Positions 1 to 47,997 of a DNA stretch of 47,997 bases are shown piece after piece (the stretch's first letter is position 1; every line of letters starts with the position of its first letter). This stretch comes from a virus: positions 1 to 47,997 of IMG/VR virus record IMGVR_UViG_3300045988_161434; one strand, given 5' to 3'. A program made the position numbers and the translations under genes. The notes beneath the pieces are model-generated. The model saw only the letters and a list, made by a program, of their open reading frames with translations, was not told where the DNA came from and ran no database searches.

Positions 1-166
1 AGGAGACCTTGAATATGATATCAGTGTTAATGGAGAGATTCCTATAACTGCTATATTTGTACAACAACTAATAGAAGATTTGCAAGACTTAGGAGTGCAA
101 AAGGAAGAATTTATGGAAGAATTTAGTAAATGTTGGGATGACTTTGCTAATGGAGGTGAGGAATAA
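1..166 (+). CDS. hypothetical protein, C-terminal part of an ORF that starts at 47896 (window is a circular permutation; 1-55 duplicates 47943-47997)
   Basis: Reading frame stays open from ATG 47896 through the window end and continues in frame from position 2 to TAA at 164-166, which overlaps the recT ATG (TAATG). The full product is about 70 aa. Confidence 0.4.
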   Translation, partial: GDLEYDISVNGEIPITAIFVQQLIEDLQDLGVQKEEFMEEFSKCWDDFANGGEE

Positions 167-996
167 TGCCTAATACAATTCAAACTGCTAAGGCAGAAAA
201 TAAAATAACTTTTAGTGCATTTATGACAAGTACTGGCATAAACAATAAAGTAAATAGCATCATAGGAGATAAAGCAAAAGGAGAAAGATTTATTTCTAGT
301 ATAATCAGTGCTGTTGCTGCTAATCCACAATTAGCAGAATGTGATAATGCAAGTATCTTGAGTGGTGCTTTACTAGGACAGGCTTTAAACTTAAGCCCTT
401 CTCCACAACTTGGTAGAACCTACCTAGTACCTTTCAAAGATAAAAATAGAGGTATGGTAGCCCAATTCATCTTAGGATACAAAGGATACCTTGAATTGGC
501 TCAAAGAAGTGGTCAGTATAAAGACATCAATGTAATAGAAGTAAGAGAGGGAGAGTACAAAGGAAGAGATAAATCTACAGGAAATCCTACATTTGAATTT
601 ATTGAAGATGATGACATAAGAAATGAAAAAGATGTAATCGGATATATGGCAACATTTACATTGTTAAATGGTTTTACTAAGACTTTATACATGACTAAAA
701 AGGCTATGGAAAATCATGCTATTCAATATTCACAAGGATATAGAGCAGATAAAAAGAACGGAACATCTTACACATTCTGGAGTAAGGATTTCGATGGTAT
801 GGCATTTAAAACAATACTAAGACAATTGATTTCTAAATGGGGAATGCTTAGTATTGATATGCAAAGAGGTTTTGAAGGAGATATGGGTGTTATCGAAGAA
901 AATGGAAAGATAAATTATGTTGATGGCATCAAAGAAGTAAATCTAAATGAACCAGTAGAACAAACACCAAAAGAAGTAAATTTAAGTGAAATATAA
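166..996 (+). CDS. recT: RecT-family single-strand annealing recombinase
   Basis: 276 aa; ORF-track translation has RecT-like conserved blocks (AECDNASILSGALLGQALNLSP, GRTYLVPFKDK, ILGYKGYLELAQRSG); strong RBS GGAGGTGAGGAATAATG. Confidence 0.8.
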   Translation: MPNTIQTAKAENKITFSAFMTSTGINNKVNSIIGDKAKGERFISSIISAVAANPQLAECDNASILSGALLGQALNLSPSPQLGRTYLVPFKDKNRGMVAQFILGYKGYLELAQRSGQYKDINVIEVREGEYKGRDKSTGNPTFEFIEDDDIRNEKDVIGYMATFTLLNGFTKTLYMTKKAMENHAIQYSQGYRADKKNGTSYTFWSKDFDGMAFKTILRQLISKWGMLSIDMQRGFEGDMGVIEENGKINYVDGIKEVNLNEPVEQTPKEVNLSEI

Positions 997-1663
997 TATT
1001 TTAGGTTCTAGTAGTAAAGGCAATTCCATAATCGTTGAAGATATTTTGTGTTTGGATGTTGGAATATCTTATACTAAAATTAAAGATTACTTCTCAAAAG
1101 TAAAATTGATATTCATAAGCCATATACACAAGGACCATCTTAACCCTGCAGCCATAAAACAACTAGCCTATAATTTCCCAAATATGAAATTTTTAACAGG
1201 AAGCAAGGCAGTTGTTGGAAGGCTCGTGGAATTGCATGTATCAAAGAAAAACATATTTTATATAGATACATCAAAAGGAAATAACTGGTTTAATTTAGGA
1301 CTAATTTCTGTAAAATTAGAGCCATTAGCCCACGATGTAGAAAATTATTGCTTACATTTTGATATACATGGTAAGAAAGGTATCTATATTGTGGATACAA
1401 ATAATGTTGATAATATAAATGCCAAAAATTATGATTTGTTTTTGGTGGAAAATAATTACCAAGAAAGTGTCTTGAAAAGGCATATACAAGAATGTGTAGA
1501 TGAGGGGCAATTGAGATATTTAAATCGTGTTCCACATACTCATCTTTCAGCCGAAAAAGCAAACACTTTCTTGATAGAAAATATGGGAAGTAACAGTGAA
1601 TTTTGTTACATTCACCAAAGTTCATACAATTTTGAAGGAGAGGATTATAATGGGAATATTTAA
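986..1663 (+). CDS. metallo-beta-lactamase-fold hydrolase, putative nuclease partner of RecT
   Basis: 225 aa; HxHxDH motif (SHIHKDH) typical of MBL fold; overlaps the recT stop, so it is translationally coupled. Confidence 0.6.
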   Translation: MKYNILGSSSKGNSIIVEDILCLDVGISYTKIKDYFSKVKLIFISHIHKDHLNPAAIKQLAYNFPNMKFLTGSKAVVGRLVELHVSKKNIFYIDTSKGNNWFNLGLISVKLEPLAHDVENYCLHFDIHGKKGIYIVDTNNVDNINAKNYDLFLVENNYQESVLKRHIQECVDEGQLRYLNRVPHTHLSAEKANTFLIENMGSNSEFCYIHQSSYNFEGEDYNGNI

Positions 1664-1979
1664 AAGACATAATGAACTAAAAAAAAGATATGAGGAGTTA
1701 AGCAATAACTACGAATTGTTAGTTAAAAGAAATAAAGATTTATACGATAGAGACATAGAACATCAAAAAAAATATAAAGAAAAAATACATGAATTAAAGG
1801 TAGAAAATGCTAAATTGAAATTAGAATTAGAAGATACTAGAGGCTTTCTTAAACAAGAAAGAGATGCTAAAGAAGAACTTTTAAGACAAAGAAAGAAAGT
1901 TACTACTAGTAAAAAAGAAAAAGCAGTAGTTAGAAAGCCAGTTAAAAAAGAAAAAGCAAAAACAAAGGAGGAAAAATAA
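1650..1979 (+). CDS. hypothetical lysine-rich coiled-coil protein
   Basis: Internal ATG at 1650 with RBS GAAGGAGAGG 8 nt upstream; the track ORF from 1596 overlaps the MBL gene; heptad-like K/E-rich sequence. Confidence 0.45.
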   Translation: MGIFKRHNELKKRYEELSNNYELLVKRNKDLYDRDIEHQKKYKEKIHELKVENAKLKLELEDTRGFLKQERDAKEELLRQRKKVTTSKKEKAVVRKPVKKEKAKTKEEK

Positions 1980-2194
1980 TGGAAGAAAAATTTTATACAT
2001 CTAGCGATGGTACTAAAACACCTATGAAAGATGTTGAATTTACACATCTTTCAAATGCTCTTGCCAAAAGATATAGAGAAATATTTAATTCTACAACCAA
2101 AGATGAATTTGGACAAAGACTTCAAGAAATAAATGATATAAAAGAAGAAATGTACAAAAGAATTAATGAATTTAATGATACACTTAAAGATTAA
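1979..2194 (+). CDS. hypothetical protein
   Basis: 71-aa ORF; its ATG overlaps the preceding stop (TAATG); coding-like composition. Confidence 0.45.
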   Translation: MEEKFYTSSDGTKTPMKDVEFTHLSNALAKRYREIFNSTTKDEFGQRLQEINDIKEEMYKRINEFNDTLKD

Positions 2195-2208
2195 AGGGGG
2201 TGTTAAAA

Positions 2209-2613
2209 GTGGAAGAAAATAACAACGAAGAAGAATATTATATTGGTTATAAAATCAATACTAAAAACACTTATAAAGTATATAAAAATTCATATAATGG
2301 AAAGGATTTTTATAAAATACAAGTAAAGAAGAAAAATTACGATGGTACATCAACCTCATTCTATAAACAAATAAGATTTGTGAAATGTACTCCTCCTGAA
2401 GATGGAGAGATAATAAAAATACACAAAGGTTTTGAAGACTTATACACAAATAGTGTTGATAAATACAATTGCATTTCTGTTGTAGTAATAACAGAATACG
2501 AAAAAGTATTTAATGAAGTTGTTAATCAAGAACAAGCCTATGCTAGATATCAAGAAAGTCTAAATGAAGAAGAAGACATTCCAGAAATAGATGAGGATAG
2601 TTTACCATTCTAA
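2209..2613 (+). CDS. hypothetical protein
   Basis: Track ORF 2200..2613 begins at a GTG that abuts the RBS AAAGGGGG; the GTG at 2209 has better spacing. Confidence 0.4.
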   Translation: MEENNNEEEYYIGYKINTKNTYKVYKNSYNGKDFYKIQVKKKNYDGTSTSFYKQIRFVKCTPPEDGEIIKIHKGFEDLYTNSVDKYNCISVVVITEYEKVFNEVVNQEQAYARYQESLNEEEDIPEIDEDSLPF

Positions 2614-2628
2614 TGAAAGGAGAAAATT

Positions 2629-2865
2629 ATGGAAACATTATTAGTAATATTTAAAATTTTTGCACTAGTTGCAGGCATTTTACTTCTTGCAATAGTTATA
2701 TTTTCAATAATTCAAACACTAGTTGCAGAAGTAGTGTCTAGAAGAAAAAACAAAGGGATAAAAGAAACATTAGAAAAAGTGTTAAAAGGCATAGAAGAAG
2801 AATTAAAATCTCAAATCGAAGATGATGACAAAAAAGAAGATAAAAAAGAAAAAGAGGATGAATAA
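2629..2865 (+). CDS. small membrane protein (one TM helix, acidic Lys/Glu-rich tail)
   Basis: RBS AAAGGAGAAAATTATG; hydrophobic stretch LLVIFKIFALVAGILLLAIVIFSII. Confidence 0.45.
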   Translation: METLLVIFKIFALVAGILLLAIVIFSIIQTLVAEVVSRRKNKGIKETLEKVLKGIEEELKSQIEDDDKKEDKKEKEDE

Positions 2866-2877
2866 AAATCCTCTTTT
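2853..2877 (+). terminator. rho-independent terminator ending the recombination-module operon
   Basis: Stem AGAGGAT / ATCCTCT with an 8-nt loop followed by a T-run; overlaps the stop of 2629..2865. Confidence 0.5.
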
Positions 2878-2880
2878 CTG

Positions 2881-2913
2881 TATATAAAGGTATTGACTTT
2901 TATATATAAAGGT
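2881..2913. repeat. two 11-bp direct repeats TATATAAAGGT flanking a promoter -35 (operator-like)
   Basis: Exact copies at 2881-2891 and 2903-2913, 22 bp apart (two helical turns), bracketing TTGACT at 2893-2898. Confidence 0.5.
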
Positions 2914-2921
2914 GTTATACT
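2893..2921 (+). promoter_or_regulatory. sigma-A type promoter upstream of the integrase operon
   Basis: TTGACT, 17-bp spacer, TATACT, with a TG at -15/-14. Confidence 0.5.
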
Positions 2922-2936
2922 TATATTGTCGAAAGG

Positions 2937-3137
2937 GTGATTTTAGTGAAAGGGCTGAGTAAAAAAATCTTTGAAGAAGCATACTTATCTGCTAGACTTA
3001 GAGAATTGGCTTCTGAACAAGATTATGAGAAAGCACAACTTATAAGGAAAAAACAAAATGAACACTGGAAAAAGTATTGCTTTTTCAAAAACTTGAGTAA
3101 GGCAGTTGAAAAAAGTAAGAAAGGTGAAAGGAAATGA
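2937..3137 (+). CDS. hypothetical small basic protein upstream of the recombinase
   Basis: 66-aa track ORF with a GTG start and weak RBS; overlaps the recombinase start by 4 nt. Confidence 0.3.
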   Translation: MILVKGLSKKIFEEAYLSARLRELASEQDYEKAQLIRKKQNEHWKKYCFFKNLSKAVEKSKKGERK

Positions 3138-4039
3138 ATGAAATAATTTTAAAAGAAAATAAATCTTTAACTATTGAACCTTTGATAAAGAGGTTTCTAA
3201 ATTATGTTGATGTAAGTGATAGTAGTGTACAGACCTACAGTGTTGGTTTGGCACAATTTAATAACTATCTTAAAGAAAGCAACATAAAAAATCCAACTAG
3301 AGAAGACATAATAGGCTTTAGAGAAAGTCTAAAAACTACACACAAACCGAATACTGTTAATGCTTATTTAATAGCAGTAAGAAATTTTTATTCTTGGTTA
3401 GAATATGAAAACATTACTAAAGATGTATCGAAAAAAGTAAAAGGAATCAAATTAGAAAAGTATCACTTAAAAAGGGGTTTATCTCAAGAAGAGATAAAAA
3501 AAATATTAGATGTATGCAAAGATACTAGAGAAGAATTACTAATAAAGATTATGATAATCTGTGCTTTAAGAATAAACGAAGTTAGAAATATAAGGTTAGA
3601 AGACTTCTATGATGATAGAGGAGTTGTTATGCTTAAAGTACTAGGTAAGGCAAGAGAAGGATTAAAACAAGATAGTGTAAAAATAGATGATAGATTGCTA
3701 GAACTAATAAAAAAATATTGTGAAGAATACAATGTTAGCGATTATTTATTCTATTCCACTAGCAACAATAGTTTTGGCAAAGTGATGAGTACAACATCGC
3801 TTAGAAAGATTATAAACAATTTATTTAAAAGAGCAAATCTTGATATGGATAAACTATCTCCACATTCAACCAGACATACATCAGTTGAACTTGCATTAGA
3901 GAGTGGTATCCCAATTCAAGAAGTAAGTGAATTTGTCAGACACAAAAACATTTCAACTACGATGATATATGCAAAAGAGTTGAATCAAAGAAATAGCAAA
4001 ATTGCTAATACATTAGGGGATTTCATATTTGAGGGGTGA
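3134..4039 (+). CDS. tyrosine site-specific recombinase (phage integrase / XerC-XerD-like)
   Basis: 301 aa; N-terminal SAM-like core-binding domain; catalytic box residues ALRINEVRNIRLEDF (Arg), HSTRHT (His-x-x-Arg), and a C-terminal NISTTMIYAKE with the nucleophile Tyr. Confidence 0.8.
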   Translation: MNEIILKENKSLTIEPLIKRFLNYVDVSDSSVQTYSVGLAQFNNYLKESNIKNPTREDIIGFRESLKTTHKPNTVNAYLIAVRNFYSWLEYENITKDVSKKVKGIKLEKYHLKRGLSQEEIKKILDVCKDTREELLIKIMIICALRINEVRNIRLEDFYDDRGVVMLKVLGKAREGLKQDSVKIDDRLLELIKKYCEEYNVSDYLFYSTSNNSFGKVMSTTSLRKIINNLFKRANLDMDKLSPHSTRHTSVELALESGIPIQEVSEFVRHKNISTTMIYAKELNQRNSKIANTLGDFIFEG

Positions 4040-4320
4040 TTAAAATGAGAAATGATATGAAAAAAAGATTAGAAAAGTTAAATAGAGTACCATTATACAT
4101 TATACAAAAAAGGAAAATAAATAAACTCGAAAGAGAAATAGAATCGCTGCAAGAAACTATAAAAGATGACCTTTATGTTTCTTTTATGGAAAGATTAGAT
4201 GAAAATTACGAAGTTGAAAGATTGAGAAAAGAAAATAGAAATTTGAGACTCAAAGTAAGAGAATTGAAAAAACAAATACCAATACAAACTCAAAATAAAA
4301 AGGCTCGTAAAAACAAATGA
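4036..4320 (+). CDS. hypothetical coiled-coil protein
   Basis: 94-aa ORF; its start overlaps the recombinase stop (ATGA); heptad K/E/R-rich. Confidence 0.4.
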   Translation: MIKMRNDMKKRLEKLNRVPLYIIQKRKINKLEREIESLQETIKDDLYVSFMERLDENYEVERLRKENRNLRLKVRELKKQIPIQTQNKKARKNK

Positions 4321-4550
4321 CAATAGAATACAATGATGGTAATGCTAGAGATGATTTCTCTACAATAATAAATCAATCAGCCTCAGAGTTATGCAGAGGT
4401 AGTGTAGTGTATTTGTTTTCTCAAGACCAAGTTGACTTAGTAAAGAAAATTGCAGCAGAAAAATATGGGATAGATGTATCGTGTGTAAAGAAAGATTATT
4501 ATTGGGAACTTAGAAAAATTAAAGGAAAGAAGAGTGATGACAATGGATAA
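4317..4550 (+). CDS. hypothetical protein
   Basis: 77-aa ORF coupled to the previous stop. Confidence 0.4.
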   Translation: MTIEYNDGNARDDFSTIINQSASELCRGSVVYLFSQDQVDLVKKIAAEKYGIDVSCVKKDYYWELRKIKGKKSDDNG

Positions 4551-4893
4551 AACGGAATATTTAGGAAAGATGGAAAATAAAAATTACATAATGGAAATAC
4601 ACGAAATGGAAATAATAAATCATTATGGAGTTATACCTCAACTTAAATATATGCAAACCGAGATGTTTGAATTTGTAGAGGCTGTGTTAGATGCACAACA
4701 TTATCTAAAGCAGGAAGGTATTTTGCTATCAAATAATTTGATTGAGCATATAGAAGAGGAATATGCAGATATAACGATGATGTTAGAACAAATAAAACTT
4801 TATTATGAATTAGATGACAACAATATAAGAAAAATAAAAGAAGAAAAGATAGATAGACAGTTAAAACGAATAGATGAGGAGAAAAAAAGATGA
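4534..4893 (+). CDS. MazG-like nucleotide pyrophosphohydrolase (all-alpha NTP-PPase)
   Basis: 119 aa with the EExxE...ExxD pattern (EMFEFVEAVLDA ... EEEYADITMMLEQI) typical of the MazG/HisE family. Confidence 0.45.
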   Translation: MMTMDKTEYLGKMENKNYIMEIHEMEIINHYGVIPQLKYMQTEMFEFVEAVLDAQHYLKQEGILLSNNLIEHIEEEYADITMMLEQIKLYYELDDNNIRKIKEEKIDRQLKRIDEEKKR

Positions 4894-5144
4894 TTGGAAT
4901 AAACACAGAATTAAGGGATATGATAATTTCTGCCTTTAGATATAGTCTAGGCAGGCAAACATATATAACTGATGAAACTTGCTCGTTTATAATGAAACAT
5001 CCTGAACTTATAAACGAAAGAGTTAAGTGTGTAATGTTAAAAGATTTACAAGAATTGGATTCTTATTATCCAAGTGGAGGGGTTGATTTTTATGTATTTA
5101 AAGGGTTTGAAGAATGGTTAGTAAATTTGGAGGTAAAAGATTAA
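4890..5144 (+). CDS. hypothetical protein
   Basis: 84-aa ORF; start overlaps the previous stop. Confidence 0.4.
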   Translation: MIGINTELRDMIISAFRYSLGRQTYITDETCSFIMKHPELINERVKCVMLKDLQELDSYYPSGGVDFYVFKGFEEWLVNLEVKD

Positions 5145-5145
5145 T

Positions 5146-5616
5146 ATGATAGAAATTATAAAAAATGAGAATAAAATTAGAAAATTATTAGGGAATGATT
5201 ATTGCTTAGAGACTAGTGTTGTGTTCCCAATACAAAAAGAAAGAAGAGGTCGTTGGGCTTTATACAGTGATAAAGATATCTACTTAGAAAGACCAATTAT
5301 GACAAGTGAAACTAATACAGAAAAGGAATTATTAAAATTTGCTAAAAAGCATCATGAATATAATATAACTTTATTTCATTCTAAATTGAGAGTAGCAGTA
5401 GCAATTGTTATGATGATTGCTGCATGGGCAAATATATTTATTAATAGCAGTACTATAAGAATAGTGACACTTTCAGTAGATGCTTATTTGGTATTTGAAT
5501 GTATATTATCAGGGCTTGTTGATAATCATAATTTTAAAGTAAAGATTCTTAAATTTAGAGAAGAATTTAAATATTTAAGAGGGGAAGAATACAATGAAGA
5601 ATATAGAGGAGATTAA
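5146..5616 (+). CDS. hypothetical membrane protein (two TM helices)
   Basis: 156 aa; hydrophobic segments VAVAIVMMIAAWANIFI and IVTLSVDAYLVFECILSGLV. Confidence 0.4.
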   Translation: MIEIIKNENKIRKLLGNDYCLETSVVFPIQKERRGRWALYSDKDIYLERPIMTSETNTEKELLKFAKKHHEYNITLFHSKLRVAVAIVMMIAAWANIFINSSTIRIVTLSVDAYLVFECILSGLVDNHNFKVKILKFREEFKYLRGEEYNEEYRGD

Positions 5617-6043
5617 AAAAACACCTAATTTATTCATAGAAGCAGAGACAAAAAATGATGGAATGGGTGGAAAATATTATGATAAATACACTGGCAAATG
5701 GTTAAACTTTATTTTTAGTTACCAAATGGGCTGGGAACATTTATCAGTTAGTATGCCAAGCAGAACTCCTACTTGGGACCAAATGTGTATTATGAAAGAT
5801 ATATTTTGGAATAAAAATGAGGCTTGTGTTGAATATCATCCGAGAGAAGAAGATTATGTAAATAACCACAAGCATTGTTTACATATATGGAGACCAACAC
5901 ATGAAACTCTTCCTACTCCACCAAGTATATTAGTTGGATTCAGGAGTGAAGAAGAAAAACAAGCCTTTTTAATGATGGCAAATGCTATGGGAGTTGAAAT
6001 AAATAAATGGGAATACAATAAGAGAGAGGAAAACAATGAATAA
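5594..6043 (+). CDS. hypothetical protein, probably a conserved phage protein of unknown function
   Basis: 149 aa; rich in W/H/C residues (WEHLSVSMPSRTPTWDQMC ... EYHP ... HKHCLHIWRP). Confidence 0.4.
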   Translation: MKNIEEIKKTPNLFIEAETKNDGMGGKYYDKYTGKWLNFIFSYQMGWEHLSVSMPSRTPTWDQMCIMKDIFWNKNEACVEYHPREEDYVNNHKHCLHIWRPTHETLPTPPSILVGFRSEEEKQAFLMMANAMGVEINKWEYNKREENNE

Positions 6044-6467
6044 AGAATTAGCATTAAGAACATTTGCTTATTTAATTGGACATTACAAAACACATAATGC
6101 AACAATAATAAATAAACAAGAAATTGAAGCAATAGAGTTCATATTAAATGATAATGAGTTTTTAGAACAACAATTACATGATGCCAGCATACAAATCCAA
6201 GAATTGATAGAAAAAGATATATGGTGTCCTAGTAATTGTGAAAAATTAGAAAAATTACAACAAGAAAATAAACATTTAGATAAAGTCAATTGTAAATTAA
6301 GAAAAACAAATGAACAACTAAAGGATAATTGGATTAAGTTAAAAGAATGGTTAAAAGAATATGAAGAAGGCACTTATGGTCTTGGTTCTTATGAAACGGG
6401 TCTTTCTGATGGATTGGGAGATGTAATTAAAAAAATGCAAGAACTAGAAGGAAGTGATAACAAATGA
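6036..6467 (+). CDS. hypothetical coiled-coil protein
   Basis: 143-aa ORF coupled to its neighbours. Confidence 0.4.
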   Translation: MNKELALRTFAYLIGHYKTHNATIINKQEIEAIEFILNDNEFLEQQLHDASIQIQELIEKDIWCPSNCEKLEKLQQENKHLDKVNCKLRKTNEQLKDNWIKLKEWLKEYEEGTYGLGSYETGLSDGLGDVIKKMQELEGSDNK

Positions 6468-6760
6468 TTGATATAATAATTAATGATGATTATGCAGTAT
6501 TAACAACAACAAACTATGGTTTCTACTATGGTTATGAATATGATACGAAAGAATGTGGATGTGGAGAAACTGAAGAAATATGGGGATTTGAGGTTAATGG
6601 AAACAATGGTAAATTATTTGGAATTAGTGTTGATGATATGAAAAAGATAAAAGGCTGCCCTAACGAATGGGATTGTGAAGCAATGCTTTTATTTGGCATG
6701 GGTCTATTTATTAACAAAGTAACAATTGATTTAACTAAGAAAGTAGATAGTGATGATTAA
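6464..6760 (+). CDS. hypothetical protein
   Basis: 98 aa; CGCG and C-x-n-C motifs, so possibly a small metal-binding protein. Confidence 0.4.
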   Translation: MIDIIINDDYAVLTTTNYGFYYGYEYDTKECGCGETEEIWGFEVNGNNGKLFGISVDDMKKIKGCPNEWDCEAMLLFGMGLFINKVTIDLTKKVDSDD

Positions 6761-7111
6761 ATGAGTAAAATGTTATCTAAAATGAATTTAATATCAGTAG
6801 TTCAACAATTGCCTAAAGAAGATATAGAAACTATACAAGGATATGTTGAAATGATTGAAGAAAAAAATCAAGAATTAAAAGAAGAACTTGAAGAAAGTAA
6901 AGATAATTATAATTGCTTGTTAAATCAAAAAAAACAATTTGAATACATAATGAGCAAACAAGTGGATTATCAAGGTCAACAAATAGAATTTATATTATAT
7001 TTAAGGCATTTATCAAATTGGTATTCTACCGATGGAGTAAAGCAAGGAATAGTAAATGAAATTTTACAAAAATATAGAGAAATAATAGGAGTATCAGATG
7101 AAAAGAAATGA
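6761..7111 (+). CDS. hypothetical protein
   Basis: 116-aa ORF. Confidence 0.4.
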   Translation: MSKMLSKMNLISVVQQLPKEDIETIQGYVEMIEEKNQELKEELEESKDNYNCLLNQKKQFEYIMSKQVDYQGQQIEFILYLRHLSNWYSTDGVKQGIVNEILQKYREIIGVSDEKK

Positions 7112-7361
7112 GTTTGAACAAAAATATCTAAACAAAATGGTAGAAGTCATATTATATGATAATAACACTTTTAAAGGTTATTTATATTCAACTAATGAAT
7201 ATATGATTAAAACAAAATTGTTAGATATGAAAAACTATTATTTTGTAGGCAATGACATAAGAGATAATGGTGTAAGATTTAGAAAATCGCACATAAAAAA
7301 GATAAGGTTAGTTAGTTGTTTAAATATAAATAAATGCTATAAATTAGGAGATGATAAATAA
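7098..7361 (+). CDS. hypothetical protein
   Basis: 87-aa ORF. Confidence 0.4.
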   Translation: MKRNEFEQKYLNKMVEVILYDNNTFKGYLYSTNEYMIKTKLLDMKNYYFVGNDIRDNGVRFRKSHIKKIRLVSCLNINKCYKLGDDK

Positions 7362-7600
7362 TGAATAGAAAAAGAATAGAAAAAATATTACATAATTGTT
7401 CTAAAACTATAGATGTATCCGTTAATAGGGTTGGAGCATCCAATGAAATATTCAAATATATAGAAGATTTAGAACAACAAGTTGAAAAACAAAAAGAAGT
7501 AATTAATAATTTTTTAGACATTGTAGATAAAAGTAAAATGTTGTTAAATAATCCTGATTTATTAGATTTATATTTAAAAATAAAAGAGGTGTCAGAATGA
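7361..7600 (+). CDS. hypothetical protein
   Basis: 79 aa; ends with KEVSE encoded by the next gene's RBS (AAAGAGGTGTCAGAATG). Confidence 0.4.
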   Translation: MNRKRIEKILHNCSKTIDVSVNRVGASNEIFKYIEDLEQQVEKQKEVINNFLDIVDKSKMLLNNPDLLDLYLKIKEVSE

Positions 7601-7872
7601 ATTATAGAGAAAAAATAAGAAAAGCGATAGAATGTCCACAATTTGGTAATACAAGATATGGTGAGTGGGGAGCATTAAATTTAGAAAAAAGAAAGTATAT
7701 AAAAAGATTATTAGATGAATTAGATAGTGCTGATAATTGTGTTAAAAGATTATATTTGAAAAATAAGAAGCAAAAAGAAGTAATTGATAAAGCAAGGGAA
7801 TGGGTAGAAAAAAATAGATATTACTTTCCTGCCCCTGATGAATTATTAGATATATTAAAAGAGGTGAAATAA
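7597..7872 (+). CDS. hypothetical protein
   Basis: 91 aa; ends with KEVK encoded by the RBS AAAGAGGTGAAATAAATG of the next ORF. Confidence 0.4.
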   Translation: MNYREKIRKAIECPQFGNTRYGEWGALNLEKRKYIKRLLDELDSADNCVKRLYLKNKKQKEVIDKAREWVEKNRYYFPAPDELLDILKEVK

Positions 7873-8052
7873 ATGACTAAGGAGGAGCAACAAGCATTTG
7901 AAGCAGGCAAGAAAGCAATAAAAAGATTACTTATAGAAGAAAAGCGAATGAAGGCAAAATTAGAAAGAATACAAAAAGATAAACTTGCTTGCATAAGAAT
8001 TTTAACAAGCGATGAATATTGTGAAGAAATATTAAAAAAAGAGGTAGAATAA
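7873..8052 (+). CDS. hypothetical small protein (59 aa, below the ORF-track cutoff)
   Basis: ATG at 7873 directly after the TAA of the previous gene, with RBS GAGGTGAAAT; ends in the same GAGGTAGAATAAATG junction as 8053. Confidence 0.3.
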   Translation: MTKEEQQAFEAGKKAIKRLLIEEKRMKAKLERIQKDKLACIRILTSDEYCEEILKKEVE

Positions 8053-8262
8053 ATGAAAGATGAGATAAATGTAAATTTGAGTAGTTGTTTAGTAGAACGA
8101 ACTAATATAGGAAGTTATGAATACATAAATATATGCACTGGGGAAACAAACAAAATTGATTGGGATTTAAAAGACTGGACCAGTTTAGGTTTGATTATTA
8201 TAATTATAATAGTCCTAATTATTATGGTCGGTTCACTTATAAAAGAATTTATTAGAAAGTAG
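8053..8262 (+). CDS. small membrane protein
   Basis: 69 aa; C-terminal hydrophobic segment LGLIIIIIIVLIIMVGSLI. Confidence 0.35.
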   Translation: MKDEINVNLSSCLVERTNIGSYEYINICTGETNKIDWDLKDWTSLGLIIIIIIVLIIMVGSLIKEFIRK

Positions 8263-8273
8263 GATGGTAAATA

Positions 8274-8492
8274 ATGGAAGATATACATACTATTATTCAT
8301 AGAAAAAAAGAGCGATTAAAAAAACTTAATGATTTTAATTATATAACTACTATGAACGATGCTAAAAGGAATAATGAAATTTATCGTTTAAAAGGTTATA
8401 TCGAAGCCTTAAATGATGTTAAAAATAAAAAAATATATACACAAGAAAGGGATATACTTGAAAGAATTTATGAAAATGAAAATAATAAATAA
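8274..8492 (+). CDS. hypothetical protein
   Basis: 72 aa; RBS GTAGGATGGTAAATAATG. Confidence 0.4.
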   Translation: MEDIHTIIHRKKERLKKLNDFNYITTMNDAKRNNEIYRLKGYIEALNDVKNKKIYTQERDILERIYENENNK

Positions 8493-8673
8493 TACTAGTT
8501 TAAATTATTTAGCAATTGGCTCAATAATAGATGACATATTATCAAACACAAAAGGAACTACTCATTATATAGGACAAATAGAATGGACTATATTAGAAAT
8601 TAATAGTCATAAAATAACAATAACAATAAGGTATTTAAAAAGTTATGTAGAATGGAGATTTGATGAAAAATGA
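8470..8673 (+). CDS. hypothetical protein (probable internal start of track ORF 8413..8673)
   Basis: The track ORF overlaps the previous gene by 80 nt; an in-frame ATG at 8470 removes most of the overlap. Confidence 0.3.
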   Translation: MKMKIINNTSLNYLAIGSIIDDILSNTKGTTHYIGQIEWTILEINSHKITITIRYLKSYVEWRFDEK

Positions 8674-9032
8674 AAATAATAATGTATGAGTTATTAGGAT
8701 TAGTAAAAGATGGTAAAGCACCTAAAAAAATAAAATATGGTAATGTAAAACTTAAATATAATGAAGGATGTGGAGATTATTACCCTTATTATGGTGAAGG
8801 TTTATTTGAATATAAATTTGGAAATTGTAAAAATTTTCTAAATGATGAAGTAGAAATAATAGAAGAAAATAAAAAGATAGAAAAAATAAAGATTTTAATT
8901 GATGACATCAATACAGAATATGTAGCAAATGATAAAGGTGAAAAATTAAGTTATTCGAAGAGTGATTTAATGTTTGCTGATAGAATCAATGAATTAATTG
9001 ATGAAGTAAATAAATTAAAAGGAGAAAAGTAA
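8670..9032 (+). CDS. hypothetical protein
   Basis: 120 aa. Confidence 0.4.
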   Translation: MKIIMYELLGLVKDGKAPKKIKYGNVKLKYNEGCGDYYPYYGEGLFEYKFGNCKNFLNDEVEIIEENKKIEKIKILIDDINTEYVANDKGEKLSYSKSDLMFADRINELIDEVNKLKGEK

Positions 9033-9301
9033 TGAAAGAAGAAATGCTAAAAAGTCTAAACGAAATTAAAAATGGATATGATGCTTATTATATTGAAAAC
9101 AAATATAGTGAAGAAGCAACACATAAAGAACAATTTGAAAAATTAAGAGAATATCTAAAAGATGATGGAATGAGTATGAGAGCATTGAATTGGATATCTC
9201 ACTGTTATGACTGTTACTATAAAGATGATAAAGTTTATAACATAGAAGGTGATGCCAATCCATTCTATTACTTAGAGACAAAAATAAAAGAGGTGAAATA
9301 A
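9032..9301 (+). CDS. hypothetical protein
   Basis: 89 aa; ends with KEVK at the RBS junction. Confidence 0.4.
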   Translation: MKEEMLKSLNEIKNGYDAYYIENKYSEEATHKEQFEKLREYLKDDGMSMRALNWISHCYDCYYKDDKVYNIEGDANPFYYLETKIKEVK

Positions 9302-9585
9302 TGTTTGACTCAAGAGAATTAACAAAGAGAGGCTTGGAAAGAGAATTAAATAAAGTGCTAGAGAATTATATGATAATATATGATGAATACTATGAAACAA
9401 TGAGTAGAGACAGTGTTTTTCTAAAAGATTTAGCAGATGCCATCTTAGGAATAAGTGCTTGTCTTGAGGTTTATGCCAGAGATAAGTACATACATCCAAG
9501 TTATGTTATGGAAAAATTGGAAAATAGTAAGCACTATATAGATGCTTGTATAAAATATTACGATAATAAGCAGAAAAACAATTAA
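9301..9585 (+). CDS. hypothetical protein
   Basis: 94 aa. Confidence 0.4.
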   Translation: MFDSRELTKRGLERELNKVLENYMIIYDEYYETMSRDSVFLKDLADAILGISACLEVYARDKYIHPSYVMEKLENSKHYIDACIKYYDNKQKNN

Positions 9586-9613
9586 ATAAATATTTGAGAA
9601 AGGACTAGATAAA

Positions 9614-9880
9614 ATGGAATTATGGATTAGAAGTCAGAATAAAGAATGTTTAATAAAACTAGATGATTATATAAATTATTTTTATGACGATGAAGAAAAT
9701 GAGCATGGAATCGGCTCACACATGTTTACTTTAGGTGTTTATGAATCAAAAGAAAGAGCATTAGAAGTATTAGATGAGATACAAAATAAAATTAATTTGA
9801 TTAATTTAGGGCATGATTTTGGCAGTCCAATGGTAGATTTAAAAAACCCAACATATATTTATCAAATGCCAGAAAAATAG
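9614..9880 (+). CDS. hypothetical protein
   Basis: 88 aa; RBS AAAGGACTAGATAAAATG. Confidence 0.4.
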   Translation: MELWIRSQNKECLIKLDDYINYFYDDEENEHGIGSHMFTLGVYESKERALEVLDEIQNKINLINLGHDFGSPMVDLKNPTYIYQMPEK

Positions 9881-9890
9881 GAGGAATAAT

Positions 9891-10232
9891 ATGCGAAAAA
9901 AGCAAGAGTTTGAAGAAAATAATATAATTAATTTTGGTGAAGGTTGCTGGGGGATGAATATTAGTTTTTTAGATGATGGAAATACAAACTGGAAGAAACA
10001 AACTAGAATTTCAGGGCATTATCCATACAGAAGTAAAATTAAAAAGGGAACTTTGTTAATTAAAAAATGTAGTTTAGGTTATTTATACTTAAGAGTTAAA
10101 AAGGTTGAATATTGTAGAGACCCCGATGATATGTTTTTTGCAAATGTTATATATATTTGCAACGATAAAATGTTATCAAAAGAAGAACATAAATATTTAG
10201 AAGATAATAATTTATACAATTATTGTAATTAA
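9891..10232 (+). CDS. hypothetical protein
   Basis: 113 aa; RBS AGGAGGAATAATATG. Confidence 0.4.
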   Translation: MRKKQEFEENNIINFGEGCWGMNISFLDDGNTNWKKQTRISGHYPYRSKIKKGTLLIKKCSLGYLYLRVKKVEYCRDPDDMFFANVIYICNDKMLSKEEHKYLEDNNLYNYCN

Positions 10233-10255
10233 AATGTGAAAATTAGGAGGTAATT

Positions 10256-10429
10256 ATGAAAGATATAAATATTAATTACGAAGGTTTGAACTTTGAAGAA
10301 AAGATATCATTAAAAATAAATTATTTATTAAGTTTACCAGCAAGTGAAGCCGTAAAGAGTGCCTTACTTAACTTGAAGTGGGTACTAGAGATATATCAAG
10401 AAGAAAAAATGAAAGGAAGAAGAAGATAA
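10256..10429 (+). CDS. hypothetical small protein (57 aa, not in the track)
   Basis: ATG at 10256 preceded by AGGAGGTAATT; its TAA overlaps the next ATG (TAATG at 10427-10431). Confidence 0.3.
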   Translation: MKDININYEGLNFEEKISLKINYLLSLPASEAVKSALLNLKWVLEIYQEEKMKGRRR

Positions 10430-10821
10430 TGGATTTAAAAGCATTTGTAAATACTTATGATGAAAAGATAAGTAATTATATTGAAAAAAACTATGGTGAA
10501 ATACCTCGTTGCAGGGGATATGAACTTATGAGATTAGTTGAAAAATATGGAAATGATAGTGATGAACAAACATCTTTATATGATTCGTTTGTTGGGCAAG
10601 ATGTAATTTATATTCATACAAGATGTGGAGATTGTGGTTTGGGTTACGAAGATGAAGAAAGCAATTATGTTTATTGTGGTGCTAAAGAATGGGAAGAAAA
10701 GTATAAAGATTTGTTTATAGCACATTGTACTGATGAATTTGATAGCACATATTGTGACCATTATTTCAAAGCAGTAATTAATGATGAATACAAAGAATTA
10801 ATTAAGGATGAGGTGATGTAA
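10429..10821 (+). CDS. hypothetical Cys-rich protein (possible zinc-binding)
   Basis: True start is probably MDLKAFV at 10429 (RBS GAAAGGAAGAAGAAGATAATG), not the upstream M of the track ORF; motifs CRGY, CGDCGLGY, YVYCG and CDHY. Confidence 0.4.
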   Translation: MDLKAFVNTYDEKISNYIEKNYGEIPRCRGYELMRLVEKYGNDSDEQTSLYDSFVGQDVIYIHTRCGDCGLGYEDEESNYVYCGAKEWEEKYKDLFIAHCTDEFDSTYCDHYFKAVINDEYKELIKDEVM

Positions 10822-11069
10822 TGAAAACAATAAAATCAAGATTAGGAAAAGCAATAGCAGTATTTAAAAACGAAAATAAGTTTAAGTATGGCTACAGAGT
10901 AAAAGTTGTTAAAAACAATGGATTAAAAAAGTATGATAAATACATAGGCAAAGTAGGCATTTATGATGGATTAGAATACTGGAATAAAGAAAAACCATTT
11001 AGAGTAGATTTTTTAGATGGAACATGTCTATGCTTTAGTGAAGATGAACTAGAAAAGGTAGATAAATAG
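10821..11069 (+). CDS. hypothetical protein
   Basis: 82 aa; coupled start. Confidence 0.4.
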   Translation: MKTIKSRLGKAIAVFKNENKFKYGYRVKVVKNNGLKKYDKYIGKVGIYDGLEYWNKEKPFRVDFLDGTCLCFSEDELEKVDK

Positions 11070-11218
11070 TGGAACCACATAGAAGAAGAGAACTATTAAA
11101 GATTAGAAAGTCTTTTCTAGAAAGATATAAACTAGCAAAACAATTTAAAGATAAATTTTATACTGAATATTTTGCAAAGCAAATAAGAGAAATAGATAAA
11201 GAACTCAAAGAAGAATAA
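11069..11218 (+). CDS. hypothetical small protein (GTG start, 49 aa)
   Basis: GTG overlaps the preceding TAG (TAGTG), with AAAAGG 9 nt upstream; basic N-terminus. Confidence 0.25.
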   Translation: MEPHRRRELLKIRKSFLERYKLAKQFKDKFYTEYFAKQIREIDKELKEE

Positions 11219-11250
11219 GACAGATTCAGATAAAAATGGAGGTATTTTAA

Positions 11251-11655
11251 ATGAGAGAAATAGAATTGATAAAAAAATATAATTATGACCAAAAAAAGGC
11301 TCACGATTTACTTAAGGAAGAATTTGTAAAAGATTTACTAGAAGAAGTAAAAGACTTAATAAAAGAAAATAAAGTACTAACAAGGCAACTTGAATATATC
11401 AGAAGTGGAGAATATCTCAATCAATTAAAATTTGAAAGAAATATGCTAGAAGATGTAGTTTCTAATGGTGAAGTTTCAGAAACAGATAAAGCATTCATAG
11501 ATATGACACATAGAAATACTGAATTATTAGAAGAAAACAAAAAACTCAAAGAAAGAATAGATTATTTAGAAAGAAGTAATAACAGAAGAGAAGAATTGAT
11601 ACTGGAATTGAGGGAAGAATTGATACCAAGCAAAGGAGATAATGAAGATGTTTAG
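11251..11655 (+). CDS. hypothetical coiled-coil protein
   Basis: 134 aa; RBS AAAATGGAGGTATTTTAAATG. Confidence 0.4.
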   Translation: MREIELIKKYNYDQKKAHDLLKEEFVKDLLEEVKDLIKENKVLTRQLEYIRSGEYLNQLKFERNMLEDVVSNGEVSETDKAFIDMTHRNTELLEENKKLKERIDYLERSNNRREELILELREELIPSKGDNEDV

Positions 11656-11761
11656 GAATAAACTCTTTTGGACCATTGCTGCTTTAATTTTCACTCTAAT
11701 AAACATAATTGTTATTATCTGTGGGCTAATTAAAGCCTTTCTATATGTTTTTGGTAAATAA
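11648..11761 (+). CDS. hypothetical small hydrophobic protein (37 aa)
   Basis: ATG with AAAGGAGA upstream; a single TM segment FWTIAALIFTLINIIVIICGLI. Confidence 0.3.
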   Translation: MFRNKLFWTIAALIFTLINIIVIICGLIKAFLYVFGK

Positions 11762-12221
11762 GATGTGTAAAATTAATTCAATGAAAGAAATGTTTGATTA
11801 CTTAGACACCATCAACGATGCTGATGACTTAATGTATGATGATTGCAAACAACATAGTTTCCTTTACGAGGAAGATTATGAAAAGATATTAGAAGTAGTG
11901 CTTAGCCTATACAAGAAGCCAAAAAGAGTTGTGGACATAGGCAGCAATATGAATCAGTATGCTTATATGTTTGAAAATGCAGGAATAGACTACATAGGAA
12001 TAGATTTGTGGAATGCAGATAGAAGAATGAAACCATACGAAAGTAAACATGTTAAGTTTATAGGAGCAAGGTATGAAGACATTTCAGACTGGTTTAAAAA
12101 CGATGTCGTTATAAGTAATTTATGTGTTAATTATCTAGTGAAAAGAGAAGATGTGAAAGCAAAGCATCTAATAACAAATGAACTTGTTGATACAAAGTTT
12201 GTTGCAAAAATATGGTGGTAA
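11745..12221 (+). CDS. hypothetical protein (weak Rossmann-like VVDIGSN motif; function not assignable)
   Basis: 158 aa; a candidate nucleotide-binding glycine-rich turn, but not a canonical SAM-methyltransferase GxGxG. Confidence 0.35.
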   Translation: MFLVNKMCKINSMKEMFDYLDTINDADDLMYDDCKQHSFLYEEDYEKILEVVLSLYKKPKRVVDIGSNMNQYAYMFENAGIDYIGIDLWNADRRMKPYESKHVKFIGARYEDISDWFKNDVVISNLCVNYLVKREDVKAKHLITNELVDTKFVAKIWW

Positions 12222-12235
12222 AAGGAGGAAAGATT

Positions 12236-12481
12236 ATGGGGAAACCATTAATTTATGATAAACCAATGACTAAAGCCCAAGCAAATGAAAGGTATAAAGA
12301 TAAAATGAAGTGTTGGAAGAACAGAAATTATTCTACATTTTGTTTTCATCTTCCAATAGATTTGGTAAACGAATTTAGAAAAAGAACCAAAGCAAATGGA
12401 GATACTCAAAGGCAATTAGTCATACAAATGATGAAAAATTATATAGAAAATGATAGGAGGAAAAGCAAAGATGGTATGTAG
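12236..12481 (+). CDS. putative ribbon-helix-helix (Arc/MetJ/CopG-like) DNA-binding protein
   Basis: Start MGKPLIYD has RBS AAAGGAGGAAAGATTATG; the C-terminal half FHLPIDLVNEFRKRTKANGDTQRQLVIQMMKNYI has a beta-strand then two-helix RHH pattern and resembles 12665..12868. Confidence 0.4.
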   Translation: MGKPLIYDKPMTKAQANERYKDKMKCWKNRNYSTFCFHLPIDLVNEFRKRTKANGDTQRQLVIQMMKNYIENDRRKSKDGM

Positions 12482-12665
12482 AATTAAAACCAAAGAAGAT
12501 TTAGAGTTGGAATTAGCAACAATGAAACTAATGTTACACTCTATGTACGATACTTTTGAGGACCTTCTCAGCAAGATTGCTGGAGACCCAGAACTTAACA
12601 ACACTAGATGGGAATGGGAAGAAAATTGTAGAAAAAAAGCAAGAGAAATATTAGGAGGAAAATAA
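12471..12665 (+). CDS. hypothetical protein
   Basis: Internal ATG at 12471 with RBS TAGGAGGAAAAGCAAAGATG. Confidence 0.35.
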   Translation: MVCRIKTKEDLELELATMKLMLHSMYDTFEDLLSKIAGDPELNNTRWEWEENCRKKAREILGGK

Positions 12666-12868
12666 TGGAAGAAGCAGTAAGAGATGAGATAACAAGAAAA
12701 GATGGAGTGACTTATAAAAGAAAGCCAAAAGATAAAAAGTACGACTGCTACTTATCCGTAAAAGTCAAATCAGAAATGAGAGATAAACTTAAAAAAAAAT
12801 GCAAGGAGAATGGCACTAACTATGCTGCTGTACTAAGAAAATTAGTCAGAATGTACATAGATAGTTAA
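12665..12868 (+). CDS. ribbon-helix-helix (CopG/Arc-like) DNA-binding protein
   Basis: 67 aa; YLSVKVKSEMRDKLKKKCKENGTNYAAVLRKLVRMYI matches the RHH strand-helix-helix layout; RBS AGGAGGAAAATAATG. Confidence 0.45.
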   Translation: MEEAVRDEITRKDGVTYKRKPKDKKYDCYLSVKVKSEMRDKLKKKCKENGTNYAAVLRKLVRMYIDS

Positions 12869-12935
12869 ACTAGAACTAAATTTGACTTACATAAATAAAA
12901 GATGTTATAATTAATTCATACAAACTAGAACTAAA
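12867..12935. repeat. pair of 14-bp direct repeats AAACTAGAACTAAA (each two tandem AACTAR hexads) bracketing a promoter: operator candidates
   Basis: Copies at 12867-12880 and 12922-12935. The same CAAACTAGAACTA motif occurs twice more at 17691-17703 and 17730-17742. Confidence 0.5.
12882..12911 (+). promoter_or_regulatory. sigma-A type promoter for the basic-protein gene, flanked by the operator repeats
   Basis: TTGACT (12882-12887), 18-bp spacer, TATAAT (12906-12911) with TGt extended -10. Confidence 0.5.
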
Positions 12936-12955
12936 GGAAAGGAATTGAATTTATT

Positions 12956-13204
12956 ATGGCAAAAACAAAAAACAGTACTAAAAGTTATTATCAAAAGAAC
13001 AAGAAGTACAGAGAAGAACTTATAAAGAAAGAAACTGAAAAGCATAAAAGAAATAGACCAAAGTATGCCAAAGAACAGAGAGAATACTACAAAGATAGTG
13101 AAGATTACAGAAGTTATAAGAAAAAGTATGCTAAGGCTTATAGAAAAAGAGAACCTATCAAATCTAAGGCTAGAAAAGATAGGAAGGCTCTAAAAGAGAG
13201 ATAA
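12956..13204 (+). CDS. hypothetical highly basic protein (Lys/Arg/Tyr-rich)
   Basis: 82 aa, about 40% K+R; RBS AAAGGAAAGGAATTGAATTTATTATG. Confidence 0.45.
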   Translation: MAKTKNSTKSYYQKNKKYREELIKKETEKHKRNRPKYAKEQREYYKDSEDYRSYKKKYAKAYRKREPIKSKARKDRKALKER

Positions 13205-13232
13205 TATAAGTTTTATAAGAGAAGAGACAAGT

Positions 13233-13252
13233 AAGAAGTTTCTTCTTTTTTT
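13233..13252 (+). terminator. rho-independent terminator of the rightward early region
   Basis: AAGAAG-TTT-CTTCTT hairpin followed by TTTTTT. Confidence 0.5.
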
Positions 13253-13397
13253 ACAACCACACTGAAAATTAAGAAGTTTTTAGAGAATTTGTTAAGAAGT
13301 TTTTGAATTTTTTCACCAAGAAGTTTTTGAAAAAAAGTGACAGAAACGGCAAAAATTTTCACTAAGAAGTTTTTCAGTTTTCATAGAGAAGTTTTCA
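13233..13397. repeat. iteron-like array: 6 direct copies of AAGAAGTTTT(T/C)
   Basis: Copies start near 13233, 13271, 13294, 13318, 13364 and 13387, mostly 23-24 bp apart; the region is ORF-free. Confidence 0.6.
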
Positions 13398-13428
13398 GTT
13401 TTTTTGAAATCAAAATAAAAAAGATGCC

Positions 13429-13451
13429 AAAAAAGATAGATTTTATCTATC
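13429..13451 (-). terminator. rho-independent terminator (minus strand) after gene 13443..13769
   Basis: Hairpin GATAGAT-TTT-ATCTATC overlapping the stop codon, adjacent to a plus-strand A-run (a U-run on the minus transcript). Confidence 0.45.
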
Positions 13452-13769
13452 AATTTTGAAATCTTTAAATATTTTTTGTACTTTTTCTTCAAGACTTTTA
13501 CTTGCTTTTTGGAAATAGGTATCTTCTTCATAGTAATTACATAAGTCATTTTCCATTTGATTATACAACCCACTACAATTATTATATACTAGGTCGTATA
13601 ATATTTCTTCTCTGACTGCTGTTTCAAACTCTTCCCAAGTAATATTTTTATCTTTAATATTGTCGGGCTTTCTTACACAATCAATATTCCAATACCACTC
13701 TGTTTCAGTCAAACTCCAAGTCCTTGTATATTCTACAATTTCCTCTGTCAATTGTTTTAATTCTTCCAT
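13443..13769 (-). CDS. hypothetical acidic protein (own leftward promoter PL3)
   Basis: 108 aa; RBS AAGAAAAGGAGGAATTATG. Confidence 0.45.
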   Translation of the reverse strand: MEELKQLTEEIVEYTRTWSLTETEWYWNIDCVRKPDNIKDKNITWEEFETAVREEILYDLVYNNCSGLYNQMENDLCNYYEEDTYFQKASKSLEEKVQKIFKDFKIDR

Positions 13770-13789
13770 AATTCCTCCTTTTCTTAACC

Positions 13790-13826
13790 TAATTATACCA
13801 CCTAATTTTTTTACTTATGACTATAG
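13790..13826 (-). promoter_or_regulatory. leftward promoter PL3: extended -10 (TGGTATAAT) plus the conserved upstream box CTATAGTCATAAGTAA at -26..-41
   Basis: Minus-strand -10 lies at plus 13792-13800; the box lies at plus 13811-13826; the same geometry recurs at 18036-18072 and 18273-18309. Confidence 0.5.
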
Positions 13827-14041
13827 GACTAATTTTTTTAATTTTTATAGAATATTTTTTCTATTTTTTTACTTTTGACTAAATTAAAACAAATAATCTT
13901 AATTCTGGCTTAGGTATTCAAACCATATCAAACAAAACACACTTGTCTAGTGTAATCATACTAGGAACATATAAAAGTCTCTTAAAACTAAAATAAATGC
14001 CTTTAAAATGCAATCACAATATTTGACTATTTCAAAATGAC

Positions 14042-14070
14042 AAAAAAAGACTATTTCTAGTCTTTATTTT
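14042..14070. terminator. bidirectional rho-independent terminator at the end of the leftward operon
   Basis: A-run, then AGACTA-TTTC-TAGTCT hairpin, then T-run. Confidence 0.5.
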
Positions 14071-14138
14071 CTAGGTTTATAACCTGCACCCTCAAGAGTT
14101 AATATAATAATTTTAAAGAATATATATAATATTATCAT

Positions 14139-14561
14139 TTATTCTACCACACTATCAATATAATCTCTTAAATCATCACTCATAAAGAAATCACTATCAT
14201 AAATTGTATTATCTAAGTCTTCTAATTCTTCATCTGATAATGATTTTACCACTTCTCTATCACTTCTTAAGAATAATGCAAGTGCTAATTCAAAAGTCCT
14301 ATAATCTTTTTCACTTAACCTCTCTAATTCTTCCATAATATTTAATACATCTTTTCTTATTTTTTCCATAACTAAATCACTCTCCTTAATAATATTTTTA
14401 AACATATTTACAATCATATCTCTATTATCTTCATAATCTTTATTTATCTTATTACTTACTTTTTTTTGTTCTTTTCTTAATTCTTCTTTTAAAAAGTCAT
14501 TTTCTTTTTCTAAGACTAAAATATAATCTATTAATTCTTCAAAAGTTAAATCACTCAACAT
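14139..14561 (-). CDS. hypothetical strongly acidic protein (last gene of the leftward operon)
   Basis: ATG at 14561 with RBS AAGGATAGTGATTAATATG; the track start at 14570 is a GTG inside the RBS; D/E-rich. Confidence 0.45.
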   Translation of the reverse strand: MLSDLTFEELIDYILVLEKENDFLKEELRKEQKKVSNKINKDYEDNRDMIVNMFKNIIKESDLVMEKIRKDVLNIMEELERLSEKDYRTFELALALFLRSDREVVKSLSDEELEDLDNTIYDSDFFMSDDLRDYIDSVVE

Positions 14562-14562
14562 A

Positions 14563-14787
14563 TTAATCACTATCCTTAACTTCAGTATGTACCCCTAAGT
14601 AGTTATTCAAATACCACTCAAAACAATTAAACATTTCTTGTGTTAACTGTGCATCATCTAATATATTATCTATAATATAATTTTTATCTGCATCAGTTAA
14701 ATCATTAACTTTATCAAATACTTCACTATTAAATTCAGTATTATCAAGCCAAATATTAAACTCTTCTTCCAAACCTTTTTTAAACAT
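14563..14787 (-). CDS. hypothetical small acidic protein
   Basis: 74 aa; RBS AAGGAGAGTGAGTAATAATG; ends with DSD and its stop sits inside the next gene's RBS. Confidence 0.45.
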   Translation of the reverse strand: MFKKGLEEEFNIWLDNTEFNSEVFDKVNDLTDADKNYIIDNILDDAQLTQEMFNCFEWYLNNYLGVHTEVKDSD

Positions 14788-14789
14788 TA

Positions 14790-15008
14790 TTACTCACTCT
14801 CCTTATTTTCTAATTCTTCCACAATAGATAGTTCAAATTTATCAATAAATCTTTCTAAAAACTCAAGCATAATATTAAAGTCCGTTTCCGTAAGTTCTGC
14901 CTTGTACTCGCTTTTATAATCATCATCTAATTCATTGTTAAATTCGTTTTGTAGTGCATAAATTAAATCTTTCACTTTTTCAATAGTTATTTTTTTATCT
15001 TCAAACAT
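14790..15008 (-). CDS. hypothetical small acidic protein
   Basis: ATG at 15008 with RBS GGGAGAGTGAGTGAATATG; C-terminal KESE encoded by the downstream RBS. Confidence 0.45.
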   Translation of the reverse strand: MFEDKKITIEKVKDLIYALQNEFNNELDDDYKSEYKAELTETDFNIMLEFLERFIDKFELSIVEELENKESE

Positions 15009-15010
15009 AT

Positions 15011-15229
15011 TCACTCACTCTCCCATTTCCTTATTGCTTTTTCTTCTAAATCATCTCTTATATCATCTAATTTATCAACGAAGATATTACTATCTCCACT
15101 ACTATAGAATATTCCTAAATCTCCTAAATCATAAATTAAATCAACAAGTTTACTATAACTATTATAATATTCTCTTTTATTATGATTTTCTTTTAAATCA
15201 AAATATTTATTTAATATATCATTTAACAT
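15011..15229 (-). CDS. hypothetical small acidic protein
   Basis: Real start MLNDIL at 15229 with RBS AAGGAGAGTGATTAAGATG; C-terminal WESE. Confidence 0.45.
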   Translation of the reverse strand: MLNDILNKYFDLKENHNKREYYNSYSKLVDLIYDLGDLGIFYSSGDSNIFVDKLDDIRDDLEEKAIRKWESE

Positions 15230-15230
15230 C

Positions 15231-15476
15231 TTAATCACTCTCCTTGCTTTCAATATAAATATTATCACTGCTAGTAAACTCATCTATACTATAACCTAAA
15301 TACCCCATGTGGTCATAATTAATAACTACTATGCTATTGTTATCATAGTCTTCTAATTCTTTTAATAAATCTTCATAATCTTCACTATCTTTAAACTCAT
15401 TATGAATATATTTTTTTATTACACTTACTTGTCCTAATAAACAATCTCCATTATCATATAAACTATTATTCATCAT
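15231..15476 (-). CDS. hypothetical small acidic protein
   Basis: 81 aa; RBS AAGGATAGTGAATAGTTATG; C-terminal KESD. Confidence 0.45.
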   Translation of the reverse strand: MMNNSLYDNGDCLLGQVSVIKKYIHNEFKDSEDYEDLLKELEDYDNNSIVVINYDHMGYLGYSIDEFTSSDNIYIESKESD

Positions 15477-15478
15477 AA

Positions 15479-15775
15479 CTATTCACTATCCTTACTCATT
15501 GCCAAAAAACTAATTTTATTTGCCATTATATACATTTCATTATCATTGCTTAGTTTACATAAGCAAGCATCAACACCTATTAAGTCTCCCATTTTACAAT
15601 ACTCAAGTGTTGCTAATTTAATTTCTTTATTTTTAACTAGTACTTTAATGAAGTCGCTATCATAGTCTCCCATTTTATTTTTATAATATCTAGGTACTGC
15701 TATTGTAATTTCAGCACTCTCTCTATTTTCTTCTATCTTTGTTATTCTTCCAATCAACATAACTCTATTCATCAT
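15479..15775 (-). CDS. single-stranded DNA-binding protein-like OB-fold protein (short SSB)
   Basis: Start MMNRVMLIGRITK matches the canonical SSB N-terminus (MNRVxLIGRLT); about 99 aa with a beta-rich OB pattern; RBS AAGGAGAGTGAATAAAATG. Confidence 0.55.
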   Translation of the reverse strand: MMNRVMLIGRITKIEENRESAEITIAVPRYYKNKMGDYDSDFIKVLVKNKEIKLATLEYCKMGDLIGVDACLCKLSNDNEMYIMANKISFLAMSKDSE

Positions 15776-15776
15776 T

Positions 15777-16010
15777 TTATTCACTCTCCTTAACTTCTTC
15801 AATTCCTACATAATGTGAATAATTACATCTGATATTATCAATTAATTCATCTAAAGAATTATACTCACTATTCTCACTATTTAAAATCTCCCTTATAAGA
15901 AAATTAATTGTAGCCATATTTTCCCTCATATTATCTTCTTTATTTTTGTATTTAAACTCATAAACACGAATTTTTTCACATACCACTACTTCTTTAGTCT
16001 TAATTTTCAT
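15777..16010 (-). CDS. hypothetical small protein
   Basis: 77 aa; C-terminal KESE; its start overlaps the upstream stop (TAATATG). Confidence 0.45.
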   Translation of the reverse strand: MKIKTKEVVVCEKIRVYEFKYKNKEDNMRENMATINFLIREILNSENSEYNSLDELIDNIRCNYSHYVGIEEVKESE

Positions 16011-16011
16011 A

Positions 16012-16191
16012 TTACATCATCTCACTTTCTATATCTTCAATATTTTCTTTCATTTTATCAATTAATTCTTTTATTTTTTCTATTTCTTCTTCAGAATACT
16101 TTTTGTTCCATATATAATAATCATTAAATAGTACTCTTGCATTTTCAAATAGAATAAATATGTTATTTTTTATGTTCCAATCACTTCTCAT
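16012..16191 (-). CDS. hypothetical small protein (59 aa, not in the track)
   Basis: ATG at 16191 with a strong RBS GGAGGTGGAATAATATG and an ATGA overlap with the upstream stop; fills the only gap in the operon. Confidence 0.35.
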   Translation of the reverse strand: MRSDWNIKNNIFILFENARVLFNDYYIWNKKYSEEEIEKIKELIDKMKENIEDIESEMM

Positions 16192-16664
16192 ATTATTCCA
16201 CCTCCACTTTTAATAAAATTTTCAATGATTTTTCCGTTCCCCTTGCCAAGATAATATGGGTTTTCTTTATTTTTTTCTTTACATAGACTATACATAATAT
16301 TGTTTACCTCGTATAATTCTTGTCTATCAAATATTTCGTAATATTCTTCAATATAACCTCCACTCAATATAGTCTGCACCATATATAGAGTATCATCTAT
16401 GCTTAACTTATAATATTCATTATCATAATCTATCTTTGATATAATAGCATAAGTCCCATTAACACCATTTTCAACATAGCATTTTGCATAATCTAATGCT
16501 TTATTATAATCTAATTCAAATGCTACATTTTCATCATAATAACCATATTGTTTGTCATAAACATTATTATAGCAATCATAATCTTCGTGTCCTTCATCTT
16601 TAGTCCATAAAACACCAACCTCAATTTTATATATATTGAATTTTAATTTGATATTGTTAACCAT
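16188..16664 (-). CDS. hypothetical acidic Tyr-rich protein
   Basis: Start MVNNIKL at 16664 after GAAAGTGAGTGAATAAAATG; about 158 aa. Confidence 0.45.
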   Translation of the reverse strand: MVNNIKLKFNIYKIEVGVLWTKDEGHEDYDCYNNVYDKQYGYYDENVAFELDYNKALDYAKCYVENGVNGTYAIISKIDYDNEYYKLSIDDTLYMVQTILSGGYIEEYYEIFDRQELYEVNNIMYSLCKEKNKENPYYLGKGNGKIIENFIKSGGGII

Positions 16665-16665
16665 T

Positions 16666-17040
16666 TTATTCACTCACTTTCTTTTTCCCATACATAAATC
16701 TATTCTTATTCTCTTTATCGTACATTATAATGTTTTCTCTTCTCTGCTTAGGAGTTAAGCCATTATAAACCACATAGTAATTGTCTAAGTCAAAAGGAAT
16801 AGTTATATCTTTTAAATCGTTACTTTTTGCAATCAAGTCAAAATTGTTATAATCTCCCTCAATAAATGCTTTAAATATCATAGAGCCAACCAAACCCTCT
16901 TTATTATAATAACTTAATATATGCTTAGTAATGTCTTCTATCTCATTTGAAAACACATTTATATCAAAAACCCTAAATCTCTTTCTATCTATTAAAGTGA
17001 TTTTTTGTGAAACCCCTCTAATCAAAATATAACTATACAT
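16666..17040 (-). CDS. hypothetical protein
   Basis: Probable start MYSYILIRG at 17040 with RBS AAGGTGGTGGCAACAAATG; the track start at 17091 is a TTG. Confidence 0.4.
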   Translation of the reverse strand: MYSYILIRGVSQKITLIDRKRFRVFDINVFSNEIEDITKHILSYYNKEGLVGSMIFKAFIEGDYNNFDLIAKSNDLKDITIPFDLDNYYVVYNGLTPKQRRENIIMYDKENKNRFMYGKKKVSE

Positions 17041-17380
17041 TTGTTGCCACCACCTTATTATACTTTCTGATTGTTTCTCTACACCAATCAAAAAACTCTT
17101 TTAAATGTTTTATGTCGTTGAAGTTATCAATATTAAGTAAGTAACTATTATTTCCAATTAAATCACTAGCATACCATTTGATTTCTTTTTCAGTAATCAC
17201 ATCTTTATCAAAATATTCCATAACATCAAATATATCAAAACACTCTACAAACTTAAATCTTCTAAATCTTGTTCCCTCTTCATTATAAATCTTTCCATAG
17301 GCTATATAATAATAATTATGTGCCATATCATTGTTAACCTCTAATAACTTATACATTCTTGTAATTCTAAAATCTACCAT
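17033..17380 (-). CDS. hypothetical protein
   Basis: Probable start MVDFRITRM at 17380 with RBS GAGAGGAGATGTTTGTTATG. Confidence 0.4.
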   Translation of the reverse strand: MVDFRITRMYKLLEVNNDMAHNYYYIAYGKIYNEEGTRFRRFKFVECFDIFDVMEYFDKDVITEKEIKWYASDLIGNNSYLLNIDNFNDIKHLKEFFDWCRETIRKYNKVVATNV

Positions 17381-17408
17381 AACAAACATCTCCTCTCATT
17401 TCTTTTAA

Positions 17409-17672
17409 TTATATATAATAGATTGTATCAACAATATTCTCGTTCTTATCATAGATATATCTACATACAAACTCTATGATAAGTGGAGACTTGCCGACTT
17501 CTGCTAATTCAATACTACAATTATAACAATCATTTACTTCATCATATTCACTATTACAATTACTTATTTCACTACTATAATCGTATATGTTATCACTATA
17601 GTATCTATCAAAATATTTACTTGCTTTCTCTCCAATGTATTTACCTAATTCTTCATAACTAATTTTCTTCAT
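17409..17672 (-). CDS. hypothetical acidic Cys-containing protein
   Basis: Start MKKISYEEL at 17672 with RBS AAAGGAGGGTGAATAGTATG. Confidence 0.4.
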   Translation of the reverse strand: MKKISYEELGKYIGEKASKYFDRYYSDNIYDYSSEISNCNSEYDEVNDCYNCSIELAEVGKSPLIIEFVCRYIYDKNENIVDTIYYI

Positions 17673-17687
17673 ACTATTCACCCTCCT

Positions 17688-17714
17688 TTACAAACTAGAA
17701 CTATCTTGTATAAT
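17688..17714 (+). promoter_or_regulatory. candidate rightward (antisense) promoter inside the leftward operon, embedded in the second operator pair
   Basis: TTTACA, 15-bp spacer, TGTATAAT (TATAAT at 17709-17714), between the operator copies at 17691-17703 and 17730-17742. Confidence 0.3.
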
Positions 17715-17742
17715 ATTTACAAACTTATACAAACTAGAACTA
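17691..17742. repeat. second pair of CAAACTAGAACTA direct repeats (operator candidates), 39 bp apart
   Basis: Exact 13-mers at 17691-17703 and 17730-17742 in the only sizeable intergenic gap of the leftward operon. Confidence 0.5.
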
Positions 17743-17756
17743 TTTTACCTATTTTT

Positions 17757-18005
17757 TTAATTTTTGTTATCTTTCTGACAACAATTTAATATTTCTATAT
17801 AAACAAGCATTAAACTATTAACATATCTATTTTCATAGCAATTTCTAATATCTTCAATGCTGTCATATAGGACATCATCATTTTCAAAAGCCCAACCATA
17901 TAGAAAATCTTTTGTATTGATTTTTTTTAGTGATTGATATTTGTTTTTATCAACATTTTTTCTTAGTCTTTTGATTTCCTCAAACATTTCCTCTAAATCA
18001 TACAT
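17757..18005 (-). CDS. hypothetical protein (first gene of the leftward operon)
   Basis: 82 aa; RBS AAAGGAGAAATTATTATG. Confidence 0.45.
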   Translation of the reverse strand: MYDLEEMFEEIKRLRKNVDKNKYQSLKKINTKDFLYGWAFENDDVLYDSIEDIRNCYENRYVNSLMLVYIEILNCCQKDNKN

Positions 18006-18035
18006 AATAATTTCTCCTTTCCCTCTTTGACAATC

Positions 18036-18072
18036 ATATCATACCACACTTTTTTTCTAGTTATGACTATAG
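18036..18072 (-). promoter_or_regulatory. leftward promoter PL2: extended -10 (GTGTGGTATGAT) plus the upstream box CTATAGTCATAACTAG at -27..-41
   Basis: The minus-strand -10 lies at plus 18038-18046; the box lies at plus 18058-18072. Confidence 0.5.
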
Positions 18073-18073
18073 A

Positions 18074-18157
18074 AAGAAGTTTTTGATATTTTTGTAAAAA
18101 AGTTTTCATTTTCTATCTCAAAAAGAAGTTTTTCATATATTCTATAGAGAAGTTTTT
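18074..18157. repeat. second iteron-like array: 3 full copies of AAGAAGTTTTT plus 1 degenerate copy
   Basis: Copies at 18074, 18123 and 18148, with a degenerate copy at 18099. It shares an extended unit, AAGAAGTTTTTCA-N8-ATAGAGAAGTTTT, with the 13364-13397 array. Confidence 0.55.
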
Positions 18158-18222
18158 TTCCTTTTCCATAGAATAATGATTTTTGATTTCATAGAACACT
18201 CTTTTTTTGCCTTTTGCCACCA

Positions 18223-18247
18223 ATCAATCATTAATTAATTGATTGAT
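18223..18247. repeat. 25-bp near-perfect palindrome ATCAATCA-TTAATTAAT-TGATTGAT
   Basis: Inverted repeat read directly from the sequence; lies between iteron array 2 and PL1. Confidence 0.5.
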
Positions 18248-18272
18248 AGACACCTCTTTTTTGATTACATAT

Positions 18273-18309
18273 ATATTATATCATTAAATATTTTTACTTA
18301 TGACTATAG
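18273..18309 (-). promoter_or_regulatory. leftward promoter PL1 with the same geometry: TGATATAAT plus the box CTATAGTCATAAGTAA
   Basis: -10 at plus 18275-18283; the box at plus 18294-18309 is identical to the 13811-13826 copy. Confidence 0.45.
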
Positions 18310-18340
18310 ACAAAAAAACATCAAAAAAAAGAATACTTTT

Positions 18341-18553
18341 TTAGTATTCTTCGCTAATTATTAGATACTTTTTATCAATTAAATGTTTGTAACCATTGTC
18401 TATACTATATATTATATTGTTGAATATACTTTTATTATTCTTTAGGTTGATGTCTCTTCTTAATTCATTAATATTTAGATATTCTTTTATATATTCAATA
18501 TCATTATTACTATTATTATATTTATATAATATGTATCTTCTTTTTCTTTTCAT
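18341..18553 (-). CDS. hypothetical basic/Asn-rich protein
   Basis: 70-aa ORF. Confidence 0.35.
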   Translation of the reverse strand: MKRKRRYILYKYNNSNNDIEYIKEYLNINELRRDINLKNNKSIFNNIIYSIDNGYKHLIDKKYLIISEEY

Positions 18554-18559
18554 TTGCTT

Positions 18560-18775
18560 TTACTCTTCTTCTTGTTCTTCTTTGTAGTATGTTTCGTATG
18601 TCTCAGTGTCTTCAAATTCTAAATATTGCTCAATTTCTCTATAACCTGTCAAAATATAAAGAACATTGTCTAAAGTGTCCTCACAATACCCATCAAGTGC
18701 AACGGCTACGTCAAGAGTTTGCTCCTCTGCTATATTTGTATCTAATAAATAGTTATAATATTCTTCTAAAGTCAT
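18560..18775 (-). CDS. hypothetical strongly acidic protein (Glu/Tyr-rich)
   Basis: 71 aa; RBS AAAAGGAAAGAGGTAAAATAAAATG. Confidence 0.4.
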   Translation of the reverse strand: MTLEEYYNYLLDTNIAEEQTLDVAVALDGYCEDTLDNVLYILTGYREIEQYLEFEDTETYETYYKEEQEEE

Positions 18776-18813
18776 TTTATTTTACCTCTTTCCTTTTAAA
18801 ATTATTTTATTGT

Positions 18814-18966
18814 TTATTTTACTAATTTACTTATGTAACATTTACAAGCATGTAAACTTAATAGATTAGTCTTTATATATTCATTATCTTTTTTTATATG
18901 CCACATATAGTCATTTATTAGTGGTATATACTCAATTTCACATACATAACCTTTATAGCTTATCAT
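18814..18966 (-). CDS. hypothetical small protein (50 aa, not in the track)
   Basis: Strong RBS AAAAAAGGAGGTGGCTGAATATG. Confidence 0.3.
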   Translation of the reverse strand: MISYKGYVCEIEYIPLINDYMWHIKKDNEYIKTNLLSLHACKCYISKLVK

Positions 18967-19072
18967 ATTCAGCCACCTCCTTTTTTATACATCTATATTA
19001 TACATCTTTTTCATATAAATGTCAATACTTTTATATATTGCTATATAAATATATATATATATAAGATATATG

Positions 19073-19094
19073 TATATAGTGTTAACACTATATA
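19073..19094. repeat. perfect 22-bp palindrome TATATAGTGTTAACACTATATA within a roughly 260-bp very AT-rich region containing (AT)n runs
   Basis: Seen directly in the sequence; the surrounding 18990-19260 has no credible ORF. Confidence 0.55.
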
Positions 19095-19260
19095 TAGTAT
19101 ATATTATATTCTTTATTATACTATTAGTACTATATATTATAAAAGGGCAAAAAGTAATTAGTTTTTTTATCTTTATAAAGGTTAATACTTTTATATATAT
19201 AAATGTAATGTTCTTTATATGTCTATATTTCCTAGTTATCATATTGTGCAATAATGAAAC

Positions 19261-19380
19261 TAGACGCCCCTACCAACCCCCCTATATAGACTGGAAATAT
19301 GCCCGAATTACCCCCTCTCCCAACTTCAACAAAAAATTCAAGAGGGAAAAATCCCATCCCCAACTAGAGCAAAAATTTCA
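19261..19380. other. C-rich island (multiple C3-C7 runs; G-runs on the minus strand) in an otherwise AT-rich genome, a candidate structured origin or recombination site
   Basis: CGCCCCTACCAACCCCCCTA ... CCCCCTCTCCC ... CCCATCCCC; no supported ORF. Confidence 0.35.
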
Positions 19381-19392
19381 AAAGGCAAAAAA

Positions 19393-19405
19393 GTGTGGTA
19401 TAATA
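19393..19405 (+). promoter_or_regulatory. extended -10 promoter (TGTGGTATAAT) for the HExxH gene
   Basis: Same GTGGTATAAT core as the leftward promoters; the -35 is weak (ATTTCA). Confidence 0.4.
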
Positions 19406-19424
19406 GAAGTGAAGGTAAAGAAAG

Positions 19425-19787
19425 ATGAAAGAGATAGGAAAGGTAAAGATAATAAATAGGGAGTATAGGATATATGGACATGAAGAATTAAAAGAGATAA
19501 ATGAGGCATATAATAAAGCATGTGAAGAATGTGAGATAGAGGAAAATAAGGGAAATAGGGAAGTAGTAGATGGCTTTTGTGATTATTGTAAGAAAGAGAT
19601 ACATGTTCTAGTAAGGAAAGATAAGGAATATGAAGAAGAAGTATTAAGGCATGAAGTAACACATTGTTTGCTATTTCAGATGGGGTATTCGTTTCATAAT
19701 GATGAAGAATGGGTAGAAAAGATAAGTAAGATAAGTAAGGTACTAGAAGATACGATAGAAAGTATTGACAAAATAAAAACAGAGTGA
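19425..19787 (+). CDS. small HExxH zinc-metallopeptidase-like protein (ImmA/SprT-like) with a CxxC...CxxC zinc ribbon
   Basis: 120 aa; HEVTH motif followed by hydrophobic residues; CEEC and CDYC pairs upstream. Confidence 0.4.
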   Translation: MKEIGKVKIINREYRIYGHEELKEINEAYNKACEECEIEENKGNREVVDGFCDYCKKEIHVLVRKDKEYEEEVLRHEVTHCLLFQMGYSFHNDEEWVEKISKISKVLEDTIESIDKIKTE

Positions 19788-20314
19788 TACAATGAAGGTG
19801 GATTGAGGAAGAGAAGTAGAGGCTTTCTTAATCTAACAAACATCACACATCAAATAAGATGTATCTCAGTGTTACTTCTCGTAAGTAGCACAGAGTAGGT
19901 ATATTAATTTAAGTAGCAGATATTGAGGAATAAAACTAATTGTTTGAAAAATATGAAGTACAAATATTTTAGATTAGTGTAGAAATTGAAAACGACTCAA
20001 TGGTACAAGTGCGAAACTTGTATGTATCTATTCTGTGGTGCTTAAGAAAAAAGCACTAGCCCCTTTTTATATAGAAAGTTTTTTATTTTCTAATGTGTTG
20101 TGTTTAAAATTGTAAACTAAGAACTTTTTTTGACCAAAAAACTACACTGCTTGTTATAGGCAGTGTGCTGAGATGTATAAAAAAACGAGCATGGAAGAAA
20201 GGTTTTCATTCTAGAAAGTTTCTGTAGAGGTTTGAGTCCTCTGAAATCCATTATATCTTGGCACAGTGCTTATGAATAACTCTAAATGCACACTATTTTA
20301 ACCCCCTTTATTGA

Positions 20315-20344
20315 AAGAGACTTTAAATAAGAGTCTCTTTTATT
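20315..20344 (+). terminator. rho-independent terminator at the end of the ORF-free structured region
   Basis: 8-bp stem AAGAGACT / AGTCTCTT with a 9-nt loop, followed by TTTTATT. Confidence 0.45.
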
Positions 20345-20504
20345 ATTGATAAAGGGAAATTAAAGTGATATAATAAAGATGTAAATAAAGGGATTGTGAT
20401 GCCAATGAGAAGAAAAGTAGAAAATAAGGAAAAAGATTAGGTGGAAAAATGTTAATGTAATGTTTTTTTGCCTTTTTTTTAAATAAAGAGAAGGAAAGGA
20501 GAAA

Positions 20505-20801
20505 GTGATGGATGATATTTATAATGAAATAAGGAAGGCAATGTTCAAGAATGTTGATGAATTATATCAAAATAGGAAGAAAATAAGGAAAGAATATCAA
20601 AATTTAGAAGAATATGCAAAAAAAGAAGTGTATAAGTGGTGGTTTTTCTTCTATTTGTGTCAATTAAAGAACCCTTTGAAGGAATTATTGTGGGATTATT
20701 TGAATAATAGAGGGAATGAACAAGTACTTGCAAATGAATATAAAAACTTTTGTGAAAAGAGGAAAATGCTTTATCCCCCTGAAATTGACAAAATAGACTA
20801 A
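20505..20801 (+). CDS. hypothetical protein
   Basis: 98 aa; RBS GAAAGGAGAAAGTGATG. Confidence 0.4.
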   Translation: MMDDIYNEIRKAMFKNVDELYQNRKKIRKEYQNLEEYAKKEVYKWWFFFYLCQLKNPLKELLWDYLNNRGNEQVLANEYKNFCEKRKMLYPPEIDKID

Positions 20802-20849
20802 TTATAATATAATTATCGCAGTAAGATATACCAAAAAGGAGATAATTAT

Positions 20850-21149
20850 ATGATACATACAATATTAACAACAGCCATAGGGAGCATTACTTCTTTAATT
20901 ATAGGATACTTAATAAAATGCCTTTCTAACTATAAAAAAAGAGATGATGTTCAAAGCAAAGCCCTAAGAAATATACTTAAAGGGAATTTAGTGAATCAAT
21001 TTTATGTTTATGAAGAAATAGGAAGTGTTCCTAGATATGTTAAAGAAGCATGGTATGATATGTTTGAAAGTTATACTGAATTAAATGGGAACAGTTTCGT
21101 TAAACATGATATCGAACCGAAGTTTGCAAAACTTACAATTAAAGATTAG
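20850..21149 (+). CDS. hypothetical N-terminally membrane-anchored protein
   Basis: 99 aa; TM segment ILTTAIGSITSLIIGYLI; RBS AAAAAGGAGATAATTATATG. Confidence 0.4.
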   Translation: MIHTILTTAIGSITSLIIGYLIKCLSNYKKRDDVQSKALRNILKGNLVNQFYVYEEIGSVPRYVKEAWYDMFESYTELNGNSFVKHDIEPKFAKLTIKD

Positions 21150-21202
21150 TTTGACTTTTAGAAATAAAAGGTTTATAATATGCTGCAAAAAGGAGGAAAT
21201 AT

Positions 21203-21457
21203 ATGGGTAACACTAGAGATTTTAAAGAAAATTCTGAAGAAAGTTTAGCGATGGAACTTTTAAAAGACTTCAAAAAGCAAAATAAAAGACAATTTGTGAT
21301 AATATTGGTTTTACTTTTAATGTTTACTTGTTTACTTGGATACACTATCTGGTTATTAAACGATATAGGCACTACAACTGATACAATAGATATTGATGAT
21401 GTTGATAACATAGATAATTCACATATTAAAATAGGTGATGACTTATGGGAAAGATAA
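21203..21457 (+). CDS. hypothetical membrane protein
   Basis: 84 aa; TM segment FVIILVLLLMFTCLLGYTIWLL; RBS AAAAAGGAGGAAATATATG. Confidence 0.4.
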   Translation: MGNTRDFKENSEESLAMELLKDFKKQNKRQFVIILVLLLMFTCLLGYTIWLLNDIGTTTDTIDIDDVDNIDNSHIKIGDDLWER

Positions 21458-21581
21458 AACTAACTAAAACAACGAAATATCGTAAATCTCAAACTATTAA
21501 AGATAAAAACGGTATGCTACATTGCAAATCATGTGGTGCTTTTGTTGGAAATAAAGGTAAAAAGAAGAAAAAGTAATAATT

Positions 21582-21782
21582 ATGTTACGATTAGAACTGA
21601 CAAAGAAAGAAGCAGAGGACATTAAAAGCAAAGTTTATTTTAGCGAATTACAGGAGAGAATATTTGATTATAGATTAAAAGAATATAGCATTACTAAAAT
21701 GGCAATGCTAGAAAATTGCAGCGAAAGTACTATTAATAGAGAAATCAAAAAAATCAAGAGAAAAATAAGTAAGGTGATTTAA
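21582..21782 (+). CDS. small transcriptional regulator with a sigma-70 region-4-like HTH (candidate late-gene activator)
   Basis: 66 aa; LQERIFDYRLKEYSITKMAMLENCSESTINREIKKIKRKI resembles the sigma region 4.2 / ArpU-RinA-type HTH; positioned before the late modules. Confidence 0.4.
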   Translation: MLRLELTKKEAEDIKSKVYFSELQERIFDYRLKEYSITKMAMLENCSESTINREIKKIKRKISKVI

Positions 21783-21819
21783 CTATCGCTTTGAAAATAA
21801 TATGGTATTTTTGAGACAC

Positions 21820-21848
21820 GAAGTAGAGATTATCTACTTCTTTTTTTA
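21820..21848 (+). terminator. rho-independent terminator after the regulator gene
   Basis: GAAGTAGA-GATTA-TCTACTTC hairpin followed by TTTTTTT. Confidence 0.55.
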
Positions 21849-22008
21849 TTATATAATGAAGTTGTAAAAGAAAAGGAAGTAAATATCTTTAAAATCAGTG
21901 ATGAAAACTTTTCTTAATGAGAAAGGAGATAGAATATGCAAAAAAATAAATTTAATCAATTGCGATATTACTATCTTCTTTTATTGATGACTTAGAAAGG
22001 AGAATGAT

Positions 22009-22452
22009 ATGTATAATCCATATAATAATCAGATGTATATGCAAGATTTGCAGGGATTAAGGGATAGGATAGATAGACAGATGCAACTGGCTAATCAAAA
22101 TCAGCCACAAACTGCTCCTATTACTCAGAATTTCCAACTTGCTCCCAATCAGAACAATGGAATCAAATATGTCAATACTATTGATGATGTGAGAAAAGAA
22201 CTAGTCTTTGCTGATACATTATTTGTAAATAAGGAATACTCTCTTATGTGGCTCAAGAATGCTTCTGGAGATATAAAGTCATACGAACTAAAGGAAATAG
22301 TAGAATTGGACCAAAAAGACCAGAAAATTAAAGAATTAGAAGAAAAAATAAATATGTTGATGAAGGAGAAAGAAAATGAACAATATGCTAACGAAAATGC
22401 TACTGGGTCAGTTACAAACAAGAAACCCACAAATGGCAAGTCAAATCAGTAA
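22009..22452 (+). CDS. hypothetical Q/N-rich protein (moron island)
   Basis: 147 aa; N-terminal Gln/Asn-rich low-complexity region, then a coiled coil; RBS GAAAGGAGAATGATATG. Confidence 0.4.
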   Translation: MYNPYNNQMYMQDLQGLRDRIDRQMQLANQNQPQTAPITQNFQLAPNQNNGIKYVNTIDDVRKELVFADTLFVNKEYSLMWLKNASGDIKSYELKEIVELDQKDQKIKELEEKINMLMKEKENEQYANENATGSVTNKKPTNGKSNQ

Positions 22453-22600
22453 TGCTATGCAAAATGGGGCTAATCCACAGGCTCTAATGAAACAAATGAT
22501 GGGAAATGTGGATAATAATCAAATGCAAAGTGTATTAAGTCAGGCTAGAAATTTAGGTGTTCCAGATAACATTCTACAACAAATACAAAATACTAGATAG
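22376..22600 (+). CDS. hypothetical Q/N/M-rich protein in the +1 frame overlapping the previous ORF
   Basis: 74 aa; its composition mirrors the upstream gene; 77-nt overlap. Confidence 0.3.
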   Translation: MNNMLTKMLLGQLQTRNPQMASQISNAMQNGANPQALMKQMMGNVDNNQMQSVLSQARNLGVPDNILQQIQNTR

Positions 22601-22634
22601 GTATCTATCATCTTCCCTATAATGGGAAAATGAT

Positions 22635-23318
22635 TTGATATATAAAGAAAAAGAAAGGAGAGATATTATGGAAGCAATGCAAACTACAGGAATAATTCCA
22701 ACAATGGACTATTCCAGAAATTATGATGGTTTTGGAGAAAACTCATGGTTTTGGGTAATAATCCTACTATTTGCTTTCTGGGGAAACAATGGCTGGGGTA
22801 ATAGAAACAACGGTTTAGAGACAGATATTGACACTAGATTCTTAGAAAGAGATATCTTTAACACTAACCAAAATGTTTCAACTACAGGCTGTCAAACTCA
22901 GAGAGACATTCTTGAGACTAAATATAATTTAGGCACTCAAGTATTGGAAAACAGATTTAACTGTTCTCAAAATGCTTGTGCTACTCAAAAAGAGATTCTA
23001 CAAAATAGATACGATAATGCACTTCAAACTCAAACATTATCTTCTCAAATGGCACAATGCTGCTGCGATTTGAGAGCAGAGGGCTTAGCAAACACTCAAA
23101 AGGTAATCGACTTAATTCAACAAGATAAGATTGACCAATTAAGAGACCAAGTTTACACTACAAACCTTGCTCTAAATAATGCAAACTTAACAAATCAAAT
23201 AGTTAATTCTATAATTCCAAGACCAGCACCTGCATACCCAAGTTGTAGCCCATTCGTTCCATCAACTTACGGATATGGCTGCAATTCATGTGGATGTGGT
23301 TCTGCCACAATAATCTAA
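22635..23318 (+). CDS. hypothetical membrane protein with a Cys/Gln-rich C-terminal region (spore-coat/exosporium-like composition)
   Basis: 227 aa; TM segment WFWVIILLFAFWGNNGW; cysteine clusters QCCCD and GCNSCGCGS; RBS AAAGAAAGGAGAGATATTATG. Confidence 0.45.
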   Translation: MIYKEKERRDIMEAMQTTGIIPTMDYSRNYDGFGENSWFWVIILLFAFWGNNGWGNRNNGLETDIDTRFLERDIFNTNQNVSTTGCQTQRDILETKYNLGTQVLENRFNCSQNACATQKEILQNRYDNALQTQTLSSQMAQCCCDLRAEGLANTQKVIDLIQQDKIDQLRDQVYTTNLALNNANLTNQIVNSIIPRPAPAYPSCSPFVPSTYGYGCNSCGCGSATII

Positions 23319-23379
23319 GCATAAGCCTATTAAAGGAACTCGTAAGAGAATTGCTAATCCGTGGAATCACACGGAATAA

Positions 23380-23407
23380 AGATAGGCTTAAAAAACCTAT
23401 CTTTTTT
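23380..23407 (+). terminator. rho-independent terminator
   Basis: AGATAGG-CTTAAAAAA-CCTATCT hairpin followed by TTTTTT. Confidence 0.55.
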
Positions 23408-23541
23408 ATAAAACGAAAAATAGAAAAAATTCGTTTTATATATAAAAAATACACAATCATTGTGTAAATACTATGAAAAAAACATAAAAATGTACATTAT
23501 TTTCAAAAAAAATGTGCAAAATTGAAAGGAGAAAAGATAAA

Positions 23542-32218: not shown

Positions 32219-32764
32219 ATGAAATTTAATGTCGAAGCAATTAATCTGGAAGGATTAAATAAGCATATTGAGTATGTAAATAAAATGCTAAATATGAAAG
32301 AGGATGAAAAATTCCAAAAGTTCATTCAGGAAAAGGTCTTAGAATTAGCAAAAAAAGTAACTGATGAAAGGCTTACTGGAGGAACTACTAATGATGAGGA
32401 AATAAATTTATATAAATCAAGTCATCATATACAAGAGGAAGCAGATGGTTTTATCTTATATAATGATGCCAAAATTGATGCAAATGCTATAGATATTAGT
32501 AATTATCCAAATGGACAATTTAGCATAGCCTTAGCATTTGAATATGGAGTTGGAATAACAGGAGAAGGAACATATCAAGATGATTGCTTTACTCCTTGGG
32601 AATACAATGTAAATAATTATAATTTTGGTTGGTATTATACCAAAGATGGTAAAACAGAACATACTTTTGGATATATGGGATTTGAGATTTATAGAAATAT
32701 TTCAATAAAGGTCCAACAAAATTTAAGTGGTTGGGTTAATGAATACTTTTCTAAGAAAGTTTGA
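32219..32764 (+). CDS. head-tail/neck protein (by position)
   Basis: 181 aa. Confidence 0.35.
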   Translation: MKFNVEAINLEGLNKHIEYVNKMLNMKEDEKFQKFIQEKVLELAKKVTDERLTGGTTNDEEINLYKSSHHIQEEADGFILYNDAKIDANAIDISNYPNGQFSIALAFEYGVGITGEGTYQDDCFTPWEYNVNNYNFGWYYTKDGKTEHTFGYMGFEIYRNISIKVQQNLSGWVNEYFSKKV

Positions 32765-32775
32765 GGTGTTAGCAA

Positions 32776-33210
32776 ATGATTGATATATATGAAGAAATTT
32801 TTGATGATTATAAAAAATATATTACTGAAAACTCAGAATATAGTCCTAAAGTTTTTAAATATAATACTAACACCTCTACCTATTTCCCACTTATAACTTT
32901 CATATTAGCGAATAATATTGATACTGACAATTGCACTATAGATAACATTGAATTTTACGAACAACAATACTTCACTATAAATATTTATGCAAAAAATAAA
33001 AACATTGTGAAAGATAACTTGAGTAAGGTTATTGCTTCACAAATAATCATTGATGAATTGACTAGATTAACTAATCAATACTTCAAAGGTTTAAATATGA
33101 AAAGGACACTTTGCAGTCCTACTCCAAACTTAGATACATCCGTATTGAGACAAACAATACAATATCAATGTTTGGTTGGAAATGCAAGAAAAAATATAAT
33201 AAGGAGATGA
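32776..33210 (+). CDS. tail completion / neck protein (by position)
   Basis: 144 aa. Confidence 0.35.
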   Translation: MIDIYEEIFDDYKKYITENSEYSPKVFKYNTNTSTYFPLITFILANNIDTDNCTIDNIEFYEQQYFTINIYAKNKNIVKDNLSKVIASQIIIDELTRLTNQYFKGLNMKRTLCSPTPNLDTSVLRQTIQYQCLVGNARKNIIRR

Positions 33211-33216
33211 TGAATT

Positions 33217-33915
33217 ATGTTTAATAGCATAGAAGATAGAGCCTTATCAGAACACAGAGGTAGTGCTTTATTAATGAAAAAAGAAAACGGTAAGTACTCT
33301 ATATTATTACCAGTTGAAGGTACTGGTGAAAACGGTTCTACACCAGCCCAATTAGATAAAACTGCTATAGGTAATGCACAGGCTACTTCAGTTGAAGGAA
33401 GAACTGAAAACCCTCAAAAAACAATCCCATTCTATACTCACAGAGATAATATTAATATTCTTGAGAATATTGCTGGAGAAAATCATGACTTCTTAAGATT
33501 GTTACCAGACTTTACAGGATTCAAATATAGTGGTTCTGTAAGTTACATGGCTAACAACACAGATGTTGGTTCACTAGAACAAGGTCAATTAACTATTACA
33601 CCTACAACTAAAGATGAATATGTTGAAAATTGCTTTGATTTAGTAGAAGATACAGTTGTGTTTACAAGTTCAATCGATGAAGTTGTTACTGTAGTAGGAA
33701 CTGGAACTAAAGTAATTAATGTTACTACAAATCCTTCTGATGCAACTATTTCAGCAACAAGTGACACCGAAGGAACAGCAACTGCTAGTGTATCAGAAAA
33801 GGCTGTTACAATTACAGGTGTAAAAGCAGGTTCTGCAATAATCACAATTACTGCTACAAAAGCAGGTTATGCTTCATTTAAGAGAACTGTACTTGTAATA
33901 GTAAAAACAGCATAA
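33217..33915 (+). CDS. major tail protein with a C-terminal bacterial Ig-like (Big_2-type) domain
   Basis: 232 aa; the C-terminal Thr/Val/Ser-rich beta pattern VTITGVKAGSAIITITATKAGYASFKRTVLVIV is typical of Ig-like decorations on siphovirus tail tube proteins; it lies just upstream of the chaperone/tape-measure block. Confidence 0.55.
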   Translation: MFNSIEDRALSEHRGSALLMKKENGKYSILLPVEGTGENGSTPAQLDKTAIGNAQATSVEGRTENPQKTIPFYTHRDNINILENIAGENHDFLRLLPDFTGFKYSGSVSYMANNTDVGSLEQGQLTITPTTKDEYVENCFDLVEDTVVFTSSIDEVVTVVGTGTKVINVTTNPSDATISATSDTEGTATASVSEKAVTITGVKAGSAIITITATKAGYASFKRTVLVIVKTA

Positions 33916-33947
33916 TTAAAAAATAAAGGAAATAGGAGATAATTATA

Positions 33948-34391
33948 ATGAAGAAAAATGAAATAATAGAATTAAATGGAGTAGAATATACTCTTGAACT
34001 AAATAGAGATAGTTTTTTACAAATAGATAAAATATGTAATATCAAAAAATCAATGGATATATTAAAAAAAGATTTATATGAATATGTAGATGAAATAGAT
34101 GATAATTATAATCCGTTTGCCAATCCAGTAAATGAAAAAGATTTGGATGAAAAGGTAGAAGAAAAAAATAAGGTATTACATAAAATTGTAGAAAGAAGTT
34201 TCTTTATTTGGATGTATCCAAATCACAAATTGACAATAACACAAGTTTCTGAAATATTAAAACCATATCTTGATGATGAAGAAAAAGCCGAATGGATTGG
34301 AGAAAAATTGGGAGAATATTTACAAGAATGTGTTGAAATAAGGCAAGAATATAATCAAGAACAAAAAAACTTGAAAGCCCTAGCCAACTAA
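33948..34391 (+). CDS. tail assembly chaperone (G-like, upstream frame)
   Basis: 147 aa, acidic, directly before the tape-measure gene; contains the slippery heptamer near its 3' end. Confidence 0.5.
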   Translation: MKKNEIIELNGVEYTLELNRDSFLQIDKICNIKKSMDILKKDLYEYVDEIDDNYNPFANPVNEKDLDEKVEEKNKVLHKIVERSFFIWMYPNHKLTITQVSEILKPYLDDEEKAEWIGEKLGEYLQECVEIRQEYNQEQKNLKALAN

Positions 34392-34873
34392 TAGAAGATA
34401 CAGAAGAAGATATATTTAATAAATATAATAATTCTTATTACGAATATTATTGTAATTATCTTTTTCCACAAGCAATAGAGTACGGTATGAGTGCAGAAGA
34501 ATTTTGGAAAGATGACCCTCAATTATTCGCTTCATACCGTATTTCTTTTATAAATAAGAAACAAAAAGAAATGGAAGAAGAAGATTATAAAAGTTGGCTG
34601 AGGGGCTATTATATTCACGATAGCAGTAACAAGATAATGATGTCGTTCAAGCAATTTATAAATAATATATTGGCTAGTATTGCAAACAAACCGAAAGATA
34701 ATACAAAAATAGATACTTATCCTAAAAAACCATATTTAGAATTAGAAAGAGAATATAAACAAAAAGAAAAAAGCAAAAACGAAAAATACAAACAATTTGA
34801 AGAATCTTTAGTTTATTACGGAACTCTTAAACAACAATATTTGGATAGGTTAGAAAAAAAGAAAGGAGAGTGA
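34355..34873 (+). CDS. tail assembly chaperone -1 frame extension (the T part of a G-T fusion)
   Basis: The frame is open upstream of the annotated ATG 34487 back to a stop at 34352-34354, overlapping the end of G at the slippery site. Confidence 0.45.
   Translation, partial: SRTKKLESPSQLIEDTEEDIFNKYNNSYYEYYCNYLFPQAIEYGMSAEEFWKDDPQLFASYRISFINKKQKEMEEEDYKSWLRGYYIHDSSNKIMMSFKQFINNILASIANKPKDNTKIDTYPKKPYLELEREYKQKEKSKNEKYKQFEESLVYYGTLKQQYLDRLEKKKGE
34364..34370 (+). other. canonical -1 programmed ribosomal frameshift slippery site A AAA AAC
   Basis: The heptamer is in frame in the G ORF (codons AAA AAC). The -1 frame is open from 34355 through 34873 and includes the track ORF 34487..34873. Confidence 0.55.
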
Positions 34874-34877
34874 GTAT

Positions 34878-37577
34878 ATGAACAATCAAACAGATGTAAG
34901 TATTAAGTTTAAAAACAGTGTCACTGGTGAAGAAAAACTCAAAAGATATGCTACAACATTGGGTACAATAAAATCCCTTTTAGATGGTATGGATAAAGGC
35001 ACTATAAAACAACTAGAAAACGGAAGCAAAGGATTGTCAGATATTAAAAATGGTGTAAAAAAAGTCACAAAAGATACAGACAAACTAGGAAAGCAATTGA
35101 AGACAGCCTTTGATATAACTGTAATAACTAAATTTAGTAAAGCATTAGGAAATACATATAGAAATATAGTAAAATTTACTAATGCTAGTATGAATTATGT
35201 CGAATCTTTAAACTTATATCAAGTTGCATTTGAAGGAGATACAAAAGAAGCAGACAAATTTATAAATAAACTTTCAGAAATGTATGGTCTTGATGAAAAC
35301 TGGCTTACTAAGACTGTTTCTATGTTTAAGCAGTTATCAAATGCAATGGGATTGTCTGCAGATACAGGTAAAAAACTTAGTAAGGCATTAACCCAATTAA
35401 GTATAGATACCTCTTCATTATATAATATAGAACCATCGGAAGCAGTTTCAAAGTTTAGTTCTGCATTAGCAGGACAAACAAAACCTGTAAGGTCTTTGGG
35501 AGCAGATATAACACAAACAACATTGCAACAAACATTGACAAATTTAGGGATAGACAAATCTATAGTAGATTTGTCTTATGCAGAAAAAAGATTAATAATA
35601 GTAATATCGTTAATGCAACAATTATCTAAGGTAACAAATGACTGGGGAAAGACAATAGAATCACCAGCCAACCAAACTCGTATATTGAGTGAGCAATGGG
35701 AAAGATTAACTCGTGCTGTTGGTAATATATTTTTACCAGTATTAACTAAAATCTTGCCTTATTTAAATGCAATATTAATGGTATTAACTGAAATAATAAA
35801 TGCTATTGCTGCTCTGCTAGGATTCAACATAGAAGATTTTGATTATGGAGTTGGTGTAAGTACAGATGCCTTAGATGACTTTGCTGGTGAATTAGATAAT
35901 GCTACTGGTAGTTCAGAAAAACTTAAAAATTCATTAAAAGGTTTAAGGTCATTTGATAAGTTAAATGTAATAAAAACTCCTACAGATGATGGAACATCAT
36001 CTGGTTCTGGAACTGGAATTAGTAGTGATATTCTTGGAGCATTTGACAAGACTTATGCTGAGTATATGTCTAAATTAGAAGATGTAGAAATGAAAGCCAC
36101 AAGAATAAGAGACAGAATAATGGAATGGTTAGGTTTTACAAAAAAAGTTGATAAAGAAACTGGAAAGGTAAGTTTTAAATTTGACCATATAACAGGAGGC
36201 ACAGTTCTTGGTGCTTTGGCTGTAGGTGGAGCAATATATAATGGTGTCAAAACAATATTTAAATTGTTAAACAAAATTGGTCTTATAGATTTTACTCTTC
36301 CAAGTATTGGAAGTTTAATCGGAAAAGGAGCAGAATTTACTGGTTTAACTGAATTGCTATCATCAATATCTGTCGGATGGGAACTAATAGCAGCAGGAGA
36401 GGCTTCTGTTGGTAGTGTTATTACAGAATTAATCTTGCCTGCATTAGGAGAATTTTCATCGGCATTGGGTGGTATAGTGCTTGTTATAGGAGGTATAGCA
36501 TTAACATTCAAAGGAATAAGCGATATAATAAAAAATGGTTGGAATTTTGATGCAATTATGGAATCTCTTGAAGGAATAGGATTGATAGTTTCTGGCATTC
36601 TGATGTTTATAAATCCAATTGCTGGTTTAATAGCATTGGCTGTCACTGGTTTAATAGCATTAACTAAAGTAATAGTTGATAACTGGGATACAATAAAAGA
36701 AAATGTCATAAATCCTATTGTAGATTTTGTAACATCTATAGCCACCACGATATATGATAAAGCAATAAAACCTGTTATAGATTTCTTTACTCCTATAGTA
36801 GATGCTATAGTGTCTATATTTACTACTATATTTAAAAATATTGCTGATATAGTAACTGGTGTAGCCAATGCTGCTTGGTCTATAATAAAAAAAGTAGGTG
36901 AAATACTTGCAAAAATAGTAGAAATATTTGTGGCATTAGCAAAAGCATTTTATGACTATGTAATAAAACCTGTATGGAATAATTATATAAAGCCTGCCTT
37001 TGAGGCTATATATAAAGCAGTTATAAAACCTATTGTAGATTTGTTCAAAAAAGTAGGAACATGGTTCTACAATAATGTAATAAAACCTGTATGGGATAAA
37101 ATAGTATGGCTTAAAGATAAAGCCGTTAGCATTTTTAAATCAATTGGAACTACTGTAGTTAATTTCGTTGGAGACAGTATAAAATCTGTCATAAACGGTG
37201 TTTTAGCAGGAATAGAATGGACTATAAATAAGTTTATATCTATGTTAAATGGTGCTATAAGATTAATAAACAAAATCCCTGGGGTAAATATTACACAAGT
37301 AGAAAAGTTATCAATTCCAAGATTAGAAAAAGGAATGGATTTTGTTCCTAAAGATTTTTATGGACCTGTATATCTTGACTATGGAGAAAGGGTTTTAACC
37401 AAAGACCAAAACAAAGATTATATAGCCAATAAAAATGTTGGAGATAATTTAAAGGGAATGTCATATAGTGGAACATTTAATATTTATGTAGGCTCAGAAA
37501 AAGTAGCCACAACTGTTTTAAAAGAATTAAAAAACATGTCTAAAAGTAATGGGAAACCTATAGAAATAAGAGCATAA
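34878..37577 (+). CDS. tail tape measure protein
   Basis: 899 aa; a long alpha-helical protein with a central hydrophobic/Gly-rich membrane-like stretch, directly after the chaperones. Confidence 0.85.
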   Translation: MNNQTDVSIKFKNSVTGEEKLKRYATTLGTIKSLLDGMDKGTIKQLENGSKGLSDIKNGVKKVTKDTDKLGKQLKTAFDITVITKFSKALGNTYRNIVKFTNASMNYVESLNLYQVAFEGDTKEADKFINKLSEMYGLDENWLTKTVSMFKQLSNAMGLSADTGKKLSKALTQLSIDTSSLYNIEPSEAVSKFSSALAGQTKPVRSLGADITQTTLQQTLTNLGIDKSIVDLSYAEKRLIIVISLMQQLSKVTNDWGKTIESPANQTRILSEQWERLTRAVGNIFLPVLTKILPYLNAILMVLTEIINAIAALLGFNIEDFDYGVGVSTDALDDFAGELDNATGSSEKLKNSLKGLRSFDKLNVIKTPTDDGTSSGSGTGISSDILGAFDKTYAEYMSKLEDVEMKATRIRDRIMEWLGFTKKVDKETGKVSFKFDHITGGTVLGALAVGGAIYNGVKTIFKLLNKIGLIDFTLPSIGSLIGKGAEFTGLTELLSSISVGWELIAAGEASVGSVITELILPALGEFSSALGGIVLVIGGIALTFKGISDIIKNGWNFDAIMESLEGIGLIVSGILMFINPIAGLIALAVTGLIALTKVIVDNWDTIKENVINPIVDFVTSIATTIYDKAIKPVIDFFTPIVDAIVSIFTTIFKNIADIVTGVANAAWSIIKKVGEILAKIVEIFVALAKAFYDYVIKPVWNNYIKPAFEAIYKAVIKPIVDLFKKVGTWFYNNVIKPVWDKIVWLKDKAVSIFKSIGTTVVNFVGDSIKSVINGVLAGIEWTINKFISMLNGAIRLINKIPGVNITQVEKLSIPRLEKGMDFVPKDFYGPVYLDYGERVLTKDQNKDYIANKNVGDNLKGMSYSGTFNIYVGSEKVATTVLKELKNMSKSNGKPIEIRA

Positions 37578-37583
37578 GGAGAA

Positions 37584-37970
37584 GTGATAAAAATGGATTA
37601 TAGATATGATACTGTATATGTTAATGGAGTTGCTTTTCCTTACACTCCAATTCATGATGCAGGACAAAATGATTTAGATTTAGATGCTTATACAAATACA
37701 GCAGGGTACACTGTCAGAAATAGAGTTAGACACGATGTTAAGACATTAGATTTCAACATTCCAACAATGACAGGAGCAGAACTTAAAAAATTATTAGAAT
37801 TGAGAGACCCAGTTTGGTTCAATTGCACATTTTTTGATGAATCAGAATGGGCAATAGTTACAAAAAAAATGTATTGTAGTAGCCCAAAATACACAAAATA
37901 TTATATAGACAATAGCAACCCATTAAATAATATATACCAAAATGTTCAATTTGGTTTTGTAGAGGAGTAG
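37584..37970 (+). CDS. tail tip / distal tail component (by position)
   Basis: 128 aa immediately after the tape measure. Confidence 0.35.
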   Translation: MIKMDYRYDTVYVNGVAFPYTPIHDAGQNDLDLDAYTNTAGYTVRNRVRHDVKTLDFNIPTMTGAELKKLLELRDPVWFNCTFFDESEWAIVTKKMYCSSPKYTKYYIDNSNPLNNIYQNVQFGFVEE

Positions 37971-37977
37971 TGATACA

Positions 37978-39576
37978 ATGGCTTTTACAAGTTTTAAAAA
38001 TTGTACTAGAAAACAATATGAAGAAGAAATTTATGGTCAAGACTACCAACATAAAATAAAAATAACATTTGATGGAACAGAATTAGAAAATGCTGATAGA
38101 TATTGTGAAAAATTTACTGTTAAACCTAGAATAGTTCCAAACGGAGAAGAAACATTTAGTCTAAATAATTTTGTATCAAAAGAAGCAGAATTAATATTGC
38201 ATAATGTAGATAGTAGTTTAATAAAAGGTCAAGTATCAATTTCAATAGGAACATATATTAAAAGTGTAAGCAAATACGAATATGTTCCTATTGGAATATT
38301 CAATATTCAGGAAACACCTACAACTGACCAAAATAAAATTACTATTCAGTTAAGAGATAACTCTGTAAAGTTTGATTTTAATTATAATGCTAAGCCATTG
38401 ATGGACAAAAACGAAGGCAAAGCAACATTAAAACAAATATTTAATGATATATGTACTCAGGCAGGTGTAGAAACAGATATAACTACATTTGCTGGTGAAA
38501 ATAAAGTTGTAGGAGTTTATGATAATACAATAACAGCAAGAGTTTATATATCCAATATAGCCGAAAATTCTGGCAAAATAGCAACTATAGATAGAGATGG
38601 AAAATTGATATTTGTTGATTTATTAAATTTAACTACATGGACCATTCCTTTAAGTGTTGTCGAAAAATACGAAATAGGAACTAATTTCAAAATTGGTAAA
38701 GTAGTTTATGAAAGTGGAATAATAAAGTATGAAAAACCAGAAAATGGAACTGATGATACTTTATACATAGATTCTTCTAATCAGTATGCTGATGAAACCA
38801 CTGTTGCAAATGTGCTACAAGCAACACAAGGATTCCAAATTGTTTCTATGAAAACTGGCAAGATTTTAGGAAATCCTGCGATAGATGGTTATGATTTGAT
38901 ATCCATAACTGATGGTGAAAATACCTATAAAACTTTAGCAACTCATCAACTTGTTTATAATGGAACTATGATTCAAACATTTGAAACTGAAATCAGTGAA
39001 AAATTGAAAAGTGAGAATGTAACAAAGAATAGTGAGCCTACATTTAAGAAGTGGGCTAGAACAACAATAGATGCTGTAAATGCTGAAGTTAAAATAACAA
39101 CAGGAAAAGTAACCACTGTCGAAAATACTGTTAATAATAACTACAATGAAATAATAGGGAAATTTGGTGATTATGCTCCAAAATCCGACTTAATAACAAT
39201 AGAAGAAAGTGTAACTCAGTTACAGACAAATACATATACAAAGACTGAAATAAATACCAAATTAACAGATGGTAGTGTAACAAAAGTAAGTACGACTGCT
39301 GGAACATTTGATGAAAATGGTATGACTATTGAAAAAACTAATGCCAAAACAAAAGGAAATTTCAATGAAAAAGGTGTAACAGTAATAGATGCTACTGGTA
39401 GTACGAATACCGAGTTACTATTTGCAGGTTATGATGAAAAATTAAATGAAACTATTGTTAGAACAAAAAATATAAATGTAACAAAATACCTTACACTAGG
39501 AAAAAATTCAAGAATGGAAGATTATGTAGATGAAGACAATGAAGATTGTACTGGTGTATTCTGGATTGGAAATTAG
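37978..39576 (+). CDS. tail-tip (Dit/Tal-like) structural protein
   Basis: 532 aa, beta-rich, positioned after the tape measure. Confidence 0.4.
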   Translation: MAFTSFKNCTRKQYEEEIYGQDYQHKIKITFDGTELENADRYCEKFTVKPRIVPNGEETFSLNNFVSKEAELILHNVDSSLIKGQVSISIGTYIKSVSKYEYVPIGIFNIQETPTTDQNKITIQLRDNSVKFDFNYNAKPLMDKNEGKATLKQIFNDICTQAGVETDITTFAGENKVVGVYDNTITARVYISNIAENSGKIATIDRDGKLIFVDLLNLTTWTIPLSVVEKYEIGTNFKIGKVVYESGIIKYEKPENGTDDTLYIDSSNQYADETTVANVLQATQGFQIVSMKTGKILGNPAIDGYDLISITDGENTYKTLATHQLVYNGTMIQTFETEISEKLKSENVTKNSEPTFKKWARTTIDAVNAEVKITTGKVTTVENTVNNNYNEIIGKFGDYAPKSDLITIEESVTQLQTNTYTKTEINTKLTDGSVTKVSTTAGTFDENGMTIEKTNAKTKGNFNEKGVTVIDATGSTNTELLFAGYDEKLNETIVRTKNINVTKYLTLGKNSRMEDYVDEDNEDCTGVFWIGN

Positions 39577-39589
39577 GAGGTAATTTAAT

Positions 39590-41401
39590 ATGGCAAGAAT
39601 ATATGGTAGTACAAACAACTCCAATTGGGGCTTGTTTGTAGATTTAAATGAAACTAGTTATAGTGTAGGAAACAATAATTCAAATGTAAGAGCAAGTGTA
39701 TATCTTTACAGAACAAGTAGTGCCAGTTATTATGGTGGTTCTGCCACTATTGGTGTTTCTGTAAATGGTGAATATAAGAGTACAGGCTTCTATCCTAGTT
39801 ATCCTACAAATATTGGTGTAGGTGAAGGTAATGCTCATTTAGTAGCGACTTTTGATTATACTGTTCCACATAATGCTGATGGTTCAAAGACAGTAAGCAT
39901 GAGCATGAGTTGGTCAGCAGACTTCTCTCCAAGTAGTGGTTCTGCAAGTGGAAGTATATCTTTAACTAATATTCCTAGACAAGCCAACATAACCTCTGCT
40001 ACAGATTTTACTGATGAAGAAAATCCTGCTATTACTTATGAAAATAAGGCAGGTAATTCGGTAAGTTCTTTACAAGCATGTATAAGTCTTACGGGGTCTG
40101 CTGATGATATAGAATATAGAGATATTTCAAAGACTGGTTCGAGTTACACATTTGAGTTAACTGATTCCGAAAGAAATATATTAAGAAATGCAACTTTAAG
40201 TGGTTCTACACAAAGACAAGTTATCTTTTTCGTTAGAACAGAAATAGGTGGCAACACTTTTTATTCTACACTGACTAGGACACTTACAATTGTAAATTGT
40301 AGTCCAACAGTTACTGCAACTATCGAAGATATTAATACAGCAACACTTGAGATAACTGGTAGTAGTAGTACTATAGTAAAAGGTTATTCTAAAGCAAAGA
40401 TAACTCCTACAGCAGCAGCAAAAAAAGGAGCATCTATAACTTCTATAAAGGTTAATGACACTGTAGTTAGTAAAGAAAGCATTGAACTATCAGGAACTAA
40501 CAAATATGAAGTAAGAGCCTATGATAATAGAGGACTGGTTGCTTCTAAAGATTTGGTAGGTGGTACTGACTTCACATTCATAAATTATATTCCATTAACA
40601 TTTAGTGGAACACTAGAAAGACATACTCCTACTGGGAATCAATTGGATTTATCGTTTAGTGGTAATTACTTTAACGGAAGTTTTGGTACTACTGATAATT
40701 CATTGACAATTAAGTGGTATTGGAAAGAAAAAAATGCTGCCGAGTGGACTCTAGGTGGAACACTTGTAAAAGATACTGATTTTGTAATAAACAACAATGT
40801 ATATCATAGTGGAACAGCAGAAGAAGAAACAAAGATATCTTTAGGAAATATATTTGACTATAAAAAAACTTATGAAATAAAAATAGAATATAGTGATGCT
40901 TTATTAAAAAACAATAGTATAACTTTATTAGGAAGAAAAGGAAAACCAGTATATAACTGGGGCAGAGATTTCTTCAATATAAATGGTGAATTAAGAATAA
41001 ACAATACAAAATTTATTCAAGAAGAATACAATGAATTACACGATAAAACATATAGTTGTAATTATTTAAATAATTTAAATAATTATTCTACTGATGAAGT
41101 TAAAATTGGAAGATGGTATGATGGAAAAATTTTATATAGAAAAGTTTTAAACATTGGAGATTACACATGGGATACAAGGGAACACGAATTTATTCATGGT
41201 ATTGATAATTTAGATACTGCTGTAGATTTAAAAATAACTGGTTATCTTCCTACTTATACTTGTTGGTATGTAAATTGGGATAATCTAATTAATAATAACT
41301 GGACTGTTGATGGTGAAAAAATTTATGTTAAATGTACTTCAAGTGGTAATGATTTTACTAGAGTAGCATTAATTTTAGAATATACAAAAACAACAGGTTA
41401 A
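39590..41401 (+). CDS. tail fibre / receptor-binding protein
   Basis: 603 aa; Ser/Thr/Gly/Asn-rich beta-structure composition with the C-terminal domain typical of RBPs. Confidence 0.45.
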   Translation: MARIYGSTNNSNWGLFVDLNETSYSVGNNNSNVRASVYLYRTSSASYYGGSATIGVSVNGEYKSTGFYPSYPTNIGVGEGNAHLVATFDYTVPHNADGSKTVSMSMSWSADFSPSSGSASGSISLTNIPRQANITSATDFTDEENPAITYENKAGNSVSSLQACISLTGSADDIEYRDISKTGSSYTFELTDSERNILRNATLSGSTQRQVIFFVRTEIGGNTFYSTLTRTLTIVNCSPTVTATIEDINTATLEITGSSSTIVKGYSKAKITPTAAAKKGASITSIKVNDTVVSKESIELSGTNKYEVRAYDNRGLVASKDLVGGTDFTFINYIPLTFSGTLERHTPTGNQLDLSFSGNYFNGSFGTTDNSLTIKWYWKEKNAAEWTLGGTLVKDTDFVINNNVYHSGTAEEETKISLGNIFDYKKTYEIKIEYSDALLKNNSITLLGRKGKPVYNWGRDFFNINGELRINNTKFIQEEYNELHDKTYSCNYLNNLNNYSTDEVKIGRWYDGKILYRKVLNIGDYTWDTREHEFIHGIDNLDTAVDLKITGYLPTYTCWYVNWDNLINNNWTVDGEKIYVKCTSSGNDFTRVALILEYTKTTG

Positions 41402-41480
41402 TAATTTGACCAAAACGAAGAAATAATATATAATCATTTTAAGAGAATATTAATCAAAAATAAGAAAGGAGTGATGGTAT

Positions 41481-41888
41481 ATGAGTATTTATGTAGTACC
41501 TGAAACAAAAGAAATACAAATGACAAGAGGTGATGCTGTATCTATAAAAATAAGCCCCTTGAATAACTATAAATTTCAAAAAGGTGATGTTATAAGAATG
41601 AATGTCACAAAAAGAAAAAACAGCAATGCTTTATTATTGACAAAAGATTTCTATATTGATGAAGAATGTGACTATTTCTTCTTAACATTTGATAAAGGAG
41701 AAACAAAGATAGGTGACATAATCAATGCAGATACTGACTACTGGTATGAAATCGTATTGAATCCAGACACTAACCCACAAACAATAATTGGTTACGAGAT
41801 GTATAAAGAAACTGGTGACCCATGGGAAAAGATATTAAAATTATTACCTGAAGCAAATGATGATAATGAAGGAAGTGATAATCTATGA
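41481..41888 (+). CDS. hypothetical tail-fibre-associated protein
   Basis: 135 aa; coupled to the next gene. Confidence 0.4.
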   Translation: MSIYVVPETKEIQMTRGDAVSIKISPLNNYKFQKGDVIRMNVTKRKNSNALLLTKDFYIDEECDYFFLTFDKGETKIGDIINADTDYWYEIVLNPDTNPQTIIGYEMYKETGDPWEKILKLLPEANDDNEGSDNL

Positions 41889-42928
41889 TAGAAGCAGTAA
41901 AATTAGAAGCAGACATATATCCAGCAGGTCCTAGAGGACTAAGTGCTTACGAAATCTACAAAAAAGAAGGTGGACAATTAAGCGAAGAAGAATGGCTTAA
42001 AAGTCTAAATGGCTTAACTCCAACTATTGGAGAAAATGGAAATTGGTTTCTTGGAACTGTAGATACAGGTTTGCCAAGTAGAGGACCAAAAGGAGACACA
42101 GGAAGTATCAAGTTTATAGTGGTTACTGAATTACCTACTGAAAATATTGATGAAACTGCTATATACATGAAACCTGTTGAAAAACCAACAGGAGAAAACA
42201 AATTTGAAGAACTTATTTATGTTAATGGAAAATGGGAGGATTTAGGTACTCCGAATGTAGCAGTTGACTTAAGTAATTATTATACTAAAGAAGAAAGTGA
42301 TGAAAAACTATTAGCCAAACAAGATAAATTGTTAGCAGGAGATAATATTGAGATATCAGATGATAATGTGATTAGTGTATCTGGTATAGAATTCCCAATT
42401 TATAGAATTCAAACAATTGAGAACTCTATATATACAACAGGTTATACTCGTATAAATGACCAAAGTAAATTAAAAATAACAGAAGAAATAAATAAAGCAT
42501 ATAAAAATGGATTAAATTCAATTGGTTTTATTGTTTCTTCTGGAACCAATAATGAACAATATTTATTTGTGAACAATAATGTTGGTATTCAAACCAAACC
42601 TATAAACTATTGGCTTTATTCTATAGACTCTATTCATAACAGATATAACAATGCACAATCATATTCGTTATTAACTTTACAATTAACAATTTCACTATCT
42701 TGGACTGGTGATACGTGTAGTTGTACAAGTGCTTTAATATGGAAAGTTGAATTACCCTTATTAGCCACAAATAATTTAGGTAAATACACCCCAACTGGCG
42801 ACTACAACCCTAGTACCAAATTGTATACAGACAAAACTCATTATGAGAAAATGACTGGTTATGATGCAACTAAAACACAAGTGTTAAAAAATATAAATGG
42901 AACATTAACATGGGTTGATGAAGTATAG
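41885..42928 (+). CDS. tail fibre protein with short collagen-like G-x-x triplets
   Basis: 347 aa; GPRGLSAYEIYKKEGG ... GLPSRGPKGDTGS N-terminal motif common in phage fibre proteins. Confidence 0.45.
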   Translation: MIEAVKLEADIYPAGPRGLSAYEIYKKEGGQLSEEEWLKSLNGLTPTIGENGNWFLGTVDTGLPSRGPKGDTGSIKFIVVTELPTENIDETAIYMKPVEKPTGENKFEELIYVNGKWEDLGTPNVAVDLSNYYTKEESDEKLLAKQDKLLAGDNIEISDDNVISVSGIEFPIYRIQTIENSIYTTGYTRINDQSKLKITEEINKAYKNGLNSIGFIVSSGTNNEQYLFVNNNVGIQTKPINYWLYSIDSIHNRYNNAQSYSLLTLQLTISLSWTGDTCSCTSALIWKVELPLLATNNLGKYTPTGDYNPSTKLYTDKTHYEKMTGYDATKTQVLKNINGTLTWVDEV

Positions 42929-42945
42929 AGAAAGGAAGGAAAAAC

Positions 42946-43116
42946 ATGAAAAAAGCATGGGATGATATAAAATCATTCATAACAGTAACTGTAATGTTAC
43001 TATTTGCATATTGTATTATTATGCAAATACCAATAGATGATACATTAAAATCAGTGTTAGCAACTGTTGTAGGTTTCTTTTTAGGAACACAAGCAGTAAA
43101 AAATAGTAAAGATTAA
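42946..43116 (+). CDS. holin (56 aa, two TM segments; not in the track)
   Basis: RBS GAAAGGAAGGAAAAACATG; TM segments FITVTVMLLFAYCIIM and SVLATVVGFFLGTQAV; directly upstream of the endolysin. Confidence 0.45.
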   Translation: MKKAWDDIKSFITVTVMLLFAYCIIMQIPIDDTLKSVLATVVGFFLGTQAVKNSKD

Positions 43117-43128
43117 GGAGGAATTAAT

Positions 43129-44025
43129 ATGATAACAGATAACAGACAAATAACTGAACACTTTCATAGTTCGGAGTTCAGATGTCAACATTGTGGTAAT
43201 ATTTACATTCAAGAAGAACTAGTAAAAAAAATGGAGGAATTATTTAAAAAGTTAAATGCAAGTAAGTGTATAATCTCCAGTGGTTATAGATGCAGAGAAT
43301 ACGATATACAAATCGGAGGCTTTGCAGGTCGCCATTCAGAAGGATTAGCAGCAGACTGTGTTTATTATGATGAAAATGGCAACATCATACCTTCTAAGAT
43401 TGTAATATGTGTTGCTTGGGATATGAAATTGTTAAATGGAATAGCAAACATAGATGGCAATTATTCTCATTTAGATAATAGAAAAAATGGTACTTATTAT
43501 GGCGATGAGCCAAGAGGCAATTCTAGTATGTGGTCTAATCCATATTCATATTTTGGTGTATCAAAAGAAGAAGTCAGACAATACACCAAAGAGGAAGAAC
43601 CATCATCAAATAAAGTCAATGCTTTTTATAGAGTAAAAACTCAAAAACATGGATGGTTATCTGAAGTTGAAAATCTTGATGATTATGCAGGATATGAAGG
43701 AAGCCCTATTATAGGACTTGCTATGAGAGTTGATGTAGGCTCTATTAAATATAGAGTGACTACAGTAAGTGGAAAAACCTTAGGCTGGATAACTGGCTGT
43801 GATATAGATGACTACATATCTGGCTGGGCTGGTAATGGAGAACCTATTGCACTAGTGGAAGCATACTATTTCACACCAGATAATATTAGACCATACCAAT
43901 ATGCTTACTATAAGGTAAATGATTATCCTTATCAAAAAGATTTGATTGAAGGAAATGGTTTTGATGGTTTCGCTGGTGAGTCAGGTGTTACTGCCACAAA
44001 ATTCCAAATGTATATCGGAGATTAA
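43129..44025 (+). CDS. endolysin: N-terminal peptidase M15 (VanY / L-Ala-D-Glu peptidase-like) plus C-terminal cell-wall-binding domain
   Basis: SGYRCREYD ... GRHSEGLAADCV (H-x-x-G-x-A-x-D) zinc-peptidase motif; RBS TAAGGAGGAATTAATATG. Confidence 0.7.
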   Translation: MITDNRQITEHFHSSEFRCQHCGNIYIQEELVKKMEELFKKLNASKCIISSGYRCREYDIQIGGFAGRHSEGLAADCVYYDENGNIIPSKIVICVAWDMKLLNGIANIDGNYSHLDNRKNGTYYGDEPRGNSSMWSNPYSYFGVSKEEVRQYTKEEEPSSNKVNAFYRVKTQKHGWLSEVENLDDYAGYEGSPIIGLAMRVDVGSIKYRVTTVSGKTLGWITGCDIDDYISGWAGNGEPIALVEAYYFTPDNIRPYQYAYYKVNDYPYQKDLIEGNGFDGFAGESGVTATKFQMYIGD

Positions 44026-44161
44026 TTTGAGCCTGAAATTTGCCCAAATTCGCACGAAAGATATTCTGATGTATAATTTATCTCGGAATAAATTAATCGT
44101 TCAAATTTCAAGGAAGAATTAAGTCTGGTAATGTTTCAAGACAAAAACATAAACACAAATT

Positions 44162-44190
44162 AATAAGCAAGAAAAAACTTGCTTATTTTT
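44162..44190 (+). terminator. rho-independent terminator after the lysis cassette
   Basis: Perfect 10-bp stem AATAAGCAAG / CTTGCTTATT with an A6 loop and a T-run. Confidence 0.6.
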
Positions 44191-44201
44191 CTATTTAATT
44201 A

Positions 44202-44230
44202 TTGACTTCAAATCAATTCAATGATACAAT
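44202..44230 (+). promoter_or_regulatory. sigma-A promoter for the replication module
   Basis: TTGACT, 17-bp spacer, TACAAT. Confidence 0.5.
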
Positions 44231-44252
44231 TATGTTGAGGTAAGAAAGGTAG

Positions 44253-44459
44253 GTGAAAATAGTGTATTTAGCGATTAAAGAAAAATTTAATGGTGTGAAT
44301 CAAAAAGAGATGGCTAGAGTAATAGGATTAGCCCCAGAAACCATTTGTAGGGTAATAAATGGTAAGCAATTAACAACAAAGGCTTGTGCTTATTGCATCA
44401 CTAAATATCTGAATAGTGAAGCCGAAATAGAAGAATACTTTACAAGGGAGGTAAAATAA
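44253..44459 (+). CDS. Cro/C1-type (XRE-family) helix-turn-helix transcriptional regulator
   Basis: 68 aa (GTG start); the HTH segment NQKEMARVIGLAPETICRVINGKQ. Confidence 0.55.
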   Translation: MKIVYLAIKEKFNGVNQKEMARVIGLAPETICRVINGKQLTTKACAYCITKYLNSEAEIEEYFTREVK

Positions 44460-45223
44460 TGCAACATTCATTTAATATAGAATTGGCAAAAGAATATGGG
44501 GTATTAGAGGCTATTTTACTCAACCATTTATGGTTTTGGATAAAAAAGAATAAAGCAAATAATACTAACTATTTTGATGGTAGTTATTGGACTTTTAATA
44601 GTACAAAAGCATTTAGCGAATTATTCCCCTATGCTTCAGAAAGAAAAATAAAATATGCTTTAAAGCACTTAAGAGAAGAAGAAATAATAAAAGTGGGGAA
44701 CTACAATAAAGATACTCGTGATAGAACTTTATGGTATGCCTTTACAGAGAAAGGTAAAGCCATAGTACAAAATCGCCCAATGGAAAGTTCGTTTTTGTCC
44801 GATACAAAGGTCGAAAATGTCCAAGCATTACCAGATATAAAACCAAATATAAACACATATATAAAAGAAAAAGTAGATAATAATAAATTATTATCTACAA
44901 AGAAAGAGGAAAAAGACCAAAAAAATGAAGAATTAGTAAACAAGTTAATCGAAGTCTATAACTCTTATGATGTATTTCCAAAGGTTATAGCAGTTACTAA
45001 GAAAAGAAAACAAAAAATAAATTCCAGATTAAAAGATGTTGGATACGATAGACTTATTGATGCTTTTGCTCTTGCTTCAAAATCTGATTTCTTAACAGGA
45101 AAAAATGATAACAATTGGAAAGCCGATTTTGATTGGTTTGTTGAAAATGATACAAATTGCATAAAAGTATTAGAAAATAAATACAGCAATAAACAAGCGA
45201 GAACAATCTATGAAACAATATGA
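44459..45223 (+). CDS. phage replisome organiser / DnaD-like replication initiation protein (with conserved phage C-terminus)
   Basis: 254 aa; N-terminal winged-helix-like region and a C-terminal KSDFLTGKNDNNWKADFDWFVEN block reminiscent of the conserved phage C-terminus domain of replisome organisers; followed by the helicase. Confidence 0.55.
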   Translation: MQHSFNIELAKEYGVLEAILLNHLWFWIKKNKANNTNYFDGSYWTFNSTKAFSELFPYASERKIKYALKHLREEEIIKVGNYNKDTRDRTLWYAFTEKGKAIVQNRPMESSFLSDTKVENVQALPDIKPNINTYIKEKVDNNKLLSTKKEEKDQKNEELVNKLIEVYNSYDVFPKVIAVTKKRKQKINSRLKDVGYDRLIDAFALASKSDFLTGKNDNNWKADFDWFVENDTNCIKVLENKYSNKQARTIYETI

Positions 45224-46427
45224 TGTTGAAAACTTTTTAATAAGTTGTATTATTCAAAGACCACAATTAATCGAAGAACTATTTATCGACTTAAATTGTT
45301 TTAAAAATGAATATAATAAACAGGCTATCTTGTTTATGAAAAGATTTTACAAAGAATTTAAAACATTTGATATATCTTTAATGGTTGAAAAAATAAAAGG
45401 TGATGAACAAAAAAGTAAATTTATTTATTATTTTACTGAAATGATTCAAATATCTCCAAGCCCTAGTTTATTTTATTCCTATCAACAACAAATGATAGAT
45501 GACCATAAGAATGAACTCATAAAGAAAGAAATTTCTAAGATAGATAAGATTGGAATAGATGAACTAGTTGAAAATATAAATAAAATAAACAATGAAACTA
45601 TGATTATTAAGCAGACTAATAAAAAAACACCTGATGAAATGTTATCCATGATTAGAAACAAAGACAAACTTATTCAATTTGATAGATTTGATAATTTAAA
45701 TAAAAGGCTAAAAATAAAAAGAAATACTGTAAATATAATTGGTGCAAGACCAAGTGAAGGTAAATCTGCATTAGCACTTAATTTATTTTGCGATTTATCT
45801 AAAGAATATAAATGCTTATATTTTAACATGGAAATGACTGAAGAAGAAGTTTATGAAAGAATGTTAGGAATAGAGACTAACATAGCAATAAAATATATAA
45901 ACAGTCCAGAAACAGAATATCAGGACAAAGTTATAAAAGATGCTGCAAATAAAATATACAATCACAAGTATGAAATCATTAATGGCAGTAAAACTGTTAA
46001 ATCAATCAAGTCCAAAATAATTAATGAACAGAGAAATGAACATGTAGTAGTTTTTATTGATTATGTCGGATATATTGTTGGTAAAGCAGGTCAAAGTGAC
46101 AGAGAAAGAATTGGAGAAGCAACAAGGGAATTAAATAACATTACTAAAGACTATGATTGTACTATATTTTTGATATGTCAAATCAACAGAAATGGCTCAG
46201 AAGAACCAACCATGCAAGATTTAAAAGATAGTGGAGAAATTGAACAGACTGGAGATACAATAATTTTAATACACGATGCCAATAAAAATGACAATAGTGA
46301 TATAAAAGAAATCAACCTGTTGATACCCAAATGTAGAGGCTCAAAAAGAAATGTAAAAATACCAGTTGTTTATGATAAATCAAAACAGAGAATGGAGGTA
46401 AAAAATGACTTTTACGGTAGAGTATAG
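45210..46427 (+). CDS. DnaB-like replicative helicase (C-terminal RecA-like ATPase domain)
   Basis: 405 aa; Walker A GARPSEGKSALAL, Walker B VVVFIDYVGY, and a DnaB-type arginine-finger region. Confidence 0.75.
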   Translation: MKQYDVENFLISCIIQRPQLIEELFIDLNCFKNEYNKQAILFMKRFYKEFKTFDISLMVEKIKGDEQKSKFIYYFTEMIQISPSPSLFYSYQQQMIDDHKNELIKKEISKIDKIGIDELVENINKINNETMIIKQTNKKTPDEMLSMIRNKDKLIQFDRFDNLNKRLKIKRNTVNIIGARPSEGKSALALNLFCDLSKEYKCLYFNMEMTEEEVYERMLGIETNIAIKYINSPETEYQDKVIKDAANKIYNHKYEIINGSKTVKSIKSKIINEQRNEHVVVFIDYVGYIVGKAGQSDRERIGEATRELNNITKDYDCTIFLICQINRNGSEEPTMQDLKDSGEIEQTGDTIILIHDANKNDNSDIKEINLLIPKCRGSKRNVKIPVVYDKSKQRMEVKNDFYGRV

Positions 46428-46617
46428 TGTTAGGCAAGATTGCTTTCATATAAGCGATTTAACAACAGTCTTAGATACAAATCAAAGAACATCTCTCCAA
46501 CAAATTGACAATGACTACAGGATAATTGGATTGTTTGATACTTGGGAAAAGGCTAATGAATTTGCTGACACATTCAGAAAAGGAATAGAAACATGCAAAG
46601 CAGAAATGAAGGATTAA
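46405..46617 (+). CDS. hypothetical protein
   Basis: 70 aa; coupled to the helicase stop. Confidence 0.4.
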   Translation: MTFTVEYSVRQDCFHISDLTTVLDTNQRTSLQQIDNDYRIIGLFDTWEKANEFADTFRKGIETCKAEMKD

Positions 46618-46745
46618 TTGATTTTGCAATAGAAAAATTAACTAAATTACTAATTGAGGAAGATTTTAAAGAGAAAAAGACTAATAAAAAAACATACATA
46701 AGTAAGAAGCAAGCCTATAGGGATTTGATTAATCTCTTAAAAACG

Positions 46746-46774
46746 ATTGACAAATTTAATTAATTAAATTATAA
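46746..46774 (+). promoter_or_regulatory. consensus sigma-A promoter (TTGACA, 17-bp spacer, TATAAT) for the recombination-module operon
   Basis: Perfect hexamers and spacing; it shares the TTGACAAATT start with the 24651 promoter. Confidence 0.55.
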
Positions 46775-46893
46775 TAAGGCTATGTTTGGCGAAAAGCAAT
46801 ATATATGAGCATATTAGATTAATAATAAAAAGCCAAACAAAAGTCTAGTATGTTCGTATATGTTGCTTTTTGCTTATCTTAGAAAGGAGAAAA

Positions 46894-47037
46894 TATGGAA
46901 GAACTAGAGAAAGAACTAGAAGAAGTAAATAACCGTTTATTTATGCTGGAAATGAAAGATAGATGGGAAAGAGAAGATTACCAATTAAAAAAAGTATTGG
47001 AACAACGAAAAAAAGATTTGGAGGCACAAAAGAATGA
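46894..47037 (+). CDS. hypothetical small protein (47 aa, not in the track)
   Basis: RBS GAAAGGAGAAAATATG; ATGA overlap with the next gene. Confidence 0.3.
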
Positions 47038-47903
47038 AAGAAGTTAATATCAATGAAGAAAAAATAGATGTTAATGAAATTGTTAAAATAGAACAAATGC
47101 CAAAAGTTTTTTCACAACTAGAAAAAATAGGTGAAATAATAAAAAAGAAAACTTCAGATTTAGATAAGTTAGAATGTACTGAAGCAAATAAGCAAGAAGT
47201 TAAAAGTAGAAGAACTGAGATAAACAACACATTAGCATTATTGGAAGCAAAGAAAAAAGAAATAAAAAACAAACTTTTAGAACCATATAATGTTTTTGAA
47301 GAAAAATATAACAAGGAATGCAAAGAAAAACTACAAAATGCAAGTAGCATATTAACAGAAAAAATCAATGCTATAGAAATTCAACAAAAATTAGAAAAAG
47401 AACAAGAATTAAGAGAATTTGCTGATGAATATTTTAATCATTACATGATAAAAGATGTTGTTAAGTTTGAGGATATTGGTCTTAATATAACATTATCTGC
47501 ATCAATAAAATCATTAAAAGAACAAACAAAAGCATTCTGTGAAAGAATTTCTAATGATTTAAAATTAATAGATTTGGAAGAATACAAAGATGAAATAGTT
47601 ATAGAATATTTAAAAAATTTAGACTTTGCTAAATCAAAGATGATAGTTATTGAAAGACATAGACAACTAGAAGAAATCAAAAAAAGAGAAGAAGAACTTA
47701 AGGCTCAACAAGAACAAGAACAAGAAGTTGTAGAAAAAGTAGAAGAAGTTGTAGAAGAAATAAAACCACCTGTTGAAATAATAGATGTTGAAGCCCAAGA
47801 AGTTGAAGAAATATTTACTGCTACATTTACAGTAAAAACAACAAAAGCAAAACTAAAAGCATTGAAAAATTTTATGGAAAGTGAGGGAATAGAATATGTT
47901 TAA
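47034..47903 (+). CDS. coiled-coil phage protein of the DUF1351-like type commonly found just upstream of RecT/Erf in Firmicute phages
   Basis: 289 aa, highly alpha-helical, Glu/Lys-rich, with an acidic EQEQE repeat; the assignment rests on gene position immediately before recT. Confidence 0.35.
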   Translation: MKEVNINEEKIDVNEIVKIEQMPKVFSQLEKIGEIIKKKTSDLDKLECTEANKQEVKSRRTEINNTLALLEAKKKEIKNKLLEPYNVFEEKYNKECKEKLQNASSILTEKINAIEIQQKLEKEQELREFADEYFNHYMIKDVVKFEDIGLNITLSASIKSLKEQTKAFCERISNDLKLIDLEEYKDEIVIEYLKNLDFAKSKMIVIERHRQLEEIKKREEELKAQQEQEQEVVEKVEEVVEEIKPPVEIIDVEAQEVEEIFTATFTVKTTKAKLKALKNFMESEGIEYV

Positions 47904-47997
47904 AAGAAACAAAGTAATAGGCAAGGCTGTAATAAAATATAGAGGAGACCTTGAATATGATATCAGTGTTAATGGAGAGATTCCTATAACTGCTATA
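47896..47997 (+). CDS. N-terminal part of the wrap-around ORF completed at 1..166
   Basis: ATG 47896 overlaps the previous stop; the frame continues to the window end, and 47943-47997 equals 1-55. Confidence 0.4.
   Translation, partial: MFKRNKVIGKAVIKYRGDLEYDISVNGEIPITAI

What the first reader, a model, noticed from the sequence alone, without database searches (positions are those of the whole stretch)
14139..18005. Leftward 13-gene operon of tiny, very acidic proteins with near-identical coupling junctions and an embedded SSB: candidate early host-takeover / anti-defence island
Thirteen contiguous minus-strand ORFs of 59-161 aa overlap or abut through stereotyped junctions of the form AAGGAGAGTGAATA(A)ATG. 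Because of this, most upstream proteins end in K/W-E-S-E or -S-D encoded by the next gene's RBS. Most products are strongly acidic and D/E/Y/N-rich, the composition of DNA-mimic and anti-restriction proteins; only the SSB-like member could be assigned a function. One member (15479-15775) is a short SSB-like OB-fold protein, which suggests interaction with ssDNA or recombination intermediates. The block is the only sizeable leftward unit in a rightward genome. It has its own promoters (PL2, PL1) with a private upstream box, is bracketed by iteron arrays, and ends at a bidirectional terminator.
Basis: partly seen in the sequence, partly recalled or inferred. Interest (0 to 1): 0.7.

Follow-up and report, generated by a model that had tools for sequence, protein, structure and literature searches.

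The report
Shufflable array of tiny acidic phage genes
A 48-kb human-gut phage carries a leftward block of 17 very small, soluble, mostly acidic genes of unknown function that related phages swap one gene at a time at a shared ribosome-binding-site junction; it is most likely an early-expressed set of host-manipulating or counter-defence proteins, a known kind of phage region, and no function is shown for any gene except a minimal SSB.

Summary
Thirteen tightly packed minus-strand genes (18005-14139) are real and under purifying selection. All are predicted soluble, and they are more acidic than the phage's other small proteins (p=4e-4). A stereotyped AAGGAGAGTGA(A/T)TAA..ATG junction links many of them. 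The promoter box, the iteron-like arrays and the terminator are all present.

Three corrections apply.
- The leftward unit is larger: 18966-13443, 17 genes in three transcription units.
- g13 is a read-through fusion of two cassettes.
- The junction is an extended Shine-Dalgarno sequence, not a motif private to this block.

Only g8 has a recognisable family. It is a 98-aa SSB OB-fold core without the C-terminal tail, and one close relative lacks it. No protein matches Ocr, ArdA, an anti-CRISPR or any other known family.

New evidence comes from relatives. Phages that are 94-99% identical in the flanks differ by whole single-gene cassettes. Crossovers fall inside the junction core. The same cassettes sit at the head of early replication operons in another phage lineage. 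The g5 domain (confident model, no known fold) also occurs inside giant acidic proteins encoded next to a T4 gp13-like head-completion gene.

Verdict: an early accessory effector array. 'Host takeover or anti-defence' is plausible but unproven, and DNA mimicry is untested. It is a new variant of a known kind.

The parts
18997..19025 (-). Promoter of transcription unit 1: TTGACA, 17-nt spacer, TATAAT (12 of 12 consensus positions)
   Evidence: sequence read
18814..18966 (-). u3, 50 aa, pI 8.5, no family
   Evidence: 84% identical in L041
18560..18775 (-). u2, 71 aa, the most acidic product (net charge -20, 31% D+E)
18341..18553 (-). u1, 70 aa, basic (pI 9.45). The most conserved gene of the block (dN/dS 0.02-0.10) and the only one also found in a relative with TerL at 83% identity (L013). 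Candidate regulator by inference only
   Evidence: no PDB or Pfam support
18323..18352 (-). Intrinsic terminator after u1: 10-bp stem followed by a U-run
   Evidence: z -3.05
18275..18309 (-). Promoter PL2: box CTATAGTCATAA (18309-18298) and extended -10 TGATATAAT (18283-18275)
   Evidence: family D2; conserved in L039 and L041
18215..18252 (-). Strong conserved hairpin or palindrome in the PL2 leader (free energy -15.5 kcal/mol). Either an RNA element or an operator
   Evidence: z -5.6
18075..18158 (-). Upstream iteron-like array: AAAAACTTCT repeats with a period of about 24 bp, between PL2 and PL1. Expanded to 7 exact copies in relative L041
18038..18072 (-). Promoter PL1: box CTATAGTCATAA (18072-18061) and extended -10 TGGTATGAT (18046-18038)
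17757..18005 (-). g1, 82 aa, pI 4.9. Replaced by an unrelated 84-aa gene in L041
17409..17672 (-). g2, 87 aa, pI 4.35, four Cys including CYNC. Core gene, 98-100% identical in relatives
17033..17389 (-). g3, 118 aa (or 115 aa from the second ATG). Core gene, 96-99% identical in relatives
16666..17040 (-). g4, 124 aa, basic (pI 9.0). A cassette precisely absent from L041 and L039
16188..16664 (-). g5, 158 aa. Member of a large uncharacterised family (335 clusters at 50% identity). Confident alpha/beta model with no known fold match. The domain also occurs inside giant acidic phage proteins
16012..16191 (-). g6, 59 aa, pI 4.6
15777..16010 (-). g7, 77 aa, ends in KESE
15479..15775 (-). g8, 98 aa. 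SSB-family OB-fold core without the C-terminal tail. No other SSB was detected among the window proteins scanned. Absent from relative L039
15231..15476 (-). g9, 81 aa, pI 4.05. Cassette shared with L036, L039 and L043
15011..15229 (-). g10, 72 aa. Its protein is 100% identical in L043, a phage of another lineage
14790..15008 (-). g11, 72 aa, 31% D+E. No homologue in any locus fetched
14563..14787 (-). g12, 74 aa, pI 4.05. Cassette shared with L036, L037, L039 and L043, at different positions in the array
14139..14561 (-). g13, 140 aa. Read-through fusion of two cassettes. The internal junction AAGGAGAGTGATTTAGTTATG at 14387-14367 reads in frame as KESDLVM. The C-terminal 77 aa is a stand-alone protein in many contigs, and the N-terminal part is a stand-alone 67-aa ORF in L005
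14042..14065 (-). Intrinsic terminator after g13: 8-bp stem followed by U7
13792..13826 (-). Promoter of d1: third copy of the box CTATAGTCATAA (13826-13815) and extended -10 TGGTATAAT (13800-13792)
13443..13769 (-). d1, 108 aa, pI 4.4. In L036 its homologue follows the g13 homologue directly within the operon. Deleted in L041
13429..13451 (-). Intrinsic terminator after d1
   Evidence: z -4.7
13233..13397 (-). Downstream iteron-like array: 4 exact and 2 degenerate AAAAACTTCT repeats with a period of 23-24 bp
   Evidence: conserved in L039 and L041

Best explanation
The block is a separately regulated, early-expressed accessory array of single-gene cassettes. Each cassette encodes a small, soluble, usually acidic protein. 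These proteins most likely act one by one as stoichiometric binders or inhibitors of host proteins, either for host takeover or for counter-defence.

Proposed expression (inferred). Host sigma-A RNA polymerase starts at a consensus promoter (u3-u2-u1) and at three extended -10 promoters that share the box CTATAGTCATAA (PL2, PL1, Pd1). The box and the two AAAAACTTCT arrays are sites for a regulator that has not been identified. From g3 to g13 each start codon lies 1-2 nt from, or overlaps, the preceding stop codon, behind a strong extended Shine-Dalgarno sequence, so the cistrons are translationally coupled.

Proposed evolution (shown for the pattern, inferred for the mechanism). The same roughly 11-20-nt SD-stop-start junction flanks unrelated cassettes in several phages. 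It is where cassettes are gained, lost and reordered, probably by short-homology recombination. The phage encodes a RecT.

Shown: the genes are real and constrained; they are soluble and acidic; cassettes vary at single-gene resolution and crossovers fall in the junction; homologues sit in early operons; the g5 and DUF8033 domains occur in large proteins encoded among virion genes.

Inferred: early timing, host targets, any anti-defence activity, and a role for RecT.
For: - Real genes. Pooled pN/pS is 0.25 over 25 cassette pairs. The g5 model has pLDDT 90.9 and pTM 0.86. Every start has a strong SD.
- Soluble. No segment in any of the 17 proteins has a 19-residue Kyte-Doolittle mean above 1.11, whereas several rightward small proteins exceed 1.6.
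- Acidic. More acidic than the phage's other small proteins, p=4e-4.
- No known family except SSB.
- Accessory and hypervariable. L041 lacks g1, g4, g9-g12 and d1. L039 lacks g4-g6, g8, g10 and g11. Both carry other, mostly acidic cassettes instead, inside flanks that are 94-99% identical. L043 has the order Y72-g9-g10-g13C-g12.
- Exchange points. Nearly all of the dozen homology-block ends checked lie within 23 nt of a gene boundary; the exceptions end 19-32 nt short of a stop codon, where the C-termini differ. In L039 and L043 the switch of partner falls within the AAGGAGAGTGA / GGAGAGTGA core.
- Shared junction. It flanks non-homologous cassettes in L036, L037, L039, L041 and L043. The 20-base version occurs in only 8 of 2.9 million IMG/VR contigs.
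- Early context elsewhere. Homologues of g9, g12, g13 and d1 lie at the head of operons that continue into a DEAD/ResIII helicase, an AAA protein and a VapE primase. In L036 this operon is divergent from an HTH_3 gene.
- Link to invasion-stage proteins. The g5 domain is embedded in acidic proteins of 500-1477 aa. Two of these lie immediately downstream of Phage_T4_gp13 homologues, and one of the two is followed by a DUF8033 protein. This matches the description of polyvalent proteins and their solo domains (PMC5512222).
- g5 neighbours elsewhere: SprT-like, PcfJ, DUF1281_C and DUF4313 genes.
- Promoters and terminators.
- Analogy. [quoted passage not shown]
Against: - No expression data, so 'early' is inferred.
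- The three box promoters lack a -35 element. They could be activator-dependent middle promoters, or repressor-controlled.
- No cassette matches any known anti-defence or takeover protein by sequence, and g5 matches none by fold.
- Acidity is only compositional evidence, and half of this phage's other small proteins are also acidic.
- Breakpoints at gene boundaries are also expected from illegitimate recombination followed by selection for intact genes.
- Looser variants of the junction (GGAG/GGAA followed by GTGAT) precede several rightward genes, and the core with at most 1 mismatch occurs three times outside the block, once exactly just upstream of the gene at 34878, so it is not dedicated to cassette exchange.
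- Relatives defined by TerL (60-84% identity) have no comparable leftward block within 10 kb upstream of TerL.
Confidence: 0.55

Rival explanations
1. Replication and recombination accessory module. The SSB works with the phage RecT and DnaB replisome. The small acidic proteins are its partners or regulators. The two AAAAACTTCT arrays are origin iterons bound by the DnaD/O-like initiator.
For: g8 is a bona fide SSB-family OB fold, and no other SSB was detected among the window proteins scanned. RecT, an MBL-fold hydrolase, a replication initiator and DnaB are encoded elsewhere in the genome. The arrays have iteron-like periodicity and variable copy number. In L036 and L037 the homologous cassettes are co-transcribed with helicase and primase genes.
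Against: The SSB is absent from the close relative L039, which otherwise keeps the same architecture. It lacks the C-terminal tail that normally recruits partner proteins. No other product has any similarity to a replication protein. Cassettes are gained and lost freely, which is not expected of a replisome. The arrays lie about 25 kb from the initiator gene, and no copies occur in or next to it.
Confidence: 0.15
2. The acidic products are specifically DNA mimics that block restriction-modification or other DNA-binding defences.
For: Several products have pI 4.05-4.5 with 23-31% D+E. The replacement cassettes in relatives are also acidic. Presence or absence of cassettes is hypervariable, as expected under an arms race. 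There is precedent in the SPO1 takeover module, where Gp44 is a DNA mimic (PMC8208478).
Confidence: 0.15
3. Prophage-expressed 'moron', superinfection-exclusion or lysogenic-conversion block, as in the leftward lysogeny modules of temperate phages of Firmicutes.
For: The orientation is leftward and divergent from a rightward cluster. The phage encodes a tyrosine recombinase. The three transcription units have their own promoters and terminators, as morons do.
Against: There is no repressor or integrase in or beside the block; the recombinase lies at 3134-4039 inside the rightward operon. All 17 products lack membrane or signal segments. Homologous cassettes in L036 and L037 lie on the lytic side of the HTH_3 switch and are co-oriented with replication genes.
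Confidence: 0.08
4. The ORFs are chance reading frames in AT-rich DNA and the junction is a simple repeat.
For: Low-GC genomes contain many spurious ORFs. No database family was hit for 16 of the 17 products.
Against: dN/dS is 0.02-0.63 for all shared cassettes. Gene callers on independent contigs give the same genes. The g5 family has 335 clusters with conserved residues and a confident fold. The g13 C-terminal family has many members. Coding-strand GC skew flips exactly over the block.
Confidence: 0.01

Closest known systems
Host-takeover module of Bacillus phage SPO1 (genes 37-60)
   Same: A compact cluster of many mostly small genes organised in short operons, with promoters and ribosome-binding sites typical of highly expressed early genes. 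The products act individually on host targets such as RNA polymerase, HU, ClpC and cell division. Some are acidic DNA mimics (PMC6873191, PMC8208478, PMC8892312).
   Different: There is no sequence similarity. SPO1 is a 130-kb virulent myovirus and its module lies in the terminal redundancy. Here the phage is a 48-kb siphovirus-like genome with one long translationally coupled operon, a private promoter box, flanking iteron-like arrays, and documented single-cassette exchange at a shared junction. Timing and toxicity are untested here.
Anti-defence islands in the leading region of conjugative plasmids
   Same: Co-oriented arrays of small genes, many uncharacterised, with an embedded SSB. They are expressed first on entry and their combinations vary between elements (PMC11541004). 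Homologues of g5 lie in arrays with SprT-like, PcfJ, DUF1281_C and DUF4313 genes.
   Different: This is a phage, with no oriT or type IV secretion system. No recognisable anti-CRISPR, anti-restriction, PsiB or methyltransferase gene is present. No Frpo-like single-strand promoter was sought or seen.
Polyvalent proteins of phages and conjugative elements, and their solo-domain counterparts
   Same: The g5 domain and DUF8033 occur both as solo cassettes (here and in L036 and L039) and inside very large multidomain proteins encoded among virion genes. This is the solo/fused duality described in PMC5512222 for factors that act during and just after invasion.
   Different: The window's proteins are all solo. 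The giant proteins found here contain none of the catalytic domains catalogued for polyvalent proteins (no Pfam hit in 9 of 10). Their packaging into virions is inferred from gene neighbourhood only.
Conserved boundary sequences and mosaic early regions of lambdoid and dairy phages (own knowledge, not checked in the library)
   Same: Gene-sized mosaic modules with exchange points at gene boundaries. Early regions made of many small ORFs that include an SSB and a single-strand annealing protein.
   Different: Here the boundary is one specific SD-stop-start motif, in a fixed reading frame, reused at many consecutive junctions and shared between two phage lineages. This gives single-gene cassette behaviour.
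Integron cassette arrays
   Same: A one-directional array of small, promoter-less, individually exchangeable cassettes downstream of a common promoter.
   Different: There are no attC-type imperfect inverted repeats and no adjacent IntI. The junction is a ribosome-binding site. Exchange looks like short-homology recombination rather than site-specific recombination.

Membership tests
Bacterial/phage SSB (Pfam PF00436), for g8 | Profile match above the curated threshold across the OB-fold core | tested here: met
   30.8 bits against a cut-off of 26. phrog_44 at 4e-10. Aligns over residues 1-83 to SsbB 3vdy and to SsbA and S. aureus SSBs, E 6e-9 to 6e-7.
Bacterial/phage SSB (Pfam PF00436), for g8 | Disordered C-terminal tail ending in an acidic partner-binding tip (D-D-D-I/L-P-F type) | tested here: not met
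   The protein ends ...FLAMSKDSE at residue 98, directly after the last OB-fold strand.
Bacterial/phage SSB (Pfam PF00436), for g8 | ssDNA binding and oligomerisation | not testable with these tools
   Needs EMSA and SEC-MALS. Aromatic positions equivalent to E. coli W40 and W54 are Y and F, and the F60 equivalent is not aromatic (reading of the alignment).
DNA-mimic anti-restriction proteins (Ocr, ArdA, Arn and similar) | Sequence or profile homology to a known mimic family | tested here: not met
   No hit in Pfam, PHROGs or NCBIfam, or among PDB sequences, for any of the 17 products.
DNA-mimic anti-restriction proteins (Ocr, ArdA, Arn and similar) | Surface array of carboxylates that mimics the B-DNA phosphate backbone | not testable with these tools
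The only confident model (g5) has no mimic-like match. The g13 model is too poor to use.
DNA-mimic anti-restriction proteins (Ocr, ArdA, Arn and similar) | Strongly negative net charge | tested here: met
   pI 4.05-4.6 for u2, g2, g5, g9-g13 and d1, with net charge down to -20. This feature is necessary but far from sufficient.
Known anti-CRISPR or other anti-defence families | Homology or fold match to a characterised member | tested here: not met
Phage host-takeover module (SPO1 type) | Cluster of small genes with strong promoters and strong ribosome-binding sites | tested here: met
   17 genes of 50-158 aa. One 12/12 consensus promoter and three extended -10 promoters. AAGGAG-type SD at nearly every start.
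Phage host-takeover module (SPO1 type) | Transcription early in infection | not testable with these tools
   Only indirect evidence: homologues sit at the head of early operons in L036 and L037.
Phage host-takeover module (SPO1 type) | Products shut off or redirect host processes (growth inhibition on expression) | not testable with these tools
   Requires expression in the host, which is uncultured; relatives of the phage are binned with 'Bacilli bacterium' MAGs.
Integron cassette array | attC recombination sites between cassettes and an adjacent IntI integrase | tested here: not met
   Junctions are 1-20 nt of SD-stop-start with no inverted-repeat structure. The only tyrosine recombinase is 10 kb away at 3134-4039.
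Polyvalent proteins (PMC5512222) | Two or more effector domains in one polypeptide, encoded with virion or transfer genes | tested here: not met
   All products in the window are single small domains; g13 is a two-cassette fusion only. Relatives of the g5 domain do meet the criterion in other phages.

The most novel reading that the evidence does not exclude
The stereotyped SD-stop-start junction has two roles. It couples translation, and it also serves as a portable recombination linker. This would make the block an integron-like but recombinase-independent 'effector library', in which single-gene cassettes are exchanged among co-infecting gut phages of different lineages by short-homology annealing (RecT plus SSB). 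The same pool of small acidic domains would be deployed in two ways: as immediate-early solo proteins here, or concatenated into giant proteins with LxE-type (ESLKE) linkers, encoded next to a T4 gp13-like head-completion gene in myoviruses, then processed, packaged and injected with the DNA.
Probability: 0.2. Interest if true: 0.75.

Novelty: new variant of a known kind. Interest (0 to 1): 0.5.

Why it matters
Hypervariable early-gene arrays are where phages keep their counter-defence and host-takeover tools. Most such genes in gut phages of uncultured hosts are uncharacterised. This block offers about 25 defined, exchangeable cassettes (17 here and about 10 alternatives in relatives) with clear boundaries. 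That makes it a ready panel for screens of toxicity, anti-defence activity or interaction partners. The g5 family (335 clusters, confident fold with no known match, solo or embedded in giant proteins encoded next to head-completion genes) is a concrete candidate for a new invasion-stage effector domain. If the shared junction really is the exchange site, it would be a simple, general mechanism for single-gene modular evolution. It could also be used to find such arrays computationally.

Tried and rejected
- Megablast of the block against 50,697 GenBank phages found no match. TerL has at most 25% identity to any isolate phage.
- One homologous-protein search was wasted on a concatenation of all non-SSB products. 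It returned nothing, apparently because of how candidates are selected.
- SSB-based and HExxH-gene-based scans of IMG/VR gave nothing or only truncated relatives.
- Relatives found through TerL (60-84% identity) do not carry the block within reach, so they could not be used for comparison.
- Paralogy among the 17 products as the source of the repeated junction was rejected: all-against-all BLASTP gives nothing better than E=0.001.
- I suspected u1 to be an HTH regulator from its sequence pattern. Pfam, PHROGs and a PDB profile search give no support, so it is kept only as a weak idea.
- AF2 on g13 gave pLDDT 62, so it was not used for fold search.
- The AlphaFold-DB fold library was unavailable.
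- Rfam found nothing in 13200-20600.
- Pfam and PHROGs on 10 plus 10 replacement cassettes from relatives gave only DUFs or families of unknown function.
- The box and the iteron motif are absent from the L036/L037/L043 lineage, so they belong to this phage lineage and not to the cassette pool.

Full report
CONTEXT. The window is an essentially complete phage contig of about 48 kb and about 27% GC from human gut metagenomes. The identical 47,997-bp scaffold is in ENA, and near-identical contigs of 48.07 and 48.1 kb occur in two other samples. PHROG and Pfam hits give the layout:
- A rightward early and replication region that wraps around the contig end. It holds a small HTH protein, a DnaD/O-like initiator at 44459-45223, DnaB at 45210-46427, RecT at 166-996, an MBL-fold hydrolase, a tyrosine recombinase at 3134-4039, a MazG-like protein, and then about 35 tiny genes up to 13204.
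- The leftward block.
- A rightward cluster from 19425 (an HExxH, SprT-like protein) that runs into terminase, portal, capsid, tail and endolysin genes (25.2-44.0 kb).
No isolate phage is close: megablast finds nothing and TerL is at most 25% identical. Relatives found through TerL are binned with uncultured 'Bacilli bacterium' MAGs.

THE OBSERVATION.
- With RBS-supported starts, the 13 genes encode 59-158 aa. From g3 to g13 they overlap by 4-8 nt or are 1-2 nt apart.
- AAGGAGAGTGA (at most 1 mismatch) occurs 10 times against 1.1 expected, with 7 copies in the block. Seven products end in K/W-(E/D/V)-S-(E/D).
- The products are more acidic than the 58 other small proteins of the same phage: median net charge per residue -0.085 against -0.013, Mann-Whitney p=4e-4. 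They are enriched in D, F, Y, S and N.
- None has a membrane-like segment, unlike several rightward small proteins.
- g8 is an SSB-family OB fold (Pfam 30.8 bits against a cut-off of 26; SsbB 3vdy at 6e-9). It stops right after the last strand and has no C-terminal tail. No other SSB was detected among the window proteins scanned.
- The box CTATAGTCATAA occurs exactly three times in 48 kb, each 13-14 nt upstream of a TGnTATAAT-type extended -10.
- AAAAACTTCT occurs seven times, only in two arrays with a 23-24-bp period.

CORRECTIONS TO THE ANATOMY.
- The leftward unit is 18966-13443 and has three transcription units: (i) u3-u2-u1, from a perfect TTGACA-17-TATAAT promoter to its own terminator; (ii) PL2/PL1 through g1-g13 to a terminator; (iii) a third box promoter, d1 and a terminator. 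The downstream iteron array lies beyond d1.
- A strong conserved hairpin or palindrome sits in the PL2 leader.
- g13 contains an in-frame copy of the junction (AAGGAGAGTGATTTAGTTATG, read as KESDLVM). Its last 77 residues exist as a stand-alone protein of 77-82 aa in many contigs, one cluster having 158 member sequences. Its N-terminal part is a separate 67-aa ORF in another phage. g13 is therefore two cassettes joined by loss of the stop codon (TAA to TTA). The internal SD and ATG are intact, so the C-terminal protein may still be made separately.
- The junction resembles the full anti-SD complement of Firmicutes (AAGGAGGTGA; own knowledge). Looser variants (GGAG/GGAA followed by GTGAT) precede several rightward genes, and the core itself recurs three times outside the block. 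It is a strong ribosome-binding site with the stop codon in the spacer, not a private signal.

ARE THEY GENES, AND OF WHAT KIND?
- Every cassette shared with a relative is under purifying selection: dN/dS 0.02-0.63 and pooled pN/pS 0.25. u1 is the most constrained.
- Apart from g8, none of the 17 products, nor about 20 replacement cassettes from relatives, hits a family of known function in Pfam, PHROGs or NCBIfam. The window's own 17 products also have no match among PDB sequences.
- They are not paralogues of each other.
- g5 belongs to a family of 57 clusters at 90% identity. A profile search of 1.84 billion representatives finds 335 clusters at 50% identity, 163 of them at E of 1e-10 or better.
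- The g13 model is poor (pLDDT 62, all-helical) and was not searched.

COMPARATIVE EVIDENCE. Two true relatives with the same genome architecture were recovered, L039/L040 (a Hadza gut sample) and L041.
- Flanks are 94-99% identical, and the box promoters, the leader hairpin and both arrays are conserved. Array B is expanded to seven exact repeats in L041.
- A different phage lineage (L036, L037/L038, L043; contigs of 52-58 kb) carries homologues of g9, g10 (protein 100% identical), g12, g13 or its C-terminal half, and d1. DNA identity is 80-92%, and the orders differ again. There the cassettes are embedded in a run of tiny genes at the head of an operon that continues into a DEAD/ResIII helicase, an AAA protein and a VapE-type primase. 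In L036 that operon is divergent from an HTH_3 (CI-like) gene.
- Nearly all of the dozen homology-block ends checked lie within 23 nt of a start codon or gene boundary; three end 19-32 nt before a stop codon, where the C-termini differ.
- In L039 (g9 joined to g12) and in L043 (g10 joined to the g13 C-terminal half), the switch of partner falls inside the shared AAGGAGAGTGA or GGAGAGTGA core.
- The same junction, with the same KESE/KESD-type C-termini, flanks non-homologous cassettes in all these phages. Its 20-base form occurs in only 8 of 2.9 million IMG/VR contigs, 6 of them from one gut data set.
- The replacement cassettes are again mostly acidic, pI 4.05-4.5.

A LINK TO INVASION-STAGE PROTEINS. 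The g5 domain also occurs inside very acidic proteins of 500-1477 aa (23-27% D+E). Nine of the ten examined have no Pfam domain. Two of them (1477 and 1336 aa) lie immediately downstream of Phage_T4_gp13 (head-completion) homologues. In one locus the next gene, 603 aa, carries DUF8033, the same domain that is a solo cassette in L039 and L036, and a T4-type baseplate gene follows. Large multidomain proteins encoded among virion genes, whose domains also exist as solo genes in related elements, are the signature of the 'polyvalent proteins' proposed to act during and just after DNA entry (PMC5512222). Elsewhere, g5 homologues sit in long co-oriented arrays with SprT-like, PcfJ, DUF1281_C and DUF4313 genes. 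Co-oriented arrays of small genes with an embedded SSB are also the hallmark of plasmid leading-region anti-defence islands (PMC11541004).

INTERPRETATION. The best-supported reading is an early accessory effector array (confidence about 0.55). Small soluble acidic proteins are made in a coupled fashion from strong promoters, and each probably binds a host factor. The closest functional analogue is the SPO1 host-takeover module, whose genes are mostly small, made early and have strong promoters and RBSs. It includes a DNA mimic of RNA polymerase and an HU inhibitor (PMC6873191, PMC8208478, PMC8892312). Whether the targets are defence systems or housekeeping machinery cannot be decided here. 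The narrow DNA-mimic reading rests on charge alone (about 0.15).

A replication-accessory reading (about 0.15) has the SSB, the iteron-like arrays and the co-transcription with replication genes in the other lineage in its favour. Against it stand the loss of the SSB in L039, the missing SSB tail and the free turnover of cassettes. A prophage-expressed moron or exclusion block is unlikely (about 0.08): there is no repressor or integrase nearby, the proteins have no membrane segments, and the homologues sit on the lytic side of the switch. Spurious ORFs are excluded.

The role of the box and the arrays is unresolved. Because the three box promoters lack a -35 element, they may need an activator or be held by a repressor. 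u1 is basic, is the most conserved gene of the block and is transcribed from the consensus promoter. It is a candidate regulator without any homology support.

NOVELTY. Hypervariable early regions and anti-defence islands are well known, so this is not a new kind of system. Three things go beyond the usual picture:
- One fixed-frame SD-stop-start junction is reused at consecutive boundaries and shared between phage lineages, with crossovers mapped inside it. This gives true single-gene cassette behaviour.
- A stop-loss fusion was caught in the act (g13).
- At least two cassette domains connect to giant acidic proteins encoded next to head-completion genes.
I rate it a new variant of a known kind, with interest 0.5.

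Noticed in passing
window 19790-20500 (+): A 711-nt ORF-free stretch, richer in GC than its surroundings, between the HExxH/SprT-like gene and the next rightward gene. It folds far better than shuffled sequence (z -5.3, 20 shuffles only) and has no Rfam match. From 20021 onward it is 94-99% conserved in relatives, while 19902-20021 is replaced. It could be a structured RNA, attP or a packaging-related site.
   Followed up: partly
window 19030-19365: Divergent control region. An AT-rich part carries two copies of ATATATAAAAGTATT(G/A)AC..TTTATA, one of which contains the consensus leftward promoter. A striking C-rich patch follows at 19255-19365 (+). Contigs of two IMG/VR relatives begin at 19362 and 19499, so assemblies tend to break here.
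   Followed up: partly
L042 4920-9353 and 9364-11175; L051 1049-5059: Giant acidic proteins (1477 and 1336 aa) containing the g5-like domain lie directly after T4 gp13-like head-completion genes. In L042 the neighbouring gene carries DUF8033. P0119 has 8 ESL[KENQ]E motifs against 0.03 expected. These resemble L-x-E prohead-protease sites of T4-type phages (own knowledge), which suggests processed, capsid-packaged, injected proteins.
   Followed up: partly
window 17671-17748 (-): Two copies of ATAGTTCTAGTTTGTA, 39 nt apart, in the 84-nt gap between g1 and g2, the only sizeable gap inside the operon. This may be an internal regulatory site or promoter.
   Followed up: no
window 17409-17672 (-), g2: g2 has four cysteines, including a CYNC pair, and is 98-100% identical in both close relatives. 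It may be a small zinc-binding core component of the block.
   Followed up: no
window 3134-4039 (+): A tyrosine recombinase sits in the middle of the long rightward early operon, and no CI-type repressor was found anywhere in the window. Only a 49-aa HTH protein (44310-44459) and two weak RHH-like proteins (12236-12481 and 12665-12868) were seen. Whether the phage is temperate, a plasmid-prophage or virulent is unclear.
   Followed up: partly
window 5000-11400 (+) compared with L002, L009, L039 and L041: The rightward array of tiny genes is also mosaic between near-identical phages. Segments are replaced, and an HNH homing endonuclease is inserted in L002 and L041. It does not use the stereotyped junction.
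   Followed up: partly
L004, L005, L006 (IMG/VR contigs of 79-108 kb): Homologues of g5, the g13 N-terminal part and d1 also occur in much larger phage-like contigs from the same data set, inside long co-oriented runs of small genes. The cassette pool therefore spans elements of very different size.
   Followed up: partly
window 29354-29428 (+): A tRNA-Leu (anticodon TAA) lies between the portal and the following structural genes.
   Followed up: no
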